A stretch of DNA of 64,000 nucleotides from Laetmonice hystrix (GCA_965235115.1 OZ249440.1:12090001-12154000), one strand, 5' to 3'. Positions 1-64,000 are shown, numbered from the stretch's first letter. Numbers and translations are program-made. The notes: generated by a model from the sequence alone, not told the origin.

Positions 1-956
1 ACGCTGTGGTAACCGATTTTAACAGGTGTCTGCCCAGAGAGTAGGAAGATAATCCAACAGGTGTCTGTACGTCTCACCAGGCTCACATCGTTATTATTAG
101 CCCCATAATCGCAGCGTTCCTTTGTTCCATTTCCACTTCACACCACCCAATTAAACGCTGAACCGTTTTCATGCCGAACCTGCACAACTTGTCATTTGAA
201 ATTATAAAAAAACATCACTTTTTTAACCGTCGCTATTTAAAGCATCCATCAGCAGTTTTTGCTTCCTCGTCATGTCCAGCCTGCTCCAGGGATGGAACAA
301 CCATTAGATGGATGGTGTTTGGGAAATAAATACGCGTAATTAGGACAATCAGTGTTTTTCATTCGGAGTTCGACATTTGCATTAAGCAGCAGTGACGCTA
401 CGTCCATGCCAATTACAGAGGTAAGGCCAGTCACGACCATAAATTGTATAAATTGAGTCTAACCAATTCAGCGCAATTTAAACTCCTTTTCCTGACTTAA
501 AAGAGCCCCACTGAAGTTCGCTGTGACACTTTGCTCCAAATTAGTGTCTTTCCTTTGTTCCTTAATCCTGGCGACATTCTCTTCTTCTAAACATTACTGA
601 TGCTGTCACATCGACGATGTCACAAGGGACGCACACTATCCAATCTGGTTGGTGTGAACCTGGCCAGTGTCATCAATTTATATATAATTATAAGTCATGG
701 TAGGAATTAATCCATGAATATCTGTAACCGATATCCGATCAGGAACGCCTTGGAGGAGTGGTACTCCATTACTTGACCAGGCGCAATCTATCCATCTTCA
801 TTACGGGCTCGGCAACACCTTATTTCTAAAAATTGGTATCTTTTCACAGACATGCCCTGTTGTTCAAAACTTCCCAAACCCTCCGCTGTTTGGTTAAATT
901 TGTCTCGGCTCCCTGTTTTGGTACAGAGTTGTACGTTAGAAATGATGTGTACTTAC

Positions 957-1059
957 TGTATCGTTTAGGTCCATCTTCCAGACAGAAGGACAGTGTCAGT
1001 GTGGCATCATCCTCAAAGAATTCCGTCGCAAACGCATCCCACCAGAGATTGTCACTTTC
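957..1059 (-). CDS. LDB1/2: LIM domain-binding protein, dimerization-domain exon (ESDNLWWDAFATEFFEDDATLTLSFCLEDGPKRY)
   Basis: The translation is nearly identical to vertebrate LDB2 (DSDNLWWDAFATEFFEDDATLTLSFCLEDGPKRY). Acceptor tttactcacAG at 1061-1060, donor GTAAGT at 956-951. 103 nt, phase 0 in and phase 1 out. The next exon (TIGRTLIPRYF...) was not found in 1-950, so the gene runs off the window. Confidence 0.97.
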
Positions 1060-3497
1060 CTGTGAGTAAAAAGAAAGACATAGAATGATCACCCTGTCTC
1101 CCAGCAACTGGCCCATACAGGTACAACCTTACTGAATACCTAGCAAATAAATGCACCACAACGTCAGAATCTGCCCTGTGGAGCCATCCTGGAGCCCTCC
1201 CCCGGCCCTCCTCCAGCCGTCTACCCCCTTTGCCGTATCTTTCGTCCACATAAATTTACCGGGGGTACACTGATTCTCAGAAAGATAACTCAACAATATT
1301 CATCTCAAGCAGGGGATATCCATCCACTAACATGAATAATGGATTCCAGTAGTGTTATTCTGCATACCATACGGCAAAATATATCACTTTCAAAGTAGGC
1401 TACTATTACTTTAGACCCCTCTCAGACCCCTCCTCAACAACAACAACAAAAGAAAACGGGTCAATTTCTCAGTGAGAGTGGTGTTGCCCGGTACCTGTGC
1501 ACCTGGTCTGCTATGTTTGCCTGGCACACCTGTGTTGACACATAGATCACCTGCGATATTGCCTGGCACCACGCCTACTCATAACTCCATGTTCATGTCA
1601 TATTCCTCCAAATGTGGGTAATAGGACTAACAGTCCATGAAAGTACGTATGGAAACCAAAAACCATGCAATCATCAAATCAAACTACTAAAAGAAATAAC
1701 AAAAATAAAATGTCAAGAAAACAAACGCTATTTTTGAGCAAATGTCGAGTGCAGATCAGATCACAGATATCAATATGAGCAAATATACCTAAATAAATGC
1801 GTGGTCTCCTGTTCTAGTTAATCATATCAAGTCCCTCTCATCCTCCATTCTGTTTGGTGGTTTTCATTATATCACGCTTATGTTGACTGATTTACAGTGG
1901 TTCTTTTGTCAGGAAATTATTAGGAAGTATCAAATATTGGAGTCCATGTACACTTACACTGTCGTCATAAGACGATGGTATACTGAGGCCTGTCTACAAT
2001 CATAAATCTGGGTCCTCTGTAACACGAGGCGGTTCAAAGGTGACTTTGGTGTCTCAGATACTGGCTCTGATACACAGAGACAGGAAAGGTGAGGATGGAG
2101 TTGGTGGGGTGGGTGGATCTGATGATTCAGTGCTTTTTCTGACATCATCTTCGGCTCTGTCCTCCCTATCCATGGACAACTGTCAGAAATAGAAACTCCA
2201 GAGCTTTGACAGGGACGGAGGGTGCTGAAGGCACACCTATGGGGCAGTACATACCGACTATAAAGACATTTTCTATTCTGGTTCCTCTTTAGACATCAGT
2301 TCTCTAACCTGTGATGGTGTCCAACCGAGAATTGGTCATGATCTATACTTCCTAGATGTGCGTGTACGTGTTTCTTGTTATCACACCTGAATCATGGTGC
2401 TGGGAACGTGGGAAGCTCTTCAAGTGGTAATCTTATCTAACTTACTTCTATACTAATCTGTACACTGAATCCTTCAGACCTCAACTAATGCTAATCACTA
2501 TTTGTGCTTTAGTTTATAAACCATACAATATAGTTTGTATTACCGACTTTTATACTGGTATAAAATACTATCTACCGTCAGACAGCCGAGTCACAGATAG
2601 CCACAGCACTATCTCTAACATAGTGATTAATGCTCTATCTCATAAAATAACTTGGACCTTGCCTTAATCAATTTCTGTTCACCGCTACTTCAGGATAGAA
2701 AATCTCATTGTTCTGAAACCTTTGTAGACCACGAACTGGGACCGTGTAAACAGAGATTTACTCGGTCGGGACTGACGGGATTTAACTCACATCCCCCCCC
2801 CCCCCACCACCACCACCATTTTAGTATAGGCTACAATATCCCTCAAGAGGAGGCGTGACGATATGTCTGGAGGTAAAAAAAGCTATGATTGGTTCCTGCT
2901 ACACTCTCCAAGCCTGGAGTGAGGTTATACAGTGCAGGGGCCACTCGGCAAGCAGCCAATCCGGACTGGCAGCGGTCCAGTCCCCTGTCAGCCCCAAACC
3001 ATGTCATGACATAATGGGGCGGTAAGACTTCAAGTAACAAAATAAGTTACAAAACTTCACGCAATACTTAATCAAAATTATTGATGATTCCACGGTGAAC
3101 ATAAATACAATCAAACAAATAATAATGGTCATCACATTGCCTCTGATATATGCCTTGACTTATCCCCCCCCCCCCCCCCCAACAAAAACACCCTTTAATT
3201 ACTTACTTTTATGGCCTGACAGGTTCTTAAATCAGTTTAACCAAACTAACCAGTGCTTCACTTCTTCATGCGTTCATATTTTAAGGATTCAGTGAAAAGA
3301 AATGGGACGACGAGCCGATGGCCTGCTGCCAGGACTGTGTGTCACTAGGGGGCAGTGCGAGCAGTTTTATTCTCCCTCTGGTAGGACCTGTTCACAGTAA
3401 ACCCACCTCCATGTCAGCCAACTTCCCGCACAGCCCCAGGCGGCCGAGAGTAATAGCTCTCGTCTTACTGCCTACTGTCCTAATAAGTGTTTGATTT

Positions 3498-3909
3498 ATA
3501 TTGCCGCACTTACTTACACCACAGCCAGTTCTAATACAGGAGGAACAGTCTTTAGAAACCCCATCCCTGTTCCCTAACCATATTGCCGCACTTACTTACA
3601 CCACAGCCAGTTCTAATACAGGAGGAACAGTCTTTAGAAACCCCATCCCTGTTCCCTAACCATATTGCCGCACTTACTTACACCACAGCCAGTCCTAATA
3701 CAGGAGGAACAGTCTTTAGAAACCCCATCCCTGTCCCCTAACCATATTGCCGCACTTACTTACACCACAGCCAGTTCTAATACAGGAGGAACAGTCTTTA
3801 GAAACCCCATCCCTGTCCCCTAACCATATTGCCGCACTTACTTACACCACAGCCAGTTCTAATACAGGAGGAACAGTCTTTAGAAACCCCATCCCTGTCC
3901 CCTAACCAT
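3498..3909. repeat. Minisatellite, 82-bp unit x5
   Basis: atattgccgcacttacttacaccacagccagttctaatacagg... recurs at 3498, 3580, 3662, 3744 and 3826 and is nearly identical each time. Confidence 0.97.
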
Positions 3910-6900
3910 CACATTTGCTTTGACTGGTAAATTTAATTCTTACTGAAAAGATTAGATGTAACGTCTGAGTTCATTCATGGCGAGTACATGCTGGTCTTCT
4001 AACTTAGTCTATATGGAGAGAAGGAGCTATCACCAGGCAAAACATCGAACTACATTCATAGAATCTTATACCCAATCACAATAAAAACTGTGACCGTCCA
4101 GTGGTACGCAACTAGGCCAAGGGTCACGGTGGGAGACACCGACTACCGGACCGATGGAATCTATCCTAGCCCGGGTCCCAGCAGACTACCTAACGTATCT
4201 CCTCCTAGGTACAGGGTGGGCAATCTAGGTCCCCACGCACAGAACTAGTTTGTATTTCTTTCTTTTCATGTCTGTATTTTTTTATACCTCCTGACTTTAT
4301 ACGTAAAGTATGATCTACTGTTTAATGTCAGCCACAAAGTCCTAGTTAAATATAGTTAACTTCAGATCCATTCCTACCATTGAGATTCATGACCCAGGTC
4401 ACTTAACTTTAGGTGGTGGAGCGGAGGGTATTTTGAACCAAAAGAAAAAGCATACAGTACCTCCAAGTGGCATAGCTAAATCAAAATTCACAAGGATATA
4501 TTTATCACGAGAGGGAGTTGCCTTGCCTGCCCCCTGGAGGCCGCCGGTCTGACGACACGTCGTAGGCACACACCGACCAGTCAGGGACCACAAAATATTG
4601 GCTGGTCGCCCGTGGCTGAGCACGCTATATCAGATCGTGGAACGGCTAATCCTGTGGGGACCCATGGATTACACCGGAGTCGGAACACGTCCGCCTGCCT
4701 GCATATACTACTGCCACCGGCGCCTTCTAATTCATCGGATTAAAAAAAAACAGAAAAAAACGAAGGCGTTCATTTTCAGAGTGCTCGACTATCACCAAAA
4801 AAGAAGTGACAATTCATTTTCTGGGATTTATTCTCATTTCCCCAAATATGGCATTCCTTTGTATTTGTTATTTTATGCTGTCTATATGTTGGTCTATCTG
4901 AACCCTAGTAACACTATTATATCAATGCTGGTCCTTTACTTTTGGTAGATGTGTACCTCAGTAACCCCCTTGTGTTGAAGCGGGCGGAGACAGGCGTGGC
5001 CGGGTGGTGGGCAGACAGCCCTGCCCGCCGGCTGAAGGTACCCACGCAACCGTCATCCTTCCACCTGAACATTCCGTGATACACCTGAGACTTAACCACC
5101 GTAGTTCACGTTTCTAGTACCGTCCCACTCCAGCCGAGTCCCTAACCGCATCACATGCATGTAGTTAGGGTCGCTTCATGTCAATTTACAGCCAGGATTT
5201 GCCGCTTCTCGGAATCCCTGTTGAACGCTCCTCTTCAGCGAGATCTCTTTTTGTTTTTCAAAAACTGCCTCATGAATCCGGGATAAGACTTGGAGAAAAT
5301 CTGTTCAAAATCTTTAAATGGAGCCATAATAAGAACCAGGCTTCCAGAATCCGGAACATGTCTCATAATTTATGTTGCTGTGTTAACCTTGATCCATCCT
5401 TAAGACGCATGGAATTCTACTCATAATTGCAACAACCGCTGACCTACATACATTATTCGAGTCAGTCGGAGAAACATGTACATGCATCTGGATAGTCTTG
5501 ACAGTGGGCATGGCCCTGAGCCAAGCGGTCTGACCTCTACCAAGGCAGGGAAGGGGGAGATGGGACCCAACAGCCATCAATCATGTCCATGTCATTCTAG
5601 GTCAGGCTGACCCCATTGACCCAATTAGAACGCAACACATGTGGCCCCGACGGCAGAGACCAGCAGTCATACCAAACAGGATCTAACTCCGGTAGTGTAA
5701 CAAATACCACTGTAATTTGGTTTACTACCACCAAATTCATTACCCCGGGGACAAATACTTGGCTGAAATATTACTTAACAAAAAAGAAAATGAAATACAG
5801 TTTTCCAGAACCGGAAATATGTTTTCAAATTTTCATAAACTTTTTTGGCTCCGCTTTTGTTTGTCTGTTTGTCTTTTTTGGGGGGAGGGGTGTTTCTTGT
5901 TGTTGTCGTTGTTCCTTCTTTGCCCCTGTACAAGAGGGAATCTTTAAGGCTGTGGTAAAATGTAACCACACCTGCTCCCTTGACTGAAGACCAACGGTTT
6001 GGGTCAAAGACAATGCTGGCAGTGGGTGTGGGATCAATGCAGGCTTCGTTCAGAATCTGGTGGATCAGAGGCAGCCTACGTCAACCACCTGCCACCACCT
6101 GACACTGCCTTCTGATCCTCCCGGCGCTCTGGCATCAGGTGCACACTTCGGCGTTTTGGTTGTTGCACCACAAAGCTGCAACATTGTAATCCACCGGTAC
6201 AGTTGGCTTTGAAGGCAAGGACACTGGGCATTTCTGGGTGAGAATGGAAAGGGGCCTCGATAAAAGATGGGGAGGGGGAAGGGAAATCAGAACGGCGTCA
6301 TAAATCACCCACATTTTCCTTGGACCATAGCGGACCTATCTCATATCGACTTGTACCGCACCACCTGAGACCGATCCACGTCAACCCGCAGTCTTTAACC
6401 AGATGAGGCCAGTTCTTTTCCTGGTTGGCCATCTTACAGACAATCAACTTCTGAGAATATGTACAGTCCTTTTGTCATGGCAACAGATGTTGCAGACATC
6501 AAGATTGTTATGGTGAATATCTGTTAAATCTTTACCGAAGTAACATATGAGATACTGCTTTGTAATCTTGCCTTCATTTTCATTTCTATTTAATAATCTG
6601 GCTTATACCCGTTTTTCTTTTAAAAGAATATTGGACAAGAATGAAATCAGTCCGGGTAGTCTGAGCTTGGCAGCTTCCTGCAGCGCCTGCGCAGGACAAA
6701 CCAAGTGGCTGCGCGCAGCATCCTGGGACGGAGGTCATGTGACCTGTGCCTGGACTTAGCGCTGTCAGATCTAATTAGACTTGGCTGCTCGGCGTGCCGC
6801 TGGGGAACATTACTAGTCTGTCCAGGCTGTGTCGACGTCCCCCACCCCCGCGTCTACCCGACCAATCCCCTCCACGGCCATGGCCCTATTTTTTATCTGA

Positions 6901-7945
6901 ATGGCCCAAGCTTTATCTCACTACAGAAATGGCCCTATAGGTTCATTAATTTTAAACATAGAATTCTCGTAGCTTCCTCGTTTTCAGACGATGGTCCGAG
7001 TTTCACCGGACTGGAGCATGACAATTATTTACGACACTCTCAATATTAATTTTCATACTGGTCTGTAGAGGCCAACTCCTATTGCTTCATACTGCCTGTA
7101 GTTCGTGCTCTGTCTAGGTCGTTTATCATACTATTTCTTGGTTATGCCATTCGCTGCGCATTGGCTGCAGGTCGTGGCCATGGGTTTGTTTTGTCTGCAG
7201 GTCACTGGTCCATCCTTCCTGCAGGTATTAACCTAGCTACCAGTAATTGAAAGGTACGGGGGTCGATATCGATATCTTCAGATTATACTGTGTCCGCAAT
7301 CAAGATCCAGATAAATCCCCTCAGGCTCACAGGTTACCTTGTATCTGACAGTTCCGATTGACAATTCTCTTTTTTAAATTCCATATAGAGAGCATTAAGC
7401 AAAGACTTGTCCTACTGCCTCAGGAAGACCCTGTAGCTGATGTTAGTCATGTGACCAATCCTGGCTCAAACCGAGGCTCCCGCTACTGTTCTCGACCTTA
7501 CCAAAGGTCAGTGAGACGCAGACGATAGCCCGCCACCATGCATCGACAGTATTAAAACACAATCATGCATCGACTGTAAAGCAAGAAGCTTTTCCTTAAA
7601 TACTTCCTTCGTGAAAAAAAAAAGATTCTTAGCAGCGGCAAGCCCAGGGCGTCTTCTTTGAAACACTCACCCAATGATGCAGGACAAAGATCAAAATCCT
7701 GCAGAACACTGGCCCGCCGCAATGGCCAGGGCTTCAGTCTCTTTTTTCGTTCCGAATCAATTCAGCGCAGACCTGTGTTGGATTGCGCCTTGATTCGCCG
7801 TAAAAGTTATTATTAAGGTTTGGAAAAGCAGAAGATAAACAACTAAATAAAGTAGAAAGTTAGAATTCTTTTGAAAGGTTCCTATTATACCAGCTTACCA
7901 GAGCCATGGTTATGTTACATGCGGATACTCGCTGCTGGTGACGAC

Positions 7946-9781
7946 GAGAGAGATATTAGATACAAAGTGCGGTAATATTGAATCCCTTGTATTTCATAAT
8001 ATTACGTGATATTTTCACAATATTCCGATATTTGCGGAATACCCTCCCTTTGTAACCATCTATTCCAGCTTCCGTATCATCAACACCACCTTGTTTGATA
8101 TTTCTCTCAATTCGTACAGATCTGATAGTTTTAGCTCAAGACGTTATCCCCCTTTCCTTTCAGGTCACCAGTAATGTGCTTCCAACTTCATCCAATTACA
8201 TTGTGTACTGCACGAGATACTGGAATCAGCTTTTGTCGATTTCTTGTCTTTGGCGAAAGTGGACACTAAAAGTTATCAAAAACCTTATAGAAAAGACAGT
8301 GAGTGAGACTCGATAAGATCAGGTGTAATAATTCTGACAGAATGAGTGTTGGAAATCAGTGTCAGTGGCGGTAAGAGTGACGACTATGCCGGCGATGGGC
8401 ACGGCCTTCTTTAATTAACCGTCCCCCTATTATAGCTATTGAGGGACGTTAACTGTGGGCGAATCAATAGTAAACGACACTGGCAGAACAAGGAGGACGT
8501 GCTTGTATGGATCGTATTACTCCATCTTTCTGCGCTCTCTCTCTCCCCCTGCATGACTAATTATATACCTTCTATATTGAGCACTGTGCTACAATCCCGT
8601 CTGTACAAATCGTCGCCAATGGGCCTTGAATGTAATATATATCTGTATAAAATCTCTTACATTGTCTACTAGATTACAGATGTTTCCAAACACGTTTTTC
8701 TTGTGTGCTACATGAGCTTAGCTTCTGTAATCTACTGGATCTCATTTCTCTGTCTGAAACTGATGTTGACTAAAGTAGCCCTGGAGGAAAAATATCTCTT
8801 CACTCGTTTTACTCCCCTCTCTTAATTCTTACTACATCAAATCTTCATCGAACATGTTACCAGCAGATTATTCTCACAAAGAAACATCAATTTTTCAAAT
8901 CAGTTTTTCTACCCTGTAACAAACATTATATTTACAGAATTGCCGCGTAGACTATTTAGATTCTATAGGTCACGAAACTATAACACTGACGTCCGAACAA
9001 TCATCGAAACCTACATGGAAATATATCCTTTACTAATCCTCTACAGGAACGACATGCGCGAGTACACTACTAACAATCTACAAGGACTGTACGGTTTATA
9101 ACCATGGGTCCTTCTATCATAGTAAACTACAACATATGGCAAGACAACTGAACAACAAACCAACACAAACATTTTCTACATCTAACAACGCTGCAATTCG
9201 CTACCAATGCGGGAGCATTGGCACCCGACAAATACTAAAGCAGAACAAAAACCTACTCCGTGAAGAAAACAAAATAAGACTACATTTATTTTCAGTTTCA
9301 CGGAAGCAGGGACCGAGAGGCCCGCTGTCTCTGGTAAAAGGGGGTCAACATGAAGGGGGTACCTACGTTCTCTCCAGGTCCACCTGGTGGCTGAATCGAG
9401 AAAGAAGAACACTGCAGCAGGCGGTAGCAACAGTGGCTCAGGGTATACACAATGTACATGACACACCCCACGGCCGCCACAACCAATTCAATACCACCAC
9501 ACAAACAGTACACTCTCAACGTCAATACCTCGAGTTTAAACGGCAAACAAAACACACTGGTACAAACAAGGAACTCTCCTGTCACTACGAACGGGACGAG
9601 GAGCGGGTGGGGAATGAGTAGCACATTATTTAATTATTAAAGAGGGTTGGAGTGGAAATATCGCACAATAATCCTGTCGTCATAGGATTCAATTATTAAC
9701 GTGGGTTAACGTGGAAATATCGCTCTCCTGGTGCGATATTATTGAATTATTAACGACGATTAACGGAGGAAATATCGCTCT
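7946..9781. mobile_element. Putative decayed DNA transposon with degenerate inverted terminal/subterminal repeats (unclassified)
   Basis: 7946-8018 is an imperfect reverse complement of 9652-9728. GGAAATATCGC occurs three times at the right end (9654, 9713, 9768). An A-rich interior carries an unassigned + strand ORF (9136-9621). Confidence 0.5.
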
Positions 9782-10436
9782 GTAATCTTGGTGAACCCCG
9801 AAGTAAACATTAACCGGAGCTCTGTCTACTCTGTCAGATATTGAAGACAGGTTCTGAGGAGTTTATCTCATGAAATGATGCCGAGGGAACAAACCGCATA
9901 GAACACCTTGTTGACACAATTTACGACTGAATATCTTAATATCAGGGTCAATTTAGGGACTTGCTGAAAAATCCCAAATGAGGAAATGAAATTTACAAAT
10001 CAATTTCAGTCAGCTACAAACGGTTGTCAAATTCGTTTCCCTTCAACCCTTTGGGACTTTATCACTTAATAGCAGGCGTCTCTTCAGGTGGGCACCAGAA
10101 AAGTGACAAATCAAAGGTTGTTAAGATTTCACCCCAAATATTACTACAAATACTGTCATGTTCATTTGTGCTGGTGACGGCTCTGCAAGCTGCCCTCCGA
10201 CTCTGTGACCTTGGATTGACCTACTGACAGCCAAAGGTCAAGCCCTTTGGGAGTCTGGTGGCAGGTTTGATGGACAGGACCAGATCAAGTGTGGCGTTTT
10301 GTCTGGAGGCCCGGACAGGTCAGTTAAATGGTCAGCTGCTAGACGCCCTGACTCACACGACACGACGGCAAATCTCCCATGCTAACGCGTCCATGAAATC
10401 TGGTGGTCAGAACTAAAATTGTATCACTATAATCCT

Positions 10437-10932
10437 TGCCCCAGACCTATCCCTGTCCCAGACCTCACCCTGCCCCAGACCTAACCCGAATCCCTAACCT
10501 CGAGTCTCCAGAACTCCCCAATAACCTATCCCTAACCCTGTCCCAGACCTCACCCTGCCCCAGACCTAACCCTGTCCCAGACCTCACCCTGCCCCAGACC
10601 TCACCCTGCCCCAGACCTCACCCGAACCCCTATCCTCGAGTCGCCAGATCTCCCCAATAACCTATCCCTATCCCTGTTGCAGACCTCACCCTGCCCCAGA
10701 CCACACCCTGCCCCAGACCCCTAACCGCGAGTCTCCAGAACTCCCCAATAACCTATCCCTACCCCAGCCCTCACCCTGCCCCAGACCTCACCCAAACCCC
10801 TAACCTCGAGTCGCCAGAGTCCCCAATAACCTATCCCTATCCCTGCCCCAGACCTAACCCTGCCCCAGACCTCACCCTGCCCCAGCCCTCACTCGAACCC
10901 CTAACTCGAACCCCTAACCCGAACCCCTAACC
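10437..10932. repeat. Complex C-rich minisatellite (ccctgccccagacctca / ccctaacc / cgaacccctaa modules)
   Basis: Interleaved short modules are directly visible. The minus strand is G-rich with TTAGGG-like hexamers. Confidence 0.92.
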
Positions 10933-13194
10933 GCCAATTTCATGGGAATGTTACCACGGGGCAATATCCTAACCGACCTTCATTCTCAGAGACGATCACA
11001 CTGATCACCGGCAGATTACAGATTGTAGGGTTGTTGTTACGTATCTAAGCCAGTAAACTCGACACGTAGAAAGTTTCAGAAATGCATGTAAATCACAAAT
11101 TATGTCACAGTCTCCACCGTGCGCGTTGACTTCGAGCCATTCTTTTTCAAGCCTTATTTAAAAAAACACATCTTCCCCTTTATATTCGATATTTTAAAAG
11201 AAGACAATAACTAACAACAGGATTCGTAACCTTATCACCCGCGCTCCTGTCAACAATTTCCCCCCGAAATACAAGCTTGAAGGACAAGGATGAAAAAGGA
11301 ATCATGCAATTCTGTGCGTGCCGCTCGGAGCAGACGGCTCTGGTGGGGACGGTGGGTGGGTGTCTGATACGGCGGCTAACCGACCGCGGGTCTCCGCCAT
11401 GGTCATTTGTGAGCAACAAACTCACTAATGGAAAAATCAATCTTCATTGGAATTTATTCCCACTGCACTAATCTGTTTTTCCCCCTCTCCACTCCTGCGC
11501 TGTGTGACCTGCTTGGAGAAAGTGTCAGATATCCTGGAGTTGGTCGAGGACAGAAATCTTCGGTGTTCAAATGTACACATGACAGAAGTCGAGTACCATT
11601 GTACGCACCTCACTACGGCACACTCCGAAGTCCCACTTTGCTGCACCTGTATGGAGGGATGGAGGGAGGGAGGGTGAAAAAAGGATGTCAACAGTTTTTA
11701 TCGACCAGATTAGAATCCAGATTAACTGGCCTCCTGAGGCCTCCGACCATTTTTTGTGCGTGGACCAGTACGTCTGTGGCTTATCGGCCATTACATCAGC
11801 GTGGCGCGCGCTGTACCCTCCTAAACCCAGCCCCCTCCTCCAATCAGCTAACCCCTTACAAGCAGCGTATAATGACCAAATCGGGGGCGTTCTTTCTCAC
11901 AGAAGTAAAACCTGCCAGCGTGTTCAAGATCCTCGCCCTTCTGTACATGGGAGCTCTTTGTACCGGTCACAAATTGGCTCCTAACTACATATCACTCATT
12001 AACTGGCCGCGGTTTGCCTGACTGAATGCACACCAGATTAGCTATCCAGCCAGGCCTCCACCAACACCAGGGTTAACCACGACCATAGATCACTGCTGGC
12101 TGGTTGCCCAGCAATGGTTGCTAAGCACCAGGCACTGTACCATCCATCTTCCCAGTGACACAGCCCTGATTACCTCTCCCACCCCCACCCCCTCCAGCCC
12201 CCTTTTCCTTTCTGCTATCTGGACTTGGTCCAGAGTCCTGCTTGCCTACATGAACCTGGTTTAGGCGAGAAATTTTATCTTGATTCTCTAACAAAACTTT
12301 CTAAAAACTCAGCAAGTGTGGCTTGGTAACGGAGGAAGTAAATAAAAATCAAAGATCAAACTATGCTTCATAATATAAATATTACAAAGAGCAGCCGTAT
12401 ACCATGGACTGGTGTTTATTTAACGAGACACCATTCTTGAAGGTTTCGGCCTGACCTGGGGAGTCTAGAGAAAGGATCCACTGTGGGACAGCATGAGAAG
12501 TCCAGGGATAAAAAGACGCCTGAAAACCGAGACTGTGCCTTTAGCACTTGAGACAAACGGAGGCCGGGCGTTCCCGCAGGTAGTCTATATCTGTGTGAGC
12601 GGGAGGCCACCGGTCATATCAGTGGTCGTCTCGACCTCCCCGTGCACGACTGCCGCGGACAAAGATAACAATCAAAGACGGAACATAATCCTCCTGCCGG
12701 ACTGTCATCTTCTCATCTCCAACACGCCAAGCATATTGGAAAATTCAACACGATCCTTTCTTTTTTAAGTTTCATATATGGCAACATGATCCCCATCCAG
12801 AAAGGATCGCAAATGGCAACGCTCACCTAACGCCCAATCAACAGCCGAATCTGAGGCTTAGTGTCAACTTTGAACTTGAACGTTATACAGCAAAGGCCGC
12901 CTTGCCCGATTGTCCATTGTTCTGCGACATTTGGCATGACATTACTGTTTCTAGCTTCGGAAAGGACATTGAGTTTTAAGTTGAGCTCTGACGATGTACG
13001 GGGTCAAAGATTCATTGGGATCTGAGATGCAAGGAGTAACGTTACATATTGCAAACCCAGCGCAATCCCAACAAAACAAAAACACTCATACAGCAGCTTA
13101 GCCATCTCACAATGTCAGTTCCAATCAAAGCCTAGTCCCTCCCTGTGTCTGCCAATCAAGCGCCTAGCCATCCATCAGTGTCAGCCATCCGGTG

Positions 13195-13400
13195 TGGGGG
13201 TCACAGTGGCTCAGTGGACTGATGATCACAGTCGCCAACCTCTGGGAACGAATTCCCGTCTTGCCGTATGTGAGAAAGATCGTCAGTTACTTGCTACAAG
13301 ATTGAAGGTCGTCACCGGGTACTCCGGGTTTCTTCTCTCGACTCGAAATGACCTGCAACCACTCCTGAAGAACATAAAACTCCACGATACCCTTTTCTAT
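13195..13400 (+). mobile_element. tRNA-derived SINE-like element (V-SINE-like core)
   Basis: A-box-like gtggctcagtgg, degenerate B-box ggaacgaattccc, then cagttacttgc...gaaggtcg...ccgggtactccgggtttc, which resembles the conserved V-domain of metazoan SINEs. Confidence 0.6.
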
Positions 13401-14731
13401 AGTCCGTGCCAGGAACGCGTGCCCATCGGTAATTCTTAAAAAACTTACCCGCTTTACATGAACTGTATACATGGATTTTAACTTATATGAGTTTCGTAAA
13501 ATGGTCCATACGTATTACAGGGTGTCTCAGGAGCTACCCCTGGATAAGTCGATTCAGCAGTAGGCCTATGTGAGTTCAAAGCTGGGACCAAACTGCTGAA
13601 TCTATGGCATTACGTTTCACTTGACATTTAGGAAGCGCTTTTCTTACAGACGTTATCATGACTTGAAATTTGAAGTCTTACTTCCGAATTGAATACTCCC
13701 CGGGGACACTAACATACATGATTACCGGTACAGTATGGTTTTATATCAGTAGCATAAACACTAAACACATATAAATACGGAAAATAACACCAGAATTTAT
13801 TTCTAAAATTTCAAAGACTGGAATTAAAAAAAAATCGAATTTCGCGATGGTGCTACAGGGTGGAGGAGCCAGGGCTGTGCTCCTGGGGGTGAACATCCCC
13901 ACCCTCTATCACCCCCACCCCGACCCTCTCTGCCTCCATCCGCTTTGACAGGCTTCCTGCCAAACCTCTCCCCACCTGTCCCATCCCATGACCTGTCCCC
14001 AGCCGGCCACCTATTGCCATAGCAACCGTCTCCGAGGGACCTGGCCTCTGGCACCGAGGGCCAGTTTGTAGTCACCCCTCCCCACATCCTCGTGTCTACG
14101 CCAGGCTCAGTGAATGTGCTGTATAATGCGATTAGCAAAAGATATTTGCTACTCAGCCTCCGGCGCCCAACGAAAATAGCCAACACTAACGAAATCTATT
14201 TTGTCAGGAAGCACTTTTCATGCATGGATGCTCGATCACCATTTCAATGTCAACAAAGATCTATGCGATGTGAGGAGTTTCGAGGATACTTTACTGAATA
14301 TTTTACACCTTAGGTGCCTGATGGGATCTCAATTCAATATAGCTGCTCTTCAACAGCTGTTATAGGTGACAACAGCATATTTTTCCTGACATTTAGTGAA
14401 CAGCATGGTGTCTGATTCTTAACATTCTCTGTGTGAATTCTGAACCGGTGCATTCATTAACCTGCATAATGACATCATTGATAAGATTTCTAGGATACTT
14501 CCTGATCGCCTTCCCCGGCCAGGTGGGAGTGGGGTGCCACAGTCTGCCTCCAGGAGGTGAATGATCTGAGGATGGGAGAGCGCCCCCGGGGGCTGTCAGG
14601 GGTCATGGTGCCCCCTGGTTCCTCATCTCATCAGTGTCTGGTACTGGCAGACACTGTGACCGAGCCGCTAATATTCAGTTGGTAATCCGTTTCCGAACCA
14701 AAGATCATCTACCTTAACATTTCATTCCTAT

Positions 14732-15462
14732 GAGCGGACGTCATCGTGTCTAAAACCATTGTGGATGGTGGAGAAACACTTCCACCTGCCTGTGACCACT
14801 GTAACCAATGGCAACAGAACTATCTCACTGAGACAGACGTCATCGTGTCTAATGCCAACCATTGTGGATGGTGGAGAAACACTTCCGCCTCCCTGTGACC
14901 ACTGTAACCAATGACAACAAAACTTTCACTGAGACAGACGCCATCGTGTCTAATACCAACCATTGTGAATGGTGGAGAAACACTTCCACCTCCCTGTGAC
15001 CACTGTAACCAATGGCAACAGAACTATCTCACTGAGACAGACGTCATCGTGTCTAATGCCAACCATTGTGGATGGTGGAGAAACACTTCCACCTCCCTGT
15101 GACCACTGTAACCAATGGCAACAAAACTGTTTCACTGAGACAGACGCCATCGTGTCTAATGCCAACCGTTGCGAATGGTGGAGAAACACTTCCACCTCCC
15201 TGTGATCACTGTAACCAATGGTAACAAAACTGTTTCACTGAGACAGACGTCATCGTGTCTAATGCCAACCATTGTGGATGGTGGAGAAACACTTCCACCT
15301 CCCTGTGACCACTGTAACCAATGACAACAAAACTGTCTCACTGAGACAGACGCCATCGTGTCTAATACCAACCATTGTGAATGGTGGAGAAACACTTCCA
15401 CCTCCCTGTGACCACTGTAACCAAATACAACAAAACTGTCTCACTGAGACAGACGTCATCGT
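14732..15462. repeat. Minisatellite, 103-bp unit x~7
   Basis: gagacagacg recurs at 14830, 14931, 15034, 15137, 15240, 15343 and 15446. Confidence 0.97.
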
Positions 15463-18400
15463 TCACCAGTAACAACCATAGCCACTGATCATCTTTAGTG
15501 TCACTGTGTTACCAATGACAACCACAGCTGGTGACCGAAAAACAGACGTGTACTTCTACATTTTCCATGTTACCAATGGCAACCAGAGTGCCTGACGGGG
15601 CCGAGACGCGCTAAGAGTATTTCCACGGGAGAAACTTTCCATCAGAGAATTCGCAAGTTTGTGCAACCATGACACATTGTTTTTATCCCCTTCTCCCCTC
15701 TTCCTATTTTCTCCGTACCCGGGCACTAACCAGGCAGGAGAGACTCTCGAGTAATCTGTGGGAGCCAAGACTACCAATTGTGGATGGTCGTGGTCCTTCA
15801 GCGCCCACTGCCAGTGGTTCAAGATTCCAGCTACAACCGAACGCTGATCAATAGACCAATCAGATTGGTGGTCACTCATTACGACGACGTAGCCGAACCC
15901 GCAGCCACCGGCCTAGCTCATGGACGCCAATCACTCCCAGTATCCAAGGAAACTAAAGGCGGCCAAAAGTCGATAATACACATTGTGGTATTCAATGTAA
16001 CATTTCGAGGGGCAGGTGCACCTTATGACTAAATGTATCCCAATCCTCGGTCTCTGCTACCGCCACTGCCTCTAATCTAACCGTAACTATCACTATACAT
16101 GTATTTAAGCACACAAAGTCTATGATCTATCTTAGGGTCCTTCAGGTCAGATAATGGCTTCATTGGTTTAATCAACATACGTCATGTCTGTACAACCAAG
16201 GCCTAACATTGCGAGCACTCTCAATATCTCTTCCTTTCACTGTTATTCAACCCTGCAGAAGTAGGCCAAGGGTCATTGGCAGGCATCCATATCCTGGCTG
16301 ACCATATACCAGCACCACCACCTCCGCTATACCGTCACTACCACCACCTCACGCACCGCCGCCATCACAACTAGTCAAAGCCACTAGGAGCTACCACCTC
16401 CTTAGATCGGACCCACCACAGTACTGAACAGACCAGAGTTCTGAAAAGATCTTAATTCTGGGCGCGGGGTGGATGTGGGCGACATGACTTGCTGCTACTC
16501 TTTATTCAAATTATGTCTTTTCACTTTGGTCGATTACCTGGAAGTATTTTGTAGCCGACTACTGGAGGTAATCCTGCCTATGTGACCTAACATTCCAATA
16601 CCAACCACCAACTGAGGAGGAATGCAAATCTTGTAATAGTCACTCAGCAGGGAAACATACTTTTACCCTTAGCCTGTCAAATTGGTTTTGCTGACAAAAT
16701 GTCTGTTTGGCCCAGATAAACAAGTTACTCGAATGGATATCTGTGGTTACTCTTAATATCATAAAACGGAAACGACTCCAGGAGCTATGATAAAATACCG
16801 CCACATAATTCCTTGAAAACCTTTTTTAATTTATTAACATAAATATCATCATGACTGTCCTTGATAGAAGATAGTCATGCAAGTGTCAACATTCGGGTTC
16901 TGACATGATACTGTATTGTCGTCCTTCTACCTGGAACATCTGGAACGAACGACGGTTAGATCTGGTTCCAGTATCCTGAATGATTAGATAAATGGCTCCC
17001 GGCGGTGCCCTCCGAGTCACTAATTAACACAAAGGTTAGCTAGCCGTATCTCCTCCTCCTCCTCCTCCTGCAGGTCTGCCAACTCGCCCATTTCTTTGTG
17101 CCGTTACATATGACCGGTTTTATGACCGGCGGCCCACAGCGTGTCACATGACGGTCTGCGGGCCCAGTTTCTAGACACGTCAACACTGGGTCCACACACG
17201 TAGCAACAAGTTCACCTACAGTCGGCCTGCTCAATCTAGTCGGATTATAACATCATATAGTGTTCCTGGTAAACCTCCCCTCCCTCCGCCTCCCCCAGGC
17301 CATTGACCTAGTTTTGTGGCACATATAATTACTAGCCTCGTAATGTAGGTCTGGGTGAACGCCAGGTTAAATGCCTAAGGTTTGAGACATACGGTCAGTA
17401 TTGTCCTCATTAGATATTCCCACTTATTCACTGCACGTAAAAGAGGTCATCATTTAGGTTTTTTCCAAGTTTCAAGATTTCAGTGTTGGTTAAGGAGCAT
17501 TTCGGTATTCAATGCAAAAGTATGCAACAATAAAATTTATTTGAACCACATTATTACACAGCCCTGATTATTCTGAAGAACATACATTTTAATTTATTTG
17601 ATCCCACTGCACACCCAACTCATGGCACCTCACTGCCCTCTCACCAACCACCAGAAGTGCGTGTGCTCAGCCAGACATTTGTACATCACGTTTGCATACT
17701 TACACAACCACTCAAGAGAAACGATGTCACCATATGTCACAGCACACAATGCAGCAAGCGCTATACGCTAGACGACCCCGACATTCTTGGCAGCAACCCT
17801 CGCCCCACCACACGTTTTTTCTGCGGTTTATTTTTGCTGGCAGCATGACAGAAAAGAATGGTGGATCGACCTATAGGATAACTTGCTTGCCGTCTGCGAC
17901 CCGCCTGGCGCCGAATATCCCGAGGGCCATGGATCATTCAGTTAGACCTGAGACAAAGCCTGTCAATAGAGCACATCTACCTGGCGTGTTTATACGGTGG
18001 ATGTCGCCATGACACGCGCCCCATCAGGACCGGCACGCAGCGGTTCGGTATCCACACACACACACAACATACAACCCTGGGCAAAGACACAGTCTTCTTC
18101 TCCACTTACGGAAGATGAAATTCGTCATACTCGATACTGGGCAGTGATACGAATGGTAACCCTGACAGGAAATAAATATCAATAATCATGGTCATTAAAA
18201 ATATCTATTCTTTTTTACTTTGTTTCCGCACTTTCTTTTCTCTTCGCTAACACTGGATAGTGCAGTGACCTTTTGAAGGTGCTTGGAATCACGCTCAGCT
18301 ATCGCACTTAATTCTCGACGAGCAAAACTTGAAACTGGTGGTTTTTATTTTCCTCTTTGATGTGTATACGGTACCTGAGATGGAGTGTACCTGACGTACG

Positions 18401-20370
18401 TGTTAGTTCCACGGACGGTGGAGGAGAAATCAATGGGGACACTACGCACAACCCATGGAGACCCTCCCCCCACACACCCCACCCCCACCATCCTTTATGG
18501 CTTACCCCTGTACAATGTGGCCACCCTCCATTCCTGTCTCCCCCAGTGCTTTACCCTGTCTGCTGGTCCCGGTTCATGACGCTGTCTCTCACTGTGAGAC
18601 CCTCACGTACCTCCCCAAGCACCTCCACCACTTTCACCACCCTGTAGCCTTGATTATTTTATCTTAGGAATTCTGGCAGAAAAGAAACTACAAAGAAGCC
18701 AACCAGGAGCTCTTTGGACCTCCCGTTACAAATCATCCCTGGCTACGACCTCCTCTAGTTTACGACCGATGATCTTAATCTGAGACCTCAACTTTTTCTG
18801 ATAGTGCAAAATATTTCTTGATCGGTCGCGGCCGTTCACTGTGAAAGCTGGCTGACACAATTTGGGTGAAAAGTCATAATTTAGACATTCCTTCCTTTAA
18901 GAGTTTATACGTCACCCCAAAGAACATATTTCTTGCCCAAGCTTATCTGGTTTAGAAAAAACACGAGTTTTACATCAGTTCCTTGGGACACTATAATTAC
19001 AACATCAAAGGGGCAGCCGCCCCCAAAGACAAATGGTTTATCTGGTAACCGACTCGGAAACCGAATAAGTTACCCCCACACAGAATAACATAGTGTAATC
19101 ATATATGATGGGCACTTGGGCGACTGTTATAATACCTCCGCTATAAAACTAAAACCTTTGCCCAGGCAGTGCCGCTGGCAAACATTATAAGTGGGCCAGG
19201 CTGGGCAATCGAAGTTACCGGCACCAACCACCAAGGCAAAATTTGAAAAAAGGCAAATTTGGCAAGCTGGCCCCAGGCATGCCCCCACTTTTCAGCTGTG
19301 ATGCCGGCTAGATAGCTGCCGCCAATTTATGTACGCAGCAGACCCTGGGAAAATGACCTTTAGCGGGCACAACTGACTCGATCCCCTATAAATTGACGTT
19401 CTTACTATCTTTTTCCTCATATAATTCCCTTATTTTGTACATTCCAACTATTACTGACAACATGGACAACGTTTTCAAAATCCTGCTGTGGTCTTCTTGT
19501 GACCAACAGGTCTGCCCCACTCATAAACTGAACTCATTCCGAAAGGCAGCGGCCATAAAGGACTGTAACAGTTGACAGTAAAGGTAAAGGAATTCGGGTC
19601 ACCTCTTCTCCCTGGAGCTAACTCTCGCCCTCCCACCCCCTTTGACTTCAGTTCATGGCTGTCTAAACCCAGCTTTTCAAACAATCATTTCTCGTTCAGT
19701 CCTGTGGATATGGGGGGGGGGGGGGGTTGTTTCAGCATACCTTCATCAAAAACTGATGTTGAAAGACCTCAAAACCTGATGTGCGAGAGTATTAACAACC
19801 CATGCAAATGATCCATTTACCATTCAAAAGCTTCCAACATAAACAGGCTTCTTATTGTTTAATTAGAGAAAGTACGGAGTGGCAGATTTGGACCTTTTTT
19901 CCTTCTTATTTGTAATAGAAATGGGCATCCTCGAATAAGAAGTAAATTTCAAAATCACACATGTAATGAACGTTCTAGGAAAAACTGCTATACACCAAAC
20001 AACATCACAAATCGTTAATCATTGCTAACTCTATCACTGGACTACAACCTATAGAACAATCCTTGAACGTTAGGCCATTAACTTTTGTACAATGCGGTGA
20101 ATGGGAAGCCAAGCAAAATGTAAATTGGCCAAAGACACTAGCAATTTTTACAAAAATTGTTTGCCCAATATCTGTGGACACCAGACACGGTAATTCTCTT
20201 GCCTGATTGAATTATGCGCGACGGGCCAGGGTTCAGCGACGGCACAACGCCACTAATATGATCGGCCCAGTATTCCGAGATGACATCAGGGGGGCTGGCC
20301 GAGTCGCCAAATTAAATGAGTTACAGGGTACACTGTCTGAATTAATGGGTAAAGTAGAGCAGGTACTGAC

Positions 20371-20502
20371 CTCAGTGCGTTGCTGCAGCCGCTTGTTGAG
20401 CTCGTAGATCCGGTAGTCTGGCTGACCCATGTATGGGGTATGGCGCCTGTAAAATTGGGAGAAAGGGGACGAATAGAAGGGGTCGGCATTCATGTTGACC
20501 AT
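20371..20502 (-). CDS. LDB1/2: LDB short-isoform first coding exon (MVNMNADPFYSSPFSQFYRRHTPYMGQPDYRIYELNKRLQQRTE); also contains an internal acceptor giving exon 20371-20446
   Basis: Matches the LDB2 N-terminus (MSSTPHDPFYSSPFGPFYRRHTPYMVQPEYRIYEMNKRLQSRTE). Donor GTCAGT at 20370-20365 is phase 0 and joins GAA at 1059 in frame. The start may be the ATG at 20502 or at 20493. Confidence 0.95.
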
Positions 20503-21780
20503 TTATACAGTTGGCAGGTTAGGCATACAATGGCAGAACAGGGCAACCAGCGACGATTGGGTCCAGGGGGGTGCCTTCCTTCACCAAGCAGTGGGAGGAA
20601 CTCGTGTGATAACCCCTCAGTGAGATACGGAGAGTGCAGTCCCGCTAGAGAGGGTAGAATCTGGGACAGAAATGAATGTAGGTCCACGCGAGTTGACTGC
20701 CGCCGCCGCTGGGGGTGGGGTGAGTGAGGGTGGTTGAGTTCCTCCTCCTCCAGCTGACGGCGCCGAGTTCTCCAGGCAGCACGAGCCCCCTGGGTCCGTG
20801 CGGTCGGGGGCGGGGCTGACTCCCCAACACTGGCCGGCCCTTCCTCGACAGGGTCCCGCGAGGCCTGCCGACTGCACGCCTGGGTCTCGCACCGCTGGAG
20901 GGGGTGTGTTCTACTGCGAGCGCCTCAGTTTGGACGGACGATCACCTTCACTGGATCACTGCTCCGTAGTCTGCTACACCATCCTCCCTTACTGGAGGAT
21001 GGTGGTCGGTGCTGACAGCCCTTGTTGGCTGGTACCTGGAGAAACTCCTGCCTCCTGCCTCTAACTCTCCTAGCTCACTCTTCTCAAAGTCCTGCTACAG
21101 CGGCTGCTACAGTGTCCAGAGAGACCTGTACTAGCTGTGATACTATGCTTACTGTTGATGACAATGACACAATCCCGCAGGTTATGTGTATGTCTATGAG
21201 AGGCAGACGGCTCTGTCTGTATGTGTATCTATGAATGTGTATGATGTGTAACCAGGCTTTGCACCAGTGGCTCCCCTCCGTGTCAATGATAGACTCGCCG
21301 GTCCAATGTCTCTATGTACAGGATCAGCCCGGGCTGGCTGGCCGTCGGCCCGTGTTGACCGTCAGGATCTAAGTGACAGATCCACAGCCTGTATGGCCCA
21401 CCTGACCACACTCTCTCACTGTCGCACCCTTGCGGAGCTTTCAGAAACAAGCCTGGACCAAGAGTCCTGCCCCCACTCTCACAGCCTCTGCCTGCCCAGT
21501 CCGCCTGTTTCTAACAGACTAGCTATTACCTTAGCGGCAGCCAAACAACAGCCAGGCTGGCCTGCTATCACGGCTCTGGCAAGCTTGGCCCCGATATTTA
21601 TGTCATCTCGACCGGGCGCGGGTAGGCAGGCAGGCAGGCAGGCAGGCAGGCTGCGGCAGGCAGTAGCAGGCGGGCGGTGGCGGGCTGACAGGCAGGCAGG
21701 CCGCTGCTTGCGTTCGCTCTCCCACTGAACCACGCTCAGACTCGCCTGGCGACACGAGCGCCATCTGGCGGTTGTCTATA
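20503..21780 (-). promoter_or_regulatory. GC/CpG-rich island upstream of the LDB short-isoform ATG (putative internal promoter and 5' UTR)
   Basis: CpG-rich segment with a GC-box (ggggcggggc, ~20806-20815), an (AGGC)n tract and a CTCF-like site at 21758-21771, directly 5' of the LDB2-like start. Confidence 0.55.
21624..21701. repeat. (AGGC)n microsatellite
   Basis: Seen directly; pure over ~21624-21651 and degenerate afterwards. Confidence 0.9.
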
Positions 21781-24700
21781 ACCACCTTACTGAAGTCTTC
21801 AGCGCTTCACTGGCAAAAACACAGCACAGCATAATGTGATTACACAACAGTGGCTTTCTGCTCAACAGAGACGACAACAACCTCCCAAGTTTGCCAGGAA
21901 AAATAATCGTAAGCAATTTATTCAAGCAACGAAGACTATTCACATCCAAGATTATTGTAAAATATCTTTTTAAATGTCAGCATCCAGCAGCCACTGAGAG
22001 ACAGCACAATCAAAAACTATTTCTGCCTGTTATTACTCATAAATAAACTGCGTGAAACTATTCTTCTGAGATGTCACTCTCAATAGTTCTATTCCCAAGA
22101 GAGCTTCACACCTCGAAACTGACTGAGTCTCATAGTTAGAGATTCCTATGTCAGTTTTCTCCTACTTTGACAACACAATCTTTTGTAGGCCATTCATTGC
22201 ATAATGAATAATCTATCTAGCCAAACTGCAAGTTATCTGCATGCTGATTTTTTGACATATCCTATACTACAATACTATAGTATGGTCATGATCATTGTTT
22301 TGTTTAAAGGTATAAGTAATAGGTTTAGTTACCATGGGTCAGTTACCTAAGGAGACTAAGAAAGATATTTCCGACACTGGACTGATAAATGCCAACACAT
22401 TGAACGATATTTCTGTCGGGTCTTACAAGTTGAATTTGATCTTTTCAGAAAAGTAAGTGTCACAAAGAAATTGCAACTGGCGGAACAAAAGATTCCTTCC
22501 ACTGGCTGCTTTTTGTCTTTGTGTCAAGAATTTTGCTAAGTGGACTGGAGCACGAGGAACTGCTCTCCTGCAGGGCAGGCGACTCCTCCTGGATAAAGGA
22601 ATGTGACGAGAGAAGCAGGCAATGCGAGGAGTGAGCAGGGGACCAGTCAGGCCATGGTGGACTCCTGGCTGACTATACTACCGACTGCCGGCTAACTCCA
22701 CTTCCAGGGAACCATCTCTCCTATTGATTTAGCAGTTTCACTTATTCATGTGCCACCGAAGCCACTCTCTGGTCAACGACGACAACCAGCTACAACGACG
22801 CTCCCCCTCGACATGGCTGATCAATACCGTCACGTGACCAAATTTTCAACTTTCCTCACAACCTTCCAAATTTACAGGGTGGCTGGTAGGGCTGGAGGAT
22901 CAGTGCGACTGGTCGAAATAAACCGCCACACCCACTGACCCCTCGTCATAGCGCACCCGAAACCTGCGGGCGGTTTTTATGTATAATGGCACTGCGAATA
23001 TAAGTTGTCGGTGAAAGTTTTGTGCGGGCCCGGTGATTATTCACAATGTAGGATGCAGGGACGGGGGCTGGCCGGCTGGTGGTGCGCCGCCCGCCGCCTA
23101 ACGACGCCGCCCGGGGTCAACCCCACGACGGGTGGTTCAGCCACCGCCGCATCCACACACGGGCCACGCCAGCCTCTATATTTCAACTTTCATTATCATT
23201 CATGGCGGAAAAAAATCTATTATACAGAAGGCTTTCTTAGATCGGCCACAAACAACACTCCTAGGTTAAATATATGTGTGCTAGAACAAAAAGGAAAATT
23301 AAACAGTTGTTTACTATTATAATTCGCGGCCCTACTTTAATTTGAATGGCATAAAATACAGGTGAGTACGAAGGGCTCAAGTCGCTCTTCGGATACCGTG
23401 CTCTTCCAATCATGTAGGTTATCTATAATCTTCAAGTACCTGCATGCTTGCCAAGTGGCACCAGCAGTGATCGGCCTTAGTCAACACGCCCCCCCCCCCC
23501 ATTTCAACAACGATCTACAATGATCGTCAATGCTGGCCAGATCTCAATAATAACTAACTCTACACAAGAAAACATGTTAAACAAGTCACCTGCCTTAAAG
23601 ATTGAATTAATTCTCACCACCAATAATAGGAAAAATGAGGAACTGCTGCCGAGGAGGCTGTTGATGAATAATTCAAAATCATAAAAACGTTTTAATCTCC
23701 AGTTATTTAATTCCGTTCATCAGGAATGATTTGAATTCATTTGCATTTTGTCCCGATTCCCGACCGAAATATTTTCTGGTAATATCTGGCAGTAGAAAAG
23801 AATGCAGAACATTCCTCTCTACGGTCTGATCCCTTCTTTAATCTTTACTTTTATCCAAATTTTGTACATTTCCAAATCGTACATACTTCTCTTTACTGAA
23901 ACCGTTCGAACTTAAAAAAACTAGTCCCCATGTGAGCCACATCTCCATAAAAAACAAACCGTTATCTTGACGATAGGTAAACCTAATTACAGTGCTGCAG
24001 CCGGCGAGTGACATAGAGAACCCTGCCTGTATGTCTCTGTGTGGGGAACCCTGTGTCGGTAGTGGCCAGACTTTGACAAGGCTGCCCCGCTGGTCTCTCT
24101 CACATACATCATGTGGTAGAGCGAGAGGAGGACCGGCCATCAATACGACCCAAGTCCACCCACAATGTACGCGACCACCACCACCACTACCCAGACTCCT
24201 TCAATAAACCACCCAAACAGCTCTCCAAGCCTTTACCTTTCACAACTTTATATGCAACCAAATATCAAATACGTAGTATTGACATTTCTACGTGTCTGAA
24301 TTTCGTAGCTGCATTGGATTTCACTCTTTTTCAATTTTTGTTTTATAAGCCATATGTTAGCACACTGAAGTACTGCCGTACAGTATGGTTGCTTTGACAG
24401 GGTTTTGAATATAATCATGAAAGTGTAACAAGAATCGGAACTCCCTCACGTTACCGATGATTCTGTCTGCCTCACAAAACTCGGCCCACGTACCGGTAAT
24501 CAGACAATATTTAATTACCGCGCTACGCCTTCCTGTCAGTTGCAGCACACTTCCTGTTGGAATTCACAGTTCAAAACGTGTGTGAATTGTTTGGTTTGTG
24601 AATCCCCTGGCGACGAAATATTTAGGCGTCTGGAGAGTCGCCGAATCCAGGCTTTATCCGGGGAATTTATGAGCTGTGCAACGGAAAACATCTTTAGTTG

Positions 24701-25338
24701 TAAAAAGAACAAATTTAACTTCCGTAAAGATTTTTCCATTCACAAGTCTGAACTTTCTCAATGAAAAAGTGAAACTTTGAGAGGGAAACGCTTCTGAAAA
24801 CTGTTTTGTCAATGTTCAATGCCGAAACTGCGTCTGTGATGCCGGGAATGCCGCGACAGTTAATCTATGCTCCATACTGCATTTTCACTGTTGCAAATAT
24901 TACAAGCTGATGGGAAAGGTGAATGGGGAAACTTTTTGAGCATAATCATTCCATTCCTGCAAACCTGATTGAAATCAGGTGGGTGATTTAAAATGTTTCC
25001 ATGGAAACACTATTTAAAACCAACTAGAGAAGGAAGATGCTTCACTGATGCAAGAAGCCACTTGCAATGGGGAACAATATTGTACTGCAGTGGCAAAAAC
25101 CTGAAACAATGGGGGTGTGCTCATTATCGTTAACTATGTTCATTATGATAAATACGGTAGCCTTTATTTCAGACTGGCATGCATGTTCTACGTTGGTTGG
25201 CGTGGCAACGGGTGGGCTGCAGTGCCTGGTGACACTGAAGGGGGGAGGGGAGGCTGGGGGTGGCCATGGAAATATAAGGACGGGTCAGGCTCACAATCTG
25301 CAGCCAGCTTCATCACGTTGCCATGGGAACGTATGGGA

Positions 25339-25376
25339 TGGTGGTGGTGGTGGTGGTGGTTGGGGGTGGTGGTGGT
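25339..25376. repeat. (GGT)n microsatellite
   Basis: Seen directly. Confidence 0.9.
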
Positions 25377-27637
25377 TGAGGGGGTCTGGCGGGGTCTACC
25401 TACCCAGCAATCAATAACCACATTTGTGGGAAGTGCGGAACAGTTGGGATGGGGGGCGGGGGGGGGGGGGTTGAGAGACGCAGGGAATGGGGGACCTAGA
25501 GATAGCAAACTGGACAGACTGACAGACAGAGGTAGACAGACCCCCACCCAGATTCACCTAAACAAACCAATTTCATGAAAGTATTATGCTACTGTCTACA
25601 TTCATAGATACTTGTGGAAGAATGGGCAGGCGCCACAGGTGTCCGCTCCCCGTGTAGAACTTTACTGGATCTTTAACCATTCCTACCCTCGGAATCACAT
25701 TCATAACACAGAAAGTATCACACCCACTTCGAAACATAATGATTTGGATGCTAGAGAACTATGATTACCGGCGGCAATGGAAACTACGCTCGGATCAAAT
25801 CTGACCTCGGTATGGTGTGTTAAATCATAATCATTCACAACGATCTACTCGAGATTTCAAACATAAACAATATGAGCTCCGTTTGTAGCGTTCCGAGTCG
25901 TACATTACTTGTGATACCTTGGGAGATTCCTGCTGAGCGAATGGTCGAGAATTAACCCAAAACATATTCCTCTCATGGTCATTAAGTACTCGCAAACAGT
26001 CTTCCTTTTTTTATCATTTTTGATTGAAAGATGTTACAGCAGCCCAATCCGACTGAGAGAAATGGCAGGTTTCATACTCATATTACAGACATTATACCTG
26101 GATAGAGAACATAGACTTACTTTCGTCTATGAAAATAAGATCCATTGTAATAATCGATCAATACTCTCATTCAAAACGAACTACGGCAAAATATTTCATT
26201 ACCAGGGCATGAAACTTCAGTAAACGTCAGTGAGAAATTAGGAAGCAATGAAGGGTGGGGTGGAGGCTGGGGTGGGTGATATAGGATGGAGACTGTCAAT
26301 AGGGTGATGAGTGGGGGTCGGGGGTCGTATGAACGATGTCTGTGTACGGTATATTGGCCAGTCTCAATCATGACACCCAATGTGGGTGCATGTAGTGGTG
26401 GGTTACGCCGCAGCAACAGCCAGGGTCATATTGAGGTCAGGGTGACCTGTGGAGGAAAGAGGAGTACCCGATGGAGACCAGACACCTGTAGCAAGTGACG
26501 TATACGTTCTCTCATCACATGCTTTGGTCCTGTGCTTTTTCTTATCCACAAATAAAACAATAATACTTCAACTTCAAATTGAAGACTGGAATGGAATAGA
26601 AGATTCGAATGTCGACTTCTGACATTTAGAGTCGTCAACATCATTCACTCATCAACCACTGGTTACTATATAGCCTGACACCTGTCTCGCCCTCTCCCAT
26701 GGCAACCATTGCCATGGTTACTGCAAGAAACTAGATCTATCTTATTGCTGACCGTTAATACTAAGAAGTACCGGTACATAAAGGGAATCTGTCTAGTTTG
26801 CAGAAAATATAAACACTAAACAGTAGCATACAAATCCTGTACAGTCCCGTTTCTACACAAACCTAGTCCTAGATACAGACTATCTTATTTTTGTACCAAA
26901 ATAATAACAGGACAGGTCGCATTTCATTTCGACTCAGACTTTTGCCCGCGTGTTCCTGAACGATTTTGGTTGTGTTTTATACTTCAGGTAGGCAGACTGA
27001 CTGCTGCCTCGGCTGGGCAGACTGATTGTCAGCGAGACTACCGCCTCAGGTGGGCCGACTTTCAGGTAGACTGCTGCTGCCTTGCGACACCCGCTGTCAT
27101 TTCTGACGCCAACGTCTAAATACTCCCCTACTATTCTAGATCAGGCAGACAGAAACTGTATTGGACACTGTGAAATCAAATGCACCTAGGGGAAGTGGGT
27201 AGTCTTCCAGGTTGAGAGATGTCATTTAAAAACCTACCAGTATGAAAACCCTACTTGCTGATGTACTGTCACTTCTATTTATGTAAAATGTATATCTTTC
27301 TCTGATAAAGTTGTAAATTTTAATTTTTCTCCGATAAGGTAGTTTATATATTATTTTTGCGTAAACTACTGCACCTTTAAAGCGTTATAAAACTGAGAGA
27401 AACTGGTAGAATTGTTGTTTATTCATTGTATTAAATTAAACTAATCGTGCTCTATTTCCCCTTATCTAGACGGGTTATGTTAACAGCACTAATTTACTAC
27501 GTAACGGGAGTAAAGGGTAGATTCTCAATCTGGGGATTATTTAGATGGATACTGCAGGCCTGTCTGAGGTTGAATGTTCTGGGTGAACCGCCTACTTGGG
27601 ACCAGGCCAGATTTTCAGGCTCGCAAATGATGCTCTA

Positions 27638-28443
27638 CTGCCACCTGGTGGTAACAGGGTGCACTGTCGACGTGACATAGCGGAATGTTCCGCCAGTCGG
27701 CGTGACTGCACGAAACTGGTTACATTGGATGCCGCCAGGTGGCATGCCCACATATACGGTATCCCAGACCTATTTTTCAAGCTCCACAAATCTTCATAAT
27801 TATGTCGTCCTACTGGAGGTCGTTGTGGAAGCCGTGGGAGGTCCAACACCACTCGAACCTATTTACATGGCCGGTTCCTACTTCTAGGAGTCTACAATCT
27901 TAACTTGGGCAAGTTGGGCCAAGTCAACTCCCCGTCTAGACACAGAGACACACTCCTACTTGGCCATTTGTTGGCTCACACCCGGCCTGGCTGTCTACAA
28001 TATCAAGTTGTATTTTTATCACTTTAGGTCGAATTGAAATGATCTTTGTTTAAATGAATGCATTCCTTTAATATATGCGGCAGATAAACTTGATAGACTT
28101 TGCCTAGTGAGATTAAAGGGGCTATGACTTACCCACATCATGAACCACCTAGTGTTTTTTTTTGTTTTGTTTTTTATTGCTTTATTTACCCTGGCTAGAC
28201 GTCAGCGTTGCCGCTGGTTTTCACAGTCAGCCAGCAAGTTGTACAGCGTCGGAGAGTTTCACAATTACAGAATTCTGTATATTTAACAAACATTTAGAGA
28301 AAACAAGGCCCTCCCTGGGCTCTTAGTCTTTAAAAGTAATATAAACATAGATGGTCAATAATGGTTAATAACTATTATGAAACGGGTGTTGCCTATCTAC
28401 AAGAGCAAATTGATGCATCTTCGTAGTCACTAGAGGGCGCCAC
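27638..28443. promoter_or_regulatory. Cluster of three CTCF-like motifs
   Basis: CCACCAGGTGGCAG (minus, 27638-27651), CCGCCAGGTGGCAT (plus, 27732-27745), TCACTAGAGGGCGC (plus, 28427-28440). Confidence 0.5.
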
Positions 28444-29959
28444 CTAGACTTTATATGGTTAGTTTTGTATCCGTCCGTCCAATCCGAGTTAGCTATTATG
28501 ACATAGAACTGGTATGATACATACTTACAACAACTCACTGTGTCACCTTGAGTCTGAGAGCGCGAACACTTTTAAAAACAACTTCCTTCCCTGATCCAAA
28601 CTCTCCAGTTGGCCAACATAACTTCAACCACCGCCACCTACCTGTCAAGTGAATCATTAACGTGCGCTACTATTCCTCCATCCCTTACCTCTGAGGGTTT
28701 AGATCTCTATCTACAGTTGCCCAGCACTGGTTGATGTGGATGCATTATGCAAGTCTCTGGGCTCCAGCATGATTAGAGCTCACAGTCCTGCGCCATTACC
28801 TTATAACTGGCCCTGGATGCCCTAACAGGGAGGCACGGGGCTGGCACTTTGGGTGCAGTCGCCGACGGAATTAATACAGTTACTGGCGTTGTCATGGTGA
28901 CTAACTACCTGGCTGCTACTGCAAGTTTCATGTCGTCATAATATTACAGTTCAGCTGCTACTTTTTCCCTGCAAGCCGAGGTTTGTGCACGCTAAAGTAG
29001 CAGGTAGGACTCGGCTCAGCCTCGGTATCATTCGGTTCTGTCTACCACAGTATGAGAGGGGTGGGTGGGTGAGGTGGGGGGGTCGGGGTGGGTGGGGAGA
29101 AGTTGAGGGAGGGAGTTGCCCGCGGGAGGGGGGGGGGGGGGTACTTCGTGATGGAGGAGGGCGCTCTAATGAGTACCGATTTCTCTGTTTAACACTTGGT
29201 TACTTAGTTTGCCGAAAAAAAGTTCAGAGCACCTTGTCGGTGCAACCCCCCCGCCCCCCCTCTAAGGCAACTTAATGGTGCACACACACACTCCATAGCA
29301 GCTTAATGGTGCACCCCTCCCTCCACTCCAGAGCACCTGGATCTATTTTCTTTGGTTTTTCTGACTTGGCTAACTAGCTTGCTTCTAGACGACCTTCTCT
29401 CTATACTACTAACTTCAATAAATCGTTCCTTAGCAACAACGGTTTAATAATCACTTCTGTTTATTGGAGCTCACACGTTCATTTTACCGATCTCAGCTTT
29501 AAATCAGGAATCCAACCTCATCTACTTTAACTTTCAGTCATTAAATCTTTGTTCACAGTTAATCCCACGTAATAACCAGGGTACCCGAGTACGGCCTGGC
29601 ACCTTTGGCGGGGCCCTGGCGGCGCCCTGGCCTCCTGGGTCTATCCTTGATGCCGGAATCATGCTGAATGGAGTACGTTTCACAACTTTCATCATTATTA
29701 TAGATGTTGCCATTGTCATCATCATTTTACCTGTGGCCGTGTTTGTTTTTAATCATACTACTACTGTGAAATACTACTCCTCTAGAATTTATTATCAGAA
29801 TTCAACTCCGGAAACTCCGGAGTTATTTATTAACCAATTATCAGGGATTCTTGAAATCTGTGGTCATATCGACCAGCTGCCACGATACGAACTCTCTTAT
29901 CTCAGCTTTGAAAGTGGGACTAAAAGTTCTGTTGAGAAGTTGTCGCAGAAATAAGTGAT

Positions 29960-30130
29960 TCGGCGCACCGCAACCCTCTGACGAAGTCCATGTGGTTGCC
30001 AGGCAACAGATGAAGCTGTTCACCTTCACATAAATTCTTCACTACTATCATTGGTTGTGCACGTCACCTGGCAACGGAGCGGAAGTTGGTGGATTGACGT
30101 GAAAACGGGATGAACTCGGCGAGGTGGGCA
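29960..30130. promoter_or_regulatory. Compact promoter-like element (X-boxes, CCAAT, CRE-like, ETS)
   Basis: GTTGCCAGGCAAC at 29995-30007, ATTGG at ~30050, CACGTCAC, GTCACCTGGCAAC at 30063-30075, GCGGAAGT at ~30079-30086, TGACGTG at ~30095. Confidence 0.55.
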
Positions 30131-31976
30131 GAGTGAAAGGTGTTGGAGTTGGGCCATGTGGTCAAATGACATGAGTGTTGCCCTTGTCAACAGGCCAGCT
30201 GGCTGATGTCAAACAACCGGCCGGTCGGGCCTGACGCCGGGTATCGATCGGTGGCGACCAGTCCGCCACCACCAAGGCCTCTCCCAGCCAGTAGTTACAC
30301 AACCCCCCCCCCCCTCCATAACACACCCAGCACTGCATACTTAATCTCGGCGTCACATGTAAACGGTTTTTTCTTTTTCTTTTCTTAATCTGCGTTGTTT
30401 TCTTTGGATTAATTTCAGATTCCCTTGTTTTCAGGCCGGTTTACCGTGATTAGGTGAAGACTGTGAGAGTGTTCACCTTTCTCAGTGGGAGCTAAAGACT
30501 GGAACCAGACGCGATCAGGAGTCCCACAGGCATGGCTAGTTGACCGAAGTCAGTTGACAGTTGTTACATACATGATGTCTTCCTGGCGTTCGACCTGCAG
30601 CATCCAATCACTTTTAGAGGCTGTTTATCATTATGGTCCCACTATATAATCAGTTAAAGCAACTCGTTTAAATCCATCCTCTGTCCTGATACGGCACTGA
30701 CGTGTGCGAGCTGTTTACGATGATGGTTGCCCTTTCAATGATGGCAGGGGACGGCTACACTACGGTTTAAAATATAAACTCATTTATCATGTGAATCCAC
30801 CCAGCAAAGTAAAGCGCAACCATGTTACCGTAAACAACATTTATATAGTTATTCAAATCAGACCGCTTTCCCATTTCTCATATGTAACATATTCCACCAA
30901 GTGCATGAACCTCTGCCCTCCCCCATTATACAGAGACTTCATAATTAGACAATCATTCAAATAACCCGTACTCTGATCATGGCATATCTCTGCCCACCCA
31001 ACCCCTAGCCGACATCCTTCAACCTGCTGCGGTCACGCATCCAGGCTTGCGTGAGAAACCAAGGTACACGGAGTACTTAATCAAATGGCGCAGACTGTAA
31101 CCGTTATCAGACTGTACACGTCATCGGACGATCGGATTACTGGATTATTATATACCTCCCGGCCCTGCAACCTTCCAGTACCAATCACGGATTTTCTTTA
31201 TGATTACCTGGCCGGATTCTCGGATGATTGGTTGGAGAAGGAAGGACGCATGGTGCCTTCATATAACCTACATCCCACCTGCACCCCACAACCAGCGCCT
31301 ACCTGACTTTGTAAGGCCACGTATAATCCAATAGTCATACACCAGGACATTTGTAGACGCTGGGGGTTTCAATCTGCTGTCTCTCCCCAGACAGTACATC
31401 TAATCCGTCTTTCTATCTTAATCTACATGAGTGTCTATTATATATTCCCGTAACATTAATCATCACTATACATGTATATTATATTACAAATTAGAAAATA
31501 CCGGGGTACTTAAAATACTTAACGCAAAATTCTAGTGCCTATTTAGACAATTTGTGAATGAAAATTGGGGGGGGGGGGGTTGTGAAGAGCGTTGAGTCGG
31601 TACTAGCACGGAAGGGAAAGAAGAAAATAAAAATTCAAGGCGGGATGGCAAATTATCCTAGATTTCATCATATGCTGGCTACAATGACAGTGCTTCGTAG
31701 AGAATGCAGTTGTCATGACAACCATCAGTAATATGGCTTTTTAAAAAAAACCGGCTTTGTTTGAATAAAAGAAGATTTTCAAAACACTGCAACGTGTTCG
31801 TTATACGGCGGTATATTCCTTGTGGGATGATCCCTGCCTCATGGATCCATAGAATAACTGTTAGTCTTACGTCTCTCAGACATTTCTCGACTAGGGTTTC
31901 CCAGATTCTGAATCTGTCTCATATTACAGGATCCCATCATGGTATGTAAAGTCTCATACATTCATCTCACTTCGGA

Positions 31977-32120
31977 AACGATATAAGCTGGTCATAGCAC
32001 ATAGACCGCGTTAGATATACATACTAACGATATAAGCTGGCCATAGCACATAGACCGCGTTAGATATACATACTAACGATATAAGCTGGCCATAGCACAT
32101 AAACCGCGTTAGATATACAT
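31977..32120. repeat. Tandem repeat, 49-bp unit x~3
   Basis: acgatataagctgg(t/c)catagcacata recurs at 31978, 32027 and 32076. Confidence 0.95.
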
Positions 32121-35100
32121 TCTGTACATACACATGTACTAAGTAGTGAAGTTCAAGTACCTGGTGGGCAAAAGCAGCAGTTTGTCAAATGTAGTCGAGA
32201 TATAACGTTTGTTTACCAGGAATATAGAATTCAAATTTTCACATTCATGTATGAATTATATTCATAGATAAATACAGATGCCCCAACGTTTAAGATAGCC
32301 AGTTAGTTTATATCCGCCATCTTCAAGGCAAGAATCCCGTATTTTTACTTATTCGCCCATTTCGTGATGATAAGATAGAACACGAGAGTAATTTCGTTTT
32401 TCAAATGGAGCATTTCCCGTGCAGGAGATACCACTTCTAACTTTACTAACTTAACATTGTCCTTTATGCCACAGACGACAAATGAGATCTTCTTTAAGAG
32501 AATGTACCAAGATGGGGGTGGGTGTCTTGGCTATGTTTTTGTGGTTTTTATCGCAAGAACCAGCGACAGAACAATATCATATTTCTAGGACTCAGGTATA
32601 TATTACAGTCAGTATACCGACTATGTGGTTTATCAGTATGGCAGACAACTTACCCTAATGGAGCCTCGGGCCTAGGACAACTTCGTCACAATCCGCCCCC
32701 TCCTGTCTCCAACCCTGCAGGGTCCTATAACCTGGAGGATTCTCCACGTACCGTTGGGAGGTGAGGAAGCAATCAAAGCCCTCCAGGTGACGGGACCTCA
32801 CCCTGTGGGGTCTGAGAGATGGTCTGGGCCTATCACCTGGTAAGCTCAGTTGTGGTCGCTCTCCCTGGGCAATGAGCTGTGGCTGTACGTTACTCTGGCC
32901 AACTTGTCGGTCGCAGAACTCTCTCCTGCTGGCTGCGTGAAAACCGCTGCCTTGAGACCTCAACCTATCCTCGCCACCAGCAGTTGGCTGTGTCTGCAGG
33001 GAGTGTCTCTCACGTGGTCAATGAAAGTGGTCAGTACTATGAGGAGGTCAGGCGCTGGTTGTGCCATCACCAGCTTGTCTCCTGACCACTCCACAACTCC
33101 CGTGATGGGTCACTTCAGTTCTCTCTATGAAATGAGCGGAGCTGTCACCGCTACTGGAGTACTCCCATCTCAGTTCCCCGCCGATCCTACTTGTTGCTGG
33201 GATTTACTCCCAACAAAGTAGCATTCGACTCGGGTGGATTCTGTACTTTGTGCCCACCTCCCGTCAACTGTTCCGCTTGATCTCCCTGGGACAAACTGCC
33301 CTCCGTGAGGCGGGGTGCTCAGACATGATCACACGTCGGGCATCACCTGGGTGATGTATGGGTATCAAGCGGGGGTAGTGTCACCGCCGGCCGCCTGGTG
33401 GCGCCTCTGGTGGAGCCGCCGCCGCCGCCGCCGCCCGGTGATCACCGACAGCACTTCCCCAGAGGTGAGCTCAATCAGTGTTTGTTCATGTTTGTCGATG
33501 GGGCTGTTTGCCTCCCCACCCGGTACACACACACACGCCAAGCCGGGCGGTACACACACAGCGAGCCGACGGCAGGCCTCACGGTCCGGCCGCTCAGCAG
33601 TCAAGCGCCGCCCCCGGAACCGCAGCCACACTTTGCGTCCAATGGTCTATATCTTTATTTGCGTTCTGCTCTCTGTAAATATCAGCCTTTGTTGAACCTA
33701 ATAGCATCTGCAACTTGTGTTTCCATGGAAACCATTTGGCACCTTTTCTGGGAGGTTTACTAATGGGAGTAAGTAGAAGGGAGGGTGTGTGTGTGGGGGG
33801 CGGGGGGGGGGCTGTTAGGCTGGGACTGTACTTGGAGCTATAGGGTAGAGGGGTGTTGATAGGTTGGGAGTAGACGGGGTAAGTAGCCGGCAATGGGGGT
33901 TGTCAGCCCAGGTATGAACCCCAGCAGGTGTGGATAGTACCTGGGTGTGGGCATTAATTCGGGTTGAGAGTCTGAGCGTGTACTTTTGGGGGAATGAACC
34001 CTACATGACGTGAAGGGGATATATAGGGGGCCTTGGTTTGGTTCCTCGATTGAAGTATAGGTGGTCTGTACCAAAAACAACCGGCTCCGATATAGTAGCA
34101 GGGTCTATACTTTATATAAAGGCGGTGCAGGATGGACCTGAGGTTAGTGGGGGGGGGGGTCCCTTTTTTTTTTTTTTTTTTCTAATTATTAAGGTGTTTT
34201 TGTTATCATTATCGAGAGAAACTCCCTATTCTTTCTGTAATGGCCTCCTTAGCCTCCATCCGTCCATGCGTGGCCCCTCTTTGACCCTCAGCTGGCTGAC
34301 ATGGTAACTCCCTGGCTGCCCCATAAGGCCTTATCTCACCCATAAACGACGCATCCCTGGTGGAAGCCTGTTCCCACGCAACACCCACAATGCTGGCACC
34401 ACCAACCGGTTTCGTTTATGAGCGATAGACTCTGACATTCACACCGCCTCAATCTGCTCGCACTGAAAGCAATCAATACGGCAGCGAGAGCACGCTGGCC
34501 CGCAGCACGTACTTGTGGCCGCCTTGCCTACCCGTGTGCTATTGTCCCACATCCCCAATCACGCCTATGCTACCGTCATATCCCACCAGGGGGAGCACGT
34601 GGTCACATCCACCTAGTGTTTATCATCGGAAGCTGAAATTAGCAAACCACGTCTTGCCCAAAGTGCAGCAATGATTAATATATCAAACTCGCTTTAATCA
34701 ACCGTGCTGTGCAGAGGGGCCGGTCCTTATAACGACCACATTACCGGCAGTCGTAGGTAATAATCTAACGTTCAGTGCTACAATATACGCCGATATACGG
34801 CAACGCTGCTAAGTATCACTATTAGGAGTTTTGGACCAGCTGAATGCCATTTCGCTCAAACACCACTAAATTTTACATGTTACATTTTCTTGATATTGGA
34901 AGCTATTTTTGGTCATCCTTTTGGCTAGCAAAGGTCTAATACCACAGACAGAAGGTTTGTTTGAGTGATAGTCGTCCCCAGTTCCCAATCCTGGCCCAAG
35001 AAACTCGTCTCAATATTTAATGCCTGTCTTGGGCTGAATACCCACTGGACCCCTGCGATGTTTGTTCCTGAAAGGTTTCTTTTATTATTAAGTTATGCAC

Positions 35101-37169
35101 TGGAAAGTACATTTCTATGTATGTGCTTTCCGATCATACTGATCATAAATGCTGGATTCAAACTATTTTCCAGACTGAAGGAATGACTCAAATATTTCAG
35201 AGAATCATTCCTTGAACGATCAAGAATTAAATAGAAAAAAATAACCTTTCACGTAGGCTTCCATTAAAAAAATCATTTATGACATAAAATCAGTGCAAAT
35301 GCGATTCATTAAGAGTGTTTACATGTCTTTCTCAATCCACTCCCAACCGACAAAAACTGTAAACGATGGCATCTTTCGATCATGACATTCATGTACACGG
35401 GAACGTGTGATCCTTTAGAAAACCTCTTTTTATGACCCTGTGTAAGATTAACCATTCCAAGAAATATAAATGTTGGCTGCCTAGAAGCCCCTTTCTTCAT
35501 ACTGTGGCCATCTCTAGTGTAACAATATTCTATGACATCTCATGGCTTCTGATTCACCAAATATTGTTTCTACGCTCCCTACAGGATGAATTGTCTATTG
35601 CCTTACTGACTCCGACTAACAAATATATGAACAGGGCTGTCTCTTACCAGTATCATCTGGTACAACTAGTAATTTGCTCCGAGCCAAATCCCCGTCCCAT
35701 TACACCCCAGCGGCGTTCAATATGCTGGTGTTTCATCTAAACACTGTTGGACATTTTGGAGCTGACCAATTCTTGGTGTGGTATCACAATTCTGCTGTCA
35801 ATTTGGTGCAAGCTGCCGCCGGCTGTGTTCACAAAGAGGCCGATAATTGGGTGCAGGCAGTCGGTGCTGTCAGTCGGCGGTGGCTGCCGGCCTGGTCGTC
35901 ACAACCTTCCGTATTGTTGCAGCTGCCACGGTTAAAAACGCGCCCGACATCTAGGTCGGTACACGGGGGCAAACTGCCGCTCCAAGTTTCCAGGTATTTA
36001 ACCCGACCGCCAGTATAACATGTAGATAGCCGCACCCTCACGAGTCACACCCTCAGGTTTCGACATTCTAACCCATATACAAGATTTATTGGCGTAACTC
36101 GGGAGGATGTACAGCCCAGCATCCTCCACAGCGGATTGCGGCCTTATTCCTTCCCTATTTCATCCCTAGTCTGATTTACAAACTTGTGATCTTCCATCTA
36201 GTTACTGATATCATGATAGGGCACAAAGGCAGCTTGGCGACGGGCTTTCTCCAATAGGGAACCTTCAGTCCCAGCAGCAGCAGCCTTTCATCCACTGGGC
36301 ATGATCATACACCACAGAGGGTATACCATACGTCAGAAAGGTTCCAATTGCAGCTACAGGAGTAGCTCAAACGATCACAGCCTTCTCAGTGTTAGTGACA
36401 CGAACAAAATACTGCCTCCTGCTCAAAGATAAAGTCATGTTCATAGTTCCAACAATATCCATAGCAAAGGTTCCTGCTTTATTTGACATTTTAATTTATA
36501 TGCCAACTCGTGTATGATACCTACACGCAACGACACTTAACGGGAACCTGTCTATGTGACTTCATTACAAAGAGAATACTTGTATCCATTACACTTCAGT
36601 TCTCCCCGTAACGATCTTTTCATCCCAGTGCATCGTTATTTCCTTTTCACTCTCATGTTGTTGTTTTTTTTCAAAATCTCGGCCCATCGGATTAAGGATG
36701 GAATATGAGCATCTTCAGATAACAATACATTCTCAAGTCTGTCCACCACAATTTATAACAGTTTTCCCACATCAGCTCATCATCATCAACATGAAAATCA
36801 GTACCCAAGGCCACTGGACAGTACATGCATCTATACAAATATTACAAATAAATGTGATATATGTGAATTAGGCGTACATTCAACAATCGCTATTATACAG
36901 TATCTATTTAGAGTTTTACGTAACATTATATCAATGTTTTGAAACGTCTTTTACCATAATCTTCTTTCTCCAAAATATTTCATATAAACTTAAGTCTATC
37001 TTTAACATTTTGGTTTGAGTTGATTTCCCTCTGAATGAATCAATCACTTGAGAAGATCCGGTAAAGATGCACATTCACTACGCTCTACGCAGGGCTTTGA
37101 AACTCACTGCTCCTGCACCCCTCTTTCATATACTACTTGCATCCCCTCAAACATGAAAAGGTTACTTAC

Positions 37170-37570
37170 GTCATGGTTGGGTCTCTGTCGAGAGGGCTCG
37201 GCATGGGAGGCTGAGGTCCCATCCTGACCATGGGGTGACCAGGGTGGCCAGGGTGGCCGGGGTGCCCGGGACCTCCCGGCATCTGCGGCGTACCGGGCCC
37301 TGCCGACCCCGGGTGCTGTGGCCCGCCGCCGGGGTGCTGCTGGGGCCCTCCAGGATGCTGCGGTTGGGGCTGAGGTCCTCCGGGCATCTGGGGCACTCCG
37401 CCTGGGTGCGGCTGGGACTGTGGGGGGCCTCCAGGAAGCTGGCCCCCAGGGTGCCCCGGCGGGAACCCCAGTGGGGTCCCGGGGGGTGGGTTCGGGGTGC
37501 CCGGGTGCGGGGAACCCAGCCCGCCCGGACAGAGACTCGGGGAGGCCAGCCTGACGTTTGTTGTCGCCAA
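37170..37570 (-). CDS. LDB1/2: LDB long-isoform Pro/Gly/Gln/His-rich N-terminal exon ending ...PMPSPLDRDPTM-T; 5' boundary uncertain
   Basis: FPPGHPG and LDRD motifs resemble LDB1 (FPPFHPGTMLDRDVG). Perfect donor GTAAGT at 37169-37164 (phase 2) fits the acceptor at 20448-20447 (AC+G = Thr, then RHTPY). Candidate acceptors at 37604-37603, 37572-37571 and 37552-37551; first in-frame ATG at 37387. Confidence 0.72.
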
Positions 37571-38230
37571 CTACAGCCAAGTCCCAGGAGCACCTTCAGT
37601 GCCTACAACACACAACATTCAATTCATCAATATCAAACTACACAATGGTCCCCACAACATGTCAACAGTATCAGGGATCTTGACTGTAGCTTGCTGTCAA
37701 CATCTCTGATAGTATGCGATCAAAATTAACCTTTTATCAACCCTCCAACATCCAGGCCCTGCTCTCGTTTTAACAAGGACACTTTAAAGACCTGATTTTT
37801 GCAGCATCAACAGTGCAAAGTAAAAAGAGGTTCTGCCCACCTTATTAACTGAGCAGATGTGATGACAAATATAGACCCTACTGGCAAGTTGGACACATCA
37901 TATACTACTATTTGAAGAGATCCTTTATTATGGGGCAGTTACAATGTTTATTATGGGGCAGTTACTGGACTTCGACTCGATCCTCGGTACTCAATGAAAT
38001 CACACAATGATCTCGTTTCCGAAGCCTTCTCAATTATCTGAGGCGCTCGTGGCCGATGATCAGACCAGCTCACTCATCAGGCCTGAAACGACATACTCGA
38101 CTTTTCACCACACGACAAGCTAATATGATGCGGTTTGTTGACATACCCCGCTACAACGGGGATCGCTTGAGCGAATATAATATGGCGAGTCAACATCCTC
38201 GGCCAAAATACCACGTTAGATGATGTGCCT

Positions 38231-38896
38231 ACCCAGTTACAATACCACGTTAGCTAACCCTGCTGTGTGAACTTTACCAGTTACAATACCACGTTAGCTA
38301 ACCCTGCTGTGTGAACTTTACCAGTTACAATACCACGTTAGCTAACCCTGCTGTGTGAACTTTACCAGTTAAAATACCACGTTAGCTAACCCTGCTGTGT
38401 GAGCTTTACCAGTTACAATACCATGTTCGCTGACCCTGCTGTGTGAACTTTACCAGTTACAATACGATGTTAGCTGACCCTGCTGTGTGAACTTTACCAG
38501 TTACAATACCATGTCAGCTAACCCTGCTGTGTGAGTTTTACCAGTTACAATCCGATGTTAGCTAACCCTGCTGCGTGAACTTTACCAGTTACAATACCAT
38601 GGTAGCTAACCCTGCTGTGTGAACTTTACCAGCTACAATACTATGTTAGCTATCCCTGCTGTGTGAACTTTACAAGTTACAATACCACCCTGCTGTGTGA
38701 ACTTTACCATCGACAATACCTGAATTACCATCTACAATACCTGAATTACCACGTTAGCTAAATTAATGTGCCGAGTGAACATACTCGGGTAGAATACCAG
38801 GTTAGCTAAATGTGCCAAGTGAACATACCCAGCTACAATACCATGTTAGCTAAATTAATGTGCCCTGTGAACATACCCAGTTACAATACCACGTTC
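38231..38896. repeat. Minisatellite, 44-bp unit x~11 plus degenerate copies
   Basis: taccacgttagctaaccctgctgtgtgaactttaccagttacaa recurs every 44 bp from 38243 and decays toward 38900. Confidence 0.96.
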
Positions 38897-41800
38897 ATTG
38901 GGCTGATACATCCATTCTCATCCATCAACATCCTAGCCAAGGGTCCCTAGTGTGTAATTTACTTTTATTTTGTTCCACTTCACTGTCTGCTCCCTAGAAA
39001 GGTTGCCATGGTAACAGAGCTAGTGTGACAGCATAGCCACAGCAACATCATCACACTGGTTGGGAGGAAAGGAGGGGAGGGGGGCTGCGCTCATTAGTGA
39101 TGGTGCCAGTGTGGATCACGGTCTCAGATGCGGTGTCAATTGTCGCCCAAACATCAGCTCTCGTTACGGCGTTAGGGGCCCTTCTCTCTCCAAGCAGAGG
39201 GTCGAATATCTGAATGGCAATGACCTGAGAGCCATACGCCACACTCTACTCCACCGGCATATCTACCAGCAACTCCACTCTTCCACAGGCAGTTATCACC
39301 TAACTCAGGGCAGGATAAATATTACATTTCCCGATCAAAGACACGTGAATCAGTGGCAGCGGGTGGCTGGGTGCGTCCTACTTCAGCCCGCAGTCGAGCA
39401 GCTCTCACCCTCTTTCCCCCCGACTGCACATGGCGTGATTTTATGTCAGTGAAATGGACAATTTTCCCATAATCACGCACCAAACATATTTTCTGGGAGC
39501 AGTATCCACCAGGAAAACGTATTGCAGACTCCAACCTACAACTAGGATCACATTTATCACTGTCAATGTCATAATGCAGGTTCTATCTAATACTGAAGGA
39601 AACTCCCACGTACAACCGCACTGGAACACACAAATCTGTACAAATTTTGTTCCACCATGATCTGATAAGGTAACATTGGTTGAGACGTGCACAAGACATC
39701 TACTCCCTGTGGAAATTGCAATCCGGTCCACGTGAAGCATCAGTCACTCTGTTCACCGGCTACAAATATCGCTAATTACGCCTCTGAAAATATTTTTTCC
39801 TAATTAGAGAAATTACACAATTACACAAACATCTGGCACTGAAATATAGTCATACAATTTATTCCTAGATACAGATATCTCTCAACTAAATACATTTTCG
39901 CTGTAGCATCAATGAACTGCTGTCTGTCTTTGCCTTTACAAAATGTAACTCACTGGTGAACCGGGTCCATCAATTGGCAGGACCTCTGTTGTTGCATTTG
40001 AGAGCAACATGAAGAGACCAAGGAGTCGGGAAACATGATCGAGTACAACTGATAATCAAGTGGGCTTTTTTTACCGGGCTACACAGGACTGTTAGTGTTA
40101 GCTCCAAACAGGCTATAGTCAGGACACTGAAGTGGGAGGGGTGCCGCCCTCCGGACTAGCCCCATTCCCACTGCCTGAGGACCTGAGGCTCTCCTACACG
40201 CCCGTCTGCCAGTCACCTTTCTGCCGTCTCCAAGCAACTGTCTCATCTTTAACGATGCAACATTAGCACGACCACTTAATCGTCCATAGCTTCGCAATGA
40301 CATCCTCTGTCCTCGAGGAAATTCTGTGGGAAAATCACGGGTTTCGAATTCCCTGGTTCAGAATTTTTAGCAACCCACAAAAACTTTCCTTCAAGATTAA
40401 AAGAAAAATAGACATGGTCACAACTCACAGAAAAGAAGGTTCTGTGATTATTTTTCAACTGTGAGAAATTTCTATGAAAAGGTCTCCTTCTCAGGGTTTT
40501 TTTCTAAATCGTTGTCCTGCAGCCTGAAACGGGTAGCTGAAGATTTCCATGGGACCAGAATAATTACCTGTTTGTCAGCCTGGACAAGTGAATCAACATT
40601 CCTGCTGTAGACGCCAGTCTGTGTTGACTCAGCGGAGAACAGTGGACAGTTGAACCAACTAATTATTTCCCAAATTTATCCGACGACATAAGATCTGATA
40701 AAACAGTAACGGATCCCAACATGACTGCCAAGTCTCGTGGTTCTTTCATTTCCATGCGGAAAAGTGGAACAAGTTACTTCTCTTTCATTAATGACATGGA
40801 ATGTGTTACCATAACAACGCGAGTGAAGGCCGTCGAGCACCACTATCAGTTATATTACCTTGTGTCCACCATGTAAGTGACTGCAGCATTAACGGTGGCC
40901 TGTTTAATTTCTCATATTTCATTCCAGGCAGCGCCAGAGTCCGAGTGCCTGCTAACCCCTACCTGTATAATGACATGCCGCAGTGCTCGGCTCACTCTCC
41001 ACTGGCATCCACCAAATTGCTCCATTAGGTGTCAATAGTCCCGCCTGCCAATATTGACATGTAATATGTCCAGGAGATAGAGGCGGTTTGCCCTGGCCGG
41101 CAGCCAATGCGATCCTCCCGTCACCCTCCCGGGTGGTATACCCCTCCCATACCCCGGCCTATTCCCGCCACCTGCCGCCGTCCTTACGGAACGAACCAGG
41201 ATGATCGGACCATGGGAGGTCCAGGTCCTCACCCTGGCACCACACCTTCACATGGTACACATTATAATTAAGTTACCGACTGCTACTGGATACAAAACAG
41301 TTACCACCTGCATGGAAACTTTCATCATTCTTACAACACCACCAGAAGTGCGGAGCTACACCTATAGCAGCAGCGCCTGGTGCCCTTCCTTCTCCGTAAC
41401 ACATTGTTCTAATACCGTATACCGTATGAATTATAAAAAAATAGGCCCAGGAGGGAACACCGTCAGGAAAGCTCCCACAACAAACTTGAGTGCCGTTTCA
41501 GTTGTGGCCACATTGTTCGTCCGCCATTCCATTACATCCGGTTTCTTCTTCACAACATTATTTCCCATCTGAGCTGGGGATTCTATGGTTACAAGTTATA
41601 CTGTTTTATCTTGCAGTGAGCCTCACGCTTGTCCTTCAGAACCTTCAATCACTGGCAGGAGATGAGATGTGAGGGCCTGAGGATGAAGCCACAGCTGTGC
41701 TATTCTCTTCACACCCACTTACAATCCACCGTCCAGCTGGCTGGTTAGGTTTAAAGAGGTGACTGCTGCACTTTTCACCCGGCGATCCCAACACCTCATC

Positions 41801-43045
41801 TCGTATTAACCACATCTTAAACTCGGGATCTACTTCAGATATATATAAACGGAAGCATCATGCCTATTCCAACCTACCGTTTCTGCTCACAACCCTGAGG
41901 ATTTCTCCCGCCTAGCTAACTCCCCAGTCATGTCCAATTTTTTGTCTGGAGCGAAAGTAACCTGGCCCCCTGGGTGGTCGAGGCGCACGCGTCTAGAGAT
42001 GTTTTAAACATGCTGCAGGACGGACAACACTGACCCCTCCCCTCTGGCAAGACCTCCACAGCCTTGGCGTCAGCATCCTGCTGCCGAACAGCCCCTTCCA
42101 CTCGGCGGTAATGGAGCCGGAGGTCACTAAGTGCACAGTCACACCTATTGATGCCATCATTACAGATGCCAAAATCAGGTGTTGGGGTCGCCCGGCCTGT
42201 GATTGCGGCCAACAGACGACCTTATCAGGTGGCTAGGTGACCACGTGGTCTGGATTCGGAAGTACTGACAGGCTGAATTGCCAGCGACAGAATTGCTAAG
42301 CACGTCCGAAAGCCATAAAAGACCCCCCCCCCCCCCCTCCGTTAGTAAATGGATGGCGCACGTGGGGCCTGTTTCAGACATCCAGAATATACAGGCACAT
42401 TCTGTACGTACGTCATCCAAGTAACTCAGGGACTGTAATTGACATCAATCAGCCTAGGTATTTCGACAAGAAAGTTCTCCGCGGGAAATATTGGTTGTCT
42501 TTAAATTGGTTACAGCACGTCTGCTGTGCATTACTTGAACATTACTTAAAGAATCAATGCACGATCAATGCTAGTATCGCGGCTCGTGCAGTCGGCATAT
42601 ATCCACTGAGTATCGGTTGGAAGTCTGCAGCTGTTTGAGGACCGATGTCTACAGTGTACGGTATGATCTGACCTGGTTTACAAGGACCTGGTTTACAAGA
42701 AACAGTTCCCTGTCTACTGATCATTGCTTTCCTGACACTGGCTCTCCACTGATAGATCTCTCTTCAAACGTCCCTCCCATTGCACGTTAGCTCTGCAGAA
42801 TGTGCCCGTTTCAGGAAAATGTGAAAACACGTTTTCCCATGGAGTTTTCCACCTTGATGAAACTCACCCCCCCCCCCAACACACACACACCAAAAAACAC
42901 CCAATAACAACGAACTCTGTACACCTGGAGAGAATGTGATTGTTTCACACATTGGCACAGCAAGAGACATCGCGCTTGCTCTCACGGGCAAAGGGACTGT
43001 TCTCACACCAAGACATTATTAATATTTACTGGTAGGGTAATCAAG

Positions 43046-44484
43046 GACAGTGTGATTGGTCTCAGACACAGAGACAGACTTACTGCTCTCACAGACAGAC
43101 AGACCTAGACTAGAGACAGGGTGCTTGGTCTCAGACACAGAGACAGACTTATTGCTCTCACAGACAGACAGACAGACCTAGACTAGAGACAGGGTGCTTG
43201 GTCTCAGACACAGAGACAGACTTATTGCTCTCACAGACAGACAGACAGACCTAGACTAGAGACAGGGTGCTTGGTCTCAGACACAGAGACAGACTTATTG
43301 CTCTCACAGACAGACAGACCTAGACTAGAGACAGGGTGCTTGGTCTCAGACACAGAGACAGACTTACTGCTCTCACAGACAGACAGACCTAGACTAGAGA
43401 CAGGGTGCTTGGTCTCAGACACAGAGACAGACTTATTGCTCTCACAGACAGACAGACCTAGACTAGAGACAGGGTGCTTGGTCTCAGACACAGAGACAGA
43501 CTTACTGCTCTCACAGACAGACAGACCTAGACTAGAGACAGGGTGCTTGGTCTCAGACACAGAGACAGACTTACTGCTCTCACAGACAGACAGACCTAGA
43601 CTAGAGACAGGGTGCTTGGTCTCAGACACAGAGACAGACTTACTGCTCTCACAGACAGACAGACCTAGACTAGAGACAGGGTGCTTGGTCTCAGACACAG
43701 AGACAGACTTATTGCTCTCACAGACAGACAGACCTAGACTAGAGACAGGGTGCTTGGTCTCAGACACAGAGACAGACTTATTGCTCTCACAGACAGACCT
43801 AGACTAGAGACAGGGTGATTGGTCTCAGACACAGAGACAGACTTATTGCTCTCACAGACAGACAGACAGACCTAGACTAGAGACAGGGTGATTGGTCTCA
43901 GACACAGAGACAGACTTATTCATTGCTCTCACAGACAGACAGACAGACCTAGACTAGAGACAGGGTGCTTGGTCTCAGACACAGAGACAGACTTATTCAT
44001 TGCTCTCACAGACAGACAGACCTAGACTAGAGACAGGGTGCTTGGTCTCAGACACAGAGACAGACTTATTGCTCTCACAGACAGACAGACCTAGACTAGA
44101 GACAGGGTGCTTGGTCTCAGACACAGAGACAGACTTACTGCTCTCACAGACAGACAGACCTAGACTAGAGACAGGGTGCTTGGTCTCAGACACAGAGACA
44201 GACTTACTGCTCTCACAGACAGACAGACCTAGACTAGAGACAGGGTGCTTGGTCTCAGACACAGAGACAGACTTATTGCTCTCACAGACAGACAGACCTA
44301 GACTAGAGACAGGGTGCTTGGTCTCAGACACAGAGACAGACTTATTCATTGCTCTCACAGACAGACAGACCTAGACTAGAGACAGGGTGCTTGGTCTCAG
44401 ACACAGAGACAGACTTATTGCTCTCACAGACAGACAGACCTAGACTAGAGACAGGGTGCTTGGTCTCAGACACAGAGACAGACT
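43046..44484. repeat. Satellite/minisatellite, 69-bp unit x~20.5
   Basis: 21 unit starts (ggtctcagac) counted from 43058 to 44462, with unit lengths of 65, 69, 73 or 77 bp. Confidence 0.98.
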
Positions 44485-46866
44485 TTGCAATATGTCTCTC
44501 CGGGTCCCTCAAACACCCCCCCCCCCCCCATATATATTACAAGTTACCCCACTCACAGTCATCGTCGCTCAATGCTGACGGCTGAGCTAATGAAAAGCAA
44601 CACAGGCAAGCTCCCGCGAAGTTTGAACCCAGTCGTAATTATACCCAAGCTCTATAAATCTACCTGTCAACAACTTCTATTGACTCTCTGTTCCGATTTT
44701 GAAACCAAGCCCGCGGTACCTGCTCCCTAACATGCTGTTTAATCACCAACCTCCGAGTTTGCTTCGGGTCGCCGTATAATGATCCGTTTTTCTGTACCGT
44801 GGTAGTGTAACTGTCCCCGCAGAGCTTATTTTCCTCCCCGACCAACTAGCAGTCCACTGGCTTGGCTAAAATTATACGTTTGAATAGAACTTTACCAGGG
44901 CCATTCTAGCCTTCATCAGAAAGGGACCGTGCAGTTGTTAGAGATAGTTCCTTGTGGAATTTGGCATTTTAAGATTATTTTTTAACCCGCCCTCCCAGGA
45001 CCCCCATAATTCAAGGTATCGTCCAAGACTCGATTATTTCCACTATACGTCGCCCTTGCGTCTCTGAGTTTGTTTTCCTACCTGGAGTCTGTCTACTTCA
45101 GCTTATGACTGCTTATTAAAATTATTAATATGGTCTGGAGTGCTAAGTCTATGCGATTGTCCTAAGGAACAATGTTTAAGTGGCGCCTACCCTTCCCTGG
45201 GGTGATCCTTTTCAATAAATACAGGTCCTCCGGGTACACTAAGGTGTTTTCAACACTGTGCCCTGCTAGCCGAATGGCAGCCGTTCATTGGACTCGGAGC
45301 CAGCCAGTCATAAAACCTAGCGCCAGGTAGAACGCACTTCAATCAATTTGTGCTCACTTAACTCTGGAAGTTTTAACCAATTTTAGTAGTCCCCGAATCA
45401 GCCCTATAATATACAGGACGTCCACCCACGATGTCATCAATAACCTGTGGGCCAACAGACTGTAATAACAGTACACTCTACATCCAGCGAGTTGCGTTGG
45501 TACCACATCCCTACTACTAATACAATTCCCCAATTATATACTTATTTTTATATTTAGGCTAACTAGAAAAACTCTCATTGCTCCTATTTTCTGTCAGCTG
45601 TTTCCTCCCTAATGTACTAATACCTAGATCAGTGTTGGCGGGAGACAGCGATTAATACTGACTGTCGACGCGGACAGTGACAGTAGTTCCTGATGGAATG
45701 GACACATTGATAGATCATTGATTGCGTCTGTCAAGATGAAAATGTTTTGTCTTCAAGTATATACCGTCATGGTCATCCCTGGGAATCTCAGCCTTTGGTG
45801 GTGAGTCGCATTCACCTGGTCCTTAAACTGGGCTTCATAAATCTCTGCCACCTGAAGTGTGGCAGAAATTACTGGGCCCCAATGTGGTAAGTTGGCTTCC
45901 TACAGGACATCCTTCACCTGTCGAGACGCCGTGTCGTCGTCACTATGGCAGCGTCTAATACCTCTCATTGACATGTCTTAATCTCTGAAGCCTGAGAAAT
46001 ATCTCATCCATTGAAGTTGATCTCACACTAATGGTACACCGGGACCCACATCCACCTTTACCTTTGAGGCATTAGGTTCTGGGTTCTCCATTTTCTAGCA
46101 ATTCCAAGTTTTTGTTTTACAATAAATATATCCTTTATTTAATTTTGAACAGTCAAATTTACGTCCAGAACAATCAGTTTGTCTCATAGTCTGCCTCACT
46201 GATCCGGCTACCATATAAGGCTTAATCTTGCTAACTTCCACTCCAGCCATGAATGTCGGGGGACATACCTGTCGCGACACTTTGTAAAACATCTTTGTAC
46301 ATGGACTTATCGTAATGAAGTTTTAAATCAGATTTATCGACTCCTATAGATCTGGGATAGCAGTATATGAGCCAGAGCTCGAAACAAAAACATGCAGGGG
46401 TTAATCAACTGATATTAATTATGAAAGTTTTTAATTCAATTAATAAGTCAACCACCAAATTCTCATTCTCGGGCCTAGTATAGGGCCTACCTGATACTGT
46501 GGACCAGGCGACTATTGCACTGCTTCAGTGCAAATAAGTCACCATTAAATGGAACCATATCTGTCCTACATCACCATGGCAACGAACCTTCTCAAACCAG
46601 CAGATATGAGTATAAGGCTAACTACAGAGAAACACTAAATCGTCCTATACTTCAGTTATTGACAACGGATTTCCCGTGAACACTTTGGGTAGTAAACATT
46701 TTCCTCTACCATTTAGAAAGTTAATCACGTATAGGTTATTTCTGGTATCATTCAATGACCGCAGCGCCTTATGATTGTCTAACTGTATTACATAAATGGG
46801 TGCACTTTCTTTATGAACCCGTACACGCACACGCCACTAGGATACGATTACCCCCGGTATAGGGAG

Positions 46867-47139
46867 CAGGGGCGTATCCAGAAATTGGTTAAGGGGGGTT
46901 TCCTATGTTTAGATACTTCAGAGATGGCCTTAGGCCATGCTCCTCCGGGAAATTAAAAAAAAAGACATCAAATAATGCAATCTCAGGACGTCTTGTTTGG
47001 AAATATGAAGGTTTCCTTTGGTTAAAATAATGCACTTTTTATACTCCTGTTTTACAAAAATGTTATTAATATCGTACTTTTTTTCAAGGGGGGGGGGGTG
47101 GTTCCGGAATACTTGGAAACCCCCCTGGATACGTGCCTG
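46867..47139. mobile_element. MITE-like element with CAGGGGCGTATCCAG-type terminal inverted repeats
   Basis: Left end caggggcgtatccag; right end ctggatacgtgcctg (13/15 complementary). Internal poly-G runs, no coding capacity. Confidence 0.65.
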
Positions 47140-50100
47140 CAACTTTCGATACAAATCAAACAGCGAGACTCTGGATTTTTTTCCGGGCACTATTAAAACT
47201 GCTTTCACTTCCTGTACATAATATTATGAACGTTAATGTTGCAGTCGCTAAATGACAGCCATGTTGATGATATACGCCATCCAGAGGCTATATGACCTGT
47301 GCCTATATAAAAACATTAGCATTTAGCATTCCCTTCAGGTTAAACTCCTACGGGCCCAGGAGACATGATAGTTTACATGTCAATCAGTCCCTGTCACTGA
47401 AGTGTATAAATGGTTCACAACTAAGGACTTGAAGTAATTTTTTTATCGTTTAATATGCTCACATCTATTACTGCTCTCATTACTAACTCTACTGGATTAT
47501 GGATAACATCTCTATAGTATAGGCTGACGTCCGATCTTACTTCCCAACAACGACTCTTTCATTTGGCACCATTTTCTTGGCATGAACGGGAGAAAATACC
47601 GAGTCTGTCTGAAAGTGTCCGGTAAGAGCTCAGTGCCACTGCAATGTGTATACACATTCCCGAAGATAAACTCCACCCCTAAAATGACCTTTCAAGCGAG
47701 AACCGAGAAAGACCCTAAAGTCCACAGAGCTGCGCTATGAAAAAGCCCTTCTGAACGACCACCCGCCGGACCAAGGCCCTCAGGGTGGTAGGGGCGGAGC
47801 TAGGCGGGCCCTGCACCCGTACAACTGTTAGACATGGGTGCGTTATTCCAGCCTGACTGATCTCTACGCTGGCACTGGGAGGGCCTGACATTGACATACA
47901 GCGGCAACAGTCACCTGGTGGGCCGGCAAGGAGGCCGAATCGATCAGTGAAGACTCTTACATCATGGCGGTGGAGCAGGGTATGGAGGTGCGCGGGCCGG
48001 GGGGGGGGGGGGCTATCGGCTCCCTCCAGTAGCCTGCCCCTCTCTGGAGTGGTCCATAACCCAGGGGCGGTACAAGTGATTGCTCACGTGCCGAGGGCAG
48101 TGACAGATGTGCCCTTGTGCCGGTCACTGATCTGGTCATTAGAGATTAACAAGCCAATCACGGGTGCCTAATTAACCAGTCAGAGGCTAACTCCTGGCTG
48201 CCCGGCCCGGCAGGAGTTTCCCCTCCAGGTGGCAGGGGACGGCACCGAGATGTAAAACCCATGGAAATGGTCCATTCCCTCGCCAGAGAAACATTCTGTT
48301 TCCGGGTCAGAGGCTACGGGCCGCACCAGGCAGTGTACCACGCCCTCCGGCTAGCTCGTTAGTCTGACCAATGGACCCGGTAACGTCTCCCAACCTGGCC
48401 TATACATCTACTGAAAAAAATCAAGACACAGGAACCTGACCAAAACCTATAGCCAACACATTCTTTCTATACCACAGTCTGGCGAATTTTGGGAGTTTCT
48501 GATTTCCAATCACACATTTTCTGAAGATGTCTCATTCCTCAATGTTAAAACTTCAGATACATCATGCACACATGGTTACTTGCTTGGTATGAAACGCAAT
48601 TTCAGCGTGATACTGCCCTTACTATACTTTACTAAATTTAGTATCTCAAAGCATTGACAAGTGAGCTCTCCAGACTTGACCAGACTTGCAATCTCCAGTG
48701 TGTAGACAGGCAATCACCTTCCCCTAGAAGCAGGACGGCCTCGGCTGGGCTCGAGTCCGTTACTTACAGACGTGGTCTCGACACGTGGAGGACAGGATCT
48801 CGGCAATGTCGTGTCTCTGATCTGACGTCGTAGTGGTCCTAATCTGGACTCGAGGACGAGCCGGTTGTCGTGTGAGTGTTCGCTACCGCCGACTGCCCGG
48901 CCTCTCCCCTCCCCCGGCGGCCGCCTCCAATCCCTGCTCCCTGACCGCCGCATGTCACTACCAGATAGCCAGTAATTGAAATGGCCTTCTCTAACATGGA
49001 GGTGAAATTGGCAGGCAGAGTTCAGCCGTATCAATCTCAGCCAACGCTTCTCACAAAGACTCTGTCCTACCCTGTGCACAGTCCGTTGGGTAACGTGTAC
49101 GAATCGCCTTGGGACATTGACGCAAAAGCCTTGCGCGCTCTTTGCCCTGACCTGGCCCGCCATTGTGGGAAAATAGTGTTCTAGTTGGAACTAGCAGGCT
49201 TCCAGTTCCGTCACCTGCAGATTGGCAGCATATTAGGGCAGCCATATACTGGCCAATCTACTTGGATCTTAACATTAAGAAAGACAGTCTTTCAACATTG
49301 TCAACTTAGTATAGCCGAGTTCATTTAAATAATTCGGACTTCATCTTCACAATTTGCTAACATTTATTGCGGCACATGAGACTGACAGGTTCCATCAACT
49401 TCATAATCAAGAGATTTCACGCCTTATATTTGGGGTCCTGACCGTCTATCACTTGCTTGTTTGAGAAATGAACTGATTTAATTTTCACTCTTATTTAATT
49501 TACTTTTAGAACTTTATTCAATAAAAGCCTCGACAGGCTGCTGTGATATTCTGGTCTAAATGCCTCACATATATCTCCCAGTACTCATTATTAATTAAAC
49601 AATCTTAAGAAAACGTGTTATCTCTGGTATTTTGACATGTCTGAAGATGATATCAATCATGTAATCAGAACTCATCTTGGCAAGCGCTGGATTTCTGAAG
49701 GGTATTACCATGTACATGATGTATTACCTACAATTTCAGAACCCTTGCCTACATAATGGTAAGCAGCATACATAAATTTATACACAGATTTCAGTTTGGA
49801 AGAGGAGCTCAAACCACCTGCCCCGAATGGGTACTAAATGTTATAAATGAAAGACCAGAAGATGAATGTTGGGATCCAGTCACCTAGAGGCTAGAATCAA
49901 CGTATATCCATTACTTACGTGAAATCGCAATTCTGTGACCCCCAGGCACCAAGAGTCACCTGTGGGTATCTCGGGAGGCAGCCGGTGGCTCCCCCTATCC
50001 TACTTTACAACCTCAGCTCAAACTAGTCAAAGCTCAAAGCTTTATGCTCTGACACTATAAATAATGACCCTGAAATGGCCCATTGGCCTCCTTTTTGCCA

Positions 50101-52415
50101 GATTCCGATGTTGCTATGAGGTTGGGCACAATTCTAAGTTCTTTGTCGGCAGTAGAAGTTCTTGGAACAGAATGTCAATCAAACCACTGCCAGCTGCTAG
50201 CGCCCCTCCTAACGTACCCCACTCTACCGGATGGAACCATTATATTGTGGCTAGTGCTTGGAAAATTGTTCAATTGTTATCTCTACTAACACATGGTACT
50301 GGTTGACATTTCATGGTCTCAACGCGTCAACTCTAGAGCCTAAAATCTCATGAACTCATTCACGGATAGTTGTGAACACTTGCACTCTTAAATTCTGTAA
50401 ATGTCCTACCAGGACGGCTCCGTCACTCTAAAACTTTACCTTCAGAATATTTCCATTCTTTTCCCAATTTGTTTTATCAACTAAGTTTTCTGCTGGTAAA
50501 GTTTACCACAACCTTCTGAGCAATGTTGAATATAATACTAACTGGTAAAATAGAATATGACTATCAAATTTTAGGCTTTTCTCTATGAATATTTGGCATG
50601 GTGGGTTATCTTACCCCAGATTTGAATATTGCACATAAAATATTCTAGGCTTGCAAAAGCTATCAGTATGCTCCATGAGAAAATCTACAATACCGGTACA
50701 TGAAAATTCATGCACCTGCTGCCATAAAAAGTGATGTTTATGACTTCCCCCACTACATTGTACCTAATTGTGTCCTCCGGGAAGGTACATCTTTCAGGTC
50801 TGCCTGTAAATGTCATTTGTCATCGAGTATAACAAAATTGCTGCTCAGGTTTACTGCTTCCCCCCCCCCCCTGCTTATCCTCGAAACGTTTCAGCTAATA
50901 TAAACCACTAACACATGTATCTAATTATTCTCCTGGATCAGAATCGTCAATCATGTACACCGATACAGTGGTTTAAAATGCTGTCATTGATACTAGGCCT
51001 ATATTTTTTCTCTGAGACAATAACTAGGCCTACGTTGTGGTTGAAGTCTGAATTATATCAAAACCTCATTAGCCTGATTAGGCTTCATAGATCTACATAC
51101 ATGGGCAGGTCCAGGGGGTAACTCTCCCTGTTTTTAGGTTAAATAGAGGTACTTTTCTTCTTCCTAGTCTTAGTCTAGCAAAATTCCTTTTTAAATCCAT
51201 TTTGTATTTGACCCTTGTTGGACATGACATGACATGACCCCCCCCCCCCCCCCCAACACACATTTTCTTTTCTTTTTTATGCAATCCTTGGTCATTCTCA
51301 ACACTTATCCTCAGCTCATGAATGCCTGGGCATTGACACCAGTCCCATGCTTACCACTGTCCTGTCAAGATCCTTGTTCCCACATCATGACCAACCCATG
51401 CCGCATCATCCCATGCCTGCATGATCAAGTTTTATCAGCGCAGTTTTGCAAGCGGTCGAAACCAGTTCCCTACCAACGCCACGAAATATTGCCTGATCGC
51501 AGGGAAAAATCAATGTGTTCATTTCCCGACGTAGCCTACAAGATCGGGCGGCGATTGTGCCGATGGTAGGGCCCTCATACGTTGCATGAATGGGCCGGCC
51601 CAGTCGAGCTGCGTCGCCTTTGTTATGGTTGGCGGCGACGGTGGTCGGCCTCCCCCCTCTGCCTCACCGTACTCCCGACAACCCAGCTTCCCACCACGGC
51701 AGCCAGCCCAGCATCCGCACCCCAATTTATCCCGCATCCCTTGCTGCCATAGCGACCCAATTCCATCTCATGGAGGGAGTAAAAATGATCGCACCGTTTA
51801 CTGGTACTACCGTTTTCGATGCCATCAAAGTGCCTGTAGCTTGAGGGGGACGCGTACAGTACTCAGTAGATGCCTGACATCACCGACCAAGTGTGAAGAG
51901 ACGCGGCGGCCGCAGAGCTCGCTACAACGGGGTGTCGAGTCTTGCCCGACGCTGCGCGCACCCACCCACAGATCTACACACCCAGCATTCATCCGATTTT
52001 GACAGCGTCCCAACAAAACCACCGAACTGACGCCCACATAGAACCCTAAAGACCTTGTCTCGAAGCCTACTCCATCTGAATGTTTTCCAGCAATCATGAT
52101 ACGATGTGAAACCGTGTTTTACTCACCGTTCGCGTGCGGATATCGACTCCCCTGTTCGCCGACACCTCGCCGATGCTTTCTTGTGTTGTGCACAGCGGCG
52201 TGCGGCCATGCAGGAATCACGGAACGGATCGGTCAGCACCTAACGGAACTTATCTCACTCGTTTCATCAAAGACTCGAACCCCACAGACAACCACAAACC
52301 TACATGTAGGCGTCGGTCTCTTTTCTATATATGAGAACAAAGGCAAATACACAGGGCTATTTTAGGCCTAATTCACTGATTTAAGCCTTACAATACAATG
52401 AAATTAAGCACAATA

Positions 52416-52573
52416 CAGTAGTGTAGGAAGGAAAAAAATATTGGGGGGCAGAAGTGGCGTCACAATGGCTTACGCCTATGCTTTTGCATTGAGCAATGTG
52501 GTCATTTTATAAATATTGGGGGGGGGGGGGGGGGGGCAGCAACCCCCTCTGCCCCCAGCTTCCTACGCCCCTG
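52416..52573. mobile_element. MITE-like element with CAG..GTAGGAAG terminal inverted repeats
   Basis: Left end cagtagtgtaggaag; right end cttcctacgcccctg. Both ends are flanked by CAATA (52411-52415 and 52574-52578). Internal poly-G tracts. Confidence 0.65.
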
Positions 52574-52779
52574 CAATAGCTACACTTTTAGAGGGATTTT
52601 TTTTCACAGAATCATGACATAGGGAACTAGAATAGGCCTTCCATGTTATTATAGAATGGCTCCTTTGCCCTTCAGTGGGGCAACACTTCATAAAGGGTCT
52701 AAATAAGTCTACAAGCAACTTGAATTTAATCTGCATTAAGCCTATTAACACATTGTTCACTATGCTAGCAAAAATCGTA

Positions 52780-52915
52780 AAGAATTAAATATATTAGCCA
52801 TGGACTAAATGTAGGCCTAGGCCGTGCATCAAGAATGGTTGAGTGTACACACTCAACCATTCTTGATGCACGGCCTAGGCCTACATTTAGTCCATGGCTA
52901 ATATATTTAATTCTT
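52780..52915. repeat. Perfect inverted repeat: 67-bp arms with a 2-nt spacer
   Basis: 52780-52846 is the exact reverse complement of 52849-52915. Confidence 0.97.
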
Positions 52916-54260
52916 GTGCACAGTGCTGTGGTCTCAAGCATGGCCCCCTAGTAGAGCTATTCAAGGCAGCTTATAATAATTTTTTGTTTCAATAATTTCT
53001 CTATCATTACCGAAGACCTATAATTTTAGCAGTCCAACGGCTGATCGTCGATCTCCTGCTTGAACTCAGCCGTGAGAATGAATTAGTTTATCTTAATATA
53101 ATTAAAAATGTATAAAGGCATAGGCTAATACTGTATGCTAGTACTTTATTACCTCTTGTTCGTTTTGTTGGATCTAAATTTTCCAAAACTGCAAAAGGAA
53201 GTTTATTATAGGCCTAGGCCCTACCTTTATAGCCTAGGTTACATTTGATAATTGCCAGAGAACCTTTAGGCCTAACACAACACTTTGAGAGCAGATTGAA
53301 TTCACGCAGAGTTGCAGGAGTCTTAATTTGCCTCACTAATTCTCCCATTGGACCGCCTACTACTACAGGTGGGGATTTAAAAAAAAAAAAATCATGGCGT
53401 ACAAATAATTTTCCGATAAGGGCTGCATGGTTGAGTGATCAATCTATTGTTGAATTGAGCTTGGTGTCTGTCAATCGGTCTCTAACACCGGGCCACAGAC
53501 TGGAAATACTCCTGACTAGCTTTACAGGTATCTTTTGCCGCAGCCTGAATACACGTTATCAAATACGACTATTCCGGTATATCCCAGTGCAGTCTTGAAT
53601 AGTATGTGAGCGTGTCACCCTGAAATGCAAAGCAGGTCGGGAAACCCGACCCCCTTTGACCTACTTTTTCGTCCTCCGACGTCCTTATTTCCTCCCTCAT
53701 GCCCGGACATGAACAATTCCTCTGTCGGATCTACTGTCTTTCTTTGTCGTGTCACGAAAATTACACGTGAATTGGACACGAATTTATTGCTTAAATATAC
53801 ATGCCTAACATCTCCTTACGATAAACAAAACTAATAACATTTAGTGATTAGGAAATAAGAAAAACCTATCAAGCAGGTTTTAATAAGGTCTATGACATCG
53901 ACTATGTCCAGTCAAATATTACGATCAGATGTATGTGACGTGATCAAATGTCTGTACACCACCCGAAACAAGTAAAACGCTACAGCCCCCCCCCCCCTTA
54001 TAATTTTCACTGACTCACTATAAGGTCACTACCCGTCTACCTCCCATTGATTTTTGTTGACCTCAAATTTTCCATACATGATCTGGCGTGTAGGCTACGT
54101 AGACCGATGTATAAGTGAAAGTTAAATATTACATTAATGACATCAATTTAGTAAGTTCTAGTGATCTTTTATAGAACCGGTAACAATGTGGTGACGTTGG
54201 TCTTAATGCAGACTTTTCTTCACATCAAATAGAAACGATAACATTATTACCAAAAACCTT

Positions 54261-54266
54261 TTTATT
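54261..54266 (-). terminator. Candidate DENND10 polyadenylation signal (AATAAA)
   Basis: AATAAA on the minus strand about 1.07 kb past the stop codon, at the end of an AT-rich stretch. Confidence 0.45.
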
Positions 54267-55333
54267 CCATACAAAGTTCACATTGCACGTTTTACCAATT
54301 AACAATTACCCTATTACAATATGATGTATTTATGTATGTACATGTTTATGAAAATTTCAAACCTTACAAAATCTTCTGAACTACTGGGAGTTGAGAAATC
54401 CCTTCACCTACCGTGACCAATCTGACTCGATGCACAATATTTTCCTGAAACCTCTCTCAGAACCACAGATCCGCCAATCACCTAACTGCATCTTCCATCG
54501 GAGTTTCTAGACATACAGACTTCCATTTAGTTTCCAAATGAAACTCCTACCACTATTCTTCTCCCTCCATTAGTTTTCTTACAAAAGCCATATTGTCAGC
54601 CACCTAACGGTTTATTTAATTCCTTCATAAAAACCTACCCAAATGTGATCAATATTATTCAAGCCTTACTCACTGCGACATGTTAACCTTGGTTCTTGGT
54701 CCCATTAGATATCACTCTGGCATTCATTTTCCTTTCAATATTACATCGATCTCAAGTACTGTAGATAACATAACAGAGACATGCAGTCACAAAATCCTCT
54801 TCTTTCTCAACATTTTTTTTACAGGAGCCAACTAACTAATAATGCACTGTATCCCGTGTGATATAACTTTTTCTTTTTCTTTTTATACACATGACATATA
54901 CATTTACTTCAGGCCAGTTATGCGGCAAACATTTTCCAATTACCCTGCAAGTTTATCAACTTAATCAGGGGAAGTATACCATAATCTCAGGTAGTTTTGC
55001 TACTATCAGCACTCAGGTTGGTAACTATATGCACCAAACATTCCACTTTCTTCATTTTGGCAACATTGTGCGAGTCTGCAAACACCCCCACCTCATAGTC
55101 GATTTTTTGCCCAACATTGACTGAATCTTATCTCCATAACATGAACTTAACCAACAAGTAAGTTGAGTGGAAAAATAGCTTAATGAAAGGGGTTTCCAGC
55201 TCATGCACGCAACTCAGTTACTTCCATCGTAGAAGCTTGATTTCTGAGGTTTACGGGTTAAGTGAGAATTTATTCAGTGAATCACTCCATTTATTTAAAC
55301 GAATAAGTCTTGAAGGAAGTACATCGTTTTACT

Positions 55334-55507
55334 TCAAGTTGTAACCATTCCTTCTGCAGCTGCTAAACTGAAGAGAAAGTTTTCAGTCGCTGCTGGCATC
55401 TTCCTCTGTCTCAGAGCTTCCAAAGTGACAACAGGCTTCCCATCATCACCCAGAGTTGCGAGACTTTTGAGGTTGGAAAGTAGTTCCTTGGTCTTAAGAG
55501 CAATATC
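55334..55507 (-). CDS. DENND10: DENND10 exon 8, terminal (DIALKTKELL...MPAATENFLFSLAAAEGMVTT*)
   Basis: Matches the FAM45A C-terminus (DIALKTREIF...FPPATENFLYHLAAAEQM). TGA at 55336-55334. The eight exons total 1062 nt = 353 aa plus stop. Confidence 0.96.
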   Translation of the reverse strand, partial: DIALKTKELLSNLKSLATLGDDGKPVVTLEALRQRKMPAATENFLFSLAAAEGMVTT

Positions 55508-55849
55508 CTGAGAAAAAAAAACAAAGTAAGATTATAAATCCAAAGTTTGTGAGCATGAACATGCGCATAAAAGATATACAATATCTGATGAAATAATTGT
55601 GTTAGATAGGTACACATGATTTATGACATTATGACATATGAACTGTGCCATAAAGTGTGGATCATATCCTCACCTGGAATTCTCACTCTACAAGGACTCC
55701 CAAGTTTTCAAGATGGTTGATTAAATTTCTGTAAATGATTCTTCTAATTCTTACTGGTTGGTCAACTCTATATATCTCCAAACAATTAGTTATCCTGGCA
55801 CCTGCAGGTTAAACTCCTAACCGTTACACAACAATTTCTGTGTACTGAC

Positions 55850-55944
55850 CTTAATAACTTGTTGCTGTGACTTGTCGGTATCCTCAGCACAGTTTACCAG
55901 GAACATAGCAATATCTTTGTGAAGCTTGCCCATAGTGAAAGTAT
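55850..55944 (-). CDS. DENND10: DENND10 exon 7 (DTFTMGKLHKDIAMFLVNCAEDTDKSQQQVIK)
   Basis: Matches FAM45A EAMAMGKLHKEMGQLIVQSAEDPEKSESHVIQ. Bounded by AG and GTCAGT; 95 nt. Confidence 0.94.
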
Positions 55945-56220
55945 CTGAATAATGAAACAGCTTAACCTTGAGTCTACAGCATGCCCACTAAGAGAGGTCA
56001 AAATCTAAGCATCTTAAAATTTGCTTCTTAAATACAATATTTGGCCCAAAAAAATCAGATCAGAAAAAAAATCAAACTTTAGAGATTGTAAGAGATTTAA
56101 TTCTGATCTCTTTTCAGACCTGCATGGAAAAGACAGTAGGTGGACATAGTACTTAATAAGTTTACAAACAATTTATTCTTGAAGAGTTATTAAGTCTCAG
56201 CTACTGAAATACATATTTAC

Positions 56221-56288
56221 CTTTGGCTCTTGGTGAAATGACTACCTCTGACGTAGTTAAATTAACAAGGATATCATAAAGGTCACTT
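56221..56288 (-). CDS. DENND10: DENND10 exon 6 (SDLYDILVNLTTSEVVISPRAK)
   Basis: Matches FAM45A PDLYDVFVNLAESEITIAPLAK. Bounded by AG and GTAAAT; 68 nt. Confidence 0.93.
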
Positions 56289-56423
56289 CTGAAAGTTAAC
56301 AAAGAAGCAAAATAAATACAAATGTATAAGCAGAGACAGAGTTAGGATGTTTAAAAATGTGTTCCTATAATTTTCCCAAATTCAAGAACATACAATAATT
56401 GTGTTGACAATATTATAGCTTGC

Positions 56424-56564
56424 CTCATTTCAACTGTTGATTCAGTGAATCCAGCCACGTAGGAAGATTTCTTTTGGAGGTCTGAGACTTCAATATCATC
56501 TAAACTCAACCAGGGATGGAGGATGGTCCAGTCCTGTCTGTGCCAAACAAGTGCTGGCAAGGCC
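56424..56564 (-). CDS. DENND10: DENND10 exon 5 (ALPALVWHRQDWTILHPW...YVAGFTESTVEMR), GC donor
   Basis: LPALVWHRQDWTILH is identical to FAM45A. Acceptor at 56566-56565. The only good in-phase donor is AG|GCAAGC at 56423. Confidence 0.92.
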
Positions 56565-57054
56565 CTGAGACATGGCAGAGTATCATTATACATTACAGGG
56601 ACCACCACTGTCCAGAATAAACAAGTACATTCAGCATAGGAGAAAGAAAAAGTCAATCTAATGGGCAATGCCCTCAGGGAAACTAATAACTCAACTTCTT
56701 TGAACCTGAAGGTTCTTGGTTTTGATTTGTCCTGGTACATGCAACAATAAAATTAAATACTGATTCAATCTACATGTATATGCAAAAAGCTTAATTAAAC
56801 AGAGACAGGCTAAAGTTTCTTTTTGGTGTTAAAACATGAGTACTTTAATATACATGTATCAGTAAATGATTTCAATCCTTTTAAGCAAATACTACCCAGA
56901 AGGTTTTCTTCTTGATATCTTGTGTCAACGTAGGTAGGTTCATATGACCAACACATATTTAAAAATGACATACCAGCAATACTATTAATGTGCTTTAATT
57001 AATGGTGCTCCAATTACATTTAGATCATCATCACAGAAACTATACTATTATCAC

Positions 57055-57166
57055 CTGGTGAATGCAAGGAGTGGCCTCAGCTTGGAGTGGTAAACTACGA
57101 CACGTTTCTTCAACATTAAGGCAGTGTAGATGAGGATTGTCTCAATTCCAAACTGGACAATGACAT
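57055..57166 (-). CDS. DENND10: DENND10 exon 4 ([38 protein letters not shown])
   Basis: Hand translation matches FAM45[30 protein letters not shown]. Bounded by AG and GT; 112 nt. Confidence 0.95.
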
Positions 57167-57304
57167 CTGGTGGCAGAATAACAAAACCATAATAATTCAA
57201 CAAGAGAATATCATAACCGAATATTTTCAAAAATAAACTGAAGTCGTTTTTATATGAAGTCTGTCTTTTTAAGGTTCACCCTGATAATGTAACGCAATAC
57301 CTAC

Positions 57305-57539
57305 CTCGAACTGCAGAGGCTACATATGCATTCCTGGCATCATATTCACTAACAACAAGCATGCCGTTATCATTGTCTGTGCCTGGACATGATCCTTTGG
57401 TCAGAACGCCCAGGTATCTCTCAAGTAACTGGGCAGGGCTTCCTGTCATTGTGTACCGCTTCAGCATGAGCTGACTTAATACATAGTACTTTTCCGGATG
57501 GAAGTCTTGTGCTGCCAGCACTAGTGATACTCCAACGAC
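57305..57539 (-). CDS. DENND10: DENND10 exon 3 (VVGVSLVLAAQDFHPEKY...AYVASAVR)
   Basis: Homologous to FAM45A SIVLTAKDFNPEKY...LTKG. Bounded by AG and GTAGGT; 235 nt, phase 0 in and phase 1 out. Confidence 0.95.
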
Positions 57540-57770
57540 CTGGCAATATCCAATAAGGCAATAACACTTAATCAACTACATTTAAATTCAAGTTTTTCAG
57601 GCTTGTCTTTCAAAGAAAATTTCTAGTTCCCTAAAACTATTCTGCATTAGTGTATAATTTCAGAACAATGAAAGGTTATCGAAATCTGCACCGCTACTCT
57701 CCCTCTGCCATTTATCTTACTACGAACCCTTGCTTCCCTATAATATTACCATGTTAATATTACAACTTAC

Positions 57771-57967
57771 CTTGGGTAAACTTTCTGTCTGCTCCTCACT
57801 GGTGTAAAAGTAGTACCACTGGGACTGATACTGACTGAAGGCCAGCTCAGGCCAGTCATTTCTCTCCCCCCATGACAGCGGACACTTACGCAGGCAAAGC
57901 TCTCTTACGTCTGTAGTTACCGTTGGATAGGACCACACCCACAAAACATCCCCATGGCTGTCCTTCT
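57771..57967 (-). CDS. DENND10: DENND10 exon 2 (EKDSHGDVLWVWSYP...ESLPK)
   Basis: Homologous to FAM45A EKDTNGEVLWVWCYP. Bounded by AG and GTAAGT; 197 nt. Confidence 0.95.
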
Positions 57968-58894
57968 CTGAATACACAATAACACTGCACTGAAGTTCAA
58001 CAGAAATGCAACACTAATGGTTCTGCCCCCACTAATCCATGCAGCTCCCACACATGGCCTGTCAATGTGTCATTCGTCAGAGCTTCTTGGATCAGCCCCA
58101 ATCCCCCCAATTATTAATTATTACCGGTACATCACTTGCACGAGTGCTCCCCAAGAAGACCTTTTCTAAAACTGGCATTGATTCACGGCTGCCGTAATGA
58201 AGAAAAATTAGCCATATTTGAATGGCTGATAGACACGCTACCGGTAGTCTAAATCTAACTGGTAGCCTAGCCATCCTGTTTTCCTTAGACTACCTACCTA
58301 AAAGTTAAAACCTGTAAAATTCTTATCAATTTTCTAAACAAAGTTAATCATTTTCATTACATGATTAGGCTGCGCTAACAATAATAATATCTGCCTTCAT
58401 TGGGATCAGCCCCCCCCCCCCCCGGCCTCAATTTTTCTCTTTTTCCCATGGACATGGTGCTTTCTGAATTCACAGTACCCCCCCCCCCCTCCCTTTGCCA
58501 GACCCCCCCCCCCCCCCCCCCCATTGCTTTCGGCTTTCCAAATTCCTGAATCCTGTATCTTGTCAAAATAAGATCAACAATACTGGGGAGAGTCTTCTTT
58601 ACTGACTGACCTACTCGATCCCGGCCTACGCTGCCAGTGCGGGCACATGACTGTCACAGGCATTGGTCACAGTCTCACAGTCACAGGGCTGCAGGGGGCG
58701 GGCCTCCATACACGAACGATGTTACCCACCCCACGCAGTCACGAGTCACATTCACGTCTCTATGGTCTGCTCATGGCTACTGAGCCCTATATTTACGTTA
58801 TTCACCCACTTTGTTACTTTGACGGAACTAGACCTGCCCCAGAGAATCTATCTAAAAGAACTGAAGGATCGTAGAAGTAGCAGAAAATACTGAC

Positions 58895-58934
58895 CCACCA
58901 ACCCTGCCAAGATCAACTGACGGCGACCCGCCAT
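58895..58934 (-). CDS. DENND10: DENND10 exon 1 (MAGRRQLILAGLV-G)
   Basis: ATG in context aacATGG at 58934; donor GTCAGT at 58894. 40 nt, phase 1, completes Glu with exon 2. Resembles the human N-terminus (QLMLGVGLIE). Confidence 0.88.
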
Positions 58935-59171
58935 GTTGTTGGTATAGTGGGCAAAAGTCGACACCGTTTTTATTTGCCACCAGGGCGAACGTAGTTGTAA
59001 CGCTTAACAAAAGAGGGCGCTGCAAATACTTTCTGGCCTCGACCCTAAACGACACAGGAGACATTCCCCAAATAACTTTGAAATTCAACGTGTCCCATAT
59101 CAAAACCATTCCCGGTGGCCGCTAAGGTCTGAAAAAATGAAAATTGGGACTCTTTTTTTTCTTCTTCTTCT

Positions 59172-59211
<40 letters not shown>

Positions 59212-59260
59212 GGGCCTCCTGAAGTATAGTGTACTTATTAACCACTAGGGGGCATGTATG
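58925..59260 (-). promoter_or_regulatory. DENND10 promoter / 5' region
   Basis: CpG-containing segment upstream of the ATG. A YY1-like motif (AACATGGCGG) overlaps the start codon. AGAGGGCGC lies near 59012-59020 and a CTCF-like CCACTAGGGGGCAT at 59242-59255. Confidence 0.6.
59151..59211. repeat. (TTC)n/(TTTC)n microsatellite in the DENND10 upstream region
   Basis: Seen directly. Confidence 0.92.
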
Positions 59261-59635
59261 TCCGCAAGGTAACTTGTGTTCTCTGAAACCCTTTCGGCTG
59301 CATAGAGTGAGATTGTAATTAAAAGTTTTGTTGACCAATTTGTCAGAGATAGGCGCACAACACATGGGCGGAGGGAGGAAACCCTTGCAGAGGCAGGGAC
59401 AGTGCCTCCTGCAATTGTCAAAAGAAAATTACGTAATGTCCACAAAGTTAAACTTTGACTTTTAATTTATTTTTGTTTCATATTGACACTTATCTTAAAA
59501 TATTAAGTCATGACAAGAGTTATCCTGCACCGTAAATCATAGCTTATGCTATTACCACCTCTACCCCTTTCTTTTCTTAAAAATATCTGTTTGTCAGTAC
59601 AATACTTCTAGATAAGCACCGTGTGTAATGGTATG

Positions 59636-59641
59636 TTTATT
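59636..59641 (-). terminator. Candidate FBXO41 polyadenylation signal (AATAAA); a second lies at 59466-59471
   Basis: AATAAA hexamers on the minus strand 0.6-0.8 kb past the stop codon. Confidence 0.4.
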
Positions 59642-60229
59642 GAGGTCCCGTCAACATACTGTCGTGGCAATCCTAACAATCATCTCTCTAACTTTTTGTT
59701 GAGATTCTGGGCTATGACATACAAAAACTTCAACACTCATTGAATCTGTTCAGTAAGGCTTCATTATGTATTAAGGCCACATCAGTTAAATTCATGGAAA
59801 ATCACTGTAAAAAGTCAGTTATTTAGCAAAATTGCAATAATAATCTGACGATTTTTTGGGTAACGAATTGCGACTAGATAAAGTTTAACACTTTGGCACA
59901 TTAACAAATATTTCTTTTTTGAATCAAAAGAAAGCCTCTAGCCTCTATAACTAACAATAAACTCATTCACATACCTTGTCACAACACTTAGGAATAACGA
60001 TTCCAAGCCTAATCAAATTCAAACAACCTACAAGATTATCTGATACTCTGAGAACTGGATGTCACCGGAGGTACACTTTTATCTCATCTAGTAATTCATA
60101 TATTTTTGTTCAAGCCACGGTGGTCTTACTCCAACGACGCTTCAATTGTAAGGCACATATCCCAATATATAATATCCGGTACTTCCCAGGGCCTGCGGGA
60201 AGTACGTGCAGCATCACTAGTGTCTCTCT

Positions 60230-60289
60230 TCATCTGTAATCTGCTTTAATATGAATGATGTCTTCAAGCCCTGGACGTTTGGCAACCAA
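60230..60289 (-). CDS. FBXO41: FBXO41 terminal exon (LVAKRPGLEDIIHIKADYR*)
   Basis: Aligns to human ALRRRPGFSKILHIKVEGGC*. Acceptor ttatttcAG; TGA at 60232-60230. Confidence 0.9.
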   Translation of the reverse strand: MVAKRPGLEDIIHIKADYR

Positions 60290-60540
60290 CTGAAATAATG
60301 AGAAACAACAACAACTCAAATCACGTTTCAGATGTTGAATAAATAAAGTTTAAATTGTTCAATTTAAATATTTGTTTCTGTACCACTATATCGAGTCTGG
60401 GTTTCCCAGCATAAGTTACAAATATTCCTGGCCCGTACAGCTACATGGTAAAATTATGTTTACGACTATATCATGGGGCTGCTGTGCAACTTGGTCATTT
60501 CCTAATACATATAATAGACAAATAAAAACAATATAAATAC

Positions 60541-60656
60541 CCTGAGTTTGGAGATGGTGTCCTGGTAGGCCCTCTGGTGCTCAAGATTCCCAGTGTCTTT
60601 GTAGTAGTCAGATATACTGAGATGAATACTGACGGACCTGAGTGAAGGACTGGCAT
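60541..60656 (-). CDS. FBXO41: FBXO41 exon (NASPSLRSVSIHLSISDYYKDTGNLEHQRAYQDTISKLR)
   Basis: Aligns to human NSICRNLKSIVVQIGIADYFKEP...MVTKLQ. Bounded by AG and GT; phases fit. Confidence 0.9.
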
Positions 60657-60992
60657 CTGAAACATACCAGCAACTGTCCATGCATTCAAAGCCCAATGAA
60701 ATTCTGATGAAGCAGTGTTTTTTAAAGATGCTTCATCTCACCTCACTGTATATTACCTTTACTTAGTGAGGTTTTTCACCAAGATATCTTTATTCCAGTG
60801 AGTGGCTTTGCAATATCTTAGTTAATTAAATCTTGATGCCATTAGTTTAGCATCACAAATAAGGGATAAGATTTTGTTATTTACCCAACTGGAGAAAGCA
60901 TCAGCCCGGTATACTGAAAAACTTTCTGTCCAATAATAAAAGCTAATACCACGTGACATAAGCTACATTAAAGGGGTTGGTTATATACTTAC

Positions 60993-61151
60993 TCACAAAG
61001 TGGAGTAAGGCTCGCGGTGTGACTGGAGTAAAAGTAAAGTCTAGAGCTTCCAGACCCCTCAGGCCATGCGCACACATGGACACTGCAAGGTCCTCTGTCA
61101 CCTCACACATGTGGTCCAATTCAAGGACCTGCAGGCGGGTACAGATCTTGG
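60993..61151 (-). CDS. FBXO41: FBXO41 LRR-like exon (KICTRLQVLELDHMCEVTEDLAVSMCAHGLRGLEALDFTFTPVTPRALLHFV)
   Basis: Matches human RLQVLELDHVSEITQEVAAEVCREGLKGLEMLVLTATPVTPKALLHF. Bounded by AG and GTAAGT. Confidence 0.96.
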
Positions 61152-61412
61152 CTGCAATGAGGGGAAAATATACTGCAGATAACTAAGGGCAGACACTCTA
61201 AATGTAACGAACTGATAATAGGTTCAGAGTATATAAGTTACTGATAATATTAGGAAAAGGTTCCAATACTCTACATAAAGCTTGACCTAAACAACTTTAA
61301 CCAAGCAATACACCCGAGATCTTACCTACTGCAGCGAGGGCCTCGTCATATGACACTTCCACCGAACCATCACCGACATCCCCACCCTTTGTGTACTGAC
61401 ATACATACTTAC

Positions 61413-61531
61413 CTATAACATTGAGACCCTTGGGTGACACCTCCACCCCTCCGATACAGAGCACCCTCAGGTCAGGCCAACACGCGGCAATCATCTGCAC
61501 ACTCCTGTTGTTCAGGCGCCCAGGACGCATG
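61413..61531 (-). CDS. FBXO41: FBXO41 LRR-like exon (MRPGRLNNRSVQMIAACWPDLRVLCIGGVEVSPKGLNVI)
   Basis: Matches human PTRFSNRCLQMIGRCWPHLRALGVGG. Bounded by AG and GTAAGT. Confidence 0.94.
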
Positions 61532-61681
61532 CTGGAGACAGAAAGCATTACAGACATAAAAAGATTATAATTAGTGTCCATTTTTACAATAGTAAGGATA
61601 GACATTGAGTCCTATTGTCTCCATGAATTACATGGGTCTAGACCTGTAATATATAGTAAAATGTCTTTTTGAGGAACTTAC

Positions 61682-61831
61682 TTTGGGAACATGGGAGGAA
61701 TGATGAGTGTGGTGAGATCCCTGCAGCCAGCCCCCATGGCCCAAATCACCTCCGTACTGGCTGGATCTGTATCACTGATGTAAGCAACACGCTCAAGGGA
61801 CCGGCTGTAGCAACTCGCAAGCCACAGACAC
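61682..61831 (-). CDS. FBXO41: FBXO41 exon (CLWLASCYSRSLERVAYISDTDPASTEVIWAMGAGCRDLTTLIIPPMFP)
   Basis: Matches human SLWLASCYCRALQAVTYRSATDPVGHEVIWALGAGCR. Bounded by AG and GTAAGT. Confidence 0.95.
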
Positions 61832-62421
61832 CTATGAAAATTACAAATAATATAAAAGTCATTTAGAAAATATCATTTTTAAACATGTGTTATTGGAATG
61901 GAAATTCAAAAATAAGTCCGGTTAAGGGGACCGAATACCAATGAAAATTGGGGCTTTGTGCATCCATCTATGCAAGTTGATGACCTAGTGTCAGTTTTCC
62001 TAACTAAAATTAACAGTTCTGCCATCCCACGGAGGAAACAGAATCACCCATTTTGCAGCACCCCAGAGATACTAAAATAAAAATGTTTTCTAATATATTA
62101 AATTAGACATATCAGATTAATGACAACACGAGAAGACAGCAAATCACGCTATATTTTACCGGTACTGGGTTAACAGGGGTTAACCGGGCTAACTGGGTTA
62201 ACAGGGTCGTACTATTTAGCTCCCGACCAGATAACATGTGATATATCGATATGAAAAATAACAAAAGGAGACACTGTGCGACGAGAAGCAGTCAGGGAAG
62301 CGGTCAGAAAATGGTGGGAGAGAAGGAGACAAGGGAGTTCTGCAGGAGTCACAGGAACTGACTTCAAGGTATTTAAATGTTAGAACTGTATCTTAGTAAA
62401 AGCTGGGAAAAGCTTACTTAC

Positions 62422-62520
62422 CGATCAGTGAGAATATTGCCACAGTCTGTGACCCGGAGAGACAACAAATTGTTTCCACATGCTTTCAGAAGTACTTCTA
62501 GGCCAGGCTCAAGGCTCCCC
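62422..62520 (-). CDS. FBXO41: FBXO41 exon (GSLEPGLEVLLKACGNNLLSLRVTDCGNILTDR)
   Basis: Matches human GCLEAGLESLLKAAGGNLLILRISHCPNILTDR. Bounded by AG and GTAAGT. Confidence 0.94.
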
Positions 62521-62692
62521 CTGTTGGGCAGAATAGAAATCAAAGGATGGACTGGTACTATCTCTCATTTTTTCTAGGCTTAAACATATAACCTTGTCCT
62601 GGGGCATATTCTTGTAGGGAATCAATGTTTCTATTCATAATTTTTTCATTATTTATTTGCTATTATTTTCATGCAGACATATATATGCTTAC

Positions 62693-62753
62693 TTGGTATT
62701 CTTTTGATACTGTTGAACAGTTTCTGTCCGTCTTCTTGGTCTCACACGTATGG
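62693..62753 (-). CDS. FBXO41: FBXO41 exon (TIRVRPRRRTETVQQYQKNTK)
   Basis: Aligns to human NLKPRQRGKKESKEEYARSTR. Bounded by ttttattacAG and GTAAGC; phases fit both neighbours. Confidence 0.8.
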
Positions 62754-63046
62754 CTGTAATAAAAATGTGAATGTCAAGAATGGCTTTCTACCACCTCGTG
62801 CAAGTGGTGAAATAAGAGGGGTACTCAGAGGAAGTACCATACCTGTATGTTGTTTTCTCACAAACAGACAGATAATAGTCAGAAAGACCTAGCCTCCACC
62901 ATGCCACAAGTTTCAGCTGCCTACTCCAAAAGAGCTCGAAGTCTAATTCATTGCCTACATATAAAGTTGCAGCATGCTTCTCTTTTTTCAACACTTGAGG
63001 TGCTAGTACAAATTAACGCAATTTTCCAAAGATTAAAGTGACTTAC

Positions 63047-63101
63047 TTTCCAATGTCAGTGACTGTAGTTGAGAGCACCATCCCGCCATGGTTCTCAGGT
63101 A
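63047..63101 (-). CDS. FBXO41: FBXO41 exon (YLRTMAGWCSQLQSLTLE)
   Basis: Matches human FLAMLAQWCTQAHSLTLQ. Bounded by AG and GTAAGT; 55 nt. Confidence 0.88.
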
Positions 63102-63336
63102 CTACAATATTACAATCAATCCAAAACAGTATACTACTCTACATGATCAAAGTCTTTGTCAGGTACTCAAGTTCTAGCATGTACAAACTGGGCTAGACTA
63201 TACATTGTACCTTGAAACCTTTTTCATGCTTTTTGATTTTATGATTTGGAAAGAATTACAAAATCTGAATCTACAGATTATACAGAGGCACGCTCTATGG
63301 CCTTTTTTTGAGCATTCCTCCAAAGAAATTATGTAC

Positions 63337-63536
63337 CTTTGAGCTGAGGTAGGCATTCACCAGGCGTACACAGCGCCACAGCGCTGGATTCCGACTGACA
63401 TAGCGCCACTCCTGACATACCAGCGCCATCTGGCTGAGGGTAAACGTATCAAGGTATTGGAAGACATTGAAGAGAACGTCCCTGTGATAAAGAATTGCGT
63501 CCAGCTGGCTGAATGACTGACTGCCCCACTTTGAAC
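63337..63536 (-). CDS. FBXO41: FBXO41 F-box exon (LFNVFQYLDTFTLSQMALVCQEWRYVSRNPALWRCVRL)
   Basis: Classic F-box signature (lP.eil..IF.yL....l.....VCk.Wr.v......W). Bounded by AG and GTACAT; 200 nt. Confidence 0.93.
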
Positions 63537-63688
63537 CTGGAAACAAGATCATTTTCATTATTCCCTTTTCCATGAGGCCTCGCATTTAAATAGAAAACCC
63601 TTTCTAAAGTATTCCAAGTATTCACGAGGCAATAGTTCTTTAACAGACAGAAACTGAAATAGATACGACTGACAAGCATATTGATTAC

Positions 63689-63894
63689 CTGTGACCTGCT
63701 GGTGGAGTGATAGTTCCCGATGAGAACGATAACCGATATCTTTCAGATACCCCTCCATCTCGGTATCAGTGCTTGACTCGGTGACATCTTCACTCCATGT
63801 ATCTTGGAATGATGAGGCTTGGGCTGACTGCCTCAATACACGGCGCTGTGCTTTCACATTATGTAGCTGTTCTTTCAATTGTCTCTGCTCCCTC
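63689..63894 (-). CDS. FBXO41: FBXO41 internal exon (coiled-coil / Ser-rich segment REQRQLKEQLHNVKAQRR...HQQVT)
   Basis: Open frame bounded by attgtgtAG and GTAATC. Its phase-1 end joins the F-box exon in frame. Sequence homology is weaker here. Confidence 0.75.
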
Positions 63895-64000
63895 CTACAC
63901 AATAATGATTACACATGGATACTAATATCATGTACCGTTTTCCACAATTTTCACTTCAACAGGTCAGTAGGCCTACCGGTAAAAAACTGAACACGCATAT

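What the first reader, a model, noticed from the sequence alone, without database searches (positions are those of the whole stretch)
20371..37570. One LDB gene appears to encode both the LDB1-type and the LDB2-type N-terminus
Seen in the sequence: the 20371-20502 exon starts M..DPFYSSPF..FYRRHTPY. It also hides a strong acceptor (cccctttctcccaattttacAG|G CGC CAT at 20448-20447) inside its own coding sequence. The distal exon ending LDRDPTM-AC|GTAAGT at 37170 splices to that acceptor in frame, giving ...LDRDPTMTRHTPY.... So the FYSSPFSQFY codons double as the polypyrimidine tract of the long isoform. Known: DPFYSSPF is the vertebrate LDB2 N-terminus, and FPPFHPGTMLDRD is the vertebrate LDB1 N-terminus. 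Inference: an unduplicated ancestral gene made both isoforms, and after genome duplication LDB1 and LDB2 each kept one (isoform subfunctionalisation).
Basis: partly seen in the sequence, partly recalled or inferred. Interest (0 to 1): 0.78.

Follow-up and report, generated by a model that had tools for sequence, protein, structure and literature searches.

The report
Two-headed LDB gene, ancient design
This invertebrate's single LDB/Chip gene makes two protein heads from two promoters. One head's codons double as the splice signal for the other. The design is real and dates to early bilaterians, but vertebrate LDB1 and LDB2 did not share the heads out as neatly as proposed.

Summary
On the minus strand, exon 20371-20502 opens with ATG, directly after a stop, and encodes MVNMNADPFYSSPFSQFYR-RHTPY. 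An AG at 20448-20447 lies inside those codons. A distal exon ends at 37170 (AC|GTAAGT). A transcript contig of run X3 joins 37170 to 20446 exactly. Other contigs run unspliced from the exon across the acceptor to at least 21300, while the downstream intron has none.

The DPFY codons are under protein-level selection, with only synonymous changes in two relatives. The 847 bases upstream hold only 2 ATGs, as expected for a 5' UTR. The gene is single-copy.

One gene produces both heads, an MPSP-L/M-DRD type and a DPFYSSPF type, joined at the same point, in 13 species. These include molluscs, a ribbon worm, insects and a crinoid, so the dual design is ancestral.

The clean partition fails. LDB2 of six cartilaginous fishes and a paddlefish still has both an MLDRD head and a DPFY head, and a bird LDB2 has an MLDRD head. 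Only LDB1 appears to have lost one.

This is a hybrid first/internal exon, which is a known kind. The isoforms already sit in automatic annotations, and I found no paper describing them. Interest is moderate.

The parts
37170..37387 (-). Coding part of the distal first-type exon, counted from the first in-frame ATG. It is P/G/H-rich and ends ...MGPQPPMPSPLDRDPTM + AC. The ORF is open up to a TAG at 37573-37571. The true 5' end and start codon are not determined.
   Evidence: The RNA contig overhang matches 37170-37199. The end of the exon aligns with DRD-type heads of other phyla.
37164..37169 (-). Donor site GTAAGT of the distal exon.
   Evidence: Its use is shown by the junction contig.
20447..37169 (-). 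The 16.7-kb intron of the long isoform. Its 3' end holds the proximal promoter region, the 5' UTR and the DPFY codons.
20503..21349 (-). Transcribed leader of the short isoform, a probable 5' UTR. The start site lies further upstream, probably near 21.3-21.9 kb.
   Evidence: RNA contigs cover 20417-20777 and 20754-21300+, the latter a 596-nt record. There are only 2 ATGs in 847 nt, against a shuffle mean of 10.2. GC is 0.54, against about 0.44 in the surroundings.
20518..20522 (-). CTAAC, the only branch-point-like motif in the AG-free zone. Its A at 20519 lies 72 nt from the AG. This is inferred.
20447..20502 (-). Dual-use stretch. In the short isoform it is the codons MVNMNADPFYSSPFSQFY(R). 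In the long isoform it is the polypyrimidine tract plus AG acceptor (AG at 20448-20447).
   Evidence: Only synonymous changes are seen in relatives, AGG is kept, Ser is always TCN and Gln is always CAA.
20371..20446 (-). Exon part shared by both isoforms: (T/R)RHTPYMGQPDYRIYELNKRLQQRTE.
   Evidence: (record 3 covers 20371-20446).
9367..9390 (-). A 24-nt microexon encoding PPGGPGEN. It is included in the main RNA contig.
957..1059 (-). Next exon, ESDNLWWDAFATEFFEDDATLTLSFCLEDGPKRY, at the start of the LIM_bind domain. The rest of the gene lies below the window start.

Best explanation
The window holds the 5' half of the genome's only LDB/Chip gene, which encodes a LIM-domain-binding transcriptional scaffold. 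Promoter choice selects between two conserved N-terminal peptides placed about 12 residues before the LIM_bind dimerisation domain.

A distal promoter gives an exon ending MPSPLDRDPTM. This exon splices across 16.7 kb to an acceptor at 20447/20446.

A proximal promoter inside that intron gives transcripts that begin upstream of the acceptor. The acceptor then has no donor to pair with and is read through. Translation starts at the ATG at 20502 and yields MVNMNADPFYSSPFSQFYR.

The exon is therefore a hybrid first/internal exon. Its DPFY codons also serve as the polypyrimidine tract and AG of the long form.

Shown here: both RNA forms, coding constraint on the DPFY stretch, single copy, and the same pair of heads in many phyla.

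Inferred: the position of the proximal start site, the branch point, the start codon of the long form, and any functional difference between the heads.

Evolution: the pair predates Bilateria's split. Vertebrate LDB2 kept both, at least in cartilaginous fishes, a paddlefish and a bird. LDB1 kept only the DRD type.
For: - Junction 37170 to 20446 is present in an RNA contig.
- Contiguous RNA contigs cross the acceptor and the ATG up to at least 21300, with no coverage in the next intron.
- ATGs are depleted upstream of 20502: 2 observed against about 10 expected, and 0.1% of shuffles do as well.
- All 13 codons of DPFYSSPFSQFYR differ only synonymously between the window and two relatives, while the flanks cannot be aligned.
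- The gene is single-copy.
- Thirteen species have isoform pairs identical downstream of the same junction.
- DRD-type heads align across phyla.
- Pfam LIM_bind starts about 12 residues after the junction.
- Vertebrate N-termini are confirmed from papers.
Against: - Run X3 is not on record as RNA. I infer this from its spliced contigs.
- It is one sample from one study.
- Contigs cannot show 5' ends or reliable ratios.
- No cap or start-site data exist for either promoter.
- Most isoform pairs in other species are automatic gene-model predictions that I did not check against reads.
- The 128-nt AG-free run is not conserved. It is 37-87 nt in relatives.
Confidence: 0.82

Rival explanations
1. 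The ancestral gene made both isoforms, and after the vertebrate genome duplications LDB1 and LDB2 each kept exactly one, as reciprocal isoform subfunctionalisation.
For: The ancestral dual design is well supported. Mammalian LDB1 starts MLDRD and LDB2 starts MSSTPHDPFY. LDB1-type genomic read-through ORFs show no DPFY. One fish LDB2-type exon has lost the AGG acceptor codon. LDB1 and LDB2 lie in paralogous regions.
Against: LDB2 of six cartilaginous fishes and a paddlefish carries both heads on an identical LDB2 core, and a bird LDB2 carries the MLDRD-type head. A cat LDB2 model also uses the inner acceptor. The partition was therefore neither reciprocal nor tied to the duplication.
Confidence: 0.12
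2. The RNA lying contiguous across the acceptor is retained intron or pre-mRNA, not a separate promoter product. Only the long isoform would then be made in this species.
For: Contigs cannot show a 5' end. The contiguous contigs have lower word depth than the junction contig.
Against: - There is no coverage in the neighbouring intron 19900-20369.
- The ATG at 20502 sits right after a stop, and the ORF is kept with synonymous-only change.
- The leader is ATG-depleted.
- Orthologous DPFY-first isoforms exist in many phyla.
Confidence: 0.08
3. Vertebrate LDB1's exon MLDRDVGPTPMYPPTYLEPGIG is a fusion. Its second half (P-M-Y-P-P-T-Y) would descend from the DPFYSSPF stretch, so LDB1 kept both motifs in one head.
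For: tblastn aligned the lamprey head MLDRDPGPLYSPSYMEPDIG over the window's DPFY codons. Shark LDB2 DRD heads read GPTYPSSFSEPDMG, which looks similar.
Against: Shark LDB2 has that Y-P-S-S-F stretch in its DRD exon and also a separate, intact DPFYSSPF extension. The two are therefore different sequences in one gene. The hemichordate DRD head also carries its own long tail. The similarity is short and compositional.
Confidence: 0.05

Closest known systems
Hybrid first/internal exons (Fiszbein and colleagues; PMC8769537, PMC11797052)
   Same: One exon is an internal exon in transcripts from an upstream promoter and a first exon in transcripts that start just upstream of its 3' splice site.
   Different: Here the extension is coding. 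It carries a deeply conserved peptide whose codons are themselves the polypyrimidine tract. Conservation spans bilaterian phyla rather than mammals only.
Vertebrate LDB2 (CLIM1) first coding exon, MSSTPHDPFYSSPFGPFYRRHTPY
   Same: It has the same DPFYSSPF..FYR-RHTPY head directly before the LIM_bind domain. In sharks and a paddlefish the same inner acceptor is used by an MLDRD exon.
   Different: The window's gene is the single pre-duplication-type copy of an invertebrate. Its distal exon carries a long P/G/H-rich stretch.
Vertebrate LDB1 (CLIM2/NLI) N-terminus, MLDRDVGPTPMYPPTYLEPGIG-RHTPY
   Same: It has a DRD motif at the end of an upstream exon that is spliced, in the same phase (NN|G), to RHTPY.
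   Different: LDB1 has about 17 residues between DRD and RHTPY, whereas the window has 4. No DPFY extension was seen upstream of the LDB1 acceptor.
Alternative N-terminal isoforms of invertebrate LDB/Chip in RefSeq models (Haliotis rubra X1/X4, Lineus longissimus X3/X7, Antedon mediterranea X1/X2)
   Same: The same two heads are joined at the same residue. The window's heads are most like the mollusc and nemertean ones.
   Different: Those are automatic predictions. In this window the junction and the read-through form are seen in RNA contigs.
Partition of ancestral splice isoforms between duplicates (the 'function-sharing' model, from my own knowledge of the literature)
   Same: An ancestral gene with two isoforms is followed by duplicates that differ in which isoform they make.
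   Different: Here the partition is one-sided. LDB1 lost one isoform, while LDB2 kept both in several lineages.

Membership tests
LDB/Chip (LIM-domain-binding) family | LIM_bind dimerisation domain (PF01803) | tested here: met
   The exon just below the window scores 29.4 bits against a cut-off of 24.2. The exons are 70-90% identical to named LDB proteins.
LDB/Chip (LIM-domain-binding) family | Nuclear localisation stretch and C-terminal LIM interaction domain | tested here: met
   KRRKRK and DVMVVGEPALMGGEFGDEDERLITRLENTQ were found in downstream exons. PF17916 was found in orthologues but was not scored on this gene itself.
Hybrid first/internal exon | The exon is used as an internal exon through its 3' splice site | tested here: met
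   An RNA contig joins 37170 to 20446.
Hybrid first/internal exon | The same exon is used as a first exon, with transcription starting just upstream | tested here: inconclusive
   Contiguous RNA contigs reach at least 21300, and an ATG-poor leader supports this. No 5'-end data are available.
DPFY-type LDB head | M-x(3-6)-DPFYSSPF-x(3-4)-R directly before RHTPY, under coding constraint | tested here: met
DRD-type LDB head | (M)P-x-P-[LM]-DR-[DE]-x-G/T-x at the 3' end of an upstream exon spliced to RHTPY | tested here: met
   In alignment A2 the window is 44-71% identical to mollusc and nemertean heads. The splice is shown.
Reciprocal isoform subfunctionalisation of LDB1/LDB2 | Each vertebrate paralogue has only one of the two ancestral heads | tested here: not met
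   LDB2 has both heads in six cartilaginous fishes and a paddlefish, and a bird LDB2 model has the MLDRD-type head. For LDB1 only the DRD type was seen, but that survey was not exhaustive.

The most novel reading that the evidence does not exclude
All bilaterians may make two functionally distinct LDB scaffolds by promoter choice. In this reading the DPFYSSPF peptide is an ancient motif whose pyrimidine-rich codons (Pro, Phe, Tyr, Ser-TCN) arose from, and remain locked to, the 3' splice-site tract of the other isoform. Part of the LDB1/LDB2 difference in vertebrates would then come from LDB1's loss of this head.
Probability: 0.35. Interest if true: 0.6.

Novelty: new member of a known kind. 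Interest (0 to 1): 0.42.

Why it matters
LDB1 and Chip are core enhancer-promoter looping scaffolds. The short region before their dimerisation domain has hardly been studied.

Two alternative heads have been kept since before protostomes and deuterostomes split. This points to two scaffold versions with separate regulation, which could be tested by isoform-specific knock-outs.

The locus is also a clean example of one DNA stretch under double constraint, as both a peptide and a splice signal. It corrects a tempting but over-neat story of how LDB1 and LDB2 divided ancestral isoforms.

Tried and rejected
- A homology search with the distal exon translation (133 aa) found nothing. This says little, because the sequence is low-complexity and the tool applies a length filter.
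- I looked for a DRD exon within 10 kb upstream in relative L011 and found none. The intron is probably longer than that.
- P0011 could not be traced to a contig.
- I tried to place the organism by LDB identity, but the core is too conserved. The best matches were Haliotis at 87% and Lineus at 85%. Other notes of this scan call the genome annelid, which I did not check.
- No further P/G-rich ATG exon lies upstream on this strand in the window, so the long form's start stays open.
- I looked for a decayed DPFY remnant in LDB1 introns. The read-through ORFs are F/Y/S/P/L-rich, as any pyrimidine tract would be, and hold no recognisable motif.
- The long AG-free zone is not a conserved feature.
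- Six literature searches found no description of the two heads as alternative isoforms, nor of their evolution.
- No RNA run is on record for this species. Only one run, of unlabelled kind, behaved as RNA.

Full report
**What is in the sequence**

The gene lies on the minus strand. Exon 20371-20502 opens with an ATG at 20502-20500, directly after an in-frame TAA. It reads MVNMNADPFYSSPFSQFYRRHTPYMGQPDYRIYELNKRLQQRTE and ends at a GT donor.

Inside these codons an AG sits at 20448-20447. The 20-40 nt before it are 80-85% pyrimidine. The 128-nt AG-free run before it is the third longest of 4,479 such gaps on this strand. The only branch-point-like motif in that run is CTAAC, with its A at 20519.

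A distal exon ends ...PMPSPLDRDPTM + AC at 37170, followed by GTAAGT. Joining AC to the G at 20446 keeps the frame and gives ...DPTMT-RHTPY.

**The gene**

Downstream exons encode the hallmarks of LDB/Chip. These are ESDNLWWDAF...GPKRY at 1059-957, then below the window IGRTLIPRYF...HGKPMF, the KRRKRK stretch and the LIM interaction domain. Pfam LIM_bind scores above its cut-off.

Searches of the whole 627-Mb assembly with the family model and with two exons found only this locus. The gene therefore appears to be single-copy, within the limits of an exon-by-exon search.

**RNA evidence**

No run is on record as RNA. Four runs of one sample hold the distal exon. Three of them behave as genomic DNA.

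The fourth, X3, has 58 Mb of contigs and behaves as cDNA. It has no coverage over intron 19900-20369, and its contigs break exactly at exon borders.

- One X3 contig ends at 20446 and continues with 30 letters that match 37170-37199 exactly and nowhere else in the window. The 37170-to-20446 junction is therefore real.
- Its main 3.2-kb contig ends at 20371 and continues into a 24-nt microexon at 9390-9367, then into the exon at 1059.
- Two further X3 contigs lie unspliced over 20417-20777 and 20754-21300+. They cross the acceptor and the ATG.

Contigs cannot show 5' ends or dependable ratios, so a separate promoter is inferred rather than shown.

**Support for a translated short form**

1. The 13 codons of DPFYSSPFSQFYR differ only at synonymous sites between the window and two relatives (L010 and L011), while the flanks cannot be aligned.
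2. In four invertebrate sequences the codon before RH is AGG and every Ser is TCN. Gln, which is present in three of them (the window and two close relatives), is always CAA. The stretch therefore stays pyrimidine-rich and AG-free while keeping the peptide.
3. The 847 nt upstream of the ATG hold only two ATGs, each opening a uORF of 2 or 7 codons. Shuffles give a mean of 10.2, and 0.1% of them do as well. The depletion runs to about 21750. This fits a 5' UTR.

**Comparison with other animals**

A profile-free search with the 44-residue exon, followed by a search with a full-length LDB, returned named proteins from many phyla. Two head types recur.

- The DRD type reads, for example, MPSQPMPSPMDREHGMG or MMPAPRMPSPLNRDPGIP. 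In arthropods it reads ...VDRMDQG.
- The DPFY type reads, for example, MMNMNPDPFYSSPFSTFYR.

In 13 species both heads are annotated for one gene, with identical sequence from the same junction onward. These are Haliotis rubra, Sinanodonta woodiana, Lineus longissimus, the crinoid Antedon mediterranea, two insects, six cartilaginous fishes and a paddlefish. Most are automatic models that I did not check against reads.

The window's MGPQPPMPSPLDRDPTM aligns with mollusc and nemertean DRD heads at 44-71% identity. The junction lies about 12 residues before the Pfam LIM_bind domain.

**The vertebrate side**

Papers confirm MSSTPHDPFYSSPFGPFYRRHTPY for LDB2 and MLDRDVGPTPMYPPTYLEP for LDB1. LDB1 and LDB2 lie in paralogous chromosome regions.

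LDB1-type genomic ORFs that read from the intron into the RHTPY exon always show R before RHTPY. One such locus reads ...TCCAG|G AGG CAC. This is the same intron position and phase as in the window. None of them shows a DPFY motif.

A search centred on the LDB2 core gave a different picture for LDB2.

- Cetorhinus, Callorhinchus, Pristis, Hemitrygon, Heptranchias and Mustelus each have an MLDRDMGPTYPSSFSEPDMG-type LDB2 isoform beside the DPFY isoform.
- Polyodon has MLDQDSG beside the DPFY isoform, and a bird LDB2 model has MLDRDEG.
- A cat model uses the same inner acceptor.

Their cores are LDB2, not LDB1: 66-70 of 70 residues match LDB2, against 46-49 for LDB1. One fish LDB2-type exon has lost the AGG codon.

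**Reading**

The design is in fact older and wider than proposed, since it is pan-bilaterian.

The proposed reciprocal partition does not hold. LDB2 kept both heads in early-branching jawed vertebrates and, in shortened form, beyond them. Only LDB1 seems to have lost the DPFY head.

**Mechanism**

Promoter choice decides the head. Transcripts from the distal promoter splice into the acceptor. Transcripts that start inside the intron have no donor upstream of the acceptor and read through it. This is a hybrid first/internal exon, a described class. Its unusual feature here is that the extension is a conserved peptide doubling as the splice tract.

What the two heads do is unknown. They sit just before the dimerisation domain, so effects on stability, partner choice or self-association are the natural guesses.

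**Novelty**

Six literature searches found no account of these alternative heads or their history. The isoforms are, however, already present in public automatic annotations, and the exon class is known. I rate this a new member of a known kind, of moderate interest.

**Limits**

- There is one RNA data set from one individual, with no 5'-end data.
- The start codon of the long form is undetermined. The first in-frame ATG is at 37387, a mollusc-like start is at 37222, and the ORF is open to 37570.
- The LDB1 survey was not exhaustive.
- Other notes of this scan call the genome annelid. I did not verify this, though the head sequences fit a spiralian.

Noticed in passing
window 9367-9390 (minus strand): A 24-nt microexon (ttcag|CCACCAGG...GAGAAC|gtaggt) inserts PPGGPGEN between ...NKRLQQRTE and ESDNLWWDAF. 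It is included in the main RNA contig of run X3. Arthropod LDB isoforms show small inserts at the same exon junction.
   Followed up: partly
window 43046-44485: A 69-bp satellite of 20.5 copies at 96% identity, with no CpG at all. It lies upstream of the LDB distal exon.
   Followed up: no
window 3498-3909, 10432-10920, 14737-15462, 38233-38895: Several tandem arrays with units of 82, about 17-136, 103 and 44 bp, in or near the LDB introns.
   Followed up: no
window 20533-20739: Differences between runs of the same sample: three SNPs, one further SNP at 20628, and GTGT and TCC insertions in the proximal leader. They may reflect heterozygosity in the sequenced animal, and they split the RNA contigs there.
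   Followed up: no
window 37171-37593 (minus strand): All three reading frames of the distal exon region are open for 134-158 codons, because the sequence is GC-rich. The P/G-rich ORF upstream of the first ATG therefore cannot by itself be taken as coding.
   Followed up: partly
L013 (fish LDB2-type first exon): The codon before RH is CGG followed by AGA, instead of AGG. The nested acceptor seems to be lost or shifted in this lineage.
   Followed up: no
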